Positions 1 to 64,000 are shown, counted from the first letter of the stretch. The stretch is DNA of 64,000 bases from an uncultured virus (IMG/VR IMGVR_UViG_2061766007_000520) (IMGVR_UViG_2061766007_000520), one strand, 5' to 3'. Numbers and translations: made by a program. Notes: generated by a model not told the origin, from the letters alone.

Positions 1-822
1 GATTGGGCAGTTGACAACATAAGCTATGACAAAGATAAGAATCAGGTTGTACTTGATTTCGAGAAGAAAGGCTGGTCAGAATACTTTGAGGCGAATATTG
101 ACAGTGCCAAGCTGTCTAATGTTTCAACACAGTCAGTATACTCGACACAGACATCAGAAGTCACGGCATTAAAGACATTGGATATGTTCTATTCAACATG
201 TGACAAACAGCAGGTGTGCTCAGGACGTGGGTATGTCAATCATAACTTTGTTGCGCAGTGCGTGTCACAATCAGTTGAGAACATTCAAGTCAAGATGCTT
301 CAGCAAAAGTTTACTTTTGTTCTTAAAGAAGTGACATTGCTTCCTATGCAAATATTGTTTAAGGCACTAGAGTCTGTGCGTAAGGGAATTATAGAACAAG
401 TAGATGCTTCAGGTNNNNNNNNNNATTTGAATCTGTCTACGCCTGATACATACAAGCAGAACACAGCTGTGCTTAAACCTGTCAATGACAGCGAGTTGTC
501 ATTCGATGTACAGTCTGTCAGACAGGAACAGAGCGTAGATGACCCTTACAGTACGATTCTTACGATATGCGCGGCTGCCCTTGGTTCATTGAGAGATTGG
601 GCAGTTGACAACATAAGCTATGACAAAGATAAGAATCAGGTTGTGCTTGATTTCGAGAAGAAAGGCTGGTCAGAATACTTTGAGGTGAATATTGACAGTG
701 CCAAGCTGTCTAATGTCTCAACACAATCAGTATACTCAACACAGACATCAGAAGTCACGGCGTTGAAGACACTGGATATGTTCTATTCAACATGTGACAA
801 ACAGCAGGTGTGCTCAGGACGT
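1..822. repeat. Near-identical direct duplication (1-228 vs 595-822), probably strain-variant contigs
   Basis: GATTGGGCAGTTGACAAC…TCAGGACGT occurs at both positions with scattered, mostly synonymous SNPs; the second copy ends at an N gap. Confidence 0.85.
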
Positions 823-2959
823 NNNNNNNNNNGTTATCTTGCTGCAGATATTGCATGTAACTATATAAATATAGGTATAGACCTTATCAGCACGTTGCTT
901 GAAGCCCTTGGCGGTGGCAAGCTTCAGTCTTCTGTTACTGCTGCAAACAATCATGGCGAGCGTAATATTGAGGCAAAGCATAAGTATGGCTCACGTTCTG
1001 AAAGCTTCATGTGGCCTTGTTTTGGTATAATTACCCCGCAGCGTATTACAGATGAAGCAGTTGAGGTCGTTATGCAGAACAAGCCTTGGAAGCTTGATAC
1101 TCCTACAAAAGACCCGATTAAGCAGAATGTCTATGTGCAGCCTAATTTTACTACGGTTACTATATCCGGTGATATACGTGATAAGTTCAAGGGTGATGTA
1201 CCATATTTTGTTGCTATGGTAAAAGGAAAGCATAAGACTGTTACTCTTCCNNNNNNNNNNNNNNNNNNNNNNNNNNNNNNNNNNNNNNNNNNNNNNNNNN
1301 NNNNNNNNNNNNNNNNNNNNNNNNNNNNNNNNNNNNNNNNNNNNNNNNNNNNNNNNNNNNNNNNNNNNNNNNNNNNNNNNNNNNNNNNNNNNNNNNNNNN
1401 NNNNNNNNNNNNNNNNNNNNNNNNNNNNNNNNNNNNNNNNNNNNNNNNNNNNNNNNNNNNNNNNNNNNNNNNNNNNNNNNNNNNNNNNNNNNNNNNNNNN
1501 NNNNNNNNNNNNNNNNNNNNNNNNNNNNNAGACATTGCAGTATGCTTTCCTTGTCAATGACAGGTTCAAGAGAAGCAACAAGCTGCCGCCGAATGAGTTC
1601 ATGGGTAACTTCAAGGGCGACCCGATTGTTGATATACATGGTGATATGAACGACAGCGTATTTGCCATTGTCACGCAGCCGGGCGAGAACACAGGACTTT
1701 CTGCCGGTGCTGTCGGTGAGGATAAGGATGTAAGGCGTTACGCGCTTCCTGTATTCTCTGAGTTCGTGAACACGCTGCCTGCCGTAGTGAAGACTGTATC
1801 ATCACAGACGCTTGCGGTCATTGACGGCGTTACGTCACTTACTACGGCTAACCGTGATTTGCAGACAGCATATAAGTCACCTGTGTCCATTGACTTCTCG
1901 ATAGGCAAGAATAAGTACAGGTACACTTATGAGTACATCTGCTCCGTTGAGAATGATGATGCTACCGGTGTGACTATTGTGACTGAGCTTGTTCCGTGCT
2001 TGGGACTGAAGTTCGTAGGTTCCACGCCTTATGAGGCATACCTCTATTCTGATGCCACAAGGCAGTATTACAAGTTCACAGGCGGCACGTCAATCAGTTC
2101 CGTTGACACTATAGAGCGTTTCCGTGACGTAATATCCGGACGGTATGACTTTATCAGTCAGGAAGTGATTCTTCCTTGTGTCGCTACGTTCGACAGGCTT
2201 GACGGCAAGGTGCATGATGATGATGATGAGACTGACAACGTGATTGTCCCGCGTCTTAAAGACAACGGTTTCATCGGTGAAGTCCCGCCGCCGCTTGACA
2301 CTATCTACAATAAGAAGTTCAGGACGCTGAGCCTTCCGTCAGGTGTTGCTTTCCAAGGTCCGAACAGATGTATCATCAACAGGTTCGTTGTCCAAGATTA
2401 CATGGTTGACCAGATAAAAAGCAACTACGGCAAGTGGAAGAGGGTGTCTAGGGAAGAGTATCATCCGTTCCGTGAGTATAAGGAGAAGTTCAGCAATGTC
2501 GAGACTTTCCTCGATGACAGCGTGAGCGTAAAAGGCTGGACGCATAATCCGTTCCTGTTGGTCACTGCTCCGCTCGGCGTTGATGAAGCCGTTGACTGTA
2601 TGTTTGAATGGGAGATAACGTTCTGTTGGCCTGTTGAAATGGACAAGCTCTATGGCAAGGATAACTATGCCGTAGTGAGCATAACCGCAGAGACGATGAC
2701 ACCGGGTGGCAAGGTAGTGGCTGATAGGCCTGCCCACGTGTTCCTGACAAAAGAACTGTTTGCTAGGTCAGGTAACTATGGCTACTACAGCTTCCGTTAC
2801 CAGAGTAAATGTGGTATAGGCAATAGGGAACGGCTTCATATATGGAGTGACCAGTATGTGTGCATCAGCGGGCTGCAGCTTGAGTACAAGCCGCTGACAC
2901 AGAAACGCACTGAGATACTGACGCAGCAGGCTGATTTGGCAGGTTTACAGGAAATATAA
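1..2959 (+). CDS. C-terminal part of a very large tail (nozzle/tube-like) structural protein that begins at 58577 and wraps around the circle; broken by gaps
   Basis: ORFs 178..1560 and 1535..2959 are open across the N gaps with no start or RBS of their own (…ACA TTG CAG TAT continues from the gap). The window end 63856-63965 overlaps 1141-1250. The gene lies directly after the portal. Confidence 0.55.
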
Positions 2960-2993
2960 TCTGTGGTAATATGAAAGAATAGAGAGGCTGAAT

Positions 2994-5616
2994 ATGAAGT
3001 TTGACCCTGAGCATATAAAAGGAAATCCACCTTTAAGTACATTTGTGAACGACCCTGATACCTATGACAAAGAGTGGTGGGACGGCTACAGGGCGTATAT
3101 TAAACAGAAAGAACAGGGGGGCAATATGGTAAATGAGCAGCCACAGGAAACAAGCAGCAGGCGCATAAATCCTGCGGATATTTCTGCTATCACTACATAT
3201 GGTCAGTTGAGCAATATTGACAAACATCGCGTCCGGCATGAGCATGACGCTGACGGAAATCTTACAGGCACAGTGTACTGTGCTTTTGATGCCGAGGACA
3301 ACCCTGTATTTTTCCGCGTAAAGCCGGGGAAAGAAGGCCTTACTACAAACAGCCCGGTAGAGTATGTGCCTGACTTCCAGCCTTCTGAGAGCGAGCAGAT
3401 AGCCATATCGAACGCACTTCTTAACCTTAAAACCAGTGAATTGCAGGCACAGCCGCAGGCTGCATCGGAACAGCCTGCTACACAGCCACAAGTACCGGAG
3501 CAGACACCGGAACAGCCGGAATCAGTCACGACACCGGAGCAAACGCAATCAGCTGTTGAAGCCGCTAAGCGTGTTAGGAAAGCTGTGGGTGACCGCCTTG
3601 CGGAAGCAGAAAGGCAGGCAGAACGCTCCAAAAACCAGAAGCAGAACAGCATTTCCCGTGACAAGGCTCTTGCCAATCTACAGCAGGAATATAAGAAGCG
3701 GCTTGATGACTGGAACAGGACGGTAGGCACACATGGCGGCTATCCCAATACAGAAGACGAGTTCGCGAGGCAGCAGCTTGAGAAATGGTACACTGAGCAG
3801 AAAAATCATATAAACGAGCTTTATGACCAAGCACAGAAAGTCAAGGTAAAAGGCAACGTGACATCCGAGGACATCAGCAACGCCGCTACCGGCGCGATTA
3901 CCGGACTGTCCGACTACTTTGCGCAGCGTTTGCGCGGCAAGGAGGATGCTCCCGGTGCTCAGAATCTCCGGAATCAGGCCGCGTTGCACGACAAGCAGGC
4001 GGCAGACGAGCAGGCGAACGAGCAGCAGAACAGGCAGATTGCCAACCGTGACTACAGGGGCGAGGCAGAGAAGAACGCGGTCGCAGGCGCGGCTACTGAG
4101 AACGCGCAGAAAGTCGCCAATCTTGGGAACGTGTCTGCCGGTGCTGNNNNNNNNNNNNNNAGCTGACTATGATACGCACATGGCGCGTCAGGACGAGCAG
4201 CGTGAGAAAGCTGTCGAGAAACAGCGTGAGGCTTACGGTGCTCAGCAGACGGCTGAGGAAGAGCGGCAGGCAGCGGAAGCGGAGAACAATGACAAGCAGA
4301 ACATGGATTTCTATAACAATATAGCACGCTACCTTTCTATGGGCGGCAATCAGACTGCAGGCAGCGATGAGAAAGAAGAGGTCACGACCGGTGAGGGTAC
4401 AGGCAGCAACGGCACGCTTCCTGTGTCAGAGGAATCCAAAGATGAGCCTACGCCTACACCTACACCGACAGCTGATGAGCCTACGCCTACACCGGAAGGC
4501 GAAGGTGCGGGTGATGAGCAGCCTGAAGCAACGTCTTCGGCCAAGGACAACAAGTGGAAGTTCGGCGAGCTGTACGACAAGTATAATCCGGATGACAAGA
4601 TTCTTAAAGACAGCAAGCGGCTGGAGCGTACGTTCGGCACATGGCAGAACTTCCTCAATGATACTGACACTGAGGGCATGTCCGAGGGTGAGATTGCCGA
4701 GGCTTTCAAAAAGTACAACGATGAGTATGAGGAACCTTATAAGATATGGGGTGCTACGCAGGCAAACGGTGACTTCAGGGATTTGCCGGAGGAACAGCAG
4801 GGCGAGCTTAAAGATGAGTTCAAGAAACGCACATCTGCGTTCTACCAGTGGCGTGATGCTAATCCCGACAAAGCGGAGCTGTCTTTCGATGACCAGATGA
4901 AGCTGTTCATGCAGGATTACCTGAAGCAGCAGTACCCTGATGCCGGCAAAGACAGGTCGGATATTGCCGGGTCAAGCTCTGTTACTGGCGGAAACCCTAC
5001 GTCAGAAGGTAATTATCGCAGAAAACCACTGTCAAATGCTGCCGGTTCACAGCCGGAGCCAGAGAGCAAAGGTGAGGGCTTTGCGCCATTGTGGAAAGCG
5101 GCATCAGATACAATGCAGCTTGCACAGGGCAAAGAACCGGCACCGGAGCAGCAGACTACACCGGAACAGCCGGAATCTGCTGTAACCAATGCTCCGGAAC
5201 CGGAACCAGAGCCAGAAGCACAGCCACAGGCACAGAATACAGGTTTATCATGGATAGATGGCACCGGCTCATTGCAGAAACGTTTGGGCGAAGTCATAGG
5301 CGCGGAAATCAAGCCTGTAGAGGGCAAAGACGGTGAGTATACAATCAACGGCGAAGACAGGCCTCTTAATGCAAAAGAACAGGAAGCCGTGAGAAGTTGG
5401 TTGGATGCTAACGGCACAAATATTACGACACGCAACCGCAATAGTGACGGTTGGAACGCTTTTGGCCAGTGGCTTTTGTCACATGGCATGCCTGAAAGGG
5501 ACTTGCTTCCTATAGATATGATGAGGGAAGAAGAGCGCGGCGACCCTACGGCTTGGCAGCCGAGCGGCACTGTTACCGGTGCTCTTCTTGACGGATATGA
5601 CAGGGGGTTAGCATAA
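2994..5616 (+). CDS. Large acidic, Q/E/P-rich internal virion (ejection-like) protein; one gene split by the gap at 4147-4160
   Basis: ORF 2994..4166 continues after the gap in the frame of ORF 3919..5616 (ADYDTHM…). It has internal TPEQPES and DEPTPTP repeats and lies in the structural cluster. Confidence 0.55.
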
Positions 5617-5954
5617 TGTCAGACAGTATTTGGGATAAATCAAAGTGGAACGCATGGATTCGTCCTGCAGCGGAATGGAACGCTAATCCTGCTGATTATA
5701 TGAATAAAAGTCAGCCAGATGAAAAGGTTGACCTGACAGCGGAAACTTTGAAAGGGAAATATGCCGACCTTATCGCAAGTGACCCGATAGAGGCACGTAA
5801 GAAGATACTTGACGAGCTTCTTGCGGCCAATATAGACTGGCATAAGGGCGAGTACAAGGACCTCTTTGACATGCTCAACAGCAAGGCAGTGGAGTTCACT
5901 GATTCTGACAGCAGGCAGAAGAACATAGTCAAAGGCGTATGCAGTAAATACTAG
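5616..5954 (+). CDS. Small hypothetical head-region protein ending SDSRQKNIVKGVCSKY
   Basis: 112 aa ORF coupled to the upstream gene (TAATG). Confidence 0.7.
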   Translation: MSDSIWDKSKWNAWIRPAAEWNANPADYMNKSQPDEKVDLTAETLKGKYADLIASDPIEARKKILDELLAANIDWHKGEYKDLFDMLNSKAVEFTDSDSRQKNIVKGVCSKY

Positions 5955-5962
5955 GAGGCTAT

Positions 5963-6573
5963 ATGACACGCGATGCAATCAAGGAAGCCATACTTAAAAT
6001 GGCACTGAAACAGTTTAAGAAAGAACTCAGCACACCGGGTTCTGCCGTTGCCATGAAGTTCAATACTATGTTATACGGTGACCCCGCGAAGGGTACGCCG
6101 GGACTTTTTGACAAGTTCACGGAATATGACCCCAAAGAGGGCATAATGACCGAGGAACAGCTTCAGGATGAGATTGACCGGTATAAGCGCAGTATGGGAC
6201 AGACTGCAGCGGATGTCGCGGGTACTACGCTCAGCACTTTGGGGCAGGGCGCGGGCAAGACGATTGCGGGCGGCTCTAACCTTTTGGGTAATGCTCTTAT
6301 AGCCATGAGCAGGAGCAGGGCCGGAAACATCGCCAACCCTATCGCGCCGCTTTTGGGTGCCGCAGGCAATGTGGCGGNNNNNNNNNNNNNNNNNNNNNNN
6401 NNNNTGCTCTCAGTACCGTGGGCAAGGCAATCGGTGCTGTCAGCAATGACATCAAGAGCAACCGTGAGAAAGAACGAGAGGCAGAGCTTCTTATCCGCGA
6501 GCATCCGAACGGAGCGTTCTACGATGCCCGCCGCAAGCTGACGACCGGTGTTCAGAAAGGGTACTCGGTATGA
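5963..6573 (+). CDS. Gly/Ala-rich putative internal/ejection protein (frame corrected across the gap)
   Basis: GGAGG RBS. After the gap the reading continues ALSTVGKAIGAVSND…QKGYSV* and ends at 6573, overlapping the next ATG. Confidence 0.55.
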
Positions 6574-7337
6574 TGGAATTGGCTGCGATACCTGCTGTAA
6601 TGGCGATAAAGGATGTTACAGGAGATGTGCTTTCAGCCGGCGGCGAGGGCCTTGACATGCTCGGTGACGTTGCGGGGGATGTCGGTGACAGCATGGAGAA
6701 TCAGGAGATTGCTAACCCTGTGGCTCCGCTCATTCAGGGCGCGGGCAAAGTGTTTGACGTGGTTGGCAAGGGTGCCAAGTTTCTTGGTGATGTCATCGGT
6801 TCTGACGAGCGTATCAAAGATGTCGTTGACGGCATAGATGATGTCATGGCGAATCTTTTTGAGGAATATCTCAGGTCGCCTGCGTTCAAGGAAGCCGCTG
6901 CGGAGTACATCGGCCCTTATGTGATATCTGATTTCAACGAGAAGATACTGCGTGAATATGCCAACAAGGAAGGCCCTCTTTCGGAAAGGGACCTTGCCGT
7001 TGTTTCATATCTCATGGGAAAAGGTGACGGTGACCTTGACCCTATGGAGTCCAACAACTGGACAGATGACATGGTGCAGGAATATGCGGAGAATCTGCGG
7101 AACTTCCTGTATACATATAAAAACTCTGCCAAGGTGGTTGACCCGTCCATTGACCCGAACGAGTATCATCGCGGGCCTATGGCACAGGATATTGAGAAAG
7201 TCGCGCCTGATTGTGTCAAGGAAACAGAAGAGGGCGTGAAGGTTGTGGACGGCAACAGGCTTGCTCTTGTCAATGCCGGCGTAATCGGTGACCTTGCCAG
7301 AAGGCTCATAGAATTGGAGGACAGGGTATATGGCTAA
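6570..7337 (+). CDS. Peptidase S74 (intramolecular chaperone, autocleaving) domain protein
   Basis: GSDERIKDV cleavage motif, FLYTYK, RGPMAQDIEKVAPDCV, VD…L and a C-terminal coiled coil RRLIELE, all typical of S74 domains. Confidence 0.75.
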   Translation: MMELAAIPAVMAIKDVTGDVLSAGGEGLDMLGDVAGDVGDSMENQEIANPVAPLIQGAGKVFDVVGKGAKFLGDVIGSDERIKDVVDGIDDVMANLFEEYLRSPAFKEAAAEYIGPYVISDFNEKILREYANKEGPLSERDLAVVSYLMGKGDGDLDPMESNNWTDDMVQEYAENLRNFLYTYKNSAKVVDPSIDPNEYHRGPMAQDIEKVAPDCVKETEEGVKVVDGNRLALVNAGVIGDLARRLIELEDRVYG

Positions 7338-8280
7338 AACGAATGATGTACAGGGTACGAAGGTAGACCTCTCAAGCGAGGACCGGAGGGCTTCTGCCGA
7401 AGATACTTTGTCCCAAGCGACCAACGCATATTCAAACGCTGCTCAGGAAGCTGACCTCAGCACAGGCTCGGAACGGCAGGAAGACATTCTTAACAACCTT
7501 ACGCCGGACCAGTTCTACAAGATTTACGGTTACTGGAACTGGAACCTTGCCAAGAACAATGCCAAGGGCAACCTCAACAACAAGACATATGGAAACAACC
7601 TGTACAATTCCCGCCTTGCGGATGCTTTCAACAACCGCAAATACTGGAAGGCGGCGCGTATCGGGCACAGGACGAACAGCGGCTTTGGAAGCACAGGACT
7701 TCAGCAGGGTCAGGCGGTGCAGTACAATCCCATAGAGACGCAGGAAACACGCCAGCAGCGTGCCAATGAGCAGATTGACCTGCTTGCGCGTCAGGGACAG
7801 CAGAACCTTGCCACTCAGATGCAGGGATACAAGTTCAACGTACAGCAGAACGCTGACAAGATACGTCAGGGCTTGAGCGAGCTTATAACAAAGAACAAGA
7901 TTGACCTCAACAAGCATGCGCAGGAAAGTATATGGGACGAGCAGTACAAGGGAAGCTGGGATGCTTACTGGCAGAACTCGATGGCCCGGTTTGCCAAGGA
8001 ACTTGACCAAGACATCAAGAACAGGGTGCTCAACGCCGTCAATAAGCTTGATGCTCCGCTGAAGCAGATTTACATGAGCTTGCAGGGCGGCACTGCTCCT
8101 GACCTTCTGACTGACATTGCTTATAAGTATATCAACAATTCGCTCGGTGATTTGGAGCCGGGTTCGGAAGCGTACAATGCCGCTCTTATGGAAGGTGTAG
8201 GCCGCGTGGCTTCGCTCTTCGGCGAGGGTATTGGCACAGTGCTCAAAGAAGTGCTTTCAGGCTTATTCGGAGGTAAATGA
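7330..8280 (+). CDS. Gln/Asn-rich putative internal virion protein
   Basis: 316 aa ORF with RBS, located in the structural cluster. Confidence 0.5.
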   Translation: MAKTNDVQGTKVDLSSEDRRASAEDTLSQATNAYSNAAQEADLSTGSERQEDILNNLTPDQFYKIYGYWNWNLAKNNAKGNLNNKTYGNNLYNSRLADAFNNRKYWKAARIGHRTNSGFGSTGLQQGQAVQYNPIETQETRQQRANEQIDLLARQGQQNLATQMQGYKFNVQQNADKIRQGLSELITKNKIDLNKHAQESIWDEQYKGSWDAYWQNSMARFAKELDQDIKNRVLNAVNKLDAPLKQIYMSLQGGTAPDLLTDIAYKYINNSLGDLEPGSEAYNAALMEGVGRVASLFGEGIGTVLKEVLSGLFGGK

Positions 8281-9473
8281 TGCTTCAGATAGACATGCGA
8301 CATTTTGCGTCTGATGCGCTTGAGGATGCCATGCGTCTTGCGCAGACTAAGGCACTCAACAGCTATACATTCTCCGATTGCCTGAGCTTTCTTAACTATG
8401 CTTGGCGTGACATCTACGACAGGGTAGCTGCTATTGATGACGGTTATTATGGTGTTAATGTCAAGCTTACGAAGAAGCTTACTACGTTGCCGCCGTTTGT
8501 TAAGAACTCGCTTATGGTATACTCCGCGCAGACACCTATAGGCTATGACAGGCGTGCTTATCGTTCTGCTAACTTTGAGGAAATTACTTCTGCTTGTACA
8601 TACCGGATAAGCGGACGTGACCTTTATTGCGAGGATGTAGGACGCAGGCCTGTATGGTTGTACTACGTCCCTGTGTGCAGCCAGCTGTTCTTCACGCATC
8701 ATAACCGTGACCCCAAGCTCTATGAGAACAGCGTTGACGGTGAGCATGTAGTTCATTGGGGGCATGACACCGTAAGGAGCAACGTATACAACCTGTTCAT
8801 ACTTCATGGCTACATCCACTACGATGAAGAGGGTGCTACGGATGTCGAGGTTGATTTTACGTTACCGGGTACAACTGCTGCTCAGATTAAAGAGATAAAC
8901 AAATGGACAATGGAGCACAGGGGCACAGGAAACGTAGAGGATGTCACTGACATGTTCGCCGTTCCTGTTGATGATGACGATGACGGAAACTGGCAGCTCT
9001 GCTATGTGTCCTGTGATTATCCATATATATTCCTTACTTACGAGCACAGCATAACAGGCGAGCATATATCAGGGTTCCTTGATGCCGGAAGGCAGTTCAA
9101 TGCCTATAATCCGTTTGATTTCACCGGACGCAATTCAAACGTTGAGTACATTGACTGCAGGTGGAACGACAAGACCGGAATGGGCGTGTTCATAAAGGAC
9201 TGGAATGACCTTGATGAGAACAACTTGCCGAGAATCAAGGAACTCGGCTGGACGCCTGACTCATTGCTTGACTACCCGGCTACTGAAATGTACCGCTATC
9301 TTGTTGCCCGGCTTGCCGACAAGCTTGCGGCCCTTAACGAATCAGATGTAATGGGTGTCAAGAAAGAGCTTATCGAAGCGCAGTATGCTTTCGAGGCTTT
9401 CCTTGACAAAGATAAGGCTTCATGGAAGCGCATAACGAATGTCAACCCGCCATCAATTGCGGACTACTTGTAG
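8277..9473 (+). CDS. Head-tail adaptor / tail tubular protein A-like
   Basis: N-terminal helical motif (…SDCLSFLNYAWRDIYD…) and C-terminal LLDYP…YLVARLA, as in podovirus adaptor proteins. Confidence 0.55.
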   Translation: MMLQIDMRHFASDALEDAMRLAQTKALNSYTFSDCLSFLNYAWRDIYDRVAAIDDGYYGVNVKLTKKLTTLPPFVKNSLMVYSAQTPIGYDRRAYRSANFEEITSACTYRISGRDLYCEDVGRRPVWLYYVPVCSQLFFTHHNRDPKLYENSVDGEHVVHWGHDTVRSNVYNLFILHGYIHYDEEGATDVEVDFTLPGTTAAQIKEINKWTMEHRGTGNVEDVTDMFAVPVDDDDDGNWQLCYVSCDYPYIFLTYEHSITGEHISGFLDAGRQFNAYNPFDFTGRNSNVEYIDCRWNDKTGMGVFIKDWNDLDENNLPRIKELGWTPDSLLDYPATEMYRYLVARLADKLAALNESDVMGVKKELIEAQYAFEAFLDKDKASWKRITNVNPPSIADYL

Positions 9474-9483
9474 GAGGATAAAT

Positions 9484-9957
9484 ATGACTAATTGGCCATC
9501 AGTTGAGGGCAGCTCAACACAACGTCCGCTTCTTGAATCAATGCAGAAGTATCTTAAAGGCAAAGGTATTTCTGCTGAGGATGTTGCTAAGGAACCTGAA
9601 AATTGGTTGAAGAAAATCTTTCTTGATTACAGCAGATTAGTACCTGATGATATACAAGGCTTACAGGAAATATACAATTATGGAAATAACAGGCTTAACG
9701 CTATACCTTATTTTGCAGGTACGATGAGGCATTATTTTCCTGAGAAGGACTATCCTGAAGATGACCTTGCGCTTGATGAAAATAATCCTTGGAATCTAGA
9801 CGTATACTCAATAAACGACCTTACTGATAATGATATTTCACCTGAAGACTGGAGCGAAATGCAGCATGGCCTTAGTCGTGAGATTATACGCCAGATGGAC
9901 ATTGCCAAAAAGCATCAGGATAACATCGTAAAAGGTGTTTCCGACCCTTGGAGCTGA
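9484..9957 (+). CDS. Acidic hypothetical protein ending QDNIVKGVSDPWS
   Basis: GGAGG RBS before the ATG at 9484; more AT-rich than its neighbours. Confidence 0.7.
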   Translation: MTNWPSVEGSSTQRPLLESMQKYLKGKGISAEDVAKEPENWLKKIFLDYSRLVPDDIQGLQEIYNYGNNRLNAIPYFAGTMRHYFPEKDYPEDDLALDENNPWNLDVYSINDLTDNDISPEDWSEMQHGLSREIIRQMDIAKKHQDNIVKGVSDPWS

Positions 9958-9959
9958 TT

Positions 9960-10268
9960 ATGACCGTAGAAGAAAGAGAAAGTGCGGAGATAAACTATCC
10001 CGAAGACTGCATACAGTTCCTTGAGGACTATCTCAGGCGTAACATGAGCTATGATTCCATGCGGAACAAGGCCGTCAGGGATGCTGTCGAGAGGCGGCTC
10101 TCCTTTACGGTAAAAGACTTTGGCGACAGGCATGGGGTTGATGTACCGGATAATGACACGGCTTCGATAGTCAATGAGGCTATTGACCGTTTCATGGATA
10201 ATTGGAAAGGCAAGACAGAGGGCGAGGACAACAGGAGCCATCAGCTAGGCAAAAGTACGTTCAAGTGA
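9960..10268 (+). CDS. Hypothetical protein
   Basis: ATG at 9960 after GGAG; open ORF of about 102 aa. Confidence 0.6.
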   Translation: MTVEERESAEINYPEDCIQFLEDYLRRNMSYDSMRNKAVRDAVERRLSFTVKDFGDRHGVDVPDNDTASIVNEAIDRFMDNWKGKTEGEDNRSHQLGKSTFK

Positions 10269-10289
10269 TAAAATCTTGTCTTTTGTATA

Positions 10290-10318
10290 TTTACAACGGC
10301 ATATAATTGTGCTAGAAT
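10290..10318 (+). promoter_or_regulatory. Sigma70-type promoter for the head operon
   Basis: TTTACA-17 nt-TAGAAT with an extended TG; same layout as 52590-52618. Confidence 0.6.
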
Positions 10319-10374
10319 AAAGCAGATAGTAGTAATAGAAGCTGTTTGTTTTATGTATAACAGTGGAGGTATTT

Positions 10375-11103
10375 ATGGAATTACCTGAACTTCAGCAGGG
10401 ACTTGAGGCTATTCAACAGGGTCAGCCCGCCGCTGCGCCGCAGCCACAGGAAGCACCGTGGCTTAACATGGATAACATGATGGGGGCATACGGTAGTTGG
10501 TTTGGTAACGATGCCGGACTTGGCGAAGAGCTGCTTGCTCAGCTTCGTGCCAGAGGCGTTGATACGCAGGCTGCTACAGAGGCAATGCTCCGTGAGCTGC
10601 TTACAGGACTTGTGGAAGACACAAACTTGCTTCAGCAGAAATTGTCAGGTTTTATGACAATGCTTCAGCAGCAGGTACAGCAGACACAGGCTGTCACCGA
10701 TTCTATTCAGGCAGCTTTGGACAGTCAGGGTGCCAACCCGATTGCAACTGAAGTGCTCCCGCCTTCTGGTGGCGAAATGCCTGTTATGAATGACATCCCG
10801 CCGGATATGGGCGCGGGCGGCGAGCCTACCATGCCGCCTGAAGAATCAAACGTGCCGCCTGCGGAAGAGCCGCCTGTTCCGGGAGAACCCCCGGCAGAGG
10901 AACCGCCTGCGGAAGAGCCTGCGGCACCTGATGAGACTGCTCCGAAAGACAAGGGCAGTGACGTAAGAATCAAAGACATCAAAAACTATACCCTTTCAGA
11001 CGCAGCTATGAAAAATGTCAAGCTCACGATGGCAGAGCGCAAGAAACAGCGCGGCAATGCCCTGAGCAACAACATCCTTGCTGCATGTCAGCAGGGGTTC
11101 TAG
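10375..11103 (+). CDS. Scaffold-like acidic, Pro-rich protein with C-terminal SDVRIKDI and SDAAMKNV motifs
   Basis: GGAGG RBS; coiled coil plus a P/E-rich linker; two genes upstream of the capsid gene. Confidence 0.5.
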   Translation: MELPELQQGLEAIQQGQPAAAPQPQEAPWLNMDNMMGAYGSWFGNDAGLGEELLAQLRARGVDTQAATEAMLRELLTGLVEDTNLLQQKLSGFMTMLQQQVQQTQAVTDSIQAALDSQGANPIATEVLPPSGGEMPVMNDIPPDMGAGGEPTMPPEESNVPPAEEPPVPGEPPAEEPPAEEPAAPDETAPKDKGSDVRIKDIKNYTLSDAAMKNVKLTMAERKKQRGNALSNNILAACQQGF

Positions 11104-11112
11104 GAGGGCAAT

Positions 11113-11730
11113 ATGGCACTTGAGAATTTTCCACCGGATGTGCAGGACATGCTCAACGGCAACACGCCGGCAGCTGTCAACGCACACAAAATGCAGCGTG
11201 CTGAGAAATATCGGGATGTCATTGACAATGCTCCGGAGTCATTTGACTATGAGCAGGACATGCTCAATTATCTTTATGACAGCATTGACGATGATATGAC
11301 AGAAGAGGACATCTACATCCTTGCAGGTCAGCTTGGTGACAGAATCAAGAACAAAGAGACAGTGGAGGTGAAAGTGGATGCCAACGATGACGGTGACACC
11401 GATGTGATTGCCACGGACATCACAGGTGACGGTGAGCCGGACATAGCCGCTGTCATGGGTGACACTGAGGAAGAAACAAAGGATGCTGTCAAAGCTGCCA
11501 AGGAAGAGACCGGTGCTGACAAGGCCGACAATACTTCCACTGGCAAAAAGAAGGGTGAGCTTGATGCTCAGCCGGAGCTTGACTTCGAGGAAAAAGACGA
11601 AGTTAAGGAAGACGATGACGGAGAAAAAGAAAAAGAGGAAGAGACAGAAACAGCAGAAGTTTCTGATGACATTGACACTCTTCGCCGTCACAAAAACATC
11701 ATTGATGCTCTTTCGGAGCTTAGATTCTAA
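11113..11730 (+). CDS. Highly acidic scaffold/internal protein
   Basis: D/E-rich 205 aa ORF immediately upstream of the capsid gene; ends KNIIDALSELRF. Confidence 0.55.
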   Translation: MALENFPPDVQDMLNGNTPAAVNAHKMQRAEKYRDVIDNAPESFDYEQDMLNYLYDSIDDDMTEEDIYILAGQLGDRIKNKETVEVKVDANDDGDTDVIATDITGDGEPDIAAVMGDTEEETKDAVKAAKEETGADKADNTSTGKKKGELDAQPELDFEEKDEVKEDDDGEKEKEEETETAEVSDDIDTLRRHKNIIDALSELRF

Positions 11731-11782
11731 AGTACCTGCTTAAAAGCAGACTTTACATATATTATACTTGGAGGTATAAATT

Positions 11783-13405
11783 ATGATAACACAGGACCAG
11801 CTTGAGGCTCTTAGTAAGCAGGTATTTATCACAGATTATCTGCTTAATGGACTTTTCCCTTGTCAGTCTGACGTAATCAGGCTTATCCGCTCAAAGAAGC
11901 GCAAGTGGGATTTCAATGACAAGTTTGAGTATCGTATGCTCCTCTCAAATACGAANNNNNNNNNNNNNNNNNNNNNNNNNNNNNNNNNNNNNNNNNNNNN
12001 NNNNNNNNNNNNNNNNNNNNNNNNNNNNNNNNNNNNNNNNNNNNNNNNNNNNNNNNNNNNNNNNNNNNNNNNNNNNNNNNNNNNNNNNNNNNNNNNNNNN
12101 NNNNNNNNNNNNNNNNNNNNNNNNNNNNNNNNNNNNNNNNNNNNNNNNNNNNNNNNNNNNNNNNNNNNNNNNNNNNNNNNNNNNNNNNNNNNNNNNNNNN
12201 NNNNNNNNNNNNNNNNNNNNNNNNNNNNNNNNNNNNNNNNNNNNNNNNNNNNNNNNNNNNNNNNNNNNNNNNNNNNNNNNNNNNNNNNNNNNNNNNNNNN
12301 NNNNNNNNNNNNNNNNNNCAACTTCAAACGCGGCAAGCTTCTTATCAAGACTAAGACAGCTGCTCCTTGGGGTGCTGCGGATGTTACGGAGCTTTACCTC
12401 GTTCTTGACAATCAGCCGGGCGAGCTTTCGCTTCTCCCTGTAGGTACGACTGTATCTGAATGGGAAGACGGTCAGTTCCTTGAGGTTGCTCAGAACCGCG
12501 AAATCACAGGTATGCCTGCCAACACATTCGACAACTGGTCAGACGCAGCTATCACAGTAGCGACAGGCCCGTTCCAAGGCATCTATGACAAGTTCACAGG
12601 TACAGGTACGTACACCTACGGCGCGGATGCCGTAACAGGTGCTATGGAAGGTATCGCCGACTTGTTCCCTTGGTACACCGACCCTGCGGACATGGACACA
12701 CGCCTTGGTATCGACCTTCCTTACCGTGGTCAGTCCAACCGTCTCCGCTACTCAACGGAGCAGGCAGGCGGCTGGGTACTTCAGAAGCAGGGTGAGCACA
12801 TCATCGACGCTATCATGCGCGGTGCGTTCCTCACAAAAGCAACTGTACCTTATGCCGACATCGGTATCTGGATGAACCCTGTTACCCGCGTGGCACTCGG
12901 CTATGAAGAGGGCAACAACGTAACGGTTCTCCGTGACAACTTCGTTGCCGGTCCGATTGTCTATCAGCGTGGTGTCAAGACAACTGACTACCAGATTGGT
13001 AATCAGGTTGTCAAAGAGGTTGTTGAAGACCTCAACATGCCGACAGATGTCATCATCATCGGTCCGAAAAACGACCTGTCTTACAACTGCTGGGACAACG
13101 CAACGTTCGAGATTGACAAGTACATTCAGGAAACTTGGGGCAAGCAGATGCCGCCGAAGATTCAGGATGTCCGCATTCCGAACGAGCTTGTTGCGAAGAT
13201 GGACCTCTCACAGCGCATCACATACGGTGCTCCGACACTCCGCGATGGCCGCCTTGCAAGCTTCAGCAACGGCAACGGCATCCGTCACCCGAAGAATGTT
13301 ACGCCTGTTGCTATGCACGAAATGGGTGCTCTGTACACAGAGTATCCATACACATACACAGTCGTTAAGCTCCGCGAGCCTATCACGGACCTTGCTACTG
13401 TCTGA
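11783..13405 (+). CDS. Major capsid protein (partly in gap)
   Basis: About 540 aa with a strong RBS and highly biased codon usage, following the scaffold-like genes; assigned by position and size. Confidence 0.6.
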   Translation: MITQDQLEALSKQVFITDYLLNGLFPCQSDVIRLIRSKKRKWDFNDKFEYRMLLSNTXXXXXXXXXXXXXXXXXXXXXXXXXXXXXXXXXXXXXXXXXXXXXXXXXXXXXXXXXXXXXXXXXXXXXXXXXXXXXXXXXXXXXXXXXXXXXXXXXXXXXXXXXXXXXXXXXXXXXXXXXXNFKRGKLLIKTKTAAPWGAADVTELYLVLDNQPGELSLLPVGTTVSEWEDGQFLEVAQNREITGMPANTFDNWSDAAITVATGPFQGIYDKFTGTGTYTYGADAVTGAMEGIADLFPWYTDPADMDTRLGIDLPYRGQSNRLRYSTEQAGGWVLQKQGEHIIDAIMRGAFLTKATVPYADIGIWMNPVTRVALGYEEGNNVTVLRDNFVAGPIVYQRGVKTTDYQIGNQVVKEVVEDLNMPTDVIIIGPKNDLSYNCWDNATFEIDKYIQETWGKQMPPKIQDVRIPNELVAKMDLSQRITYGAPTLRDGRLASFSNGNGIRHPKNVTPVAMHEMGALYTEYPYTYTVVKLREPITDLATV

Positions 13406-13417
13406 TAGGGGCATAAG

Positions 13418-14428
13418 ATGGCAGCGGCAGAAGCTCGTCCGTTTCCTTGGTCATCGGACTACAGAAATGGGAAATGGATTTCCAATACCAAGCAGGGTAG
13501 AAAGACATACGCCCGTGGCAACAGGGGCGAGTATGAGGGCATGTCCGCTGCTTATCCGACACGCAAAGTAAGAAGCACTCTGACAGGAGATGTGTATCTC
13601 CTGCCGGAGCGTGACTACAAAGAGCTTCTTGAGACTTTCCGTGCGGAGGCTACTGATATATCGAATGAGTATGCCGACCACGGAAACAAAAGGCTCGCTA
13701 ATGTGCAGACACCTGCTGACTACATTGACTATGCTTTCCATACACCGAAGCAGAAAGAATCACTTGATACAGCGGAGTGTCAGGAAGGACACATTAAAAA
13801 GCTCACATATAACGCCAAGCACAAGCTGCTTATGGTGGAGTTTTCCAATAACGGAAGTATATGTGTGTTTTTTAATTTGCCCGCCGAGCTTGCCGCAAGA
13901 TTGATGTACCTTGCGCGTAACAATGTGCCCGCGTTGCATCCGTCAACCAAAGGCGACAGGCATGAGGTAGGCGTGCAATTTTGGAATCTTGTGCGTGTAA
14001 GGGGTACACAGCATGACACACGCTACCCATTTACATACACAGAGAACAATAATCCGGGAACGAACTCAGGAGCAAACACGGTTGCTTCCGGTAAGTTTGT
14101 ATACGGCGACCCCGGTGACAGGACAAGCCTTGCCGTAAAACAGAGCAACGGTGTGGATGCTTATCTTGATAAGAAAGAGAACATGCTGTTCTCGAAATCC
14201 CCCGCGCCTGATTATGAGAAGCTTGCGGATTATTTCGACAATAACGGCGGGAAGTTCTACAAGGGCAGAGGCTACAACTCGGTGCTTGTAGGCAAAAGCG
14301 CACCGCAGATGAAATCTCTGAGGGAAGCCTATGACAAGTACATGGCACTCAACGGAGAAGACAACTGGACTGAGGACAGCGCAAAAGAAATACGTGACTT
14401 GCTTTATGAAGCGGGTATACAGATATAA
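13418..14428 (+). CDS. KTSC-domain-containing protein
   Basis: GHIKKLTYNAKHKLLMVEFSNNGSICVFFNLPAELAARLM…VGVQFWNLVR matches the KTSC pattern. Confidence 0.6.
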   Translation: MAAAEARPFPWSSDYRNGKWISNTKQGRKTYARGNRGEYEGMSAAYPTRKVRSTLTGDVYLLPERDYKELLETFRAEATDISNEYADHGNKRLANVQTPADYIDYAFHTPKQKESLDTAECQEGHIKKLTYNAKHKLLMVEFSNNGSICVFFNLPAELAARLMYLARNNVPALHPSTKGDRHEVGVQFWNLVRVRGTQHDTRYPFTYTENNNPGTNSGANTVASGKFVYGDPGDRTSLAVKQSNGVDAYLDKKENMLFSKSPAPDYEKLADYFDNNGGKFYKGRGYNSVLVGKSAPQMKSLREAYDKYMALNGEDNWTEDSAKEIRDLLYEAGIQI

Positions 14429-14439
14429 AGGAGCACACT

Positions 14440-14730
14440 ATGAGAATAGGTAGAAACACACTTAATAACATGATGCTTGACAATCAGCGGCGCAGCCCTC
14501 TGTATCAGGCTATCATTACGGACCTTGCTATCACAGGCAACCTCAGCAAAGAAGATGCGGAAATGCTTCTTGGCTATGAGATTCCTGACTTCCTGCATAC
14601 ACCGGACGGCAAGACAATCACAGAGTATAATCCTGTCGCTAAGGTTGAGGCAGCACAGGAAGCAAAAGCTGAGGCAGCACAGGAAGCAAAGCCTGCTGCC
14701 AAGAAGCGCACGACCAAGAAAGCGGAGTAA
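14440..14730 (+). CDS. Small hypothetical protein with an EAAQEAK repeat and a basic tail
   Basis: AAGGAG RBS; 96 aa. Confidence 0.6.
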   Translation: MRIGRNTLNNMMLDNQRRSPLYQAIITDLAITGNLSKEDAEMLLGYEIPDFLHTPDGKTITEYNPVAKVEAAQEAKAEAAQEAKPAAKKRTTKKAE

Positions 14731-14741
14731 GGAGGTGCTGT

Positions 14742-16703
14742 ATGAGTGCATTTTCACAGTTCGGTGCTCCGGGTTGTCCGGGGCCTTCAACAAAAGACAT
14801 TCTTGAATTGATTGACGCATATGATGCGATGCAGGCTAAACTGCAAGAGCACGTACAGCATACTTGTACAGATGCATCTGATGTACATGGCGTAAAAACA
14901 CAGCTTGCCGGTAAAGCAGATAATTCCGACCTGAGCGCATTGGGCACCACTGTAAGCAATCTTGCTACTACGGTAAGCGGAAAAGCAGATACATCTGATG
15001 TGTATACAAAAAGTAGTGTAGACACGAAACTTGCTGAAAAAGCCGATAGTAGTACAGTTGTTGGTTTGGGTACAAGAGTCGGTAATCTTGAAAGCGCAAT
15101 GACCGGTAAAGCAAGCAATGCTGACGTTGCTGCTAAGGCAAACGCATCCGCTGTATACACCAAAAGCGAGGTTGACAGCAAGCTTGCTGAGAAGGTAAGT
15201 ACTGACGGCAGTAAGATTACCGTGGACAATGAGCTTGAGTTCGAGTTCAAGCTGACTACCCTTCAGTACGCCGGAACAGGCGCGGCGAACGACACCGGAA
15301 CACACGGCATTTATGTACTTGGTAAAATCGCTGACGTAGGCGAGGGGCTTCCGAAGCCGTCTCGTGTCTACATCAAATATGTCAACTCTCATCCGTTCGA
15401 TGCTCTTGTTGACATCACAGTTACGCATGATGCGCATGACAAAGCAAGCATTATGGCTGTCGTAAGCCGCTCGGATGATGTTGACGGCGAGGGCAACCAC
15501 TACTGGAACGGACTTCGTTTCCATGTGCTTCATGTTACGGACAATCAGTCACATGACAACTATTACCTCGGCTTGTCCGCTGACAACGTAGCGGAGAGCG
15601 TGCTTGCTATGTATGCTGCCGGTGTCAACTTCATCCCGCTTGGCGAGGAAGGAGCACCTTCAATCAGTGCTCTCGGCGACTGTGTTGACCATACGACACG
15701 TATTCCTGACGCGGCTACATCCGCGCTGCTCGTTTCCGGCACACTTGCTATTGAAGCACTTTCACTTAATGAGATTACTGATACTGACGGTGCATCCATG
15801 TTCAAAGTTACTATTTCCGATGATAAGAAATATCTTGAAATCGGAAGCGGTGCGGATGACAAGATACGTTTCAGGGCAAGACCGACAGCGTTCATCGGTA
15901 CTGACCCGGAGCACATGACAGAGCACGCTTTCATCACTGACGAGGAAGCGGAGAACTTCTGCTCAACGCCTCTTGGTGGCATCATCATGTGGCCTAAGTT
16001 TGTCATACATGAAGAGGGCGGTCAGGTCATAGGTCGTGAGGCACTTGACCCACCGGAAGGCTGGGTAGTTGCTTACGGCGGCACTGTCGCGGTTGACCCT
16101 GACCTTCCTGACAGTTACCCTGACCTTGCTGACCTTGCTGAAGCGGGTATCATACAGTACACAGACGCAACGCGCAAATGGGTACAGCTGCCGAAGATGG
16201 ACTACGCTATTATGAAAGCAGAGAAACCGACATTCAGCAACATCATTCCTGAAATCCCTGTAGCTCCTGATGTCGCGCAGCTTGCCACTGACGTTGCTAA
16301 CCTCACGGCACAGCTTGCGAGTGAAATTGAGCTTCGTGAGGATGCTGACGCTGCCCACAGCGAGGCAATCACTACAATCAACGATACGACAATCCCTGCT
16401 GCTCAGGCTGCGGCTGAAGCAAATGCGATTGCTGCTGCTAATGCACAGCTTGGCCTTGTAGTGTCTAATGAAGTTGAAGCTCGTGTTGGTGGTGATACTG
16501 AAGTCCTGCATTTCGTTGAAAACAAGCTTGTCGTAAATGATTCTGATGACCTTCCGGATGAAGCGACTACTTCTACTGAATGGCAGGTAGGAGATACGGC
16601 ACTTGTATTTGATGGCAGAACAATCGAGACATGGGAAGTAACTGCTGTAACAGAGATTACTTCTACTCAGTATCATATTGATTGGGCGGTTTCAAATGCT
16701 TAG
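14742..16703 (+). CDS. Tail fibre / virion fibre protein
   Basis: Repeated KADxSDVYTKSEVDxKL fibre motifs, a collar-like PLGGIIMWP…PPEGWV segment and a coiled coil. Confidence 0.65.
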   Translation: MSAFSQFGAPGCPGPSTKDILELIDAYDAMQAKLQEHVQHTCTDASDVHGVKTQLAGKADNSDLSALGTTVSNLATTVSGKADTSDVYTKSSVDTKLAEKADSSTVVGLGTRVGNLESAMTGKASNADVAAKANASAVYTKSEVDSKLAEKVSTDGSKITVDNELEFEFKLTTLQYAGTGAANDTGTHGIYVLGKIADVGEGLPKPSRVYIKYVNSHPFDALVDITVTHDAHDKASIMAVVSRSDDVDGEGNHYWNGLRFHVLHVTDNQSHDNYYLGLSADNVAESVLAMYAAGVNFIPLGEEGAPSISALGDCVDHTTRIPDAATSALLVSGTLAIEALSLNEITDTDGASMFKVTISDDKKYLEIGSGADDKIRFRARPTAFIGTDPEHMTEHAFITDEEAENFCSTPLGGIIMWPKFVIHEEGGQVIGREALDPPEGWVVAYGGTVAVDPDLPDSYPDLADLAEAGIIQYTDATRKWVQLPKMDYAIMKAEKPTFSNIIPEIPVAPDVAQLATDVANLTAQLASEIELREDADAAHSEAITTINDTTIPAAQAAAEANAIAAANAQLGLVVSNEVEARVGGDTEVLHFVENKLVVNDSDDLPDEATTSTEWQVGDTALVFDGRTIETWEVTAVTEITSTQYHIDWAVSNA

Positions 16704-16900
16704 CATGACCGAGATAAACATGATGCTCAAGGAAAACTTCGAGCGTCAGTTGCAGGAAGTAAAAGAGTTACCTGAAGACCTTGCACGCGGTTACAAGAAT
16801 TGGGTGCAAGGTTTGGTACAGGCTGCTGCTCAGGAGATGAACGCTGAAAACGCCCCGCCTCCTGAGCAGGCACCAGAACAATGATATAAAGGAGTAGCAC

Positions 16901-17623
16901 ATGGCTGTAATTAAGTATCTTGATGAGCGTGGACTTAATACGCTTATACAGGAAATAAGAAGCATAACTGCAAAAACGTACAAAGTAAAGGGTTCCGCAG
17001 TATACGCAGATGCCGCTTACCTTGTAAACCCTGACAAACATCAGGGTATAGACAGTGTAGGTCTTTGGAAGCTGATTAACGGTGTATGGACAAAAATCAC
17101 TACGTTTGAAGTAGGCTGGATTTATAACATCGAGAATGCATTCGTTACGGATGTTGACTTCGTTGAAGGCGCGGGAATTGATGTTGCTCCCGGCTCGAAC
17201 ATCTGTGTCGCTGAAATGACGGATAACCCTGTCACGTATAAATGGGACTTGGTAGGTAACGCCATTGACCTGTCTGACTATCAGACACGTAAGTTTGACG
17301 TTCCTTACACAATGTTCACGAGCCAGACACCTGTCACATACACAAGCGTAAGTCAGCTCCCGACATCGGAAGCAAAAGCAACTGCTACAATCACCGACAA
17401 CATGATTACGATACTTGCTTCAAGCGGAACTCCGATGCCGTCAGATGGCGATGTCTATCAGGCACACGTTATCGAGGACCCGAATGATTCGACGATGAAC
17501 GTAATCAGTTGGACAAAGCTTGGTAACCAGACGACTGTTGAGGGAATGCTTCAGCTGCTTTCCAACGTAGCACCGAACACAGCGATTACGAACGATGAAA
17601 TCCTTGCTATGTTCAACAGTTAA
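16901..17623 (+). CDS. Virion accessory/fibre-associated protein
   Basis: KYLDERGL N-terminus, KWDLVG…DLSDY and an AITNDEILAMF C-terminus typical of phage fibre/head-fibre proteins. Confidence 0.5.
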   Translation: MAVIKYLDERGLNTLIQEIRSITAKTYKVKGSAVYADAAYLVNPDKHQGIDSVGLWKLINGVWTKITTFEVGWIYNIENAFVTDVDFVEGAGIDVAPGSNICVAEMTDNPVTYKWDLVGNAIDLSDYQTRKFDVPYTMFTSQTPVTYTSVSQLPTSEAKATATITDNMITILASSGTPMPSDGDVYQAHVIEDPNDSTMNVISWTKLGNQTTVEGMLQLLSNVAPNTAITNDEILAMFNS

Positions 17624-17636
17624 CGGAGGGTGAGCT

Positions 17637-18035
17637 ATGCTTAACGTACTTGGTGGTGTCAAAGTTTATGACGTTAAAGAAATTGACAGCATGATGCGCA
17701 CTACGCATGGCTTCACTATCGTAAACACGCTGCCGCCGATACAGACTGCCAACATAGGACTTGTTTATTACAAGACTACTGCGCAAGCTGTAACTGAGAT
17801 AAAAGGTTACAGACGTATAGATGATACCGATGATACGGATGACCTGACACCTGAGCCGGATGCTACGCATGTTATTCCTGTGTACATCAGCAGGCCTGCT
17901 CTGATACCTTATATAATCGGAGTTGTTAACGGTCACCGTGTATGGTATACTGTAGCCGGGCATCCTGTAGACAGTTCGCCTATCAGTGATGAAGAGATAC
18001 TTGCTATCTGGCACAGATATGATGAGATTGGTTGA
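17637..18035 (+). CDS. Hypothetical structural protein
   Basis: GGAGG RBS; its PISDEEILAIW C-terminus resembles that of the upstream gene. Confidence 0.5.
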   Translation: MLNVLGGVKVYDVKEIDSMMRTTHGFTIVNTLPPIQTANIGLVYYKTTAQAVTEIKGYRRIDDTDDTDDLTPEPDATHVIPVYISRPALIPYIIGVVNGHRVWYTVAGHPVDSSPISDEEILAIWHRYDEIG

Positions 18036-18046
18036 CGGAGGCACGT

Positions 18047-18310
18047 ATGGAAAATAGCGATAATGTGAGCTTGCTGAACATGGATTTAATAAACGCACAG
18101 TTTAAGTCAATAAATGAGAAGCTTGACAAGCTTACGACCATTGCCGAAGATACCAAGGTACAGGAATGGCGTATAAATCAGCTTGAGGAAAAGCTGAAAG
18201 TCATGGAAAGCAAGAAAAGCGATGTGTTCTGGAAGGTTGCTTCCCCGATACTGTCCGCTTTCCTTGCTGCCATAGTATCATTCATTATATCGGGAGGAAT
18301 TGCAAAATGA
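18047..18310 (+). CDS. Coiled-coil protein with C-terminal TM helix (holin/hemolysin-like)
   Basis: Coiled coil followed by the hydrophobic segment VASPILSAFLAAIVSFII. Confidence 0.5.
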   Translation: MENSDNVSLLNMDLINAQFKSINEKLDKLTTIAEDTKVQEWRINQLEEKLKVMESKKSDVFWKVASPILSAFLAAIVSFIISGGIAK

Positions 18311-19964
18311 ATACCCTTATAGTAGAAAATGCTTCGTTCTCGCATAAGAGCGAACGTCCGCTGAAAACAGTAACGTACAATCCTGTTACCGGAAAAACGA
18401 GCGAAGGCCAGTTCCTTCCGGGTGACAAGGTAAAGGCAACGGTGCTGCTCAACAAAATAGATACTCTTGAGGCAGAGTATCAGAACTGCTCAATCAACAT
18501 AGCATGGACCGACCTCGTTGACGGAATGTCCGTGAAAGTGTACCAGATTGATGACGGTGACATCACGATGCTTGACAAAGAAGCTGTCTATGACGGTGAA
18601 AATGACAAGCTTATACTTGAAGTAAGCGAGCAGCTTACGGTGGAGTTCACTGACGCTGCCGCTGTCTCAGCATCTATCTTTGATAATGCTGTGATTCTTT
18701 CTGCATAGGAGGCTTGATATGGCTGCTACATATAATCTGCTTATTGAGGGTGCCGCGATTGAGGATAAGCTCGCGCTGCCCTATGTTACTATACCGTTGG
18801 CGAATCCTGACAACGAAACGGACGTTGACAGGATTTGGGTAAAGAAAGTTCCCAAAGAATATTCGTCAGCACTTGACGACATCATTGCAGGATGGGACCT
18901 GTACAATGAGGACGGAACTGTCGCAACGGACGTGCCGGACACAGGCGACACAATCAACCTGTGCTACAGGGTCAATGCTATGCGGTTGCGTGAGATTTCT
19001 CAGGTGACACCGACATACTCAAAATCTTGCCTGATTTCAGCATAAGGAGCAAAACATGCCAGTACCACAGACATTACCGGAAATAAAGAACTCAATTCTC
19101 AGGGATACGCTTGACACGCTGCTCGAAGCATCCACATGGATACGTGTTGACCACTCTGCTTATTTGTACATAAACAAAGCAACCGCAGCCACCCTTGCTG
19201 AGATTGACGAGGATGACGTTCCGTCCGAAGGTGACCTTCCTATACCGTTCGCAAGTGACAATATCCATGTACACTGCGGCGTTGACGGAGGTACACAGAA
19301 ATACAGCCTTGTCGTTGTGGATGCCACGCAGCCTGTGTATGACGGTGACGTGCCACCTGACGACAGGTTTGACAACAACAAAGAAGTGACAGTCGATGTC
19401 TCGCAGTATGTCGCTCCGGTCGAGGTATTCCCGACATACGGAAAAGAAGCGATGAAAAAGGTAACCGTGTCGCTTGACAACATTCCTGAGATTGAAGCAG
19501 ACAAGGCTGCCGCAATCAATGTAGCAAGCTACACCGAGCCTGTCGAGGTAACGCCGACAATCGGAAAAGACGGCATGGCAAAAGCAACCGTAACGCTGTC
19601 ACATATACCGAGCGGAAACGTGCCTAACTTCTTCAACGACACGATTCCCGGCTTCTTGCTTAAACGTGACCCAAGTGACGAGGGTATTCCTGTAATAGCT
19701 GTTTATCCTGACGGTACATATGTATCTGCCGTTAATGAGGTTCCAAACGCGAAGTTTATTGTCCACATGAATCATGGTGGTGCTACTGATTGGTGCTATC
19801 GAAAGGACAGCTCTTCTGAGATACCTAATGACCCATACGTAGAATATAAAAACAATGAGGATTTTACTGTCACAGACGGTAAAATTACGCTGTTTGATAT
19901 AGAGTATTACATTGAAGCTGCCACATTGTATCTTAACAACTGTATGACTTCATCCGGAAGCTGA
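18307..19964 (+). CDS. Three hypothetical structural genes (18307..18708, 18719..19045, 19056..19964)
   Basis: Consecutive ORFs with RBSs; the first two end in similar ILSA/LISA. Confidence 0.5.
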
Positions 19965-19979
19965 TAAAAGGAGCATACC

Positions 19980-20213
19980 ATGAAATTACCTAAAGCGAAA
20001 ACCGCGAGCCTTATAAGCAAGATTGTAGCTGTGCTGTGGATTGTCATAGCACACATAGTCTTGCTCTGTCTGCTCAGCGCAGGCAAGATAACGTCAGGTG
20101 ACATGGAAGTTGTCTCGCCTATCATCAGCACTGTAGGATTCACCATAATGGGCATCTTCGGAACGGTTGACCTCAACCTGCTCGCGGAGAAGTTCGCTAC
20201 TAACAAAGAATAA
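19980..20213 (+). CDS. Holin-like two-TM protein
   Basis: 77 aa with two hydrophobic helices and charged ends, upstream of the amidase. Confidence 0.55.
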   Translation: MKLPKAKTASLISKIVAVLWIVIAHIVLLCLLSAGKITSGDMEVVSPIISTVGFTIMGIFGTVDLNLLAEKFATNKE

Positions 20214-20287
20214 GCAGGCTGCTTTTATAAGGAGTAGCTTAGTAGGACAGCTAAGTAGCCCTTAAAGGGCTACTTATAGGAGTGATA

Positions 20288-20690
20288 ATGAATGTGGAAG
20301 AAATACTTGTGTGGGTTGGTACTGCTATTGTGGCTGTCGTGTCTGCCCTGTTTGTCAGAGGCATATCTGGACGACGAGCAGGAAGAGGAACTGTGGAATC
20401 TACTGACAGAGTCGCAGACGGAATTGACAAACTTGAGGACGGAATCAAGGGTGCTCAAGAATCAGCTGGCAATATCACAGGAGCAATGCAGCACGTTGGA
20501 GACGGAATTAGAGCAGCTTCAGAATCAGCTGACAGAATCGGAACAGGATGTGCGGGACTTGAGGACAAGCTCAGAAGAGCAGAAGAAATCCTACGAGAAG
20601 CGCATAAAGAGCGAGGGGCTGAAAGCAACGGTGTTTGAGATAATCTCAATCGTGCTTGCTATAGCCTGTGCCGTAATCGCTATTTTCTAG
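20288..20690 (+). CDS. Overlapping spanin-like pair: 20288..20638 (N-terminal TM + coiled coil) and 20292..20690 (signal peptide + coiled coil + C-terminal TM)
   Basis: Two frames are open over the same DNA, both after AGGAG and both with membrane topology; located in the lysis module. Confidence 0.5.
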
Positions 20691-20702
20691 GAGATACATA
20701 TT

Positions 20703-21356
20703 ATGATGAACAATGAGTTGTGGCAGAAGAGGATAAGGAACTACGCAGGGCTGCTCGGCGGCCTGCTTCCGTGGATAAGCCTGTTCGGTGCATGGATGTA
20801 CGGAATATTCACAGGCGGGCTTACCGAGGGCTTCTGGAAAGGGCTTTCGATAAGCGCGACATACTACACGAACCCTGCTCTTGCAGGTATCCTTACTGCG
20901 GCGAGCTTGGTCCTGATGTGCTATGACGGCTACGACCTGCAGGATAATCTTGTAACCACGCTGTCAGGTGTATTCGGCATCATGGTGGTTATATTCCCAT
21001 GCTCATGCGGAATAGCACCGGAGCATACGGGACTTTTCCAGCTGCCTGTGAGATTGTCGAACGTGATACACAGCACCGCTGCCATTATCTTTTTCCTGCT
21101 CCTGTCATATAATGCTTTGTTCCTGTTCACCAAGACGGATGCGGGCAAGGAGAAGTCAAAGAAAAAGATAATCAGGAACATAATCTACAGGGTATGCGGC
21201 GTGGGAATGATTTGCTCGCTCATGCTTATGATACTGCCTGTTGACTTTGACGCTAAGACATGGTGGGTTGAGACAATCGCGCTTACGTTCTTCGCAATAT
21301 CGTGGCTTGTAAAAGGCGGTGCGTTCAAGTTTCTTAATGACGAGGATAAAAAATGA
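20703..21356 (+). CDS. Multi-pass membrane protein (DUF998/Frag1-like)
   Basis: 5-6 hydrophobic helices; SISATYY, H…AAIIFF and E…ALTFFAISWLVKG motifs. Confidence 0.55.
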   Translation: MMNNELWQKRIRNYAGLLGGLLPWISLFGAWMYGIFTGGLTEGFWKGLSISATYYTNPALAGILTAASLVLMCYDGYDLQDNLVTTLSGVFGIMVVIFPCSCGIAPEHTGLFQLPVRLSNVIHSTAAIIFFLLLSYNALFLFTKTDAGKEKSKKKIIRNIIYRVCGVGMICSLMLMILPVDFDAKTWWVETIALTFFAISWLVKGGAFKFLNDEDKK

Positions 21357-21820
21357 CTTTGATAGAGAAACTGATACCTGAGGGTATTCCATGTGACACT
21401 AAGCAGAAGTTTGATAAAGGTCAGCCCAGCGTAGTTACGATACACTGGGTCGGTCCTTATCCCGGACAGACACCTGACATGGTGCGTGACTGGTGGATTA
21501 AGTCAGGCGGCGAGGCATCAGCGCACTACATCATCAAAGATGACATGTGCATGAAGTGCTGGCCTGATGACAAGGTAGCACGGCACGCCGGATGCAGGGC
21601 AGGCAATACTACCAGTATCGGTATCGAGGTTATCCCGCAGGATATTGACGGAAGATTCAGCAAGCAGAGCATTAAAACGCTCAGGGCTTTGCTGAAGAAA
21701 CTCAATAAGAAAACAGTGGTAAGGCACTTTGATTGGACTGGCAAAGACTGTCCTAAGTTCTATTGCAACAGCAACGAGTGGAAAGCACTGCTCAAAAAGT
21801 TGGGGGTAAAATATGAGTAG
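21353..21820 (+). CDS. Endolysin, N-acetylmuramoyl-L-alanine amidase (Amidase_2)
   Basis: VTIHW, ASAHYII, ARHAG, NTTSIGIEV and RHFDWTGKDCP zinc-amidase motifs. Confidence 0.9.
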   Translation: MTLIEKLIPEGIPCDTKQKFDKGQPSVVTIHWVGPYPGQTPDMVRDWWIKSGGEASAHYIIKDDMCMKCWPDDKVARHAGCRAGNTTSIGIEVIPQDIDGRFSKQSIKTLRALLKKLNKKTVVRHFDWTGKDCPKFYCNSNEWKALLKKLGVKYE

Positions 21821-22745
21821 TCCTGATGACAGGCTGATATTTACAAGGGGCAACTTGCAGGCTCTTATTAACAAGATAGCTACCCTTAGTATAGAGGATA
21901 TAGGCATCAATTTTCACAATATACCACGGACTACGCCAAAGGACTTGTCACCTTATGTCGCGGACGGAACGCTATGGAAACGTATCGCCGGCACGGACGG
22001 CTTCTCCTTGTTCGAGGATATTTTTGTGGGTGACTACATACACATGAGCCGTGCCATAAGTGCATACGAGCGCACAGGGCAGTATCAGGAAACAGGCTCA
22101 GAGTACGTCACAATAGCCGACCTTGACGGAGCGTGGGGACGTGGCGAGACTGGCAACGAAATCAACTATCATCACTTAATCATGGTGCCGGGCAAAGGAC
22201 TCGACCCCACGGAGAAACAGCACTTCGGACGAAGCCGTATGAACTCCACTGATACTGCCACTGGCGGATACGTTGGAAGCGAAATGCACACGACTACCAT
22301 AGGAGCAGTGACAAGCTCAGGAAGCACAGGCTCACAGGCGACAATCAACCAACAGCTCTATGCGGAGTTCGGCAGTCACCTTAGGACAGTAAGTGAGTTA
22401 CTTACCAACAGTATCAATGCGTCAGGCTACAACAGGATAGGCAGTGCGACAGGTTGTACTAACAACTGGGGTTGGTTCAACGTTCAGGCTGTACTTATGA
22501 GCGAGGTGGAAGTCTACGGCTCTATAGCATGGGGCTCATCGGGCCATGACACAGGCACGGCAGTCCGGCAGCTCGCCTTGTTCCAGCAGAGCGAGGTTGC
22601 ACGTAATAACAGGAGTGCATATTATTGGTTGAAGGACGTTGCTTCTGCGACTGATTTCTGCTATGCCGGTAGCCTTGGTACTGCCCACTTAGGTGGAGCG
22701 GGCCGTGCGCACGGATATGTCCGTCCCCGCTTCATACTTGCTTAG
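21813..22745 (+). CDS. C-type-lectin-fold (DUF6273-like) receptor-binding candidate with a DGR-type variable C-terminus
   Basis: DIFVGDY, HHLIMVP, MN…T.GGYVGSEM, LMSEVEVYG, QLALF and YWLKDVAS…VRPRFIL motifs. Confidence 0.7.
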   Translation: MSSPDDRLIFTRGNLQALINKIATLSIEDIGINFHNIPRTTPKDLSPYVADGTLWKRIAGTDGFSLFEDIFVGDYIHMSRAISAYERTGQYQETGSEYVTIADLDGAWGRGETGNEINYHHLIMVPGKGLDPTEKQHFGRSRMNSTDTATGGYVGSEMHTTTIGAVTSSGSTGSQATINQQLYAEFGSHLRTVSELLTNSINASGYNRIGSATGCTNNWGWFNVQAVLMSEVEVYGSIAWGSSGHDTGTAVRQLALFQQSEVARNNRSAYYWLKDVASATDFCYAGSLGTAHLGGAGRAHGYVRPRFILA

Positions 22746-22747
22746 CA

Positions 22748-22777
22748 TAAAAGGCTACCAGTTACGGTAGCCTTTTA
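22748..22777. terminator. Bidirectional intrinsic terminator between the convergent arms
   Basis: TAAAAGGCTACC-agttac-GGTAGCCTTTTA perfect inverted repeat. Confidence 0.8.
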
Positions 22778-22907
22778 TCAGTGTACTACATGGTGTAGTA
22801 CTTTAGTTATGTAAATCTTTCCGAAAAGTTTCTTTGCATATGCAACAGTGTACCCACCATTATAGTAATCTATGCCCACTTCTGCTTTTTTGAACAGCAG
22901 CAGAAAC

Positions 22908-23561
22908 TTAACTATACTTTGCTTTAAGCCTGACAAAATCTTCGTATGTAATCTCGACATCTTTATCTCCTGTGTAATCAAAGTACCTGTTTATGTTGAC
23001 CTTCTCTCCGTCAGGGCAGTCAACTTCAAGTACACCCATGCCGTAAATCGTTCCGTCTTTTGCTACTTCCACAACATGCACGATGTAAGCGGGTGCTTTG
23101 CTCGGATAGTAAGGCATCAGGACAGGAAACATCTCATTTATTATCCTATTCACAACACCGCTATGAAACCTGTTGGACGTGTCCTCGGCATCAACGCATA
23201 CAACACGGTTATTGTCACTGTACCATACCTTTCCGTCTTTTTCCACATGCTTGAAAAGACCTGACATCCTGACGCACTGGTATTCAGCACAGCCGTCTTT
23301 GCTGCCGTCACTTATCATGCCCCAGTTCTCAGGAACATCCTCGATAGGCGTAATCGGAAGCTCGTCAAGCAGACGCTTCAGTATCACTTTTGTCACGCCA
23401 AAAGAAAACCCTGAGTGTTTGTCCCCCATAAGCGACTTGTACGCTTTCAATGCGCTCTGATAGCAGGCACATCCGTAATCAAACGACTTGCCGTCCCAAT
23501 CAGGATTCTCACGCTTGCATGCAATCCTTACCTCATTCTCTGCCCATTCTGTCATTGACAT
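22908..23561 (-). CDS. Conserved phage hypothetical protein
   Basis: 217 aa with RBS; WAENEVRIAC, HSGFS and YQCVRMSGLFK motifs recur in phage proteins. Confidence 0.6.
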   Translation of the reverse strand: MSMTEWAENEVRIACKRENPDWDGKSFDYGCACYQSALKAYKSLMGDKHSGFSFGVTKVILKRLLDELPITPIEDVPENWGMISDGSKDGCAEYQCVRMSGLFKHVEKDGKVWYSDNNRVVCVDAEDTSNRFHSGVVNRIINEMFPVLMPYYPSKAPAYIVHVVEVAKDGTIYGMGVLEVDCPDGEKVNINRYFDYTGDKDVEITYEDFVRLKAKYS

Positions 23562-23958
23562 TAAAATCCTCCTGTTATTTGTTTTCTTTGATTCTGTCTA
23601 GCACTGCCTTTAACGAGCAGCCAAAACAACTGATGAGCTGCTTTGAAGGCACCGGACATTTTTGCTGCGGATAATAAATACATGTGACGATTACTGGCAT
23701 ATCCAGTCACCTTCTGCCTGCATTTTCTCTATAGCATCGCTGTGCTCTTTCTGCTTGATAAGGGCACTGAGCGTAGCTACACAACTTTCTAACGTGATAT
23801 TTTTGAGGCAGTCAGGACACAGGAACACGCTTCCTTTGCCGCAGTCCGAGTATGTTCCGTGGCTGTTTGCTCTTTTCCGCATCAGGAACACGCCATAGCA
23901 CTCGTCAGTAAGCCGTTTTCCATGCTCACCGAACAACGGCGTTTTGCATATCAGGCAG

Positions 23959-24678
23959 CTATCTTGCGTCATCATAGAAAAGAAGCTCCTTTGCATAAGG
24001 CAGTGATTCTGCCCACTCAATGAATAATTTGCTCCACTCGGTAAGTTTGTGGTCCCTGCGCTCTCTAATCATCTTGAGCACGTTCTCGTAGCTCATCGTG
24101 ACCGTCCGCTTCTGAAGCCAGCTTTCGGGAAGCAGCCTGACAAGCTCTTTCCAGTAGGCTTTGTTTTTGGTAGAAAGATACATTTTGCGCAAAAACTCAA
24201 GCTTCTCAATTACTCTGTTCCAAAACCAGATATTATTACTTTTTTCATCTACTGGAAGTTCCTGAAAATCATCCATCTCAAAGCACTCAAGCGTTATCGG
24301 AGTTGAGGCAAGCTTGTGCATGGTAGAGCAGGAATTGCTTACGGTGCCAACTTTATATGTATCAAGTTCCTTGAGTACGTAAAGTGGAGCTGTGATGTCC
24401 ACAGCTACAAAAATCTGCCTGAGAAACTTTCTGTGCTCTGAGCCTGCTTTAATAAGCTTCTGGGCAAGAGCAAGGTCATTTTGCCCTACGACATACTGAC
24501 GTAAGGCACAATAAGCTTTAGGATTACCGTCACAATCTTTGCATAACCCTTCTATAGCTCCATCATAGCAACCGTAGCCGCTGTCTGACTTGCCCCAGCT
24601 CTCAAGCGGATTTCGCATGCCTCTAAGGGCGTGCTCGAAACCCCACACTTCGGTATGCTCGAACTTCATTTTGCGCAC
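23959..24678 (-). CDS. ThyX-like (flavin-dependent thymidylate synthase fold) phage protein
   Basis: GFEHALRGMRNP, EHRKFLRQI, ITAPLY..KELDTYKVGT..NSCSTMHK and LLPESWLQKRT motifs. Confidence 0.6.
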   Translation of the reverse strand: MRKMKFEHTEVWGFEHALRGMRNPLESWGKSDSGYGCYDGAIEGLCKDCDGNPKAYCALRQYVVGQNDLALAQKLIKAGSEHRKFLRQIFVAVDITAPLYVLKELDTYKVGTVSNSCSTMHKLASTPITLECFEMDDFQELPVDEKSNNIWFWNRVIEKLEFLRKMYLSTKNKAYWKELVRLLPESWLQKRTVTMSYENVLKMIRERRDHKLTEWSKLFIEWAESLPYAKELLFYDDAR

Positions 24679-24889
24679 CTCACAAGCTCGTCAAGATATT
24701 TCTTTACCTCAACAAGCAGACCGCATTTCAGCCTCATGTCCTGCTCCTTGTCTGCCTTTCTCTCAAGCCTGCTTATTTTTCTGGTAAGCTGCCACTTGTA
24801 GAGCTTGGACTTATATTTCCTGTTGAGCCTCAGCTGCTTTCTGACGCTCTCTTTTGTCACGCCTTCTGTTTCCCATGACGTGGTCATCC

Positions 24890-25102
24890 TTACTCTTTCC
24901 ATTTTATGTGCTCCTCTATTCTAGCCAATATACGAAGTATGACATACGCCGTTACGCCGATACAAAGCGGAATCCATAAAGGGCTTGTCACCCACCACCA
25001 TGACCATTCAATAACTTTGCACAGTTTCAGAACAAGGAAAACTATGAAAAGTAACCCGCAAAACGAAGTACCGAAGCTTCCGTTTCCGTTGTCTTTACTC
25101 AT
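24890..25102 (-). CDS. Small membrane protein
   Basis: LFIVFLVLKLCKVIEWSWWWVTSPLWIP motif. Confidence 0.6.
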   Translation of the reverse strand: MSKDNGNGSFGTSFCGLLFIVFLVLKLCKVIEWSWWWVTSPLWIPLCIGVTAYVILRILARIEEHIKWKE

Positions 25103-25104
25103 TT

Positions 25105-27154
25105 CTACGCTCCTTTCTTTCCCCACCAGCAATCAGCCTGCCGGTTGAATATTCCTTTCTGCATGTCTTCCCAAATGTCACCTGACCAGTAACCCCAGTT
25201 AGGACCGAGTTCACATGCAGCCTTCATAGGCACTTTAAGTTTGTCATGGAACGACATATCCATGATATGCTTCAGCTCACCGTTTGCCTCCGCTCCTATC
25301 TTGTTATAGGGCACTGAAACGACATTTTCATCGTGCACGGTAAGGTGCATCTTGAGCACGTCAAACACACCTGCTTCCCATGCCTCAAGCAGCGCGAACT
25401 TCAGTATGTCGGCCGCAGAACCCTGAATGAGTTTGTTGAGCATTTTATATATGAACGTCTGCATCTTGCCGGTCGCCGGGTCGTAGACAGGCTTGGGCTT
25501 GTGCTGATAGCGNNNNNNNNNNGGACGCATAAAGAAGACATCATCGGCGTGGCAAAGGATAAAGGCCATCCAATCAAGCGCAGCGATGACCTGTGGAAGC
25601 ATTCTCTTTTCCTGTGGGAAGAGTGGCGCGAGTTCCGTGAGAAGATGATTGAGTACAACCTGCAGGACTGCCGGGCTACGTACAACCTGTACTTCGCTCA
25701 GGAGCCGCGCATGCAGAAAGTTTACAACGCCTACATGGTCGATGTTAAGCTTACCCCTCTTATCATCCAGATGAAGAAGCAGGGAGTGCTCATCGACCAA
25801 GACAAGATGCGTAAGCTTACCGACACGATTCAGGCTGACCTTGACGAGAAGATGAGGACGCTCACGGATATGTACGGCATCAATCTTGCGGTCATGTCAT
25901 CCCCGAAGCAGCTCGGAGCACGCCTTAATGAGATGGGCATACACTCTCCTGTAAGGACGGCAACAGGAGCGGAGTCATGGGGCAAAGACGCCATGGAGCG
26001 TCTGATGCACTATCCTGTGATACCGCTGCTCGTGGAGGCAAGGGGGTACAACAAGCTTTTGGGCACATACATGCACGGCGGCATGGCAAAAGGCATCCTG
26101 TCAGACGGGCGCATACACTGTACATTCTCACCCAACAAGCGTGAGGACAGCGGAACGGTCACAGGAAGGCTGTCGTGCCTGAAGCCAAACCTCCAGCAGA
26201 TTCCGGCGCGTGACAAGGCTGTGGGGCACTCCTACGGTCAGGCTATGCGCGAGCTGTTCCTTCCGGAATATGACTGCATGATGTCGGCCCTTGACTACTC
26301 GCAGATTGAGTACCTGCTCTTAGGCCACTTCGCTCAGGGTCAGCAGGCTGCATGGTTCCGCGAGCAGGCAAACAGCGGCGTAGACTTCCATACAGTTGCT
26401 ATGAAAGCGACAGGCATCCCCTCGCGTCCGGTCGTTAAGACGTTCAACTACGGCGTAATATACGGCATGGGGTGGCGCAAGGCCATGGCGAGCAACTACG
26501 TGCTTTTTGAGAAACTGGCCGCCGAGCATGGCGTCACAATCGAGGATTACACTCAGCAGATATACAATGACTATCATGCACGCCTGCCTGTCATACGTGA
26601 TACCATGAACATCGTGAACAGGACCGCCGAGCTTCAGGGCTATGTTATGACGATAGGCGGCCGCTATCAGCACAAGCCCNNNNNNNNNNNNNNNNNNNNN
26701 NNNNNNNNNNNNNNNNNNNNNNNNNNNNNNNNNNNNNNNNNNNNTCATACCATGCTTCGATTGTGTCCGCTTTGTTCTTTCCCTTTATCTTGAAGAACTT
26801 ACAGCAGGCATCAAGGTTAAGCTCCGCGTACTCGTCAATGTAGGTCATGCGTGTCATCGTGTCATGGCAGAGGCCCTGTACGTGTACATTGTAACGGCAC
26901 ACTAGCCAAGTGAGGTCATATACACCGTTATGAAACACCTTGTCAACGGAGCCGTCTGCCATGACAGCAAGGAACTCGCTCCACTCCTGCGTTCCGGGAA
27001 TGTACGCCTTGGCATACTCACCGTCATACGTGCCTACGCAGAGCATGACAGAGCCGTCATTGTCCGCTGTGGCGGGGTCACGGCAGGAACCGTCACCCAA
27101 GTCTTTAAGATTAGGGTCGAATGTCTCAATATCTACTGCTATCAGGCGGGCCAT
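25105..27154 (-). CDS. polA: Family A DNA polymerase with 3'-5' exonuclease; middle block 25523-26679 is assembled in the opposite orientation
   Basis: Exonuclease motifs VDIET and FHNGVYD (26745-27154, minus). TVTGRLS, PNLQQIP, DYSQIE and KTFNYGVIYG (25523-26679, plus). NKLIQGSAAD and TVHDE (25105-25512, minus). Confidence 0.9.
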
Positions 27155-27157
27155 TGC

Positions 27158-27445
27158 TTACTCCGGGTCGTAGTGGTGGGAATCGAGCATAAGCTCAAGC
27201 TTCTCATGTGCGGGACGTGTGCACAGGATAAGGTTGTCAATGTCATTGTTCATCCTGTCGCCGTCTATATGGTGTATCGCGAACTTGTCAGGAATCTTGT
27301 CAGGGTCAATGCCGAGTGCATCAGCCATAACCTTGCGGTAATATTCGATATAGCGTCCGTTGTGCCAGACACGCTCTGAATCATGGCCGTCACTTATCGG
27401 TGCCTGACCTTTCTCAAGGATTGCTTCGGTAATTTCTTTTTTCAT
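27158..27445 (-). CDS. HNH endonuclease (HNH_3-like)
   Basis: IHHIDGDRMNNDIDNLILCTRPAH; GGAGG RBS before the ATG at 27445. Confidence 0.8.
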   Translation of the reverse strand: MKKEITEAILEKGQAPISDGHDSERVWHNGRYIEYYRKVMADALGIDPDKIPDKFAIHHIDGDRMNNDIDNLILCTRPAHEKLELMLDSHHYDPE

Positions 27446-27628
27446 GCTGTACCTCCAGTAAAGAAAAGAATCGCAGGCAGCACGAATCCGGAGAGTGTAG
27501 ATATGTGATTTTAGCTGACACGGCAATGTCAGCGTGCTGCCTACTCGCTTTCGCTTGCATGCCCCGGTGGCATGCGACCGCCCATCACAATTTAGTATAG
27601 GAGAGAAATCTTATGGGNNNNNNNNNNT

Positions 27629-27707
27629 CGGGAGTAGCAGGAATCGAACCTGCCTTGTTTCTGCCTTACTAGCATCAGCAGCCGCATTACCACTTTGCTA
27701 TGCTCCC
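27629..27707 (-). tRNA. tRNA-like RNA with a non-canonical anticodon arm
   Basis: Acceptor stem GGGAGCA/TACTCCC, D-arm GCA-AAGTGGTAA-TGC, T-arm GCAGG-TTCGATT-CCTGC; the anticodon arm has a 13-nt loop. Confidence 0.6.
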
Positions 27708-27732
27708 AAGCACCGGCTGCCCGGTGCAAAAA

Positions 27733-28110
27733 TCAGAACGGAATATCATCAGGATATTCAGTCGGGGAATCATCCTGTGACTGCTGTGCCTGCGGCTTTG
27801 AGCCTACGAAGTTTATCTCATTGGTGTTCACCACAAACTCAACATAGTGCTGGCCTTCGCGCGTATCATACTCATTGCGCTCAGGAATACCGTCACAACT
27901 TATGGCAGTGCCTTTTTTAAGGTACTGCACAATCTTGTCACCCCTCTCACCCCACATCTGTACCTTGACGAACATGGTCTTCTTATACTCGCCATATCCT
28001 GTGTTGATTGCTACGTTCGCGTTGAGCACCTTTTTGCCTGTTGCCAACGTGCGCACAGCAGCATCCTGTGTAAGCCTTCCGGTAAAAATAAAATGACTCA
28101 AATCAGCCAT
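27733..28110 (-). CDS. ssb: Single-stranded DNA-binding protein
   Basis: TGRLTQDA, YLKKG and the acidic C-terminus DDIPF. Confidence 0.9.
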   Translation of the reverse strand: MADLSHFIFTGRLTQDAAVRTLATGKKVLNANVAINTGYGEYKKTMFVKVQMWGERGDKIVQYLKKGTAISCDGIPERNEYDTREGQHYVEFVVNTNEINFVGSKPQAQQSQDDSPTEYPDDIPF

Positions 28111-28393
28111 TGCTTTTCTCCTTATCAAAGTAGAGCAGGAACATTACGTTAGCCGCCGCATGAGCAAGGTGCGGAAGCTTTGATTCTGAGTCAATCTTCT
28201 CACCCTTACGCCATGCGTTAAGATGCCTTCTCAGAGCGGCATAGTACCTGTTCACCGGGTCATCGACCTTTTTCCAGTTGTCAGGCTCATATTTCTCCGC
28301 GCCATAAGTAAGCACCTGTGCTACATGTTCCTCAAACTCAGGGTCAAGCAAGTCAAACCTGAGCTTTCCGCTGTCTGCTTTTGTTCCTGTCAT
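28103..28393 (-). CDS. dATP/dGTP diphosphohydrolase domain protein (DUF5664-like)
   Basis: KADSGKLRFDLL, VLTYGAEKY..DNW, RYYAALRRHL and DSESKLPHLAHAAANVMFL. Confidence 0.8.
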   Translation of the reverse strand: MTGTKADSGKLRFDLLDPEFEEHVAQVLTYGAEKYEPDNWKKVDDPVNRYYAALRRHLNAWRKGEKIDSESKLPHLAHAAANVMFLLYFDKEKSNG

Positions 28394-28433
28394 TGATTGC
28401 TCCGTAACAGGGGGCTTATGCCCCCTGAATCAG

Positions 28434-29213
28434 CTATTCTGCTGAACCGTCATCTTCCGGCTCGTCAAGAGCACCGGACGTAATCTGCAGTACAGTCTGC
28501 TTGGTGTAGGCAAGCTGCTTCTGTACGTGCAACTCAAAGAGGTCCTTTGTTACGATGCTGTCACGGATAGCCTTTACGAACTTCGCAATCTGTTTTGAAG
28601 GCTGCTGTGGGTTCGGAACAAGCTCGGACACAAGGTTCCACTGGAAACCGAAGATAGGTGCCTGAACACCGTTCGGGAGCAGCTGACCTTTAAGCTGACT
28701 GTTCCATGCTTTAGCTGTGCGCATGCCGCCGACTGTCGGGTTAAGCCAGAGCACGCCGTCTTCTGGATAATCAGGAAGAGCAACTGCATACACGAAAAGC
28801 TCCTGTACTTCATTGCCTGTTTCCGGATTGTACATCTTCGGATAACCGCGCTTGCCTTTAGGCGGCTGACGAATCTCGACCTCGATACCGTTTACAGGGT
28901 ATCTGCCGACTGTTCTGAAAGGCGGCTCTGCCTCACGTTCTGACCAGATTGTGCGGAAAGCAAGCGGAATAACCTTGACTACGTTGCCGTAGTTACGACC
29001 TGTGGCTGAATTACGCCATGTTCCCGCAGGATTCTCGTCATCCTGTGCCTGTGAGTCCGGCTGAACAAGTCCCAAGAACGGCATGTTGGTTGCGTTGGCA
29101 CCCATGTCCTCAAAGCCTTCTCCGGCCATCCCTTCCATGAAGCTCATGTCTTCTGTCACGAGTTCCTGTGTCTGTTTCTTTGCAGCTGCATTAGCTGTTT
29201 TTGCTGTAGCCAT
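28434..29213 (-). CDS. Phage replication-module protein (possible ssDNA-binding/annealing)
   Basis: GGAGG RBS; GEGFEDMG…MPFLGLVQ N-terminus and an acidic C-terminus. Confidence 0.45.
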   Translation of the reverse strand: MATAKTANAAAKKQTQELVTEDMSFMEGMAGEGFEDMGANATNMPFLGLVQPDSQAQDDENPAGTWRNSATGRNYGNVVKVIPLAFRTIWSEREAEPPFRTVGRYPVNGIEVEIRQPPKGKRGYPKMYNPETGNEVQELFVYAVALPDYPEDGVLWLNPTVGGMRTAKAWNSQLKGQLLPNGVQAPIFGFQWNLVSELVPNPQQPSKQIAKFVKAIRDSIVTKDLFELHVQKQLAYTKQTVLQITSGALDEPEDDGSAE

Positions 29214-29261
29214 ATCTGCTACCTCCTTAAATATGTTACCAGCATTGCTGCTGATGTTTAC

Positions 29262-29303
29262 AGTATACACATAATTGCCGCTGAAAACAATTATCAGGTG
29301 ACA
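29262..29303 (-). promoter_or_regulatory. Middle-type promoter with an upstream TGTCACCTGATA box
   Basis: Box, 1 nt, TTGTTT, 17 nt, TATACT. Confidence 0.6.
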
Positions 29304-29307
29304 CTTG

Positions 29308-29841
29308 CTAGATATACTTGGAAACCTTGCGCTTGACCGTAATCACCACCTTGTCTTTGGCAAGGCCCATCATTTCAGGCGTGGTGAGGTATACCCACCG
29401 TCCCAAGCCGCGCACGCCCGTGATTACGTCCGTAGGCACAAAAGCAATGAACGAGCCGTGATGAAAGGTAGAGGGCAGATTGCTCTTCTCTATAATGGTG
29501 AACTCATCAATGGTGAACCTGTTGTTCATGCATACCTTGCTCGTCATTTCCAGTACGCCGCCTTGCAGATAGGCTATGTTGAGGTATGACATAAGCACGA
29601 ACGGAAATACCTGTATGTGCTTTATCGGGGAGCGGGCAGGCGTATTCGTCACACGGTACATAAGCCCTTCCGGTGCTCCGTCCACAGGAAACACGCCTGT
29701 GCTGTAGATGTCAACGTCCTCGATATTCTTCCAGAACTCGCGTACTGCCGGGATATATGGTGCAAGTTTCGCGTTAAGCACGAACTCCCATTCGCTTACA
29801 CTAGTCACTGCCATTGTCATCTTCCTCCTGCTGTCTGTCAT
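29308..29841 (-). CDS. Hypothetical protein
   Basis: ORF of about 170 aa with RBS. Confidence 0.55.
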   Translation of the reverse strand: MTDSRRKMTMAVTSVSEWEFVLNAKLAPYIPAVREFWKNIEDVDIYSTGVFPVDGAPEGLMYRVTNTPARSPIKHIQVFPFVLMSYLNIAYLQGGVLEMTSKVCMNNRFTIDEFTIIEKSNLPSTFHHGSFIAFVPTDVITGVRGLGRWVYLTTPEMMGLAKDKVVITVKRKVSKYI

Positions 29842-32378
29842 ATTCGTCTATCTCGGCATCAATCTTTGCTACAAGGGCACAATTCCTGCGTGTACGCCAG
29901 TAGCCGATTTCTTCTTTCTTCTTATAGCTTGAAAGCGCGGGAAGTATTATGCTGTCCCATGCTTCCGCAGGACTGTAGCCGAGCACGCGGAGCAGCCTGT
30001 ATGCCGGGAAGAAGAGCCGCTGCCTGTCACCGTCAAACTTGCTGTCCGACCAGAAGCTACCGTCTATTATAGCCTCAAGTGCTACCCTGTACTCTTCTTT
30101 GGTCGGGTAGAGCGGCTTNNNNNNNNNNNNNNNNNNNNNNNNNNNNNNNNNNNNNNNNNNNNNNNNNNNNNNNNNNNNNNNNNNNNNNNNNNNNNNNNNG
30201 CTCGCCGTATACAAGCAGGCCGTAAGCCGATGTCACCCTGTCAAGCGTGAGCGGTGAGCGCGTAAGGCGTGCCGGGTCACAGCAGGATGCGTCAAACGTA
30301 AGCTTGTCCGATACGGTCGTAGCAAGATAGGCATGAAGCCATTTGTATTCGTCTATATTGGACGGAGCGTCTGCCACACGTATCATCAGATGATATGACT
30401 TGGCACCTGAATATACGATACGTGCCACTATGCCCTTCTCAAAAAGACGCTGTGATTCCACATAGGCATAGTTCAAACGTTCTTTGTACATCACGTTGGC
30501 GTTTATCTCGGAACCCTCGCCATGTGTCTCTATCCATTCTGCGGCACGCTTCTTTTCCTGCTCATACTGTATCTTTGTAGGCTCGTCAGATTCCAGTAAG
30601 AACGTGTCCATGTACTGCACGTTGGCCGTCTTGTTGCCCATGAGCGTGCTCACTCCGGGCTTCATCTCATTCACCGTCTCATAGCAGCCTTCCTTATCCG
30701 GCTTGAAGTTCTTGTTGACGCGGAGCCGTGTGCCTATGCGTGCCTGCGGCGGCTGCTTAGGCGGGACGCGCATCAGCTCTATGTGGCCTACAGGATTTTT
30801 GCGCATATCCTCAACCAAGCAGAACTTGGCTGCAGCCGCGCTCCTGTATCTGCCTGTGATGCCTGTAAAACCGCCGAGCAGGGCATCCATGTCGGATATG
30901 ATTGCTATGCCGTACTCGGCTATGAGCCACGGGCCGCAGTCATAGATACCGCGTTCCACGACAGAATGCTGGAACGGCTTGCCTGTCTGAAGCTCGCAGA
31001 ACACAAGCGGACGGCAAAGAGCAACGAACGCGCTGTGCTCTTTGAACGCGGGCATGTACTGTATGGCACCCGCAACAGGTATGATGTCACCGAGCGGAGT
31101 GCCGTCCTCAAGCTGCGTGACAAGCTGTTTCTGCTGCAAGGATGCCTTGATGAACGGAGCAACGGAGCGCATGATAGCCTCAATCTCGCTCGCCTCGGAC
31201 GTGCGCGGAAGCGTGTAGCACTTCTTGTATGCCGCCGTCTTCGGAAAGTTCCTGAGTTCGACTGCCGCGATGTCCGCGCGGGTAAACAGCTCGTGCTTGA
31301 ACTGTGCTATAAGCTCCGTATCCTCGACAAATGGTTTCCCTACACGGTTCATATTGGCATCAAAACCATACAGCTTGGTGAAAACTTCATCAGCAAGCTC
31401 AGATGTCTTGCGCGTGAAATCCGGGTCTGATTCCATAATCATAAACCTCCTTTGGTCTTCCCTTCCGTCAAACTTGATAGGGACATCCTTGTTGGTCGTC
31501 ATAATGAAGTCCGTGTAGGACTCCTGATATATCGGGTCGATGCCTTTAAGCTCCTTCCTTATTGTCGTAGCCGTGGCCCTTGATTTCAATGCCCCGGCAG
31601 GATTACGCCTGTCTTCCAGTTCCTTCTCTTCCTGACATACGATAAGGGCATCCGCGTAGTCGGCGTTGAAACGTGCCGTGGAGTCATACTGGTCGGACAC
31701 AATCACATTGTCCTTCCCGAAAAGTCCCTTGCAGATTACCTCCGCGAACGTAGTCTTGCCTGAACCCTGTGTACGTGACACGATGATAGGCACTACCTGT
31801 GTCTTGACCGTGGGATACAGCAGCTTTGCCCTGAGCCATGCGAGCAGGTGATAAGCGCACTCGCCCGCTATGTGCTCGATATATGTGTATATATGTGATG
31901 TGTCACGTCCTGTCTCTTTCGCGAACACCGGAAATGGCTTTGCTATGTTGAATGCATCTTTTTCTTCGTTATAGTATCCTGTCGGTACCGTATAATCACG
32001 GTAGTACAGCGGCTTATGCGTGCCATCCGACTGCTCTCCGGCGATGTATGCCTTGTCGTAGTAGTCAAATCCTTCCGGATGCCATCGGACAGTGGACACT
32101 TTGTTGCCGTTGCGCTGCTCATAGAACAGGATATTACCGTAATAATTCTCGAATGTACTGGGGAGCATGATTTCACCTTTATGCGACACACATAAGAATT
32201 GATGCCCCATGTTATGAAAAAGCACTTTATCAAGCCTGTGGTCATGCGCCCATGCTTCAAGCTCATCAAGGCTCTCGAAGCCCACGCCAATCTGTTGCTT
32301 CATTCCTGCAACCAAAAGGCGCGTCTGGTCTTCGGCAGATTTATATTTAAGTCCGTATACTTCGTCAAAAAGTGACAT
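29801..32378 (-). CDS. Helicase-primase: N-terminal SF3/DUF5906-type helicase and C-terminal AEP primase-polymerase (gap at 30119-30199)
   Basis: Walker A QGSGKT, Walker B IVCQEE, MTTNK and DQRRF. AEP motifs FLLESD, YSGAKSYH and D…DPARLTRSP. Confidence 0.75.
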
Positions 32379-32473
32379 GATTCCCTTCCTAAAAAGGCAG
32401 ATAGCTTCTCAAAAGTAGTGCCAGTCTTTTTGGAGAAGACTGGCAGAAACTCACAGGTGGAGAAAAAAGGGGT

Positions 32474-32758
32474 TTATCTTGACCGCTTGACAGCGATAAC
32501 AAGCTCTTCAGAAAAGAGGTAGTAGTTGTCCTCAAGCTTTATTTTGTTGTTCATAAAGTTGTAAGGGTCAACGCAGAGCACGTCACCCTCCTTAACGTAT
32601 TTTACATCAGGACCGAGCCTTTTTGCAACAAGCACATGCTTCATGCTGTCCTTGACCGAATCGGGAAGGATAATCTTGGAGTTGCTTGTATCCACAGTCT
32701 CAGCTATAATTGAATCCCTTAAAGGGAGAATGTCATTGATGTCTTCTTTCTTTTCCAT
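32474..32758 (-). CDS. GroES-like co-chaperonin
   Basis: ILPLRDSII…IILPDS…GPDVKYVKEGDVL…YYLFSEELVIAV follows the Cpn10 pattern. Confidence 0.7.
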   Translation of the reverse strand: MEKKEDINDILPLRDSIIAETVDTSNSKIILPDSVKDSMKHVLVAKRLGPDVKYVKEGDVLCVDPYNFMNNKIKLEDNYYLFSEELVIAVKRSR

Positions 32759-32759
32759 T

Positions 32760-33308
32760 TTACTTCTCCATTGTTATGTCTACTGTAGTTACTTCCTGAA
32801 AATGAACGCACTCAGGAATCTCGTCAATCGCAAACTGCTGCACGCCGGACGTAGCACCGATACCGTCTTTCAGGAAGCTCTTGAGCCTTGCCGTATTCAC
32901 CACGGTATTCTCAATGAACGGAATGCCATTCGCATTGAGCTTGTCCATGTCCTCAGCCGCTACGGTGGCATCGTGCTCCACAAGATGACCGCCGTTATGC
33001 TCACGGAGCCATGCGACAATCTTCGCCCTGTCAGCCTCATTCTTGTTAGGCTGGCAATAGAAGTTATGCTTTATGGCAAGCGTACCGCCTGAAGCAAGTG
33101 AGATTGAGTCTACGCCGCATGAATGCATTTCGCCGGGAATGACCACGTTCGCATAGTGCTCGTATTCCTTGCGTGCCCTGTCGGCCGCTTCCTCCGCGAT
33201 AATCTGCGCCTTTTTCAGCTGTTTAAGCTGCTCGCCCATTTCAGCAAGGTGCTTGAGCACCTGCTTGTCCGTTGTCTCAACGTTAAGATAATCATAATTA
33301 TCCGACAT
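32760..33308 (-). CDS. Conserved phage replication-module protein
   Basis: Coiled coil, then IPGEM…SISLASG, WLREHNGGHL and VNTARLKSFLK. Confidence 0.55.
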   Translation of the reverse strand: MSDNYDYLNVETTDKQVLKHLAEMGEQLKQLKKAQIIAEEAADRARKEYEHYANVVIPGEMHSCGVDSISLASGGTLAIKHNFYCQPNKNEADRAKIVAWLREHNGGHLVEHDATVAAEDMDKLNANGIPFIENTVVNTARLKSFLKDGIGATSGVQQFAIDEIPECVHFQEVTTVDITMEK

Positions 33309-33576
33309 TTACTGCCCCCATAGCTTTCTCCAAGATTTCTTCTTTGTTCATGTTCTTTGCCATTTCAGCAAAAGCCTGCTTCGTGACCTCGCCGCTCATC
33401 CTCGCCATGTTGCTGATAATTGCATCGCGCTGTGTCTTGCTCACTTCTTTCGGAAGCGTAGCATCGACATGCTCTATTGCTCTTATTATCTCATCGGCCT
33501 GAAGGTCAGCAACCTTATGGAACTCTTTTCGTATGTCAAGACGCTCTTCGTCTGTCATAGTGCCTCCTTAGCATGT

Positions 33577-33618
33577 ATTATACCCAAATGTATCAATATA
33601 CAAAATTATCAGGTGACA
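33577..33618 (-). promoter_or_regulatory. Middle-type promoter with an upstream TGTCACCTGATA box
   Basis: Box, 1 nt, TTTTGT, 17 nt, TATAAT; spacing identical to 29262-29303. Confidence 0.65.
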
Positions 33619-34139
33619 ACATCCTCAAACTTCTCGGCGAACTCTTTTGCCTCGCGCACAAAGAGCTTTCCGTCACGCATATAGAGCACGCACTCCGTTC
33701 CGTCCCGGCTGTTGGTACAGTCAATAACTGTACCTACCGCACGCTCGTAAATGTTCCCTGTCTTTTTGTGCCTTACTTCAGTCAGAGGCATCATGCACTG
33801 CCTGAAACCTTCCATTGCTTTTGTACCTTTTGCATAATGAAGCATGCTGAAAAGCACGCACTCTATCCTTGTCAGTATGCCTGCGTCTTTGTGCCACAGG
33901 TAATAGAGCCAGTGAAGGAACTCGTGCGTGTCCTTGTTCAACGGCAGGAACTTTGCTTCGTCCGACAGGTCCTTGTAGTATTTGTCGCGCATGTCAAGGT
34001 GATGCAGGTTCCATGTCTTAGCGAGCGGAAGCTTGGTTATCCAGTCAATGCCGTTCGCCTCCTTCTTTTTCTTCTGCCGGAACTTCTTCCATACAGAGGA
34101 CATCCTGAACTTTTTCTTCTCACCTTGCGTCATCGTCAA
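33609..34139 (-). CDS. HNH-like domain fused to a DUF1653-like domain
   Basis: WNLHHLD…LPLNKDTHEFLH followed by RHKKTGNIY…VLY…LFVRE..EFAEKF. Confidence 0.5.
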   Translation of the reverse strand: MTMTQGEKKKFRMSSVWKKFRQKKKKEANGIDWITKLPLAKTWNLHHLDMRDKYYKDLSDEAKFLPLNKDTHEFLHWLYYLWHKDAGILTRIECVLFSMLHYAKGTKAMEGFRQCMMPLTEVRHKKTGNIYERAVGTVIDCTNSRDGTECVLYMRDGKLFVREAKEFAEKFEDVVT

Positions 34140-34343
34140 GCTCCTTGAGCATTTTCTCTTTCAGCTCGTTCAGTCTTCTTGCCGCTTCCTTTCCGTTGTC
34201 GGCAAGCCATTTGAACCCCTTGCTCTGAGCATGGCACAGAGGACAGAAGAAAAGCGCGTCAAGCTCCATGCCTACAGGCAACGCCAGCAGCTCATGGCAT
34301 GAGGGGCACCTGCCCATATCCGCCTGATGCAGTATTCCATGCT

Positions 34344-34955
34344 TCATAACTGCTCCTTTTTCCCGAACGGCGTTTCGTCCATATAAGTAAACGTCTCGAA
34401 CATTGCATTACATGTATATCCTTTATCTTGCAGCTCGAACAATGTTCCACCGTTATTTATGCCATATCCTGTAATAAGGCGGCATGTCCAGTGATTCTTC
34501 TGCAGCTTCACCCATATAAGGGGCATGGTTCCTTCCGGCCTCTTCCGTGTAGCCGGAAAACGCTCTTCCACGTCAGCAAGGAACTCGTCAAAGTCCTTGT
34601 ACGGCCGCCACGTTCCTTCCGGCTTGATACGATACTTCCTGTCTGCGTGCCATTGAGGTTCCTTAACATCTTCCCATTTACCCGATAAAGGAAACCAAAG
34701 CTGTATCTGCTTGCCCTCGGCATATGCTTTCTTTTCAGCGTAGAGCGGGTCATAATATACATAGTCCCACTTAAAGCCGCGAACATCATCTATGAAACCG
34801 CCGTCAGCCACCCTGCACACAGCATGGGCAACACCCTCCCCGCAGTTCACATCAGCTTTAAGGTCATCCATGCTGTCACCAAAGAATACCTTTTTCCCGA
34901 TAAGGGAATCGCCACCTTTTGTTCTTATGAACTTAGGGTCGAACAAATCCATCAT
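34344..34955 (-). CDS. Member of the FD…LIGK…SD paralogue family
   Basis: N-terminal similarity to the ORFs at 40215, 43459, 43856 and 44295. Confidence 0.6.
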   Translation of the reverse strand: MMDLFDPKFIRTKGGDSLIGKKVFFGDSMDDLKADVNCGEGVAHAVCRVADGGFIDDVRGFKWDYVYYDPLYAEKKAYAEGKQIQLWFPLSGKWEDVKEPQWHADRKYRIKPEGTWRPYKDFDEFLADVEERFPATRKRPEGTMPLIWVKLQKNHWTCRLITGYGINNGGTLFELQDKGYTCNAMFETFTYMDETPFGKKEQL

Positions 34956-36628
34956 ACTGCCTCCTTCATGTCTTTGTCCATTATAAAATCAAGCAAGCCT
35001 TTCTTCAGGCGAAGTGCCCTGATTACCGTGTCATCCACCGGAGCACAGGAATAGTCACCGCAGATACATGCATGCTGCTGACCCATGCGGCGGGTGCGCT
35101 TCTCCGTCTGAAGCCTCACCTCAAGGTCGAAGCTGTTGCTGTAGAACAGTATCACATGCGAAATCTGAAGGTTATGCCCACGGCATATCTTGGTGCTGTT
35201 CGCAACGAGCACGTCTATCTCGCCTGCCTTGAAAGCATCGGTGCCCCCGATTACTTTCCACCCTGTATAAAGTCCTGTCCTGTAGCCTGCCTTCTCGCAC
35301 AGCTCGTAAATCTTCGCCGCCTCTGCGGAATAGCGGGTGACTATGAGAAGCGGCTTGTCACATTCCTCGACATCGCGCATCAAGGCCTCAAGCTTGGGTA
35401 TCTTGTCCCCCAGCCATACCACCTCATCAGGAAGCAGGTCGTACTCTTCGCCTAAGTCTTCCATTGCTTTTCCCACGATGAAGCCGGAGCTTATCTGCTG
35501 AAGGCGCATGCTCACCACAAGCCGTGTCTTCGCTGTGGTCATCTTGCCCTCATACTCTGCCATGAGCTGCTTTTTCATGCTGTCGTAGGCCTTCTGCTGT
35601 GCCTCGGACATGCCTACCTTACGTGTCATGTACTGCGTCTCAGGCATATCCACGACATCATCAAGCCGGAGAAAGGTGGCTGTCTTGGAGAGAAGCTGCT
35701 TCAGCTCATCCGCATGCTTGTAAGGCCCTTTGAAGCGGTCCTGATGCTTGATGACAAGATATGTTTCCTGCGAGCATCCTGTGGCGCAGGCCGCCGCGTA
35801 GTAGGAATCACAGTCGTGTATTATCTTCCATGTCCGCTCATTGAGCAGCGTGTCAATCATCCTGTCACCGTTGGGTGTCTCGACTTTAAGCTGCGTGTAC
35901 ATGCCGAAGTACGACTGAAAGGCGTAGTAGTTCCTGCGGAAATAGTTCGGGGACACGAACTCCATGATAGCCCACAGGTCAACAGGGCCGTTTGTGGCAG
36001 GCGTTCCGGTAAGCACGGCACGCGCAAGGCTGTTGCTCTTTTTCTGGTTGAACACTACGTTGTTCCTGTACCACTTGGTATTGTTGAAGCTGTAGAGCAG
36101 TCTCTTTCCCCTCTGGCTGTCGCGGTGCTTGATGCAGGTGGCCTCGTCTATCGCTATCATGCAGCTTATGCCGTTCGCCCATTCCACGACAGGCATCCAC
36201 TTGGTAGGCTGACTGAAAGTGTCTACGTTGACGAACACTACTTTGAACAAGTCCTCAGTCTGAAAAGGGTACAGCTCTTTCTGCCCGCCACGGCCGCCTA
36301 CGCACTGTGCCTCGAAGTCTATCTGAAGCTCCTGATACATCGTTCCGTCATAGTCTTTATCGACACCGTAGACTAGCTCATCAAACCACTGGCGATGAAC
36401 GTCATTCGGAGCAACCACAAGGAGAGCCTTTATCCTGCCGTTACGGAACTTTGCCTGTGCAATCTGCAGCGTGGTGAAGGATTTCCCTGTGCCCATGTCC
36501 ATGAAAAGAGGTATCACATCCTCGTCAACGTAGCGTCCGATGATGCCTTTCTGGTGCTCGAACGGCGTAAGGTCAGGCCGCGTGCTGTCATGCCTCACGA
36601 GCATAGGCTCAATCTTTGGCTTTGCCAC
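34952..36628 (-). CDS. SNF2-family (SF2) helicase
   Basis: PFEHQ, MDMGTGKS, IDEA, LTGTP…DLW, GHNLQ and Q..KRTRRMGQ. Confidence 0.85.
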   Translation of the reverse strand: MAKPKIEPMLVRHDSTRPDLTPFEHQKGIIGRYVDEDVIPLFMDMGTGKSFTTLQIAQAKFRNGRIKALLVVAPNDVHRQWFDELVYGVDKDYDGTMYQELQIDFEAQCVGGRGGQKELYPFQTEDLFKVVFVNVDTFSQPTKWMPVVEWANGISCMIAIDEATCIKHRDSQRGKRLLYSFNNTKWYRNNVVFNQKKSNSLARAVLTGTPATNGPVDLWAIMEFVSPNYFRRNYYAFQSYFGMYTQLKVETPNGDRMIDTLLNERTWKIIHDCDSYYAAACATGCSQETYLVIKHQDRFKGPYKHADELKQLLSKTATFLRLDDVVDMPETQYMTRKVGMSEAQQKAYDSMKKQLMAEYEGKMTTAKTRLVVSMRLQQISSGFIVGKAMEDLGEEYDLLPDEVVWLGDKIPKLEALMRDVEECDKPLLIVTRYSAEAAKIYELCEKAGYRTGLYTGWKVIGGTDAFKAGEIDVLVANSTKICRGHNLQISHVILFYSNSFDLEVRLQTEKRTRRMGQQHACICGDYSCAPVDDTVIRALRLKKGLLDFIMDKDMKEAV

Positions 36629-36637
36629 ATATACCTC

Positions 36638-39600
36638 CTAAGCGTACCATTTGGCAACATTATCATAAGCTTCCGCAAGGTCATCAAGCCCAAGCTGTTT
36701 CATAGTACCTATGAGAAGATTATCCGCTTCATCGTGATACTTCTCCGGGTCAGCGTCAGACATATCCGCTATCTTCTGCATTTGCTTTGTAGCTTTTTGT
36801 ATGACACGCTTTACCTTTGTCATCTGTTTGTATAAGTCATTCAGCATTTTGCTGTCTCCTTAATTTTTCTGTCTGAGATTACTTTCTGTTTGAAATAATC
36901 AAATGGAAGTTCCTTTACAATCTTCACATCTTTAAGTAACGGCTCATTATCCGCGCCATACCCAACCTCGATTCCTGTAACGACATAAATCTTTTCATTT
37001 GGGGCACAGCCACAACAGTTATCCGGGTTGTATGCTTGTGAAAAATCTCCGCCCGTAAACCGTGTCGGATGTGGGGCAACAAGCTGATATAAGCCTGTAT
37101 CAAAATTGTAGACACAATCCCATACAGAAACACCCTTTTCGTAACCTATAGCTTCATAGCCATCCCCAATACAACCATTTCCTATTTTGCTTTTTTCGTC
37201 TTTTGGGATTTCTCCAAAACGAATGTATTCTTTCATCTGTTTATTACAGAGTTCATAGATACACCTTAATTTATGCTTATAGGGTAAATCAGAATTAAGC
37301 AGCATATCTATTATATCCAGTGTCATTTTATACCCCCTTCAAGAATTGCTCTGCTTCTGCAACTAAGGCTTTTACTGTTTCTTCTGTCATTACATCATTC
37401 CATAAATGAAGTAAGTTTTTAATTATCAATACAGCTTTATCAAGCTTGTAAACTTCATCGCGTGTAACCCATCTTCCTTCATGGCTGTCTTCATAAGCAT
37501 CCTCTCCGGCATCATAATCATGCCAAACATACCCCTGCTCAAGCTTTGCACACTTTTCTTTCAGTTCTGTATTATCTTTCCGTAACTGTTCTTCAATAAT
37601 GTACTCTTTACTCAAAGCTGTTTCTTGAGCTAGTTTTATACCTTCAAGGTCTTGTATATCTGCTTCAAGCTCTTCAATATATTCAATACTTTTCTCAAGT
37701 ATAAGAACTTTTTCTTCATTTTTAATGATAGATACTCTACCAATCTTATCATACCAATGTCCAAAATCAGCAATGGTTTGTTTTAATTTTCCAATATCTT
37801 CTTTAGTCATTTTCTTTTATCTCCTAAATCTATCTCACCAAATCTTTTAATGCTTCTTCATCAGCTATATAAACCTTGATAAAGAAATCTTCATAACTTG
37901 CTAGAGACGCATACGTATTACCCAATACATCTGTAATTATTGCTCGTTCAAAACACCAATCTTCCCTGCGTTTTTCTACTTTAAGTATAAGTGAGACATT
38001 CAAGTCTATAGTTTCACTATCTTTATCAAAGACTTTAACAAACTTCATTTATGCCTCCTTTATTCCCAAACACTCTGCTACTGCACAGCGTATAGGATAT
38101 ACCTCGCAGTCAGCATCATATACTTTCTGCAGCACAGCTTTCATTTTATCGACCTGCTGCTCAAGCTCCCTGATTCTGTCCTCTTGTTTACGGAACTTCT
38201 CGCCATAGCTGTCACCGTATAAAGTAAAAGGCGCAGTCTCTTTCATTTGCCTGCCTCATCGAACTTCGGTTTTTCACGCCAAGCAATAGGTTTCTCCCAA
38301 TTCCTTAACCTGATATTATCTGCATTCGGAGAATGCTCAAACCAATGAAAGCAATCACTTTTATAAATAACAATGTGACCTTTTTCTGAAAGAACCTGTA
38401 CACCGTCTTCCGGCAAATCTCCGTCAGCAACCTTGTGCCATTCGTTAGCCTTGGCATAGCCGTATTCAATTCCTTCTTTGGCACAATTATATTCTCTATG
38501 CCACTCTCCACATCTATGATGTTTAGGACTACTGAAAGAACAATGTCCAAAACACTTAATTTCGTCACACCGCTTGTTTGCTATTTCTTCTGCTGCTTTT
38601 TCAAACATCCCTGAACCCTCCGAACATTACCCCAAAGTTTATCGTCTTCGCGAGCCTGCGCTCACTATCTGTCACGTCTTCCGGCTTCTTGCAGAACATA
38701 CGCGCGGCAGTGTCACGGTGTACGTCATGTACTTTTCTATACATATCTCTGCGTATGGCATACTCTGCCCTTAGCCAGTGATATTTGTCGAGAACGCTCG
38801 GAGGCAGATGCTCAAACTTTTTGCGTACCCACCAGTTAGCAATCCAGAAAGCATAGTCCCATGACTCATGCTGTGCTTGATTACTGATGCACAGAAGCTT
38901 TCCGTTACGGAATCTTGAAAAGAAATCCTCGACCGATTTCCTGTCATGCTTACACTGTGACAGAATCCATTTCACCTTGTTGTGGCATCCGGAGGGATTC
39001 CTGTGATGCTCGCCGTTACTCAAAGTTACTGCCATATCTACTCCTTATAAATAATCTCAGCAAAGGCCTCGTCCTCATTAAACCTTGTGACCAAATCAAG
39101 TCGCTCAATATCTTTGTCATGATTGGACGTTTCACCGAACTTTCTGACGTAAACAGAAAAATCCTCCCAACCGTCGTCAACGGCTTCCTGCAGCCTGTCC
39201 ATAAGTTCGCCTATTGTCATCTTTTCCACCCCATGCCGTCATACTTACATTTCCACTTGCCCACGAACTTGCTGTGCCTGTGGTTGAGGCACTGCATCCG
39301 TTCCCTGCTTCCCTGAGCACAGGCGAGCGTACCGTTCTTGAGGCAGTTCACGCATGTCCTCGATGGCCTTATGAATCCTACAGGCTTGTTCATAGAGCAC
39401 ACTCCACTATGTCATCACGACACTCAGGGCAAGGACACTCAGCAGGGGTACCATTTATGATTATCATTTCCAGACATGCCACACAGCAGTAGTCGTTATC
39501 CCCTACTGCATTACAGTTTACACAGTCAGTTGAACAGAGTATACTCATACAGCACCCCTTAAAAACAGCACAACCGCAGCCGCGAGCAAGCTCCCGCTCA

Positions 39601-41729
39601 GCATCAGCACATGGGTGTATAGCCTGTCGATATTATGCTCCGCCTCGGCAAGCCGTTCCTCGAACTCAAGGTCAGTCATTCTTGCCCCCTTTCTTAAAGA
39701 ACCTGTCCATGAAATGGACCTCATCTTTACCGTGCGCATCAAGGTACTCCACCACAATTCCTATAAGCAGCCCTGCAAGCATCAGCGGTGCGGCGAGTAT
39801 ACAAAGTGCTAACGTGTCTATGAAATCACGTTTTGTCATTACGCTGCAATCATTATATGTTACCCATGACCACAGCCAGAAAGACACCAGAGCACAGCTG
39901 AACCAGATAACAGCGAAAATCATTTGCTGCACCTCTGCAATGCTCTCCTGCTCTCCTGCTCCAGTTTACGGAAAGCAACCAGTACGCTGTGAGCCTTACG
40001 CCTGCATATTTTATGACACTTCATCAGATGCCGTAGCCTAGTCATTCCTTTACCTCCCTTACGTTGTCATCCGGCACTTCCACTACTACTGTGAAAGGCT
40101 GCGGTCTGTCTGTATATGCTGTGTTCTGCACCGTTTTTACCCTGTATGTCTTGCTTAACGCTACAACTATATAACTCATATCACGCTCGTTCCAAAGGTT
40201 CAAAGCTACTTCTTTCATTCCTTCACCTCCACCAACGGCTCATGCCACTCGTCTGAGTCCCACTCACGAATTCTTATACACTCATGTACTGGCTCATCAT
40301 CTTCACCCAGAGGATATTGATAATTTATACACAAATACGACTTATCCGCATAAGCAGTATACTGACCCTTGTTGTCAGCACACCACTTGGCAAGCTCACG
40401 GTTAGTGAACCGCCTTGTCTTTGGTGTGTGCTCCGCTATCCAAGCATCGCACTCTTTCTCGGTGCCCTCGAACTCCACGTAGGTATCACTGGAGTTGTCC
40501 TTGTAGAACTTACCACCCGCCATGTCGTGCACATACCATTTGTCAGGTTTCACACGGTACTTTGTATCAGGAAGCCATGAAGGGTTGACTACATCAAGCC
40601 ATTCCTCATTGTCAAAGTACTGTATCTGCTTGCCTTGCTCATGGGCAAACTTACATTCAAGATTAGGGTCATAGTATATGAACCTGTAACCTGTATGGGC
40701 ATTAGCATCCTTATAAAATGGATATGCTAATGTGTCCATATCCATGTCGTGAATACCTACTTGTAAAACAGCAATGTAGTGAGGGTCACACCGCTCTACA
40801 CGCTGCTTTAAATCAGGAACATCATCTGAAAATACACACAGCTTGCCAACCAACGACCCATCCCACACACAATGAACAAACTTCTTATCAAACTTCATAG
40901 CTTACTCCTTATTACTTTACTTGTCCTGCATCGTCAGATATATCATCCTCATGCCACCATGAACCTGTATATTCCTTCTCACTGCCAAGTGGCTTCCAAC
41001 CACTGTGCCACAGCATGTTCCTGTTTGTAGTCCTGCCATATGCCTGTATTGCATCCACTATGAACTCAGCAAGCAGATAATCAGGCGTATTGCACCAGTC
41101 ATCCCAGCCGTACTTGTTCATCAACGCTGCGAGTTCCTTAGCTACAGCCTTACGCTCTTTCACATCGTGTCTATGACTTGTATCTACATGATACTTAGAC
41201 ATATCTTCATTGTTAAGATATGCCTTTACAATGCCCAACTCGGGAGGTATCTCACCTATAATAGGCCAAGTACAGCAGCGATAAAGCATCGCAAGTAGAT
41301 TACGCGCTCTGTCAAGTTCCTGTTTCATTTCATCAGTCTCTTTATTATCAGCCATTACTTGCCTCCTGTTCTACAGTCCCTCTCCGTACTGCCAGTTCTC
41401 AACAGTTTGCCACCGCACCGTGCCCATGTGACACTCGGGGCACTCATCGCCTTCCTCAACATCGTCCTCATCAAACTCCGCGCCACAAGAGGCACATCTA
41501 AGTCTTTCCTCGTAGCTTATCCTGTCCGCAGCATACAGCATACTTACCCCCTTAACACCGTATATGTTTCCTTGCCTGTGTCCTTGTTGTGCCAGTCAAC
41601 AACGGCATCCAGAAGCAGCCTGCACCATGCAGAATCAAGAAAAGCATAGTCCTTCTGCTCCACACCGCTGCTGACTATAGCGGCACACAGCTTTATGTAG
41701 GCATAGTCAATGCCTGTTCCTGACTTCAT
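36638..41729 (-). other. Cluster of small hypothetical middle-region ORFs (e.g. 36841..37326, 37328..37810, 38243..38608, 40215..40898, 40912..41355)
   Basis: Tightly packed, co-oriented ORFs with RBSs. Confidence 0.6.
38601..39035 (-). CDS. Hypothetical protein ending in a DNA Pol I O-helix-like segment
   Basis: DVHRDTAARMF…EDVT..ERRLAKTINFGVMFG. Confidence 0.6.
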   Translation of the reverse strand: MAVTLSNGEHHRNPSGCHNKVKWILSQCKHDRKSVEDFFSRFRNGKLLCISNQAQHESWDYAFWIANWWVRKKFEHLPPSVLDKYHWLRAEYAIRRDMYRKVHDVHRDTAARMFCKKPEDVTDSERRLAKTINFGVMFGGFRDV

Positions 41730-42391
41730 AGATACCCTTTAGTGAGCCAGAGTTCCGTCTCACCGTACACGTTGTATTTTGAATCATATTTATCTTTCCA
41801 GTAATTTTTAATGTTGTAGCTCTCGCAGGTGCCCTGCGGCTCGACATAAAGCCAAGTGCCGCCTGACTGCACGCGCACGAACAGGTGATGCCAGTGGGTG
41901 TTGTCGTTCTTGTTGCGCACAATCTCGCACTCATAGTCATTGTAACGGCTGTCCCATTCAAGCTTGAATGTCACGGCATAGTCCACGCAGTTAATCTTGC
42001 TGTCGGAGTTTGTGTCATGCACCATCCGCTGTGTCGCTTTGAGCACCGTGCATATCCGCTCGTCAGTTCTCAGCGCGGTAGGATTGCTCTCCGTCCTCGG
42101 CTTGCATTTCAGCACCAGAAAAAAGCACAGGCAGGCTACAGCTATCAGCTTGCAGACGCGCTTGAAAATCCTGTCCCCCCTTCTTTTCCTGTATGCCAAG
42201 TCATAGTAGCCGATGTAGCTCTTAGCCGTGGCATCGACCGACAGCCTCTCATAGTCGCTAAGCCCGGAGTAGCAGTGAGAAAGCCGCCTGTAAGTGTCGC
42301 AGTTATGGCAGGNNNNNNNNNNNNNNNNNNNNNNNNNNNNNNNNNNNNNNNNNNNNACATATGCCAGACTGTTTGTATACGCTGTACCCAT
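41726..42391 (-). CDS. Membrane-anchored transglutaminase/papain-like protein
   Basis: TM helix followed by NCVDYA, HLFVRV and WLYVEPQ (possible C-H-E triad). Confidence 0.5.
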   Translation of the reverse strand: MGTAYTNSLAYXXXXXXXXXXXXXXXXCHNCDTYRRLSHCYSGLSDYERLSVDATAKSYIGYYDLAYRKRRGDRIFKRVCKLIAVACLCFFLVLKCKPRTESNPTALRTDERICTVLKATQRMVHDTNSDSKINCVDYAVTFKLEWDSRYNDYECEIVRNKNDNTHWHHLFVRVQSGGTWLYVEPQGTCESYNIKNYWKDKYDSKYNVYGETELWLTKGYL

Positions 42392-42436
42392 TCAGGACTC
42401 CTTTCCCGCTACAGGGGCACTAAGCCCCTGTAACAT

Positions 42437-42910
42437 CTAACGATTAGGCAGCTCCCCGATTTCCATAAGGGTATATGTGGAAAGCAGCTTGTTCTCAGGT
42501 GTCTCTTTGTACACCACAATCGTGCCTTTCTTCGCCCATTCCCTTACATGGTGGTCAATCGTGCTCTTGCCTTTGAGCGTCTTGTCAAAGGCTTCCTTGA
42601 GCGTGAATGACGCGCCGACTTCAGGCGAAGCACCGAAGAGGGTGCGGAAAATAGACTGCGCTCCGACATTGACATTGGCAGAGATAAGCCCGAGCAAAAA
42701 GTCCTTGTCCTCGTCATCGAACGTGTCCCATGTTCCGTTGTCTTTCATCTTTGTAATGAAGTTCTGCGCATCGCTGATGCGCTTCTTGTTGTCTTCCCTA
42801 CGCTGATTGTTGAGCCTGCGCATTGCCTCACGCTTGTAGCTCTTGCGCTTCTCCAGTTTGTCAGCGGCAATCTCCAGTTTCATAGGGTCATCCATAAGTT
42901 CATTTTTCAT
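42437..42910 (-). CDS. Hypothetical protein, possibly DNA-binding
   Basis: Basic N-terminal helix; lies downstream of a boxed promoter at 42935-42977. Confidence 0.45.
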   Translation of the reverse strand: MKNELMDDPMKLEIAADKLEKRKSYKREAMRRLNNQRREDNKKRISDAQNFITKMKDNGTWDTFDDEDKDFLLGLISANVNVGAQSIFRTLFGASPEVGASFTLKEAFDKTLKGKSTIDHHVREWAKKGTIVVYKETPENKLLSTYTLMEIGELPNR

Positions 42911-42997
42911 AAGTATATCTCCTTTACCATGTGTATAGTAACACGATTTTATGCAAGTTAATAATTATCAGGTGACGTTGTTGCACATTGCCCATTA

Positions 42998-43429
42998 TTA
43001 TGTGTGCTCCGTAAGCCACCTTCCAAGATTCAGCTTCACAAAGTCCGCCGGACTGAAGACAAAAGCATCCTTGTCCTCTGCCCTTACGATATTGTCTTCT
43101 TTAAGAGAGCCCATTCGCACAATGAGCACTCCGTCCTTCAGCCCTACGAACGTCCACGAGCATTTCCTGCCTTTAAGACACCGCCAGTAAGACACCGCCC
43201 ACATCTGCTGACCGCTCCGCCACGGAACACGCCAGTACGCGCTCTTAATGGAAGATTTAGGCATATTTTTAAGCTCAATCCACCAGTCCGCGCCGCCGCC
43301 CATAGCATAGACATCGGGCATACCCACGGTAGTCATGCCTGTCTCGACACGGAAAGTGTCAAAGCCCTGTGCTTTAAGCTTCCGCAGGATATACTGCCCG
43401 AACAGTTTTTCACTCCGCCACATTTGCAC
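42998..43429 (-). CDS. PD-(D/E)xK nuclease (VRR-NUC / Holliday junction resolvase-like)
   Basis: SEK.F, RVET…GMPDV, WIELK and Q..W motifs. Confidence 0.75.
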   Translation of the reverse strand: MQMWRSEKLFGQYILRKLKAQGFDTFRVETGMTTVGMPDVYAMGGGADWWIELKNMPKSSIKSAYWRVPWRSGQQMWAVSYWRCLKGRKCSWTFVGLKDGVLIVRMGSLKEDNIVRAEDKDAFVFSPADFVKLNLGRWLTEHT

Positions 43430-44949
43430 CTTCCTTCTGCTTGTAGTCCTTTATGTTTTCATTTGTAAGGTCTGTGCCATTCCTCCTCGTCCCATGCACG
43501 TATCAGGATGTCCTCGCTTGCCTTAGCGTTCAGGATGTCCTCGTCCATAATAAGATAAGTGTAGACTTCATCTGCCCCTTTCCACTTAACAAGTCCGTTG
43601 CCTTTGGCAAGCCACTTTGCAAGCTCGATGTTTGTCATAACGTTATGCTCGCGGAGCTTGTCAGGAACGTCGTAGGCATATTTGAAGCACTGTCCAGTAG
43701 CGCATCCCCAAAACGGATAGTCAGGGTTACTCGACCTCTCCAGCGGCTCACACTCCATGTCACCGCGCTCCAATGCTTCCTGAATCGCATCCAAGCTGTT
43801 TGAGAGGAAATATTCTTTGTCCAAGTCCATACCCTCACAGCCAGTAAAAAGCCTGTCAATTTTTAGCATCTTCAATCCCCCTTAAATATTCAGCCACGGC
43901 AGTGTCAATGACTACCCAGCCATGCTCAATCATCACACCCTCAAGGGCTTCCCAATCAACGTCATTGATAACCGCGACAATATCATCATCAGTAACAGCC
44001 CTATCAGTGATGCACTTGTCGAGTGCTACCCCTACGTCCTCACGGAACCACCGCACCTCGGCAAGCGGTTTCTCAACAAAATCCTCGTCAAGCACGTAAG
44101 CATAGCGGTAGCTGTTGCCGTCACGCACCGAACGGAAAGCAGCGTATTGCTCGTCATGCTTCTCCACCGTCTCAGGCTCGTTACAGCAGTCCGTGCCGTT
44201 CTCTACGTAGTCAAAAATATCGTCCAGACTGTCAGAGATAAGACACCGCTTCCCAATAAGCGCATCATCCCAAGCAGCATACAATCTCCTGAAATCAAAC
44301 TTTTCTACTTTCATAGTTGCTCCTCATATAATCAAGCAAATCGGACAAGAAGAAAAACTGCTTCTTCGTCAGATTCTTGTTGTGATAGTTCACGATGCTG
44401 TTAAGCTCCTGAACCATGTGAAGGTCACTGCCGACAAAATCCTCGTCAAGCACGTAGGCATACCAGAAATAATCCTCGTGCTCGTCAGACCAGAACGGCG
44501 CAGTGTCCTTGCTCATCTTCATAAGTACCTCGCTTTCATAAGTACCGTCCTCGACTGCGTAGAACAGTTCATCAATCGTGTTGCCCAAGATGACGCGCTT
44601 CCCGATGAGAGCCGTGTCATAATCATCGCACAATCTCCTGAAATCAAAATGCACCAGTTCCATAGTTACCCCCTAAAGAAATATATCATTCTCCAAGCAC
44701 CACTCGACAACTTTCTTATCCGACTTTGTGAGCACGTCCTTAGGCACAAAGCAGTAGATAAGCTCGTCAAGCGCAATCAAATCCTTCTCGTTGACATATG
44801 CTTCCTGCATTTCTCCGATGACCTTACTAAGCGAGTCCTCGAACATCAATACGACAGGCTCATTAGGATTCCTGTCTTTCCCGATGTCAACGTAGCGTCC
44901 GTAGTAAGTGACACCTTTCCATTCAGCCGTGCAGTTCAACCGCATTTTA

Positions 44950-47900
44950 CCCCCTTTAACAAGCCCCCTAGAGGGCTTGTTACTGCTGTTCAAATATCTG
45001 TTGTCAAGCCTTGCTGTGCTATCAGCAAGCGCACCCTCTTGTCCCTAGCCATGCGCTTCACTGCCTTGTGCACAGCGTTCCAGTAACGTTTCTCACCCCT
45101 GCGGAAAGCAAGTTTCTTGCGCTGTTCCGCAAGCTCCAGAGTGTCACTGTCCACCTGATTCACCTGTCTGGTGTAATCGCGGTAGTACCTGTCCCACAGC
45201 ACTTGACCGATTTTGGCTACTTTTTCCGTCAAACTTCCGTCTTTCCCAAGATACAGGGAATGATGATACAACCCATTCGCAACTGTATCTTTGTAGAACG
45301 TATGAAGCACACCCTCACCGAGTATACTGAAACAACTGAATAACCGCTGATACTTCAACAGTCTATGATACTCTTCAATTTTAACCATGCTACCCCCTTT
45401 TTATGAGCAGGAAACAACCCCAAAAAATCTACGTGACATCGTGCATCAATNNNNNNNNNNNNNNNNNNNNGACATTTTTTATATTCAGAGAAAAAATTTT
45501 TTTCAGTTCTCTGTGTATAAAATTACAGGCATACCCTTAGAACCGACATTGTTGCGCGTTGTCAATTAGCTTGTCAAAAGCTTCAATTGCATCTTCATCT
45601 TCTATCTCTTTACCAGTGTAGCCAGTAGCAAGATATTGTATGAGTTCAAGTATCTGATAGTCACGTTTTATTCTCCACCTTGCCGTGCGCTTGTAGTGCG
45701 GAGTAATGTCCGTGCGCATATCCAGATTGTCATATTCTTTTTCAAGGGAATCCAGTTTCTTCTTGCACTGCTCCAAGATATAAGCCCTGTTCATAGTTCT
45801 ATCCTCTGCAAGTTGTTGATGTTCTTCCTGATGTAAGATTTCTTGATAACGTCCAGCCACGGCTTGACACCCTCGTAGCCTTTCTTCGGCTTTCCGTCAG
45901 CTATCCACTGCTTCACTACGGCAATCGCGAGCATGACGGCAGATGCTTTCTCCGTAGCGCAGATGATTGAAAGCTCTTCTTTTGTCCAAGGCTTGTTTTT
46001 CCTGTTGCCGACAGGAGGTCTGCCCCCTTTTCTCCACTGCTTCATTATACCCCCTTATCGGGCTACAGCGTAGCCCGATACTGCTGTTCTAATATCCCCT
46101 TAACAAGTTACGCTGTTCTAATACTGTAGGTTTTTATCTACACCCTTTGGGGTGTAGATAAAGCACAAGCTTCCTCAACCGTAAGGCTGCGTGCTTTTTC
46201 CTTGTAGCCTTTTGATGCGCGGAACAGGAACGCTTTTGTGTCCACGTCCTGTGCTTCCTGTGCTTTCTGCACCAGTCTGTCACTTGCCCTTATGAGCCTT
46301 TCATACTCATATTCTGTGCCATTCATATACGTCCCCCAAATCCATGTTGTCCACTCGCCACTTGAAAAGGTCAGTGTCAAATACAAGCTCTCCTGTGCGC
46401 TCCTCGCTTGCTGACGTAGCAAAAAAGCATACTTTATCTCCATGTACACACCATTCACCGCCGCAATCCTGTATCATGCCGCCTTTGTCATAGGCAGACA
46501 ACACCTCTTTGGTGATATGAATGTTCACATCGTCAAAGTCCTGCGGTATCTTCACCGTGCCCTGTCTGCCGTAGCAGTCTGCCGTGTCCTCAAGAAAAGA
46601 CAAGCACTGCTCAACGGCAACCTGAAGTAATTTCTGCTCCATTTTACACCTCGAAACTGTCGAAAAGTTCCTGTGTTTCAAGCTCCGTGTTGCGCAAGCT
46701 CTGCTCGTTGTCAAGACAAAACTTATTCTTTGTGACAAGCGTAGTTCTTACCTCGTTTTTTACTGCCTGCCAGTTCTTGACAAACTTCTTTACGACATCA
46801 AGCTCATAATTGGTGAGCGTGCTTTTAGCCCTCGTGATGTGACAGCCTAATCCTGTGATAGACACATATTCACCAAAGCAGATTTTATAGGTATCTTCGA
46901 GCCAGATGTTTATATAGTAAGCACCAATAACTTCTTTGTACGGCTTGTACTGCTCATAAAACCAGTCGAGCATCTGACGGGCAATGCCCGATGCTTTCTG
47001 CGTGTTTTCCTTGTGCCAAGTTTCCGTGTTGTGCCTGTAGTTCTCAATCGCTGTTTTGATAGCTTCAAGTTCTTTGTCCATATTTACCCCCTTTAACAAG
47101 CCCTCTAGGGGCTTGTTACTGTCGTTCATTTATCATCTGCACAATATCATCGTGCAGAAAAGCCATAAGCCTTTTGTCGTTGCTGTCAAGCAACGCATCG
47201 CCTACCCTGTCAAGCAACGGCAAGTAGTGCTGTTCCGCATACATCAGCCAGCCGTCAAAACCGCCGTAGCTTTCAAGCAGTTTATCCATGTCGTTCATAG
47301 GTCTTCTCCCTTTCTTGCTACGTGCTGTTTTCTTACGTGTAGCACGTTTCACAAAGCGCATTGCTTTTTTAATCACACGCTTCCAGTTTAACCGCATCTT
47401 GCACCGCCTTTCTCGGCTTAAACTCGATATGCTCCGCAAGGATACGCACCGCGTTCCTGTGGCTTACGAGCGTACCGACAACGCACACTCCGCGACCGTC
47501 TTCCCACTGCGTTCTCATAAAGTTCATTATAACGCCATGAGCGATGACAGTAAAAGCAAAATGTTCAGTGTCTACCGTGCCGTCCGCTTTCCTGTACGCT
47601 CTGGTTGTCACAATACGGAAAGAATCTTTCCGCAAGCTTTCAGGTACAAGCGTACCCTCGATGATTAAGCTGTTCAACATATTCATTTATACCCCTTTTA
47701 TCGGGCTACAGCGTAGCCCGATACTGTGTTTCAATACTACAGCGTAGCCTTGACAGCGTTTATCTCCTTGCACCGCATGAACGCTATCTCCATGCCCCTG
47801 TCAGAGCAAGTCCTCACATAATCAGGTTTAAGCACATCGCTTATCCCCACCAGAACGTAACCGTCAGCAACCATTGACGTGATTTCTTTCGCTGTCCGCA

Positions 47901-48460
47901 TATATACCGTGTAGTTTTCCTTGTCACGCAGCATTTTGCTGAACAGTGACCGCACGGAATAACTGCTGCCTTTTTTATGCACGTCCAGCCACTCTTTTTT
48001 AGGCAACCAGACATGATACATCGGCTCATCCAACATAATTACCCCCTTTATCGCTTTATCGGGCTACGCTGTAGCCCGATACTGCTTCTATAGACTTCTC
48101 CCGAAGTTCTCCGTTGCTTTCCTGTTCCACCTTTTAAGGTGTACCATGTTTAATTTATCAGTTTCCCAGTTGTAGTCCACGCGCACGACCTTAGCACCTT
48201 TCCGCCAATTAGGCGTAGCATAGTAAGCGTCATTAGTGTCATACCAGAACCAGTAAGTGAACACGTTACCACGCATCACGGAATCGAACACCCCGAACGT
48301 TTCCGCGATGATGCACCGCTTGTCTTCCCTGTCTGCGTTAAGGAAGTCCGCAATGCGCTGATTCAATTTGTCACCGTGCAAGTATGTTTTCCAGAAGTCT
48401 ATCAAGTGTTGCATATTCACCCCCTTAGCAAGCCCCTAGAGGGCTTGCTACTGCTGTTCA
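44950..48460 (-). repeat. Six dispersed intergenic GAACAGCAG-hairpin-SD elements (44950, 46050, 47087, 47692, 48042, 48420) plus a collapsed copy at about 46095
   Basis: Type A TARCAAGCCC…GGGCTTGYTA and type B TATCGGGCTAC…GTAGCCCGATA hairpins in the same flanks. Confidence 0.85.
47369..47686 (-). CDS. Second, short SSB-like OB-fold protein
   Basis: MNMLNSLIIEG…GRGVCVVG.L…ILAEHIEFKP, resembling spirochaete SSB paralogues. Confidence 0.65.
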   Translation of the reverse strand: MNMLNSLIIEGTLVPESLRKDSFRIVTTRAYRKADGTVDTEHFAFTVIAHGVIMNFMRTQWEDGRGVCVVGTLVSHRNAVRILAEHIEFKPRKAVQDAVKLEACD

Positions 48461-48905
48461 TTTACCACCTTTCCCGAAACTCCACGTACCATGTCATATC
48501 ATCGGCACTGTCAACAGGAAAAAGCTCACAATGATTGCACGGAAAGTGTTCATCGTCTTGGAAATACATTTCAAGTACACGTTCCCGAATCTGGAAGAAC
48601 ACGTCGCACGGTTTGCCCAGAACACCTTGCGCAATTGCGTTCAGTCTGTTCTGTGTAGTCATTGTGTCATAGCCACATTTACAGAACGTAATGCGTCTTT
48701 CTGTGTAGTCGATGTCAGCTATCAGGTTGCCCCATATGCGGAAACTGCCAGTGTCACCGTCACACTCAAACTGATTGAATGTTTTTCTGAAAGGCTTTTT
48801 AGCCTTTATCCTTTCCCTGCAATAATAATCAATTTTTCTCATACTGTACCCCCTTAATTTCCGATTGACAAGCTACAAAGTAGCTTGTCATTTGTCTATG
48901 CTTAG

Positions 48906-48940
48906 AATGTATCACATGACATTTGATGTGTCAAGTGATA
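48906..48940 (-). promoter_or_regulatory. Strong early sigma70 promoter inside a 31-bp palindrome
   Basis: TTGACA-17-TACATT with extended TG; TATCACATGACA-N7-TGTCAAGTGATA. Confidence 0.8.
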
Positions 48941-50151
48941 TTTTTGCAATTTTGCTTTTATTTTTTTCGTCATATTCATGTATGTNNNNNNNNNNNNNNN
49001 NNNNNNNNNNCGAATAGTTGTACCGCCTCATACATTCTGCCGAGCATAAAAGCCTTGCCAGTAACATAATTATCGTACTTGTCAAACAGGATATACGACA
49101 CGACATACTGCTTGTTGTTGCCGTAGCACCTGACAACAAAATGCGAGCCGTTTACTGTTTTTACTGTATCAGTTTTCAGTTTCATGTTTCACCCCTCGTT
49201 ATAAATCATGTAAGCCGTTCTGCCGTGACAATTATCCCTACTGCATACGTTAAGGATAGCAAAGCAAGTATCAAAATTACCTACGTGCACGGTATGTTGC
49301 CCCACTATAGCATCACTTATGTATACTTCACTCATGCCGTCACCTCTTTAGCAAGCGTTACAAGTTCCGTTTCGTCACTGCAATAATGATTGCGTCCCCC
49401 TGTATAATCGCGCTCGTTTACTGCCGAACGTATCATAACGGTATCGGGCAAGCAAGTAATATCAGTGCTGATGTAGCACAGTTTTCCAGTGTCGGGACTC
49501 TCAAAAAATCCTGTAAAGCCCTGTTTTCTGCCGTTGATATTATGATTACTGTGCTTGATAGCCATAAAGCCGTGTTTTTTAAGTAAATTGTTTACGGTTA
49601 CAAAACTAGCATATCTTTTAATCATCGTTCCGTGTTCTCCTTTTAATCACTCTGTAGGGTCTAGGGTCGTTTTCCCTGTATGCTTTTACATCGTTCCGAA
49701 ACTCTTGCCCCTCTTGCTTGTCAAGAGGTATGTAATAAGAATTACAGTCTACGGCTATCAAGTCGCCCCACTGCCCACAATAAAGCCCCTGTAAAACCTT
49801 TTCGTACGTGTATTTTCGCTGTTTCATGCTTGCCCCCTTATATATTCTCTATGTTGCACTTATACATAGGGTAGTTAACCGTATCAACTACACGCTCAAC
49901 TGCTTCCCTTGAACGGTTAAGTCCGATACCTTTTATTTTTATATCCGCTGCAATGCGTAGCAATCGGTTATCCAGTACCAGATACACGTCAAAAATCGCT
50001 CCGTTGTTGTTCCGCTGTCGGTGCGTGCAAAGTGTATAGATGTTCACGCGCTTTTCTTTATCCTGTTTTTCCGCATCTTGCAAGCGTTCCGTCAAGATGT
50101 CTTTTCTCATAATCCAAGTGTTTATTGTCATAATTTGCCCCCTTTAATATC

Positions 50152-50186
50152 ACTGTATCACATGACACTTTACTTGTCAAGTGATA
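50152..50186 (-). promoter_or_regulatory. Second copy of the early promoter/palindrome
   Basis: TTGACA-17-TACAGT; same palindrome arms. Confidence 0.8.
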
Positions 50187-51763
50187 TTTTTTAATCATAA
50201 TACGCTACGTGTTTCCAGTTGCCCTTGTTCGTCTTAGTTGTTTGCGAGCAATTGACACGCTTGTTTTCCATGTTGCAAAGCAGTTGCTTATAACAAAATC
50301 GCTCGTAAGTAACTCTTTTACCGTCAACAAAGTAAATGCTTGTCTTATCCGGTCTAACAATTTCCGTAAACTTCATATTTGTCCCCTTAATAGCAATAGC
50401 TATCTGTATCTTTATTAAAGTTACGTGCTATTTCTCTTGCACGTTCTAGCGTACTACAAGCATTGAAACCCCTTACACCGTAAACTTTTACGGTGTAGAC
50501 ATTCCCTGTTTTTTCATCAAAATAACGCACGGTATAAGCACGGTTTACACGGTCAAAATTAGTGTACTCCGATGTAATAAAGCAACCGTTTTTATATAAC
50601 GTGCTTTCAATGCGTGAACCGAAAAAGCGCATTGTTTTACGGTCGAAAAAGTGACCGCCCTTTTCTTTGTGCATTTGTTTCATGTCGGCAATAGTCATTA
50701 TTCACCCCCTTATAAACTCCACGTCATAGCAACAACACGGCAAGCCAAAACACGGACTAAACGTAAAATAACTATCATCTGATATAGCAGCAATAGTTGC
50801 CTCTTCAAGTTGTTCTGCAACCAGCCAATTATTGATATTCTCTAANNNNNNNNNNNNNNNNNNGTCACCATACACAAGATAAGCTATTGCATAATCTGGA
50901 ACGCTATATATCATCTTTTACCCCTTTATCAGCAACCCAATCGCAACTAGCCCCCTTTTCAGGGGCTAGTTGTTAATGTTTTATAACCCTGTAACATTAA
51001 CGGCTTTCGTGCCGTCAATGAGCTGTAGCTTTAGTTCCTTNNNNNNNNNNNNNNNNNNNNNNNNNNNNNNNNNNNNNNNNNNNNNNNNNNNNNNNNNNNN
51101 NNNNNNNNNNNNNNNNNNNNNNNNNNGTTCCGCTTTATTTATTGCACGTTTAATGCGTACAATCTCATTGCTCACCGTTTCCGCAATGTTAAGATACAAC
51201 CGCAAATCATCTTGCTTTCTGTAGGTAATGTCTACCGTAGCAATCCAACCGTAAAAATTACTGTGAATCTGATACGCTTGTTTTGTTACCCTCGTTTCTT
51301 CGCTACTGTAGCCCCAAAATAAAGCGTACATATCATTCGTGATTTTAATTATTTGCATAGCCTGCCCCCTATCCATAAGATAAATGATATTAAAGCCCTC
51401 ACGCCGAACGTGCAAGCGCACCAGTATAACACGGTATCACGCATTATGTTCTCTTTGCGCCAATATCTATGACTTAACGCAAGATATATAGCTATAATGC
51501 CGTTTAGCATAAAGTCTACCAGATGTATATTTTTAGCCCCTTTATACTGGTATCTTTGTACATGGTGCAAAATGTATTTTACTTGCACCCAGTTCCTTTC
51601 ATCTAGCGGAAAACTCCGCCGTGTCGCTTGACGTGTTCCGCTTGTCAAGTGACATCTTCAAGGTAACACGGCAAAAACAGAGTGTCAAGTGGTTTTTTTG
51701 CAATTTTTGCGATTTTTTGCAATTTTTTCGCTAAACAAGCGTATAGTGTCACCCTGCAACAAT

Positions 51764-51825
51764 GTAACACGGCTCACGAAACATTGTAAATGTTGCAACG
51801 TAACACGGCTCACGAAACATTGTAA
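51764..51825. repeat. Two 26-bp direct repeats in the non-coding divergence region
   Basis: GTAACACGGCTCACGAAACATTGTAA at 51764 and 51800; partial copy GTAACACGGC at 51663. Confidence 0.85.
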
Positions 51826-52589
51826 CAAGCCGCCAGATTTTACGATGTTAAAAACAGGGGATGTGGCGTGTACATCAACATAGCCAGAAACTTTTTTAGC
51901 CGAAAAACGAGAAAATACCNNNNNNNNNNNNNNNNNNNNNNNNNNNNNNNNNNNNNNNNNNNNNNNNNNNNNNNNNNNNNNNNNNNNNNNNNNNNNNNNN
52001 NNNNNNNNNNNNNNNNNNNNNNNNNNNNNNNNNNNNNNNNNNNNNNNNNNNNNNNNNNNNNNNNNNNNNNNNNNNNNNNNNNNNNNNNNNNNNNNNNNNN
52101 NNNNNNNCGTTGTCACGTTACCAAATCATGCCACGTTACCCCAATGACCCTTGAAACAGGAACAAGGAAAAACGCTCGAAAGTTACTTATTGACAGTATA
52201 CGTATCAACTTACCATCGTTGGCGGTTTACAAGTGTATCAATGTCGGTCATGTTTGATTTTTAAAATATCCTTACTTGGGGACGGGAAAAATTTCAACCG
52301 TTCAAATGTAAAAATTAACAAGCAACCCCTAAATTCAGTCATTGATACATGATGTCACGTAGATTTTTTAAGGGTTGTCAAGTGATTTTTGGCAGTTTTA
52401 TACTAAATGTCATCTGATAACACGTAACGTAGCCTGATAGAAGATTTTTTACAAAAAATAGGTAACAATGTATAGTATACAGTGAAACGTGTAACAAGAT
52501 ACAAGCTCCGTCCACGCCCCTCCATCCTCCCATGCTATCCATTAAGAGGGTCGCGTGTCACGCATACCCTTTACCCGCTCTTTTTCCAC

Positions 52590-52618
52590 TTTACAAGCAA
52601 TTCGTTATGTGCTACACT
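52590..52618 (+). promoter_or_regulatory. Sigma70-type promoter for the packaging operon
   Basis: TTTACA-17-TACACT with extended TG. Confidence 0.65.
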
Positions 52619-52643
52619 TTTAGTATCATGTTGGAGGTATATC

Positions 52644-53163
52644 ATGGTAAACGTTATGTGTCAGACACCTGAAGTGATAAGACTTACGCAGCTTACACCT
52701 TTTCAGGGCGACCTGAAGAAGAGGACATCGCATGATGTCAAGTCCCTTGCGGCGAGCATACAGGAAGAAGGGTTACTCATGCCTTTTGCCGTATGGCAGC
52801 ATGACGGCATCAACAGCCTGTTGGACGGTCATGGAAGGCTCATGGCCCTCAATGAGCTTGCCAAGGAGGACTCTTCTATAGAAGAGCAGGACTTTCCTGT
52901 GATATNNNNNNNNNNNNNNNNNNNNNNNNNNNNNNNNTACGTCTGCATACGGAAAGATTACGCGGGACGGAGCCGTGAGCTTCTGCGCGTCAATTCCCGA
53001 GTATCATGCCCCCTCAATCAACAAGTTCGTATACCGTAAGCCGAGGAAGAGCAGGCTGCAGGAGCAGAGGAACGAGCAGATTATCAGGATAGCAGTGTCA
53101 TCTGACAAAGTTCCTGCGGTACTTGAGCTTTTTAAATCAGTAAGCTATATCAAGGTACTGTAA
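52644..53163 (+). CDS. ParB/Srx N-terminal-domain protein (gap inside)
   Basis: LAASIQEEGLLMPFAVW…LLDGHGRLMAL; GGAGG RBS. Confidence 0.75.
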
Positions 53164-53215
53164 CTGAGATACCTGCGCTTTACGCAGGTATCTCGTTGTA
53201 TAACAAGGAGTTATC

Positions 53216-55167
53216 ATGGAACAGGATGTTATGGAGAAGGATGATTGGGACGATTTTGCCTGTGAGTCTGACGTAAAGGAACAGCAGCTTAATATCGCGC
53301 GGGGAGAGACATTCTCCGCAGGTATCCGCAAAATGCTTCAGCGTCCTGTTTCCGATGACGTTCTGCCTGTACAGAAGCGGATAAGCTCGGACCTGCTTCC
53401 GCAGTACAACTCCATTTTTGAGATTGCCAGAAAAGAGGACGTCACCGTACTTGAGTACGTGAGGCGCGACCCGCAGTTCGCGCTGCGCGTTGCCGAGAAC
53501 TGCTACGCCGACTGGCAGAACCTTCTGACCGCAGCGGCCATCACCGGTGGCATCGAGATGCCTGATGAGAAAGGCGAGGTGCAGCGTTACGCGGTATCAA
53601 AGAACCAGACTAAGCTTATAGAGCTTCGGGTGCGCGAGGCATCCAAGCAGCTTGACCTCGTTAACGAGCTTGTGCTCACATGCAGCAGGGATGAGGAGCA
53701 GAGGAAGGACGTGCTTGAGCGTGCCATGTACAAGCGTGCCCTCAACGGCGATTCGCGCCTTGCCATCTATCTGCATGACCGCGTTNNNNNNNNNNNNNNN
53801 AGCAGGTCGAGTATGACTATGACAATGCCTACAATATATACGCGATTATCAAGACGCTGTTCGACAAGCAGCTTGAGGTACTTAACTCAGGAAACGGCGT
53901 GAAGCTTATCTGCTGTTCGCGCCGCGCCGGAAAGACGCACCTGCTTGTCGCGCTCCTTATGATAGAGTGCCTGCGCAAGCAGCGGACGCAGGTTATGTAC
54001 ATCGGTGAGACGATGGAGCTTTCCGAGTCGCTTGTCAACAAGGCGGCGCAGGACATCATAGATGCCTGCCAGCTGAGGAACAAGCGCGGGATGCGCTTTG
54101 ACTGGAAGCATTTTGACAACGGCTCCGAGATTATTATACGAGGGCTTTCAAATACCAAGGACCCTGACCAGATTCGCGGAAAGGCCGCCAAGGTAATCGT
54201 AATAGACGAGTTCTTCCACCTGAAGAGCGAGCTTCTTGAGTACCTTCAGACTGAGGTACTTGAGCCTATGCAGATGGACTACGCGGATGACTACATGTTC
54301 GTCTGCGCGGGAACGCCGCCTAAGATTAAGGGCACATACGGCGAGCATGTGTGGAAGACATGGGACGTTCCGCATTTCAGCTGGACATGGGAGGATAACC
54401 CTCATCCTGTCAACCTTGAGCTGCGCCGTGAGTTCGTTGAGAAGAAGCTCAAGGAGAAAGGGCTTGACTGGTCAAGCTCATTCGCGCGGCGTGAGTACAA
54501 GGGCGAGTGGGCATATGACGATGACCTTCTCCTTTATCCGGATTACCATGTATATGACAAGCGTGAGGTCATGCCGAGCATTCAGCCGACAAGAATCCTG
54601 TTCGGCATAGACTACGGCGTGGGCGACAACGACACGATATGGGGCGGTATATGGAATGATGACGAGCAGCGGGGCTACCAGTTCTGGGAGGACAAGTTCA
54701 ACCGCCTCGACATTATGAACCGGAGCATATCGCAGCTTGAGTACCTTGGAGAGCAGGTAAGGGCCGCGTGGAGGACCGCGCTCGACTACTTCCCTGACCT
54801 TTCGCCCAAGGAGGCGAACAAGCGCATCCTGTGGGACGCCGATGACAGCGACCAGCATCTTACGGACTACTTCAACATCAACCTGCGGCTTGAGGGCAAG
54901 GAGTACGTGGACCTGCGGCTCAACATACAGAACGCGCATAAGACTGACAAGACGATTATGTATGACAAGATAAGGGATTTGCTCAGGAAGGGTGACATGC
55001 TGCTGATTAAGGGCGGCAAATGTGAGCATGAGGTTACGTCCACCATCCTGAAGCGCGGTCCCAACGGCGAGATATATAAGGAAGTTGACACCAAGGCATA
55101 CCACCCGGACTTGCTTCCGGCTATGAGGTACGCTTTGTGGAATGCTATTGGACAATATGTGTCTTAG
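53216..55167 (+). CDS. terL: Terminase large subunit with an N-terminal TerS-like extension (gap at 53786-53800)
   Basis: Walker A SRRAGKT, Walker B IVIDE, AGTP coupling motif, nuclease GIDYG and HPDLLPAMRYA. The ATPase frame is open back to the gap. Confidence 0.85.
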
Positions 55168-55257
55168 CTGCATGGCAGCTAAGACGTAATTGGACTAGAA
55201 TGCGCGTTGAAAGTGCCTTGGGGCACTTTCAACAATGATTGATACAAGAGGTGCGTT

Positions 55258-55602
55258 ATGAAAAATAAGACAAAGAAGCTTAAACCTGCGAAAGAGCCTT
55301 CGCTTTTCATTAAGCTTATAAACATATACTTCGAGCAGGCAAGGCGGAGGAAGGCACTCCGCGTGCTGCAGAGGCAGTCATGGTCGTTCGACTTCCTTGC
55401 TCTGCTTCTGGTGAAGGCGAGCAAGATGGCAGGCCACGGCCTGTCGCTTGTAATCAGCGACAGGGAAGGTAAGTCGTACACATTGTCTTATGATAATGCT
55501 CAGAATGCAGATGCTATTCAGGCATTGGATGACAGCATATTCGACCACCTTGACGATGAGGCGGCTGTCAGCAGCTTCATAGCGAAACATTCAGTGAGGT
55601 AG
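55258..55602 (+). CDS. Hypothetical protein
   Basis: GAGG RBS; 114 aa. Confidence 0.55.
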   Translation: MKNKTKKLKPAKEPSLFIKLINIYFEQARRRKALRVLQRQSWSFDFLALLLVKASKMAGHGLSLVISDREGKSYTLSYDNAQNADAIQALDDSIFDHLDDEAAVSSFIAKHSVR

Positions 55603-55605
55603 TAT

Positions 55606-56919
55606 ATGGCAGATGACAGGGAACGGTACGTATTCAGGATATATAATATCATAGATAATGATAAATTGAAGCGGGATATTGCTGAGACAGCACGCCACAT
55701 AGATAACCCTGCTGTTTCTGATGAGCAGAAGCAATGGCTGAAGGTTAAGAAACAACGGCTTGAGGACGAGCTTGCTGAATATGCAGGAGAATATTTTTGG
55801 GGCAGCCCTTATAAATATGGGCAGGGTGGTGAGACCTATGCAAGAGAGCATCCCGGAGAATGGAAGAATATGGGGGAAGTGCAACATGCCCCGGATGATT
55901 ACACTTTGGACGAGGATTATCTCATGCGTAGTAATGATGATAAGATGTCATCTGAAGAGTATGCCGAGAAGCATGGCGGTGACTTTAAGCTTGACAGTTG
56001 GGGAGGCACAGAAAGGGAGAAATGTTATCATGGGCACATGTGGCTTCCCCATAAAGGGTTGTCGGTCATAGGGCTGTCTGACCCTATGTATAGTATTTAT
56101 CCGCTGCATGATATAGACGACAGAAAAATGTTTAGTCATACTGATAACGGTATGAAGCTTGACCGTGAATATCTGAGGGCACTCCATCCTGCTGTGCAGG
56201 ATATGTACAATTTTGCGTTCACGAAGTATATGGGTAAGTCCCCGGACGAGCTGTTTGATGATGAGGGATATTTTAAGGGAAATGCTGAGGATGCTGAAAA
56301 GTTTGCTGCTAATAAAGATACTATCGCTGAGTATCCTAAGCTTGTGCCAAGCGTTAATGCTTTTCCCAGTATGAAGGCATACAGGCTTTATAGTCAGACA
56401 GGCTACCCTATTGCAGATGACAAGTATAAGTGGATGAAATTGCTGAACAGCATTGCTAATACAGCTGCTTGGTCGAGTGGCAACAGCCTCGTGCTTGCGG
56501 GCGTTCCGGAAAAAGCCATATATACACCACGGGAGCTAGACAGGCAGGGCATAGCGGCTGCTATGGATTTCCCGGAAGAAATGCTCGTAAAATATTTACG
56601 TCCTGTAAAAAAGTGGTCGCTTAAAGATAGACTGCCTGTTGACAAGGGAGGCGGCCTCACGGAATGGAGCAAGCTGTTAGATAGGATAAAAGAGCTGCTT
56701 AATGCTCCTAAAGGCTGGGACATGGAGAATCGCCCCGAGTATTGGGAGAATGAGGCACGTAAGTTCATACGTGATAACTTTGACATTGACCCTGTTGATA
56801 TTGTGTCAGATGAGCTTAAAAAAGAGATTTTCATGGACCTGAGTTCATGTTATAATGGCACTAAACCTAGTGAGCATATCCTTGAGGGATTGACGCAGGG
56901 AGGTAGAAGATGGCAGTAA
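55606..56919 (+). CDS. Hypothetical acidic protein between terminase and portal, with a C-terminal SDELKKEI…HILEGL tag
   Basis: 437 aa ORF, more AT-rich than its flanks. Confidence 0.6.
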   Translation: MADDRERYVFRIYNIIDNDKLKRDIAETARHIDNPAVSDEQKQWLKVKKQRLEDELAEYAGEYFWGSPYKYGQGGETYAREHPGEWKNMGEVQHAPDDYTLDEDYLMRSNDDKMSSEEYAEKHGGDFKLDSWGGTEREKCYHGHMWLPHKGLSVIGLSDPMYSIYPLHDIDDRKMFSHTDNGMKLDREYLRALHPAVQDMYNFAFTKYMGKSPDELFDDEGYFKGNAEDAEKFAANKDTIAEYPKLVPSVNAFPSMKAYRLYSQTGYPIADDKYKWMKLLNSIANTAAWSSGNSLVLAGVPEKAIYTPRELDRQGIAAAMDFPEEMLVKYLRPVKKWSLKDRLPVDKGGGLTEWSKLLDRIKELLNAPKGWDMENRPEYWENEARKFIRDNFDIDPVDIVSDELKKEIFMDLSSCYNGTKPSEHILEGLTQGGRRWQ

Positions 56920-58568
56920 AATGGAGTAAAGACCCTGTAAACAACGAGTACAGGCCTACGTTGTTCCCCGGTGAGGACACCGAGGACTGGGAGCTTCCTG
57001 AAGGCATAAAGAATGATTTCCACCGCCTTAACAGCGTGATTGAGGCGAAGTATTCGCGTGAGTTCCTTAAAGTCTGTGCTTTCTGCAACAAGATGTTTCC
57101 TTCGCTCAAGACATCCGACTGGAACCAGTCGTCATACAACGTGCCGCCGTTCACCGCCATGGAGCAGGAAAGAAGCGACACCGGCTTCGGCACAAACTAC
57201 AATTTCCTGAAGCAGATTGTTGACCAGATAACGTCCCGCCTCGGCACCATAAGCTTCACGCCGAAGCTTATGTCGGAGGAACAGAGCTACGAGTACATAG
57301 TTTACAAGGATGAGGTTGAGCGCGTATTGAGGAAGCTCATCAAAAACGATGACCTTATCCGGATAAGCATCGAGGCGTTCCATGATGCTGCCGTGCTTAA
57401 CTATTCGCATGTGTTCATCGACCCCTACACCGGAAGCCTTATGAAAGCCAATGACTACGAGGTAGGTATATTCGAGAGCCAGTTCAACAGGCGGCACATA
57501 AAGCAGATGCTTTACCGTGACTATGCGTTCCCTGTGACGGATGCCTTCATATATATGAAAGATTTGGACGAGAAGCTTTCCAAGGAGCTGCTTGAGACGC
57601 TATCGGGCAAGAACTCCGTTGAGTTCAGCATGTACTTTGACTGCGTGAAGCATGAGGTATACGTCACGATTGCAGGAAAGACGTTGCCCGCGCGTCCTTA
57701 TCCGTTCGATGAGGTGCTTATGACCACCTTTGCATGGGACACCGGCTTCGCGCGTCAGCTTTCCACGTCCATGTTCGACCTGCTCTACCCTATACAGAGG
57801 GAAGTCAACCGTATCGCGGCGAAGACACAGGTGCTTATCCGCAACTACAAAGGTTCCGTTCCGGTGTTCAATTCGGACGTTGACCTTGCCATGAAAGCCA
57901 TTACCAACGGCACGGGCGAGGCGTTGTACATTGATTCGTCGCGGAGCGCGGCGGAGCTTATGACGGTCATAAATCCTACTCCGCTTGACCCGCAGCTTGA
58001 CAACGAGATACAGACACGAAAGACTACGATGTATGAGCTTGCGGGAATACAGAACGCCTCGTTTGACATGGAGAACATGCGGAGTGCGGCGGCTGTCGTT
58101 GCCCTTGACCAGACGCGCGACAGCGTGTTCCAAGCGCAGATGGCGGGTATGTCTCAGTTCATAAAGAATATGCTTGAGCTGTACATCGACTACCTTGCCG
58201 AGTATCCGGACATGTCCGGTGACAGGAGAAGAATTGACTGGAAGACGGTAAGCAGGCTCATAAAACAGTCTTACATCAACATGCAGCCTGTTCATATGAA
58301 TGACCCGCTGAGCGATGAGCAGAAGATTGACGAGAATCCTATGGACTACGTGAAGCTTGCAATATCACGGCTCCTGCTTGACGTGATAAACGGTGACGTG
58401 ACGTTTGAGACGGTGCCGTACTACATCGACACCATGCTGCTTGCGGTTCATGTAGCGGGTATACTCATAAAGTTTGAGGCGTTGGGCATTGACGTGCCTG
58501 ATGCCATACACAGGTTCCTTATGGCGGCGTACATTGATGCCGTCAAGACAGGCCGCGCCAAGCTCTAG
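56910..58568 (+). CDS. Portal protein
   Basis: 552 aa after the terminase; N…KQIVDQITSRL, DLLYPIQREVNR and YELAGI…SAAAV patterns resemble P22/podovirus portals. Confidence 0.7.
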   Translation: MAVKWSKDPVNNEYRPTLFPGEDTEDWELPEGIKNDFHRLNSVIEAKYSREFLKVCAFCNKMFPSLKTSDWNQSSYNVPPFTAMEQERSDTGFGTNYNFLKQIVDQITSRLGTISFTPKLMSEEQSYEYIVYKDEVERVLRKLIKNDDLIRISIEAFHDAAVLNYSHVFIDPYTGSLMKANDYEVGIFESQFNRRHIKQMLYRDYAFPVTDAFIYMKDLDEKLSKELLETLSGKNSVEFSMYFDCVKHEVYVTIAGKTLPARPYPFDEVLMTTFAWDTGFARQLSTSMFDLLYPIQREVNRIAAKTQVLIRNYKGSVPVFNSDVDLAMKAITNGTGEALYIDSSRSAAELMTVINPTPLDPQLDNEIQTRKTTMYELAGIQNASFDMENMRSAAAVVALDQTRDSVFQAQMAGMSQFIKNMLELYIDYLAEYPDMSGDRRRIDWKTVSRLIKQSYINMQPVHMNDPLSDEQKIDENPMDYVKLAISRLLLDVINGDVTFETVPYYIDTMLLAVHVAGILIKFEALGIDVPDAIHRFLMAAYIDAVKTGRAKL

Positions 58569-58576
58569 GAGGCAAT

Positions 58577-61500
58577 ATGGAGAACGGACAGAAAGCTAAC
58601 ATCCCCCTCGATTCGGGACTTGACATAAAGAGTTCGGATATGCTTGTTCCTGTTGACAAGCCGCAGTTCCAGCACAACAGGCAGAAGTATCAGGGAAGGT
58701 ATCTGCCCTCTTCAGTACGCTTTGAGCACAACGGCTGGGCCGCCGGCAACGATGTCTACGAGTTCGATGTGGCCGAGGCAGAGACTAAAATCGGTGATTT
58801 TACAGTCATACGCAGGACGCTCAATGATAATCCTACTTATGAGATTAGATTGCTTGACATGGACAGGAACATCCTTGCTACATTGATTTATAATGCTACA
58901 GGAAGCATACGTGACTATACTGCTGATTCATGCGAGATTATTGACGGTCATGTGCAGGGTATGTTCAACAATAAGCCGTTTAACCTTGTTTACAGCAAAG
59001 ACGACATAAAGCTTGTGCCTGTTGAGGGCACAGGTGATAGCCCTGACGTACATCTTGATGAGTTTGAGATGCTTCCGGGGTATCTGTCAAAGATTAAGCT
59101 GTATGATGAATCTACAAGAATACAGCTTTATTTTGCGGGTATGCTTTTGCCTACTGATGAGATTTATAACGGTAGTTACCTTTTCGGTAAGTTCCTGCGT
59201 TTCGTTGAGAATGTGTCCAAGTGGCAGTGTGGAAGCTACACGTTCATATTCGATAATTCCGGTAATGAGCCGAGCATATCGGTGCTTGACAATGAAGGCA
59301 ATGCTCTTGTGCTTACAGACGAGAGCATAATCTCTGTTCCCGATTCGGATGAGTTTGATGTTTCTTTTGGTACATCTTTACAGTGCAGAACAGATTTTAA
59401 TTCTAGTTTACATGAGTTTTTTCCATTTTTTAAGAATGTAGTTGGTACAGCTCCCGGTAATAATATGTGTGTACATTATTCAGCAGATAAGACATATACA
59501 TATAACAGGTGGGGTTTTACTGTAGATAATATACCAGCTGAGGGTACTAATGTAGAGGGTGAAAAAGAATCTTTTTTATATCGTAATTATGTAGATAGTC
59601 ACACAGATTTTAACTANNNNNNNNNNNNNNNNNNNNNNNNNNNACCTGTATGGACAGGTGTAAGTGCGCTACGAAAAACAATAGGCACACCTACTGAGCA
59701 GCTTAGCAGTAGTTATATAAAAGTGTATGATGGCTTTGCGGATAAAAATGGCTATTATGACCAGAATAGAAGTAGCCTGTGGGTGTTGATGGGGCATGGT
59801 GCAGAAACAGNNNNNNNNNNNNNNNNNNNNNNNNNNNNNNNNNNNNNNNNNNNNNNNNNNNNNGCGCGGTTGCCAAGTGCGTTGTATAATGAGTTACAAA
59901 GTTTTAATATAAACAGTCTTGTTACACATGCACCACAAAGTTTTGGTGGTAATGGCATAAATCTACACGGTACATTATGGAAAGGAACAGTACAGTCTGA
60001 TATAGTTGTTAATAGCGNNNNNNNNNNNNNNNNNNNNNNNNNNNNNNNNNNNNNNNNNNNNNNNNNNNNNNNNNNACATAACGTTCGTGCAGATAAAACT
60101 ATTACGCTTACGGAGAGGGAAATCTTTAATGTCACAACTTCTAGGGACAATAATAATGCTTATTTGCCATTTATAAATGATATTGTGTCTGATTCATATA
60201 GGTCACTTGNNNNNNNNNNNNNNNNNNNNNNNNNNCTTCACAGGCAGACCAGCCTACTACGCATATGTCAAAAATACAGGTAGACATTAGCATACCTGAT
60301 ATTATTGTGGACAGTTCTATTTTTGGTAGTGGGCGTGGTTCTTATTCACGTAGTATAGTAGCAACGTCTACTAATGGTTACAACGTTGACCAACTTCTTA
60401 GGACTACACCAGATAATCCGGATANNNNNNNNNNNNNNNNNNNNNNNATACAGGTGATGTATTCAGTGTGCCAAATGCTTTGCATGAGATATATAGAGGT
60501 ACTTTTTCAAATGCTAGTGGCTATTTCGTTGGTATGTGCTCCCAAGGTAGGCTCAGGTCAGATTTGTATATCTCAAAAGACGCATTACTAGACAATACAT
60601 TAGATAAGTCTTATTTTGACATTGAACCTGTTACACCAGATGTATCTGATGGGTATATTGATTTGAGTGAATTATTTGAGCATAAAGTAATAAAGGCTAC
60701 CTGTAGTGATAATCTTGAGGTAGATGTATACGTGTGTGCTAAGCAGGATGTTCAATACCTTTATTACACAAGAGAGGGTACAGTCAATCCAGATAATATG
60801 CCTGCATATATAAAGTACAATACGCTTGATACATCAGTAAATAATAGTGCAGGTGCTATGCAACGTGTAGCAATAAAGCCAGATTATGATATACAAGCTA
60901 TACGTGATTCAGACTATAATCTTGGCATAGCGGTTACAGGTANNNNNNNNNNNNNNNNNNNNNNNNNNNNNNNNNNNGCGCTTATAGAAAACTTAGATGA
61001 TAAACTAGCAACCGCTAGTTATTTACCGGGAAATGATTTTGTAGAAAAAGTGCTGCCTTCACTTGTAGACAGTACGTCTTTTACTGTAGATACAGCTATT
61101 GGGTATATAGATATTACTGTATCAGATGCTACAAGTGATTTAGACTATATAAAGGAGTATTCTCAAAAGATTACAGCATATATAGCTAATGTGGCAGTGT
61201 ATGCCTTTATATATAATCCGATATTACGCGAAGTATCTAATATTTATACTCCAGATATGCAGACAGAAATACAGAACATAACATTTAATGGTGTGACATT
61301 GGGTGTATCTAGTTCTGCGCCATCTGATAATAGAATAAATGTCTTTAGTATACTTTATACCTGTAGCGTGGTATATGCTTTTAGGATGGCAATATCTGCT
61401 GCAGTAGATAGTTCAATGGCACTTGTGCATTTTGAGAATAATATAGCAGTAGTAGATACTATTTATAATAGTGATAGATACATTAGACTTACTCTTGATT

Positions 61501-64000
61501 TTGACATGCGACAGGTTATTGTGTCAGAATCTTATGATGAAGGTGAAACGTATACTGTTCCTAGAGATTGCGATGAGGTATGGGCATCTTACTATGCCGT
61601 AGATATTACCTATGACGGTTCTGCGCTTATTACAGCTGTTCTTGAGGGTATTTATGATTTCATCAATTTCACTTCAGCACAATATCTGAGCAGCATAATA
61701 CGTGTTATGTATGACGGTCAGACATTAGATATACCTAAAGTTATGCTCACATCAGGTATAGGTTGCTTTTATACGGATGTAAGAAAAAAACAGCTTAATA
61801 GAGTGCAATTTGCAGAAATTAAGACTGATTCAGAGTTTCAGTTTTTGCGGCAGCAGTGGGAAACAGATACCNNNNNNNNNNNNNNNNNNNNNNNNNNNNN
61901 NGATGACACGCATATTCTTGTGCTCACAAGGGATGAGTTTCATCTTATGGAAAAGACAGATAGGCTTGATGATTGGGGCGGTGATGTATTTAACAAGATA
62001 CATGAATGGAAACGCTCTGATTTAATTGATTCACGTACACAGGAGTATTTCTGCTCGTCAGCAAACAATGATACTGCTAAACTTATTTGTGCTTCCTATA
62101 ATTCGGGTACATTGTACATAGACGTATATGACCCATTACTTGAAGATGACATGATTGCCAACAAGATACGTGTGTATCTTGGTACGGCAGTGCATGATAT
62201 TACTACAGGAGGCACTTATCTTAATACACCTAGCATAGCTAATACTGCTCTGCTCAACATGTTCACGAGAATACCAACGGATGTGCTCATTACACAGTCA
62301 AAATGGTCAGCTACCTGTATAGGCAGCTATCTTATACTTGGTATTCATTATGATAATAACTTTAACCAGTGGGCTATTGTAATAAGCATATTGTCCAGTG
62401 AGATTATCCGCGTTATACATGGCTATGGTTTTGTCGGTGTAGACGGAACGCTTACCGGTGGTGAGATACCTGCTAAATATTTTGATGTTGATATTGGTTT
62501 TATTGGTAAAATAGAACCTATCGAGGATTTAAAACAGGAAGGAAATGACCTTGGAGTGAAGTCTATTGATACCCTTTGGACTGTGCATGAGCGCATAGTA
62601 GGTACGCCTGAGCAGCAGTGGTACATAGACAAAGAAATCACAAGTATTGTGTCGCATCTTAGATACATTGGTAATGGTCGGTTTGAATCTGTTGAGCTTA
62701 AACTGAACAACAATTATTCAGTCAATTACGATTCGGCATCTTATGCTTCATCAGTATTATCAGATACAGGCCTTACTGCAGAAGCAGTTGAAAAAGCGTT
62801 GCCCATTGCTAATACAGTGTGGAATGGAATACTACAATCATGGCTATACCCTGTCATTTACTACTTTGCACCAAAAATATCCGTGATGAACTATTTGCAG
62901 CAGACTTTAGGTCAGGCAGCTTATGTCCACTATAACTCNNNNNNNNNNNNNNNNNNNNNNNNNNNNNNNNNNNNNNNNNNNNNNNNNNNNNNNNNNNNNN
63001 NNNNNNNNNNNNNNNNNNNNNNNNNNNNNNNNNNNNNNNNNNNNNNNNNNNNNNNNNNNNNNNNNNNNNNNNNNNNNNNNNNNNNNNNNNNNNNNNNNNN
63101 NNNNNNNNNNNNNNNNNNNNNNNNNNNNNNNNNNNNNNNNNNNNNNNNNNNNNNNNNNNNNNNNNNNNNNNNNNNNNNNNNNNNNNNNNNNNNNNNNNNN
63201 NNNNNNNNNNNNNNNNNNNNNNNNNNNNNNNNNNNNNNNNNNNNNNNNNNNNNNNNNNNNNNNNNNNNNNNNNNNNNNNNNNNNNNNNNNNNNNNNNNNN
63301 NNNNNNNNNNNNNNNNNNNNNNNNNNNNNNNNNNNNNNNNNNNNNNNNNNNNNNNNNNNNNNNNNNNNNNNNNNNNNNNNNNNNNNNNNNNNNNNNNNNN
63401 NNNNNNNNNNNNNNNNNNNNNNNNNNNNNNNNNNNNNNNNNNNNNNNNNNNNNNNNNNNNNNNNNNNNNNNNNNNNNNNNNNNNNNNNNNNNNNNNNNNN
63501 NNNNNNNNNNNNNNNNNNNNNNNNNNNNNNNNNNNNNNNNNNNNNNNNNNNNNNNNNNNNNNNNNNNNNNNNNNNNNNNNNNNNNNNNNNNNNNNNNNNN
63601 NNNNNNNNNNNNNNNNNNNNNNNNNNNNNNNNNNNNNNNNNNNNNNNNNNNNNNNNNNNNNNNNNNNNNNNNNNNNNNNNNNNNNNNNNNNNNNNNNNNN
63701 NNNNNNNNNNNNNNNNNNNNNNNNNNNNNNNNNNNNNNNNNNNNNNNNNNNNNNNNNNNNNNNNNNNNNNNNNNNNNNNNNNNNNNNNNNNNNNNNNNNN
63801 NNNNNNNNNNNNNNNNNNNNNNNNNNNNNNNNNNNNNNNNNNNNNNNNNNNACAGCCTAATTTCACTACGGTTACCATATCCGGTGATATACGTGATAAG
63901 TTCAAGGGTGATGTGCCATATTTTGTTGCTATGGTAAAAGGAAAGCATAAGACTGTTACTCTTCCTGAAAGAATGGCATACGTTATCGGTACGGAATCAT
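58577..64000 (+). CDS. N-terminal and central part of the very large tail protein (frames broken only at N gaps)
   Basis: ORFs 58577..60283, 60265..60591 and 60468..63860 change frame at gaps; the sequence continues into 1-2959 through the terminal overlap. Confidence 0.55.
63856..63965. repeat. Terminal overlap with 1141-1250, indicating a circular or complete genome
   Basis: CCTAATTTYACTACGGTTAC…GACTGTTACTCTTCC is shared, with three synonymous SNPs. Confidence 0.9.

Follow-up and report, generated by a model that had tools for sequence, protein, structure and literature searches.

Late proteins with unrelated bodies in an uncultured podovirus-like phage end in a common tag, which sequence comparison indicates is real and kept across the whole phage family. 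The tag is made of two separable elements: a short SDxxxK sequence, which is the motif of S74 peptidases (PMC10769870) and has the spacing of the S74 Ser-Lys dyad, and an amphipathic helix, NIhx[AG]h, that the motif precedes in every case. This helix forms the extreme C terminus of both proteins encoded before the probable capsid gene and of a number of putative cargo proteins. Our tentative proposal, at just short of an even chance, is that scaffold and cargo are docked in the procapsid through the helix and that an S74 trimer encoded by the phage cleaves the tag in trans, with the dyad supplied by the substrate itself. The window, the whole stretch of 64,000 nucleotides analyzed here (IMGVR_UViG_2061766007_000520), contains masked stretches, and several of its genes are broken or read in two frames.

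Tagged genes and the distribution of the two elements

A sequence-only reading of the window had proposed that five proteins, encoded at 5616, 9484, 10375, 11113, and 55606, combine unrelated bodies with related tails bearing an S74-type motif. All of the tails that it quoted are present in those genes, the bodies are mutually unrelated (blastp, best E of 0.29), and the two encodings given for the peptide NIVKGV occur as quoted, differing at 4 of 6 third positions. The motif itself holds for part of the set: SDxxxK spacing is found in 5616, 10375 (twice), and 55606, but the VSDD of 11113 and the VSDP of 9484 lack the spacing of the dyad, leaving these two with the helix only.

The strongest tags lie on the plus strand immediately before the probable capsid gene. 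Putative scaffold 1 (10375..11103), so called from its composition and its position before that gene, consists of a conserved N-terminal part, a Pro/Glu-rich linker, two dyad motifs (SDVRIK, 10957-10980, and SDAAMK, 10996-11019), and a terminal helix (NNILAACQQGF, 11068-11100). Its database homologs carry SDxxxK in 118 of 120 cases and a helix of at least 5 bits in 115 of 120; the tag is missing from 2 of 49 distinct scaffold-1 sequences (clearly from L095, and from L191 at a contig end). Putative scaffold 2, an acidic protein (11113..11730, plus strand), ends in the helix KNIIDALSELRF (11692-11727) and has no dyad in the window, although one is present in 6 of the 11 genes at the same position. 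The probable major capsid protein (11783..13405, plus strand, partly masked) has no tag and no Pfam or PHROG match, and its structure model (pLDDT of 36.7) is too poor for a fold search; the assignment is a lead only, based on an ortholog that scores 0.96 against an Atlas cluster, 16% of whose members carry SU10_MCP (PF17236). Also untagged, on the same strand, are the terminase large subunit (53216..55167; Pfam Terminase_6N, PHROG 2), whose frame is split by a masked stretch into two ORFs that both cluster with orthologs of 618 to 997 aa, and a probable portal (56910..58568), an ortholog of which matches PHROG 156 (portal; E of 1.9e-4). The portal, capsid, and scaffold assignments are all weak.

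Other tags occur at variable insertion sites, where none of 34 proteins reaches the Pfam cutoff, and, in relatives, on a conserved internal protein. The first internal-virion-type protein (2994..5616, plus strand) is one gene read in two frames around a masked stretch, both halves matching the same orthologs; most of the 20 orthologs listed end in SDxxxKNI..A or NI..A tails, and the window copy has lost the tag. The sporadic 112-aa protein that follows (5616..5954, plus strand) carries a compact full tag, SDSRQK-NIVKGVCSKY (5904-5951), and in the single type of homolog found, 51 to 53% identical, the helix is kept and the SD site is missing. The 5616 tail is like that of the neighboring large protein in relatives, as if captured. 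A 157-aa AT-rich orphan (9484..9957, plus strand), for which no relative was found, has only the helix (DNIVKGVSDPWS, 9919-9954) and no dyad. The 437-aa variable gene between terminase and portal (55606..56919, plus strand) carries SDELKK (56806-56829) and a weak terminal helix (EHILEGLTQ, from 56872); S401, D402, and K406 are kept in a 27%-identical homolog, and the last 30 residues are identical in an 83%-identical one. The genes at 9484 (GC of 0.40) and 55606 (0.45) are indeed AT-richer than their neighbors, but AT-richness fails as a general mark of cargo, since only 19 of 35 insertion-site genes in 11 genomes fall below the late-gene mean, with a mean GC difference of -0.013.

Main motif counts were made on the window and 10 relatives (11 genomes), which are related to one another, so that neither motif nor helix counts are independent. 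Strict SDxRxK occurs 32 times (0.34 expected) in genes classed by synteny, after the tails had already been seen, as scaffold or insertion-site genes (18,120 aa), 7 times (1.11 expected) in other late-strand genes (105,216 aa), all 7 in S74 proteins, and not once (0.91 expected) in early-strand genes (79,364 aa). The sequence-only reading had asked whether the motif exceeds chance and is restricted to late genes; both points are borne out by these counts. In a further 21 loci, excluded from training, the 53,086 aa encoded upstream of the capsid gene hold 32 strict motifs (22 of them in scaffold or insertion-site genes, 9 in S74 proteins, and 1 internal elsewhere), and the 66,354 aa encoded downstream hold 1. 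When every SD within the last 110 aa of proteins is counted, Lys stands at position +5 in 245 of 254 cases in scaffold homologs and 18 of 35 in insertion-site genes, versus 9 of 151 in other late genes and 12 of 139 in early genes. At the first site of scaffold 1, S, D, and K are each present in 103 of 103 aligned orthologs, R varies (75 of 103), and the linker beside these invariant residues has a mean top-residue frequency of 0.39.

Tagged proteins mostly end 16 to 72 residues past the motif, without an S74 core and with no PF13884 match. The motif also lies deep inside the gene 3' of the capsid gene in several relatives and is, thus, not only a terminal tag; the dyad is absent from 25 of 38 insertion-site genes. 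The helix marks 18 of these 38 genes versus 5 of 432 others (11 genomes), scoring under 5 bits in the other 20. A helix profile built from relatives alone, applied to the 98 window ORFs, placed 11113 (19.1 bits) and 10375 (10.6 bits) first and second and 7330, which the earlier reading had not named, third; 55606 (4.2 bits), 5616 (3.6 bits), and 9484 (3.4 bits) ranked fifth, sixth, and eighth and are not individually significant. An IMG/VR scan with fixed codons for the narrow pattern SDxRxKNIIx[AG] gave 24 matches, 5 of them in the window's phage family (all in long ORFs, 16 to 17 residues short of the stop codon), 2 in canonical tail S74s, and 17 mostly internal or out of long frames; no second phage family with the tag was seen among them.

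The S74 protein and its family

The S74 protein of the window (6570..7337, plus strand; 255 aa) has a Gly/Ala-rich leader and is not the C-terminal part of a trimeric beta-helical spike or fiber. Its identity, proposed earlier from the sequence, is confirmed by Pfam (Peptidase_S74, PF13884; 27.7 bits against a cutoff of 22), and the best Foldseek match of its monomer model (pLDDT of 71.6) is the MyRF ICA (7dc3; E of 2.2e-4). Both motifs attributed to it are present, but only SDFNEK (6927-6950) aligns with the sites of relatives as the cognate site, SDERIK (6801-6824) belonging to a lineage-specific leader. About 45 residues are inserted between SDFNEK and the core; a YxY (7101-7118) and GPMAQD (7173-7190) lie downstream. 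The leader resembles the product of the conserved, untagged Gly/Ala-rich gene preceding it (5963..6573, plus strand, frame broken by a masked stretch), with none of 500 shuffles scoring as high; blastp of the leader against an ortholog of 5963 was not significant. A scheme in which stand-alone S74 proteins begin right after the SDERIK position was rejected, most of them keeping a cognate site aligned with SDFNEK. Matches of 6570 to PHROG 4287 (“DNA ejection protein”) and PHROG 6121 were found, and those to tail-fiber and ejection-protein PHROGs run through the S74 domain.

Among 67 distinct S74 cores of the family, 44 stand alone and 23 are fused to long, nonannotated internal-type proteins. 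In 22 of the 67, the fusion partner is the first internal protein; with the PHROG matches of 6570, this contradicts the premise that S74 domains are normally limited to tail spikes. The protein's own SDxxxK site is kept in 57 of 67 and absent from 10. It is retained by 35 of the 44 stand-alone proteins, and cis cutting of the leader may therefore be their main job; 9 of the 67 cores stand alone without a site; they fall in three places on the tree and represent loss in two or three lineages. A trans role would lead one to expect S74 genes that frequently lack any part of their own to remove, and scaffolds keep SDxxxK in all 6 genomes in view with a site-less S74. The YxY, which corresponds to the pair lining the cutting hole in MYRF (Y615 and Y617), is present in 120 of 120 short S74 homologs, including 33 without their own SDxxxK. 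Judged on sequence, a core that often stands alone, has lost its own site in some lineages, and keeps YxY appears to be new. Cys replaces Ser at 4 of the family's own sites, probably through few events; in MYRF, S587A and K592R/H/M block cleavage, but S587C does not (PMC3742440).

No Pfam match to a prohead protease (T4 gp21, HK97 gp4, or SPN3US gp245 type) was obtained for the partly masked window (29 late ORFs, plus 24 of the 39 on the minus strand that were listed), for the 73 proteins of a complete relative (G005), or for the 34 insertion-site proteins, a result that says little because the capsid and portal have no Pfam match either.

Proposed mechanism and alternatives

The proposal starts from the two elements, their distribution and conservation pattern, the S74 fold, and the existence of site-less S74 genes, all of which are data; from these, we infer a head location, a docking partner, binding to S74, and cleavage. 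The last 9 to 14 residues form the helix, amphipathic with the pattern NIhx[AG]h..[FYW], and would anchor scaffolds as well as interchangeable internal proteins in the assembling procapsid. SDxxxKx[IV], just upstream, would be an S74 cleavage strand detached from its core, and the phage's single S74 protein would trimerize and thread this strand through its hydrophobic hole, where the substrate's Ser and Lys would cut the bond before Ser and release the scaffold or cargo from its anchor. The S74 protein would act as a noncatalytic co-protease for head maturation, and new genes would acquire the tag by recombination. That a cis-acting tail-spike chaperone has in this way become a trans-acting head-maturation co-protease, with a portable load-and-release tag, is a conjecture to which we give slightly less than even credence. 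In MyRF, as the structure described in PMC8326128 shows, a subunit's cleavage strand passes through the hole of its neighbor; no precedent for trans cutting by S74, and no such mode of head processing, was found in the literature searched. The portable sorting and processing signal of the sequence-only reading survives in that unrelated, interchangeable late head-region genes carry it and keep the S74 dyad residues, but it has to be divided into two elements, of which two of the five named proteins have only the helix.

It is unlikely that the tag serves for docking without cutting, with the SDxxxK strand binding the S74 trimer as a hub that organizes scaffolds and internal proteins and the whole tag being the start of an S74 domain (its first 16 to 17 residues), now detached. 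Two canonical tail-fused S74 domains do begin with SDEREKNIISGI.[DE][RK]Y (2 of the 24 scan matches, from one family), a start that matches compact tags beyond the pattern searched, and helix-only proteins exist; binding alone, however, should be more tolerant of Lys-to-Arg and Ser-to-Thr/Ala changes, of which there are none in 103 first scaffold sites, and a trimer with three holes could hardly hold many scaffold copies at once. The helix might instead load cargo while the SD motif cleaves itself or is cut by a protease of the host or by a phage protease that escaped recognition, S74 processing just its own leader or fused partner. The retention of the own site in most S74 proteins fits this rather unlikely scheme, and a protease could be missed where most structural proteins lack a Pfam match, but site-less S74 cores are kept with their hole residues intact, and MyRF cleavage needs both the trimer and the hole tyrosines Y615 and Y617, according to PMC8326128.

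The two genes that directly precede the probable capsid gene bear the strongest and most constant tags, and tags are rare downstream of it (the single motif noted above, and some more in other relatives), which makes it improbable that they direct proteins to the tail, the ejection apparatus, or the portal and not to the capsid wall, even though further tagged genes are grouped next to the portal gene and the large tail-type gene, 6570 has the PHROG matches described above, and the scaffold hooks of P22 are described as binding portal as well as coat (PMC12005531). Very improbable, and largely refuted by the conservation pattern as read from the alignments, is the view that the tags are chance or functionless leftovers of S74 gene fission and recombination: the captured look of the 5616 tail and the fusion of the first internal protein to S74 in part of the family would suit it, but S, D, and K are invariant beside a variable linker, NIVKGV shows synonymous divergence, and scaffold tags occur in fused and unfused lineages alike.

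If trans cutting of a docked tag is correct, it would represent a new class of head maturation enzyme, in which the catalytic residues travel with each substrate, and would show how a phage swaps the proteins that it injects into its host, a 17-residue tail being sufficient. The tag would predict virion cargo among the family's unknown genes, with 83 distinct proteins that form 22 sequence clusters. The claim, for which two small proteins would suffice in an in vitro test without growth of the phage, bears on whether S74/MYRF-type cleavage works from one chain to another. A short cleavage tag triggered by a helper would, in addition, be of use in the laboratory.

Comparison with known systems and extent of the phage family

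Known Peptidase S74 members (endoNF of K1F, Bdellovibrio MAT fibers, and the MYRF ICA) have the fold, SDxxxK, YxY hole, and G.xAQ segment in common with 6570, but they make one cut, in their own chain, behind a trimeric beta-helix, whereas the core here often stands alone and either lacks a site or is separated from it by a 45-residue insert, and unrelated nonfiber proteins bear the motif. LexA and lambda cI undergo RecA-stimulated self-cleavage, with a Ser-Lys dyad in the substrate and a separate co-protease; their fold is unrelated, and their dyad lies in a folded domain and not in a six-residue tag. Encapsulins load unrelated cargo into an HK97-fold shell by short hydrophobic C-terminal peptides, much as proposed for the tag here, but they form cellular compartments and do not release cargo by cleavage. 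The herpesvirus scaffold tail is removed by a viral protease. As in P22 and herpesvirus scaffolds, the helix here ends both pre-capsid proteins. Coat binding by the scaffold C terminus is described for the P22 hook and the last 25 residues in HSV-1, and the ejection proteins of P22 are believed to co-assemble with the scaffold, with no shared tag mentioned in that account (PMC12005531); here, unlike in P22, putative scaffold and cargo share a terminal motif. In T4 and SPN3US, one prohead protease (gp21 and gp245, respectively) processes many head proteins at a shared motif, and propeptides can target proteins into the prohead, as outlined in PMC10052503. In those systems, most propeptides are N-terminal and the catalytic residues belong to the protease, whereas the present tag sits at the C terminus and the substrate would supply the catalytic pair.

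Cultured phage records gave no match to the capsid gene (blastn) or to 6570 (tblastn), and a search for loci of a distant capsid homolog, P0271, returned none. Four contigs of the family come from metagenome-assembled genomes labeled Treponema, Acutalibacteraceae, Lachnospiraceae, and unclassified, in which binning errors are possible. When cargo tails were compared with scaffold-2 tails within the family, 23 of 30 in one subclade were closer to those of their own subclade; in the reverse direction, for the other subclade, only 10 of 17 were clearly own-like, 6 were opposite, and about 1 to 2 were ties, the reference sets being unequal.

Distribution and conservation of a two-part C-terminal tag

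The observation behind the sequence-only reading, a shared SD-containing tail on five proteins, is confirmed and extends far beyond one genome. The tails and codons it quoted are correct as given and the unrelated bodies are borne out, but SDxxxK spacing occurs only in the ORFs starting at 5616, 10375 (putative scaffold 1), and 55606, whereas those at 9484 and 11113 (putative scaffold 2) carry only the terminal helix, NIhx[AG]h. In the window and ten whole or near-whole relatives, with ORFs called by a simple longest-ORF rule, the strict form SDxRxK occurs 39 times: 32 instances (0.34 expected) belong to the pre-capsid gene pair or to variable genes at three insertion sites, 7 lie in S74 proteins, and early-strand ORFs (79,364 amino acids; 0.91 expected) have none. 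Gene classes were assigned by synteny, but only after the tails were seen. Across 21 further loci, near-duplicates among them, the motif appears 32 times upstream of the capsid gene versus once downstream. In a test independent of the Lys, scoring position +5 after any SD within the last 110 residues, K is found in 245/254 cases in scaffold homologues, 18/35 in insertion-site genes, 9/151 in other late genes, and 12/139 in early genes. Within the final 60 residues the motif is found in 83 distinct proteins, which form 22 clusters by body; some of these clusters are probably remote homologues or chance. The gene after the probable capsid gene (13418-14428, plus strand) has a weak KTSC domain match (E 1.2e-4, below cut-off); several of its orthologues contain an internal SDxRxK 134 to 311 residues before the end, and the window copy has none.

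A nine-column helix profile, trained on 20 pre-capsid tails from relatives, scores at least 5 bits in 18 of 38 insertion-site genes; among other conserved genes the count is 5 of 432, and shuffled tails pass at a rate of 1.7%. At 8 bits or more the counts are 13/38 and 2/432. Scaffold homologues, chosen as whole-protein homologues, reach 5 bits in 115 of 120 cases, and in one subclade the small conserved gene that precedes scaffold 1 likewise ends in such a helix. Helix and dyad are separable, each being found without the other, and the dyad comes first wherever both are present. The conserved gene after S74 (7330-8280, plus strand) ends in a helix of 7.2 bits; most of its orthologues score low.

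An alignment of 103 scaffolds (mean column identity, 28%) shows invariant S, D, and K at the first site, where the Arg varies (75/103); at the second, S is kept in 96, D in 89, and K in 92. A 27%-identical homologue of the 55606 product retains the same three residues. We are close to certain that this is a selected two-part tag. The tags also seem to move by recombination: the large internal protein of the window has lost its tag, the 5616 product directly behind it has a tail much like the one that relatives carry on the large protein, and the SD part is missing from the single homologue of 5616.

S74 proteins with and without their own site

The S74 protein at 6570 matches PF13884 and has a predicted fold like the MyRF ICA domain. 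It carries both SDERIK and SDFNEK, as previously read, but SDFNEK is the cognate site, and some 45 residues missing from canonical members come after it; SDERIK lies in a leader that is found in one close relative and resembles the ORF at 5963. The published catalytic motif of S74 is SDxxxK (PMC10769870), and MYRF cleavage is blocked by Lys-to-Arg but not by Ser-to-Cys (PMC3742440).

Among 67 distinct S74 cores in the loci, the site, taken as [SCT][DS]xxxK, is present in 35 stand-alone proteins and 22 fused to a long protein and absent from 9 stand-alone and 1 fused; a stricter count gives 14 of 48 stand-alone cores without it. Site-less genes start roughly where the site would end, with a purine-rich ribosome-binding-like sequence at two of three inspected starts, and their three places on a tree of 92 columns with many weak forks indicate two or three losses. 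Short database homologues lack SDxxxK in 33 of 120 cases (fragments possibly among them), and all 120 have YxY, whose tyrosines align with MyRF Y615 and Y617. According to PMC8326128, these line a hole through which the neighboring subunit's cleavage strand passes, their double mutation abolishes the normal cut, and cleavage depends on the trimer, with no apparent need for a folded stalk upstream. Scaffold 1 retains SDxxxK in all six genomes in which it and a site-less S74 are both in view (L007, L093, L122, L124, L015, and L071, representing three lineages). Two fused S74s (L080:2709-4607 and L083:2857-4884) have a second site of their own, CDARMK, with Cys for Ser, adjoining an intact SDxRxK.

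A putative load-and-cut model

The best reading is a putative load-and-cut model with S74, a known domain, as co-protease, to which we give slightly less than an even chance. The helix would dock the tagged protein and S74 would cut before the Ser, removing the C-terminal 16 to 60 residues, helix included, a loss that fits an anchor-and-release design; the scaffold would then leave, or the cargo be freed for ejection, and helix-only proteins would be loaded and not cut. Such a system would work like T4-type head processing; other parallels are LexA/RecA self-cleavage, encapsulin peptides, and the loss of the herpes scaffold tail by removal. Action in trans is inferred chiefly from a conserved cutting hole that has no strand of its own, beside many strands that have no core. 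If demonstrated, a trans co-protease would represent a novel type of enzyme for head maturation. Searches of full texts, mainly of non-subscription papers, yielded no paper on S74 in trans or on this uncultured phage family; PMC8213781 describes S74 genes in contractile injection loci without annotated tail fibers and offers no mechanism for them.

Against the model, the dyad is absent from 25 and a clear helix from 20 of the 38 insertion-site genes, scaffold 1 lacks the dyad in 2 of 49 cases, 57 of 67 S74s keep their own site, and several relatives have the motif inside the post-capsid gene. Compact tags also look like the opening 16 residues of one family of canonical tail S74 domains, a likeness that fits docking on S74 as well as docking on the capsid. 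The earlier statement that no classical head protease is recognizable holds for Pfam searches of 29 late and 24 of 39 listed minus-strand ORFs of the window, 73 proteins of the complete relative G005, and 34 insertion-site proteins, but it is weak evidence for the proposed processing system; P22- and T7-type heads are not known to have such a protease.

In L200:3639-9533, S74 is preceded by a row of five or six genes of 240 to 690 amino acids; two have SDxRLK close to the end, several have ends like the tag, and the row may be an expanded cargo array. L193:12764-13094 has no scaffold genes between the adaptor-like and capsid genes where the near-identical L191 has one, reflecting either misassembly or a real rearrangement.

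Genome layout and minor features

The window corresponds to nearly one circular phage genome (about 62.7 kb, with an end repeat at offset 62,715). Parts of it are masked, and some of the masked parts shift reading frames. On the plus strand, a block running from roughly 52,500 across the origin to 22,700 contains the terminase (identified by Pfam and PHROG), a probable portal (an orthologue matches PHROG 156, E 1.9e-4), a very large tail-type gene, internal-virion-type genes, two acidic genes, the probable capsid gene, and lysis genes. Polymerase, helicase, and SSB are encoded in a block on the minus strand. Its place in the gene order, together with an Atlas lead to SU10_MCP, makes 11783 the probable capsid gene, for whose product Pfam, PHROG, and a structure model gave nothing usable; position and composition suggest the scaffold role of the two genes before it. 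No cultured relative was found; the uncultured relatives comprise 16 close loci from the S74 search, 29 viral and 4 MAG loci from the capsid search, and 80 metagenome loci kept out of 238.

A direct repeat in 1-803 (594-base offset; positions 1-209 region), within the large tail-type gene, may be an assembly or masking artifact. On the minus strand, the early block ends in an anti-defense gene (22911-23561) with a strong Pfam match (E 6.5e-26) to the type I Thoeris inhibitor Tad3; 28106-28393 encodes a dATP/dGTP diphosphohydrolase domain (E 4e-34), also present in G005, that may be relevant to nucleotide pools or base modification; and 32477-32758 has a small Cpn10 (GroES-like) match (22.4 bits, barely over cut-off). 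Two lysis-region ORFs on the plus strand (20282-20638 and 20292-20690) overlap almost totally in different frames, both with hydrophobic N-termini, and resemble an embedded spanin pair; such a pair would suggest that the host has an outer membrane.
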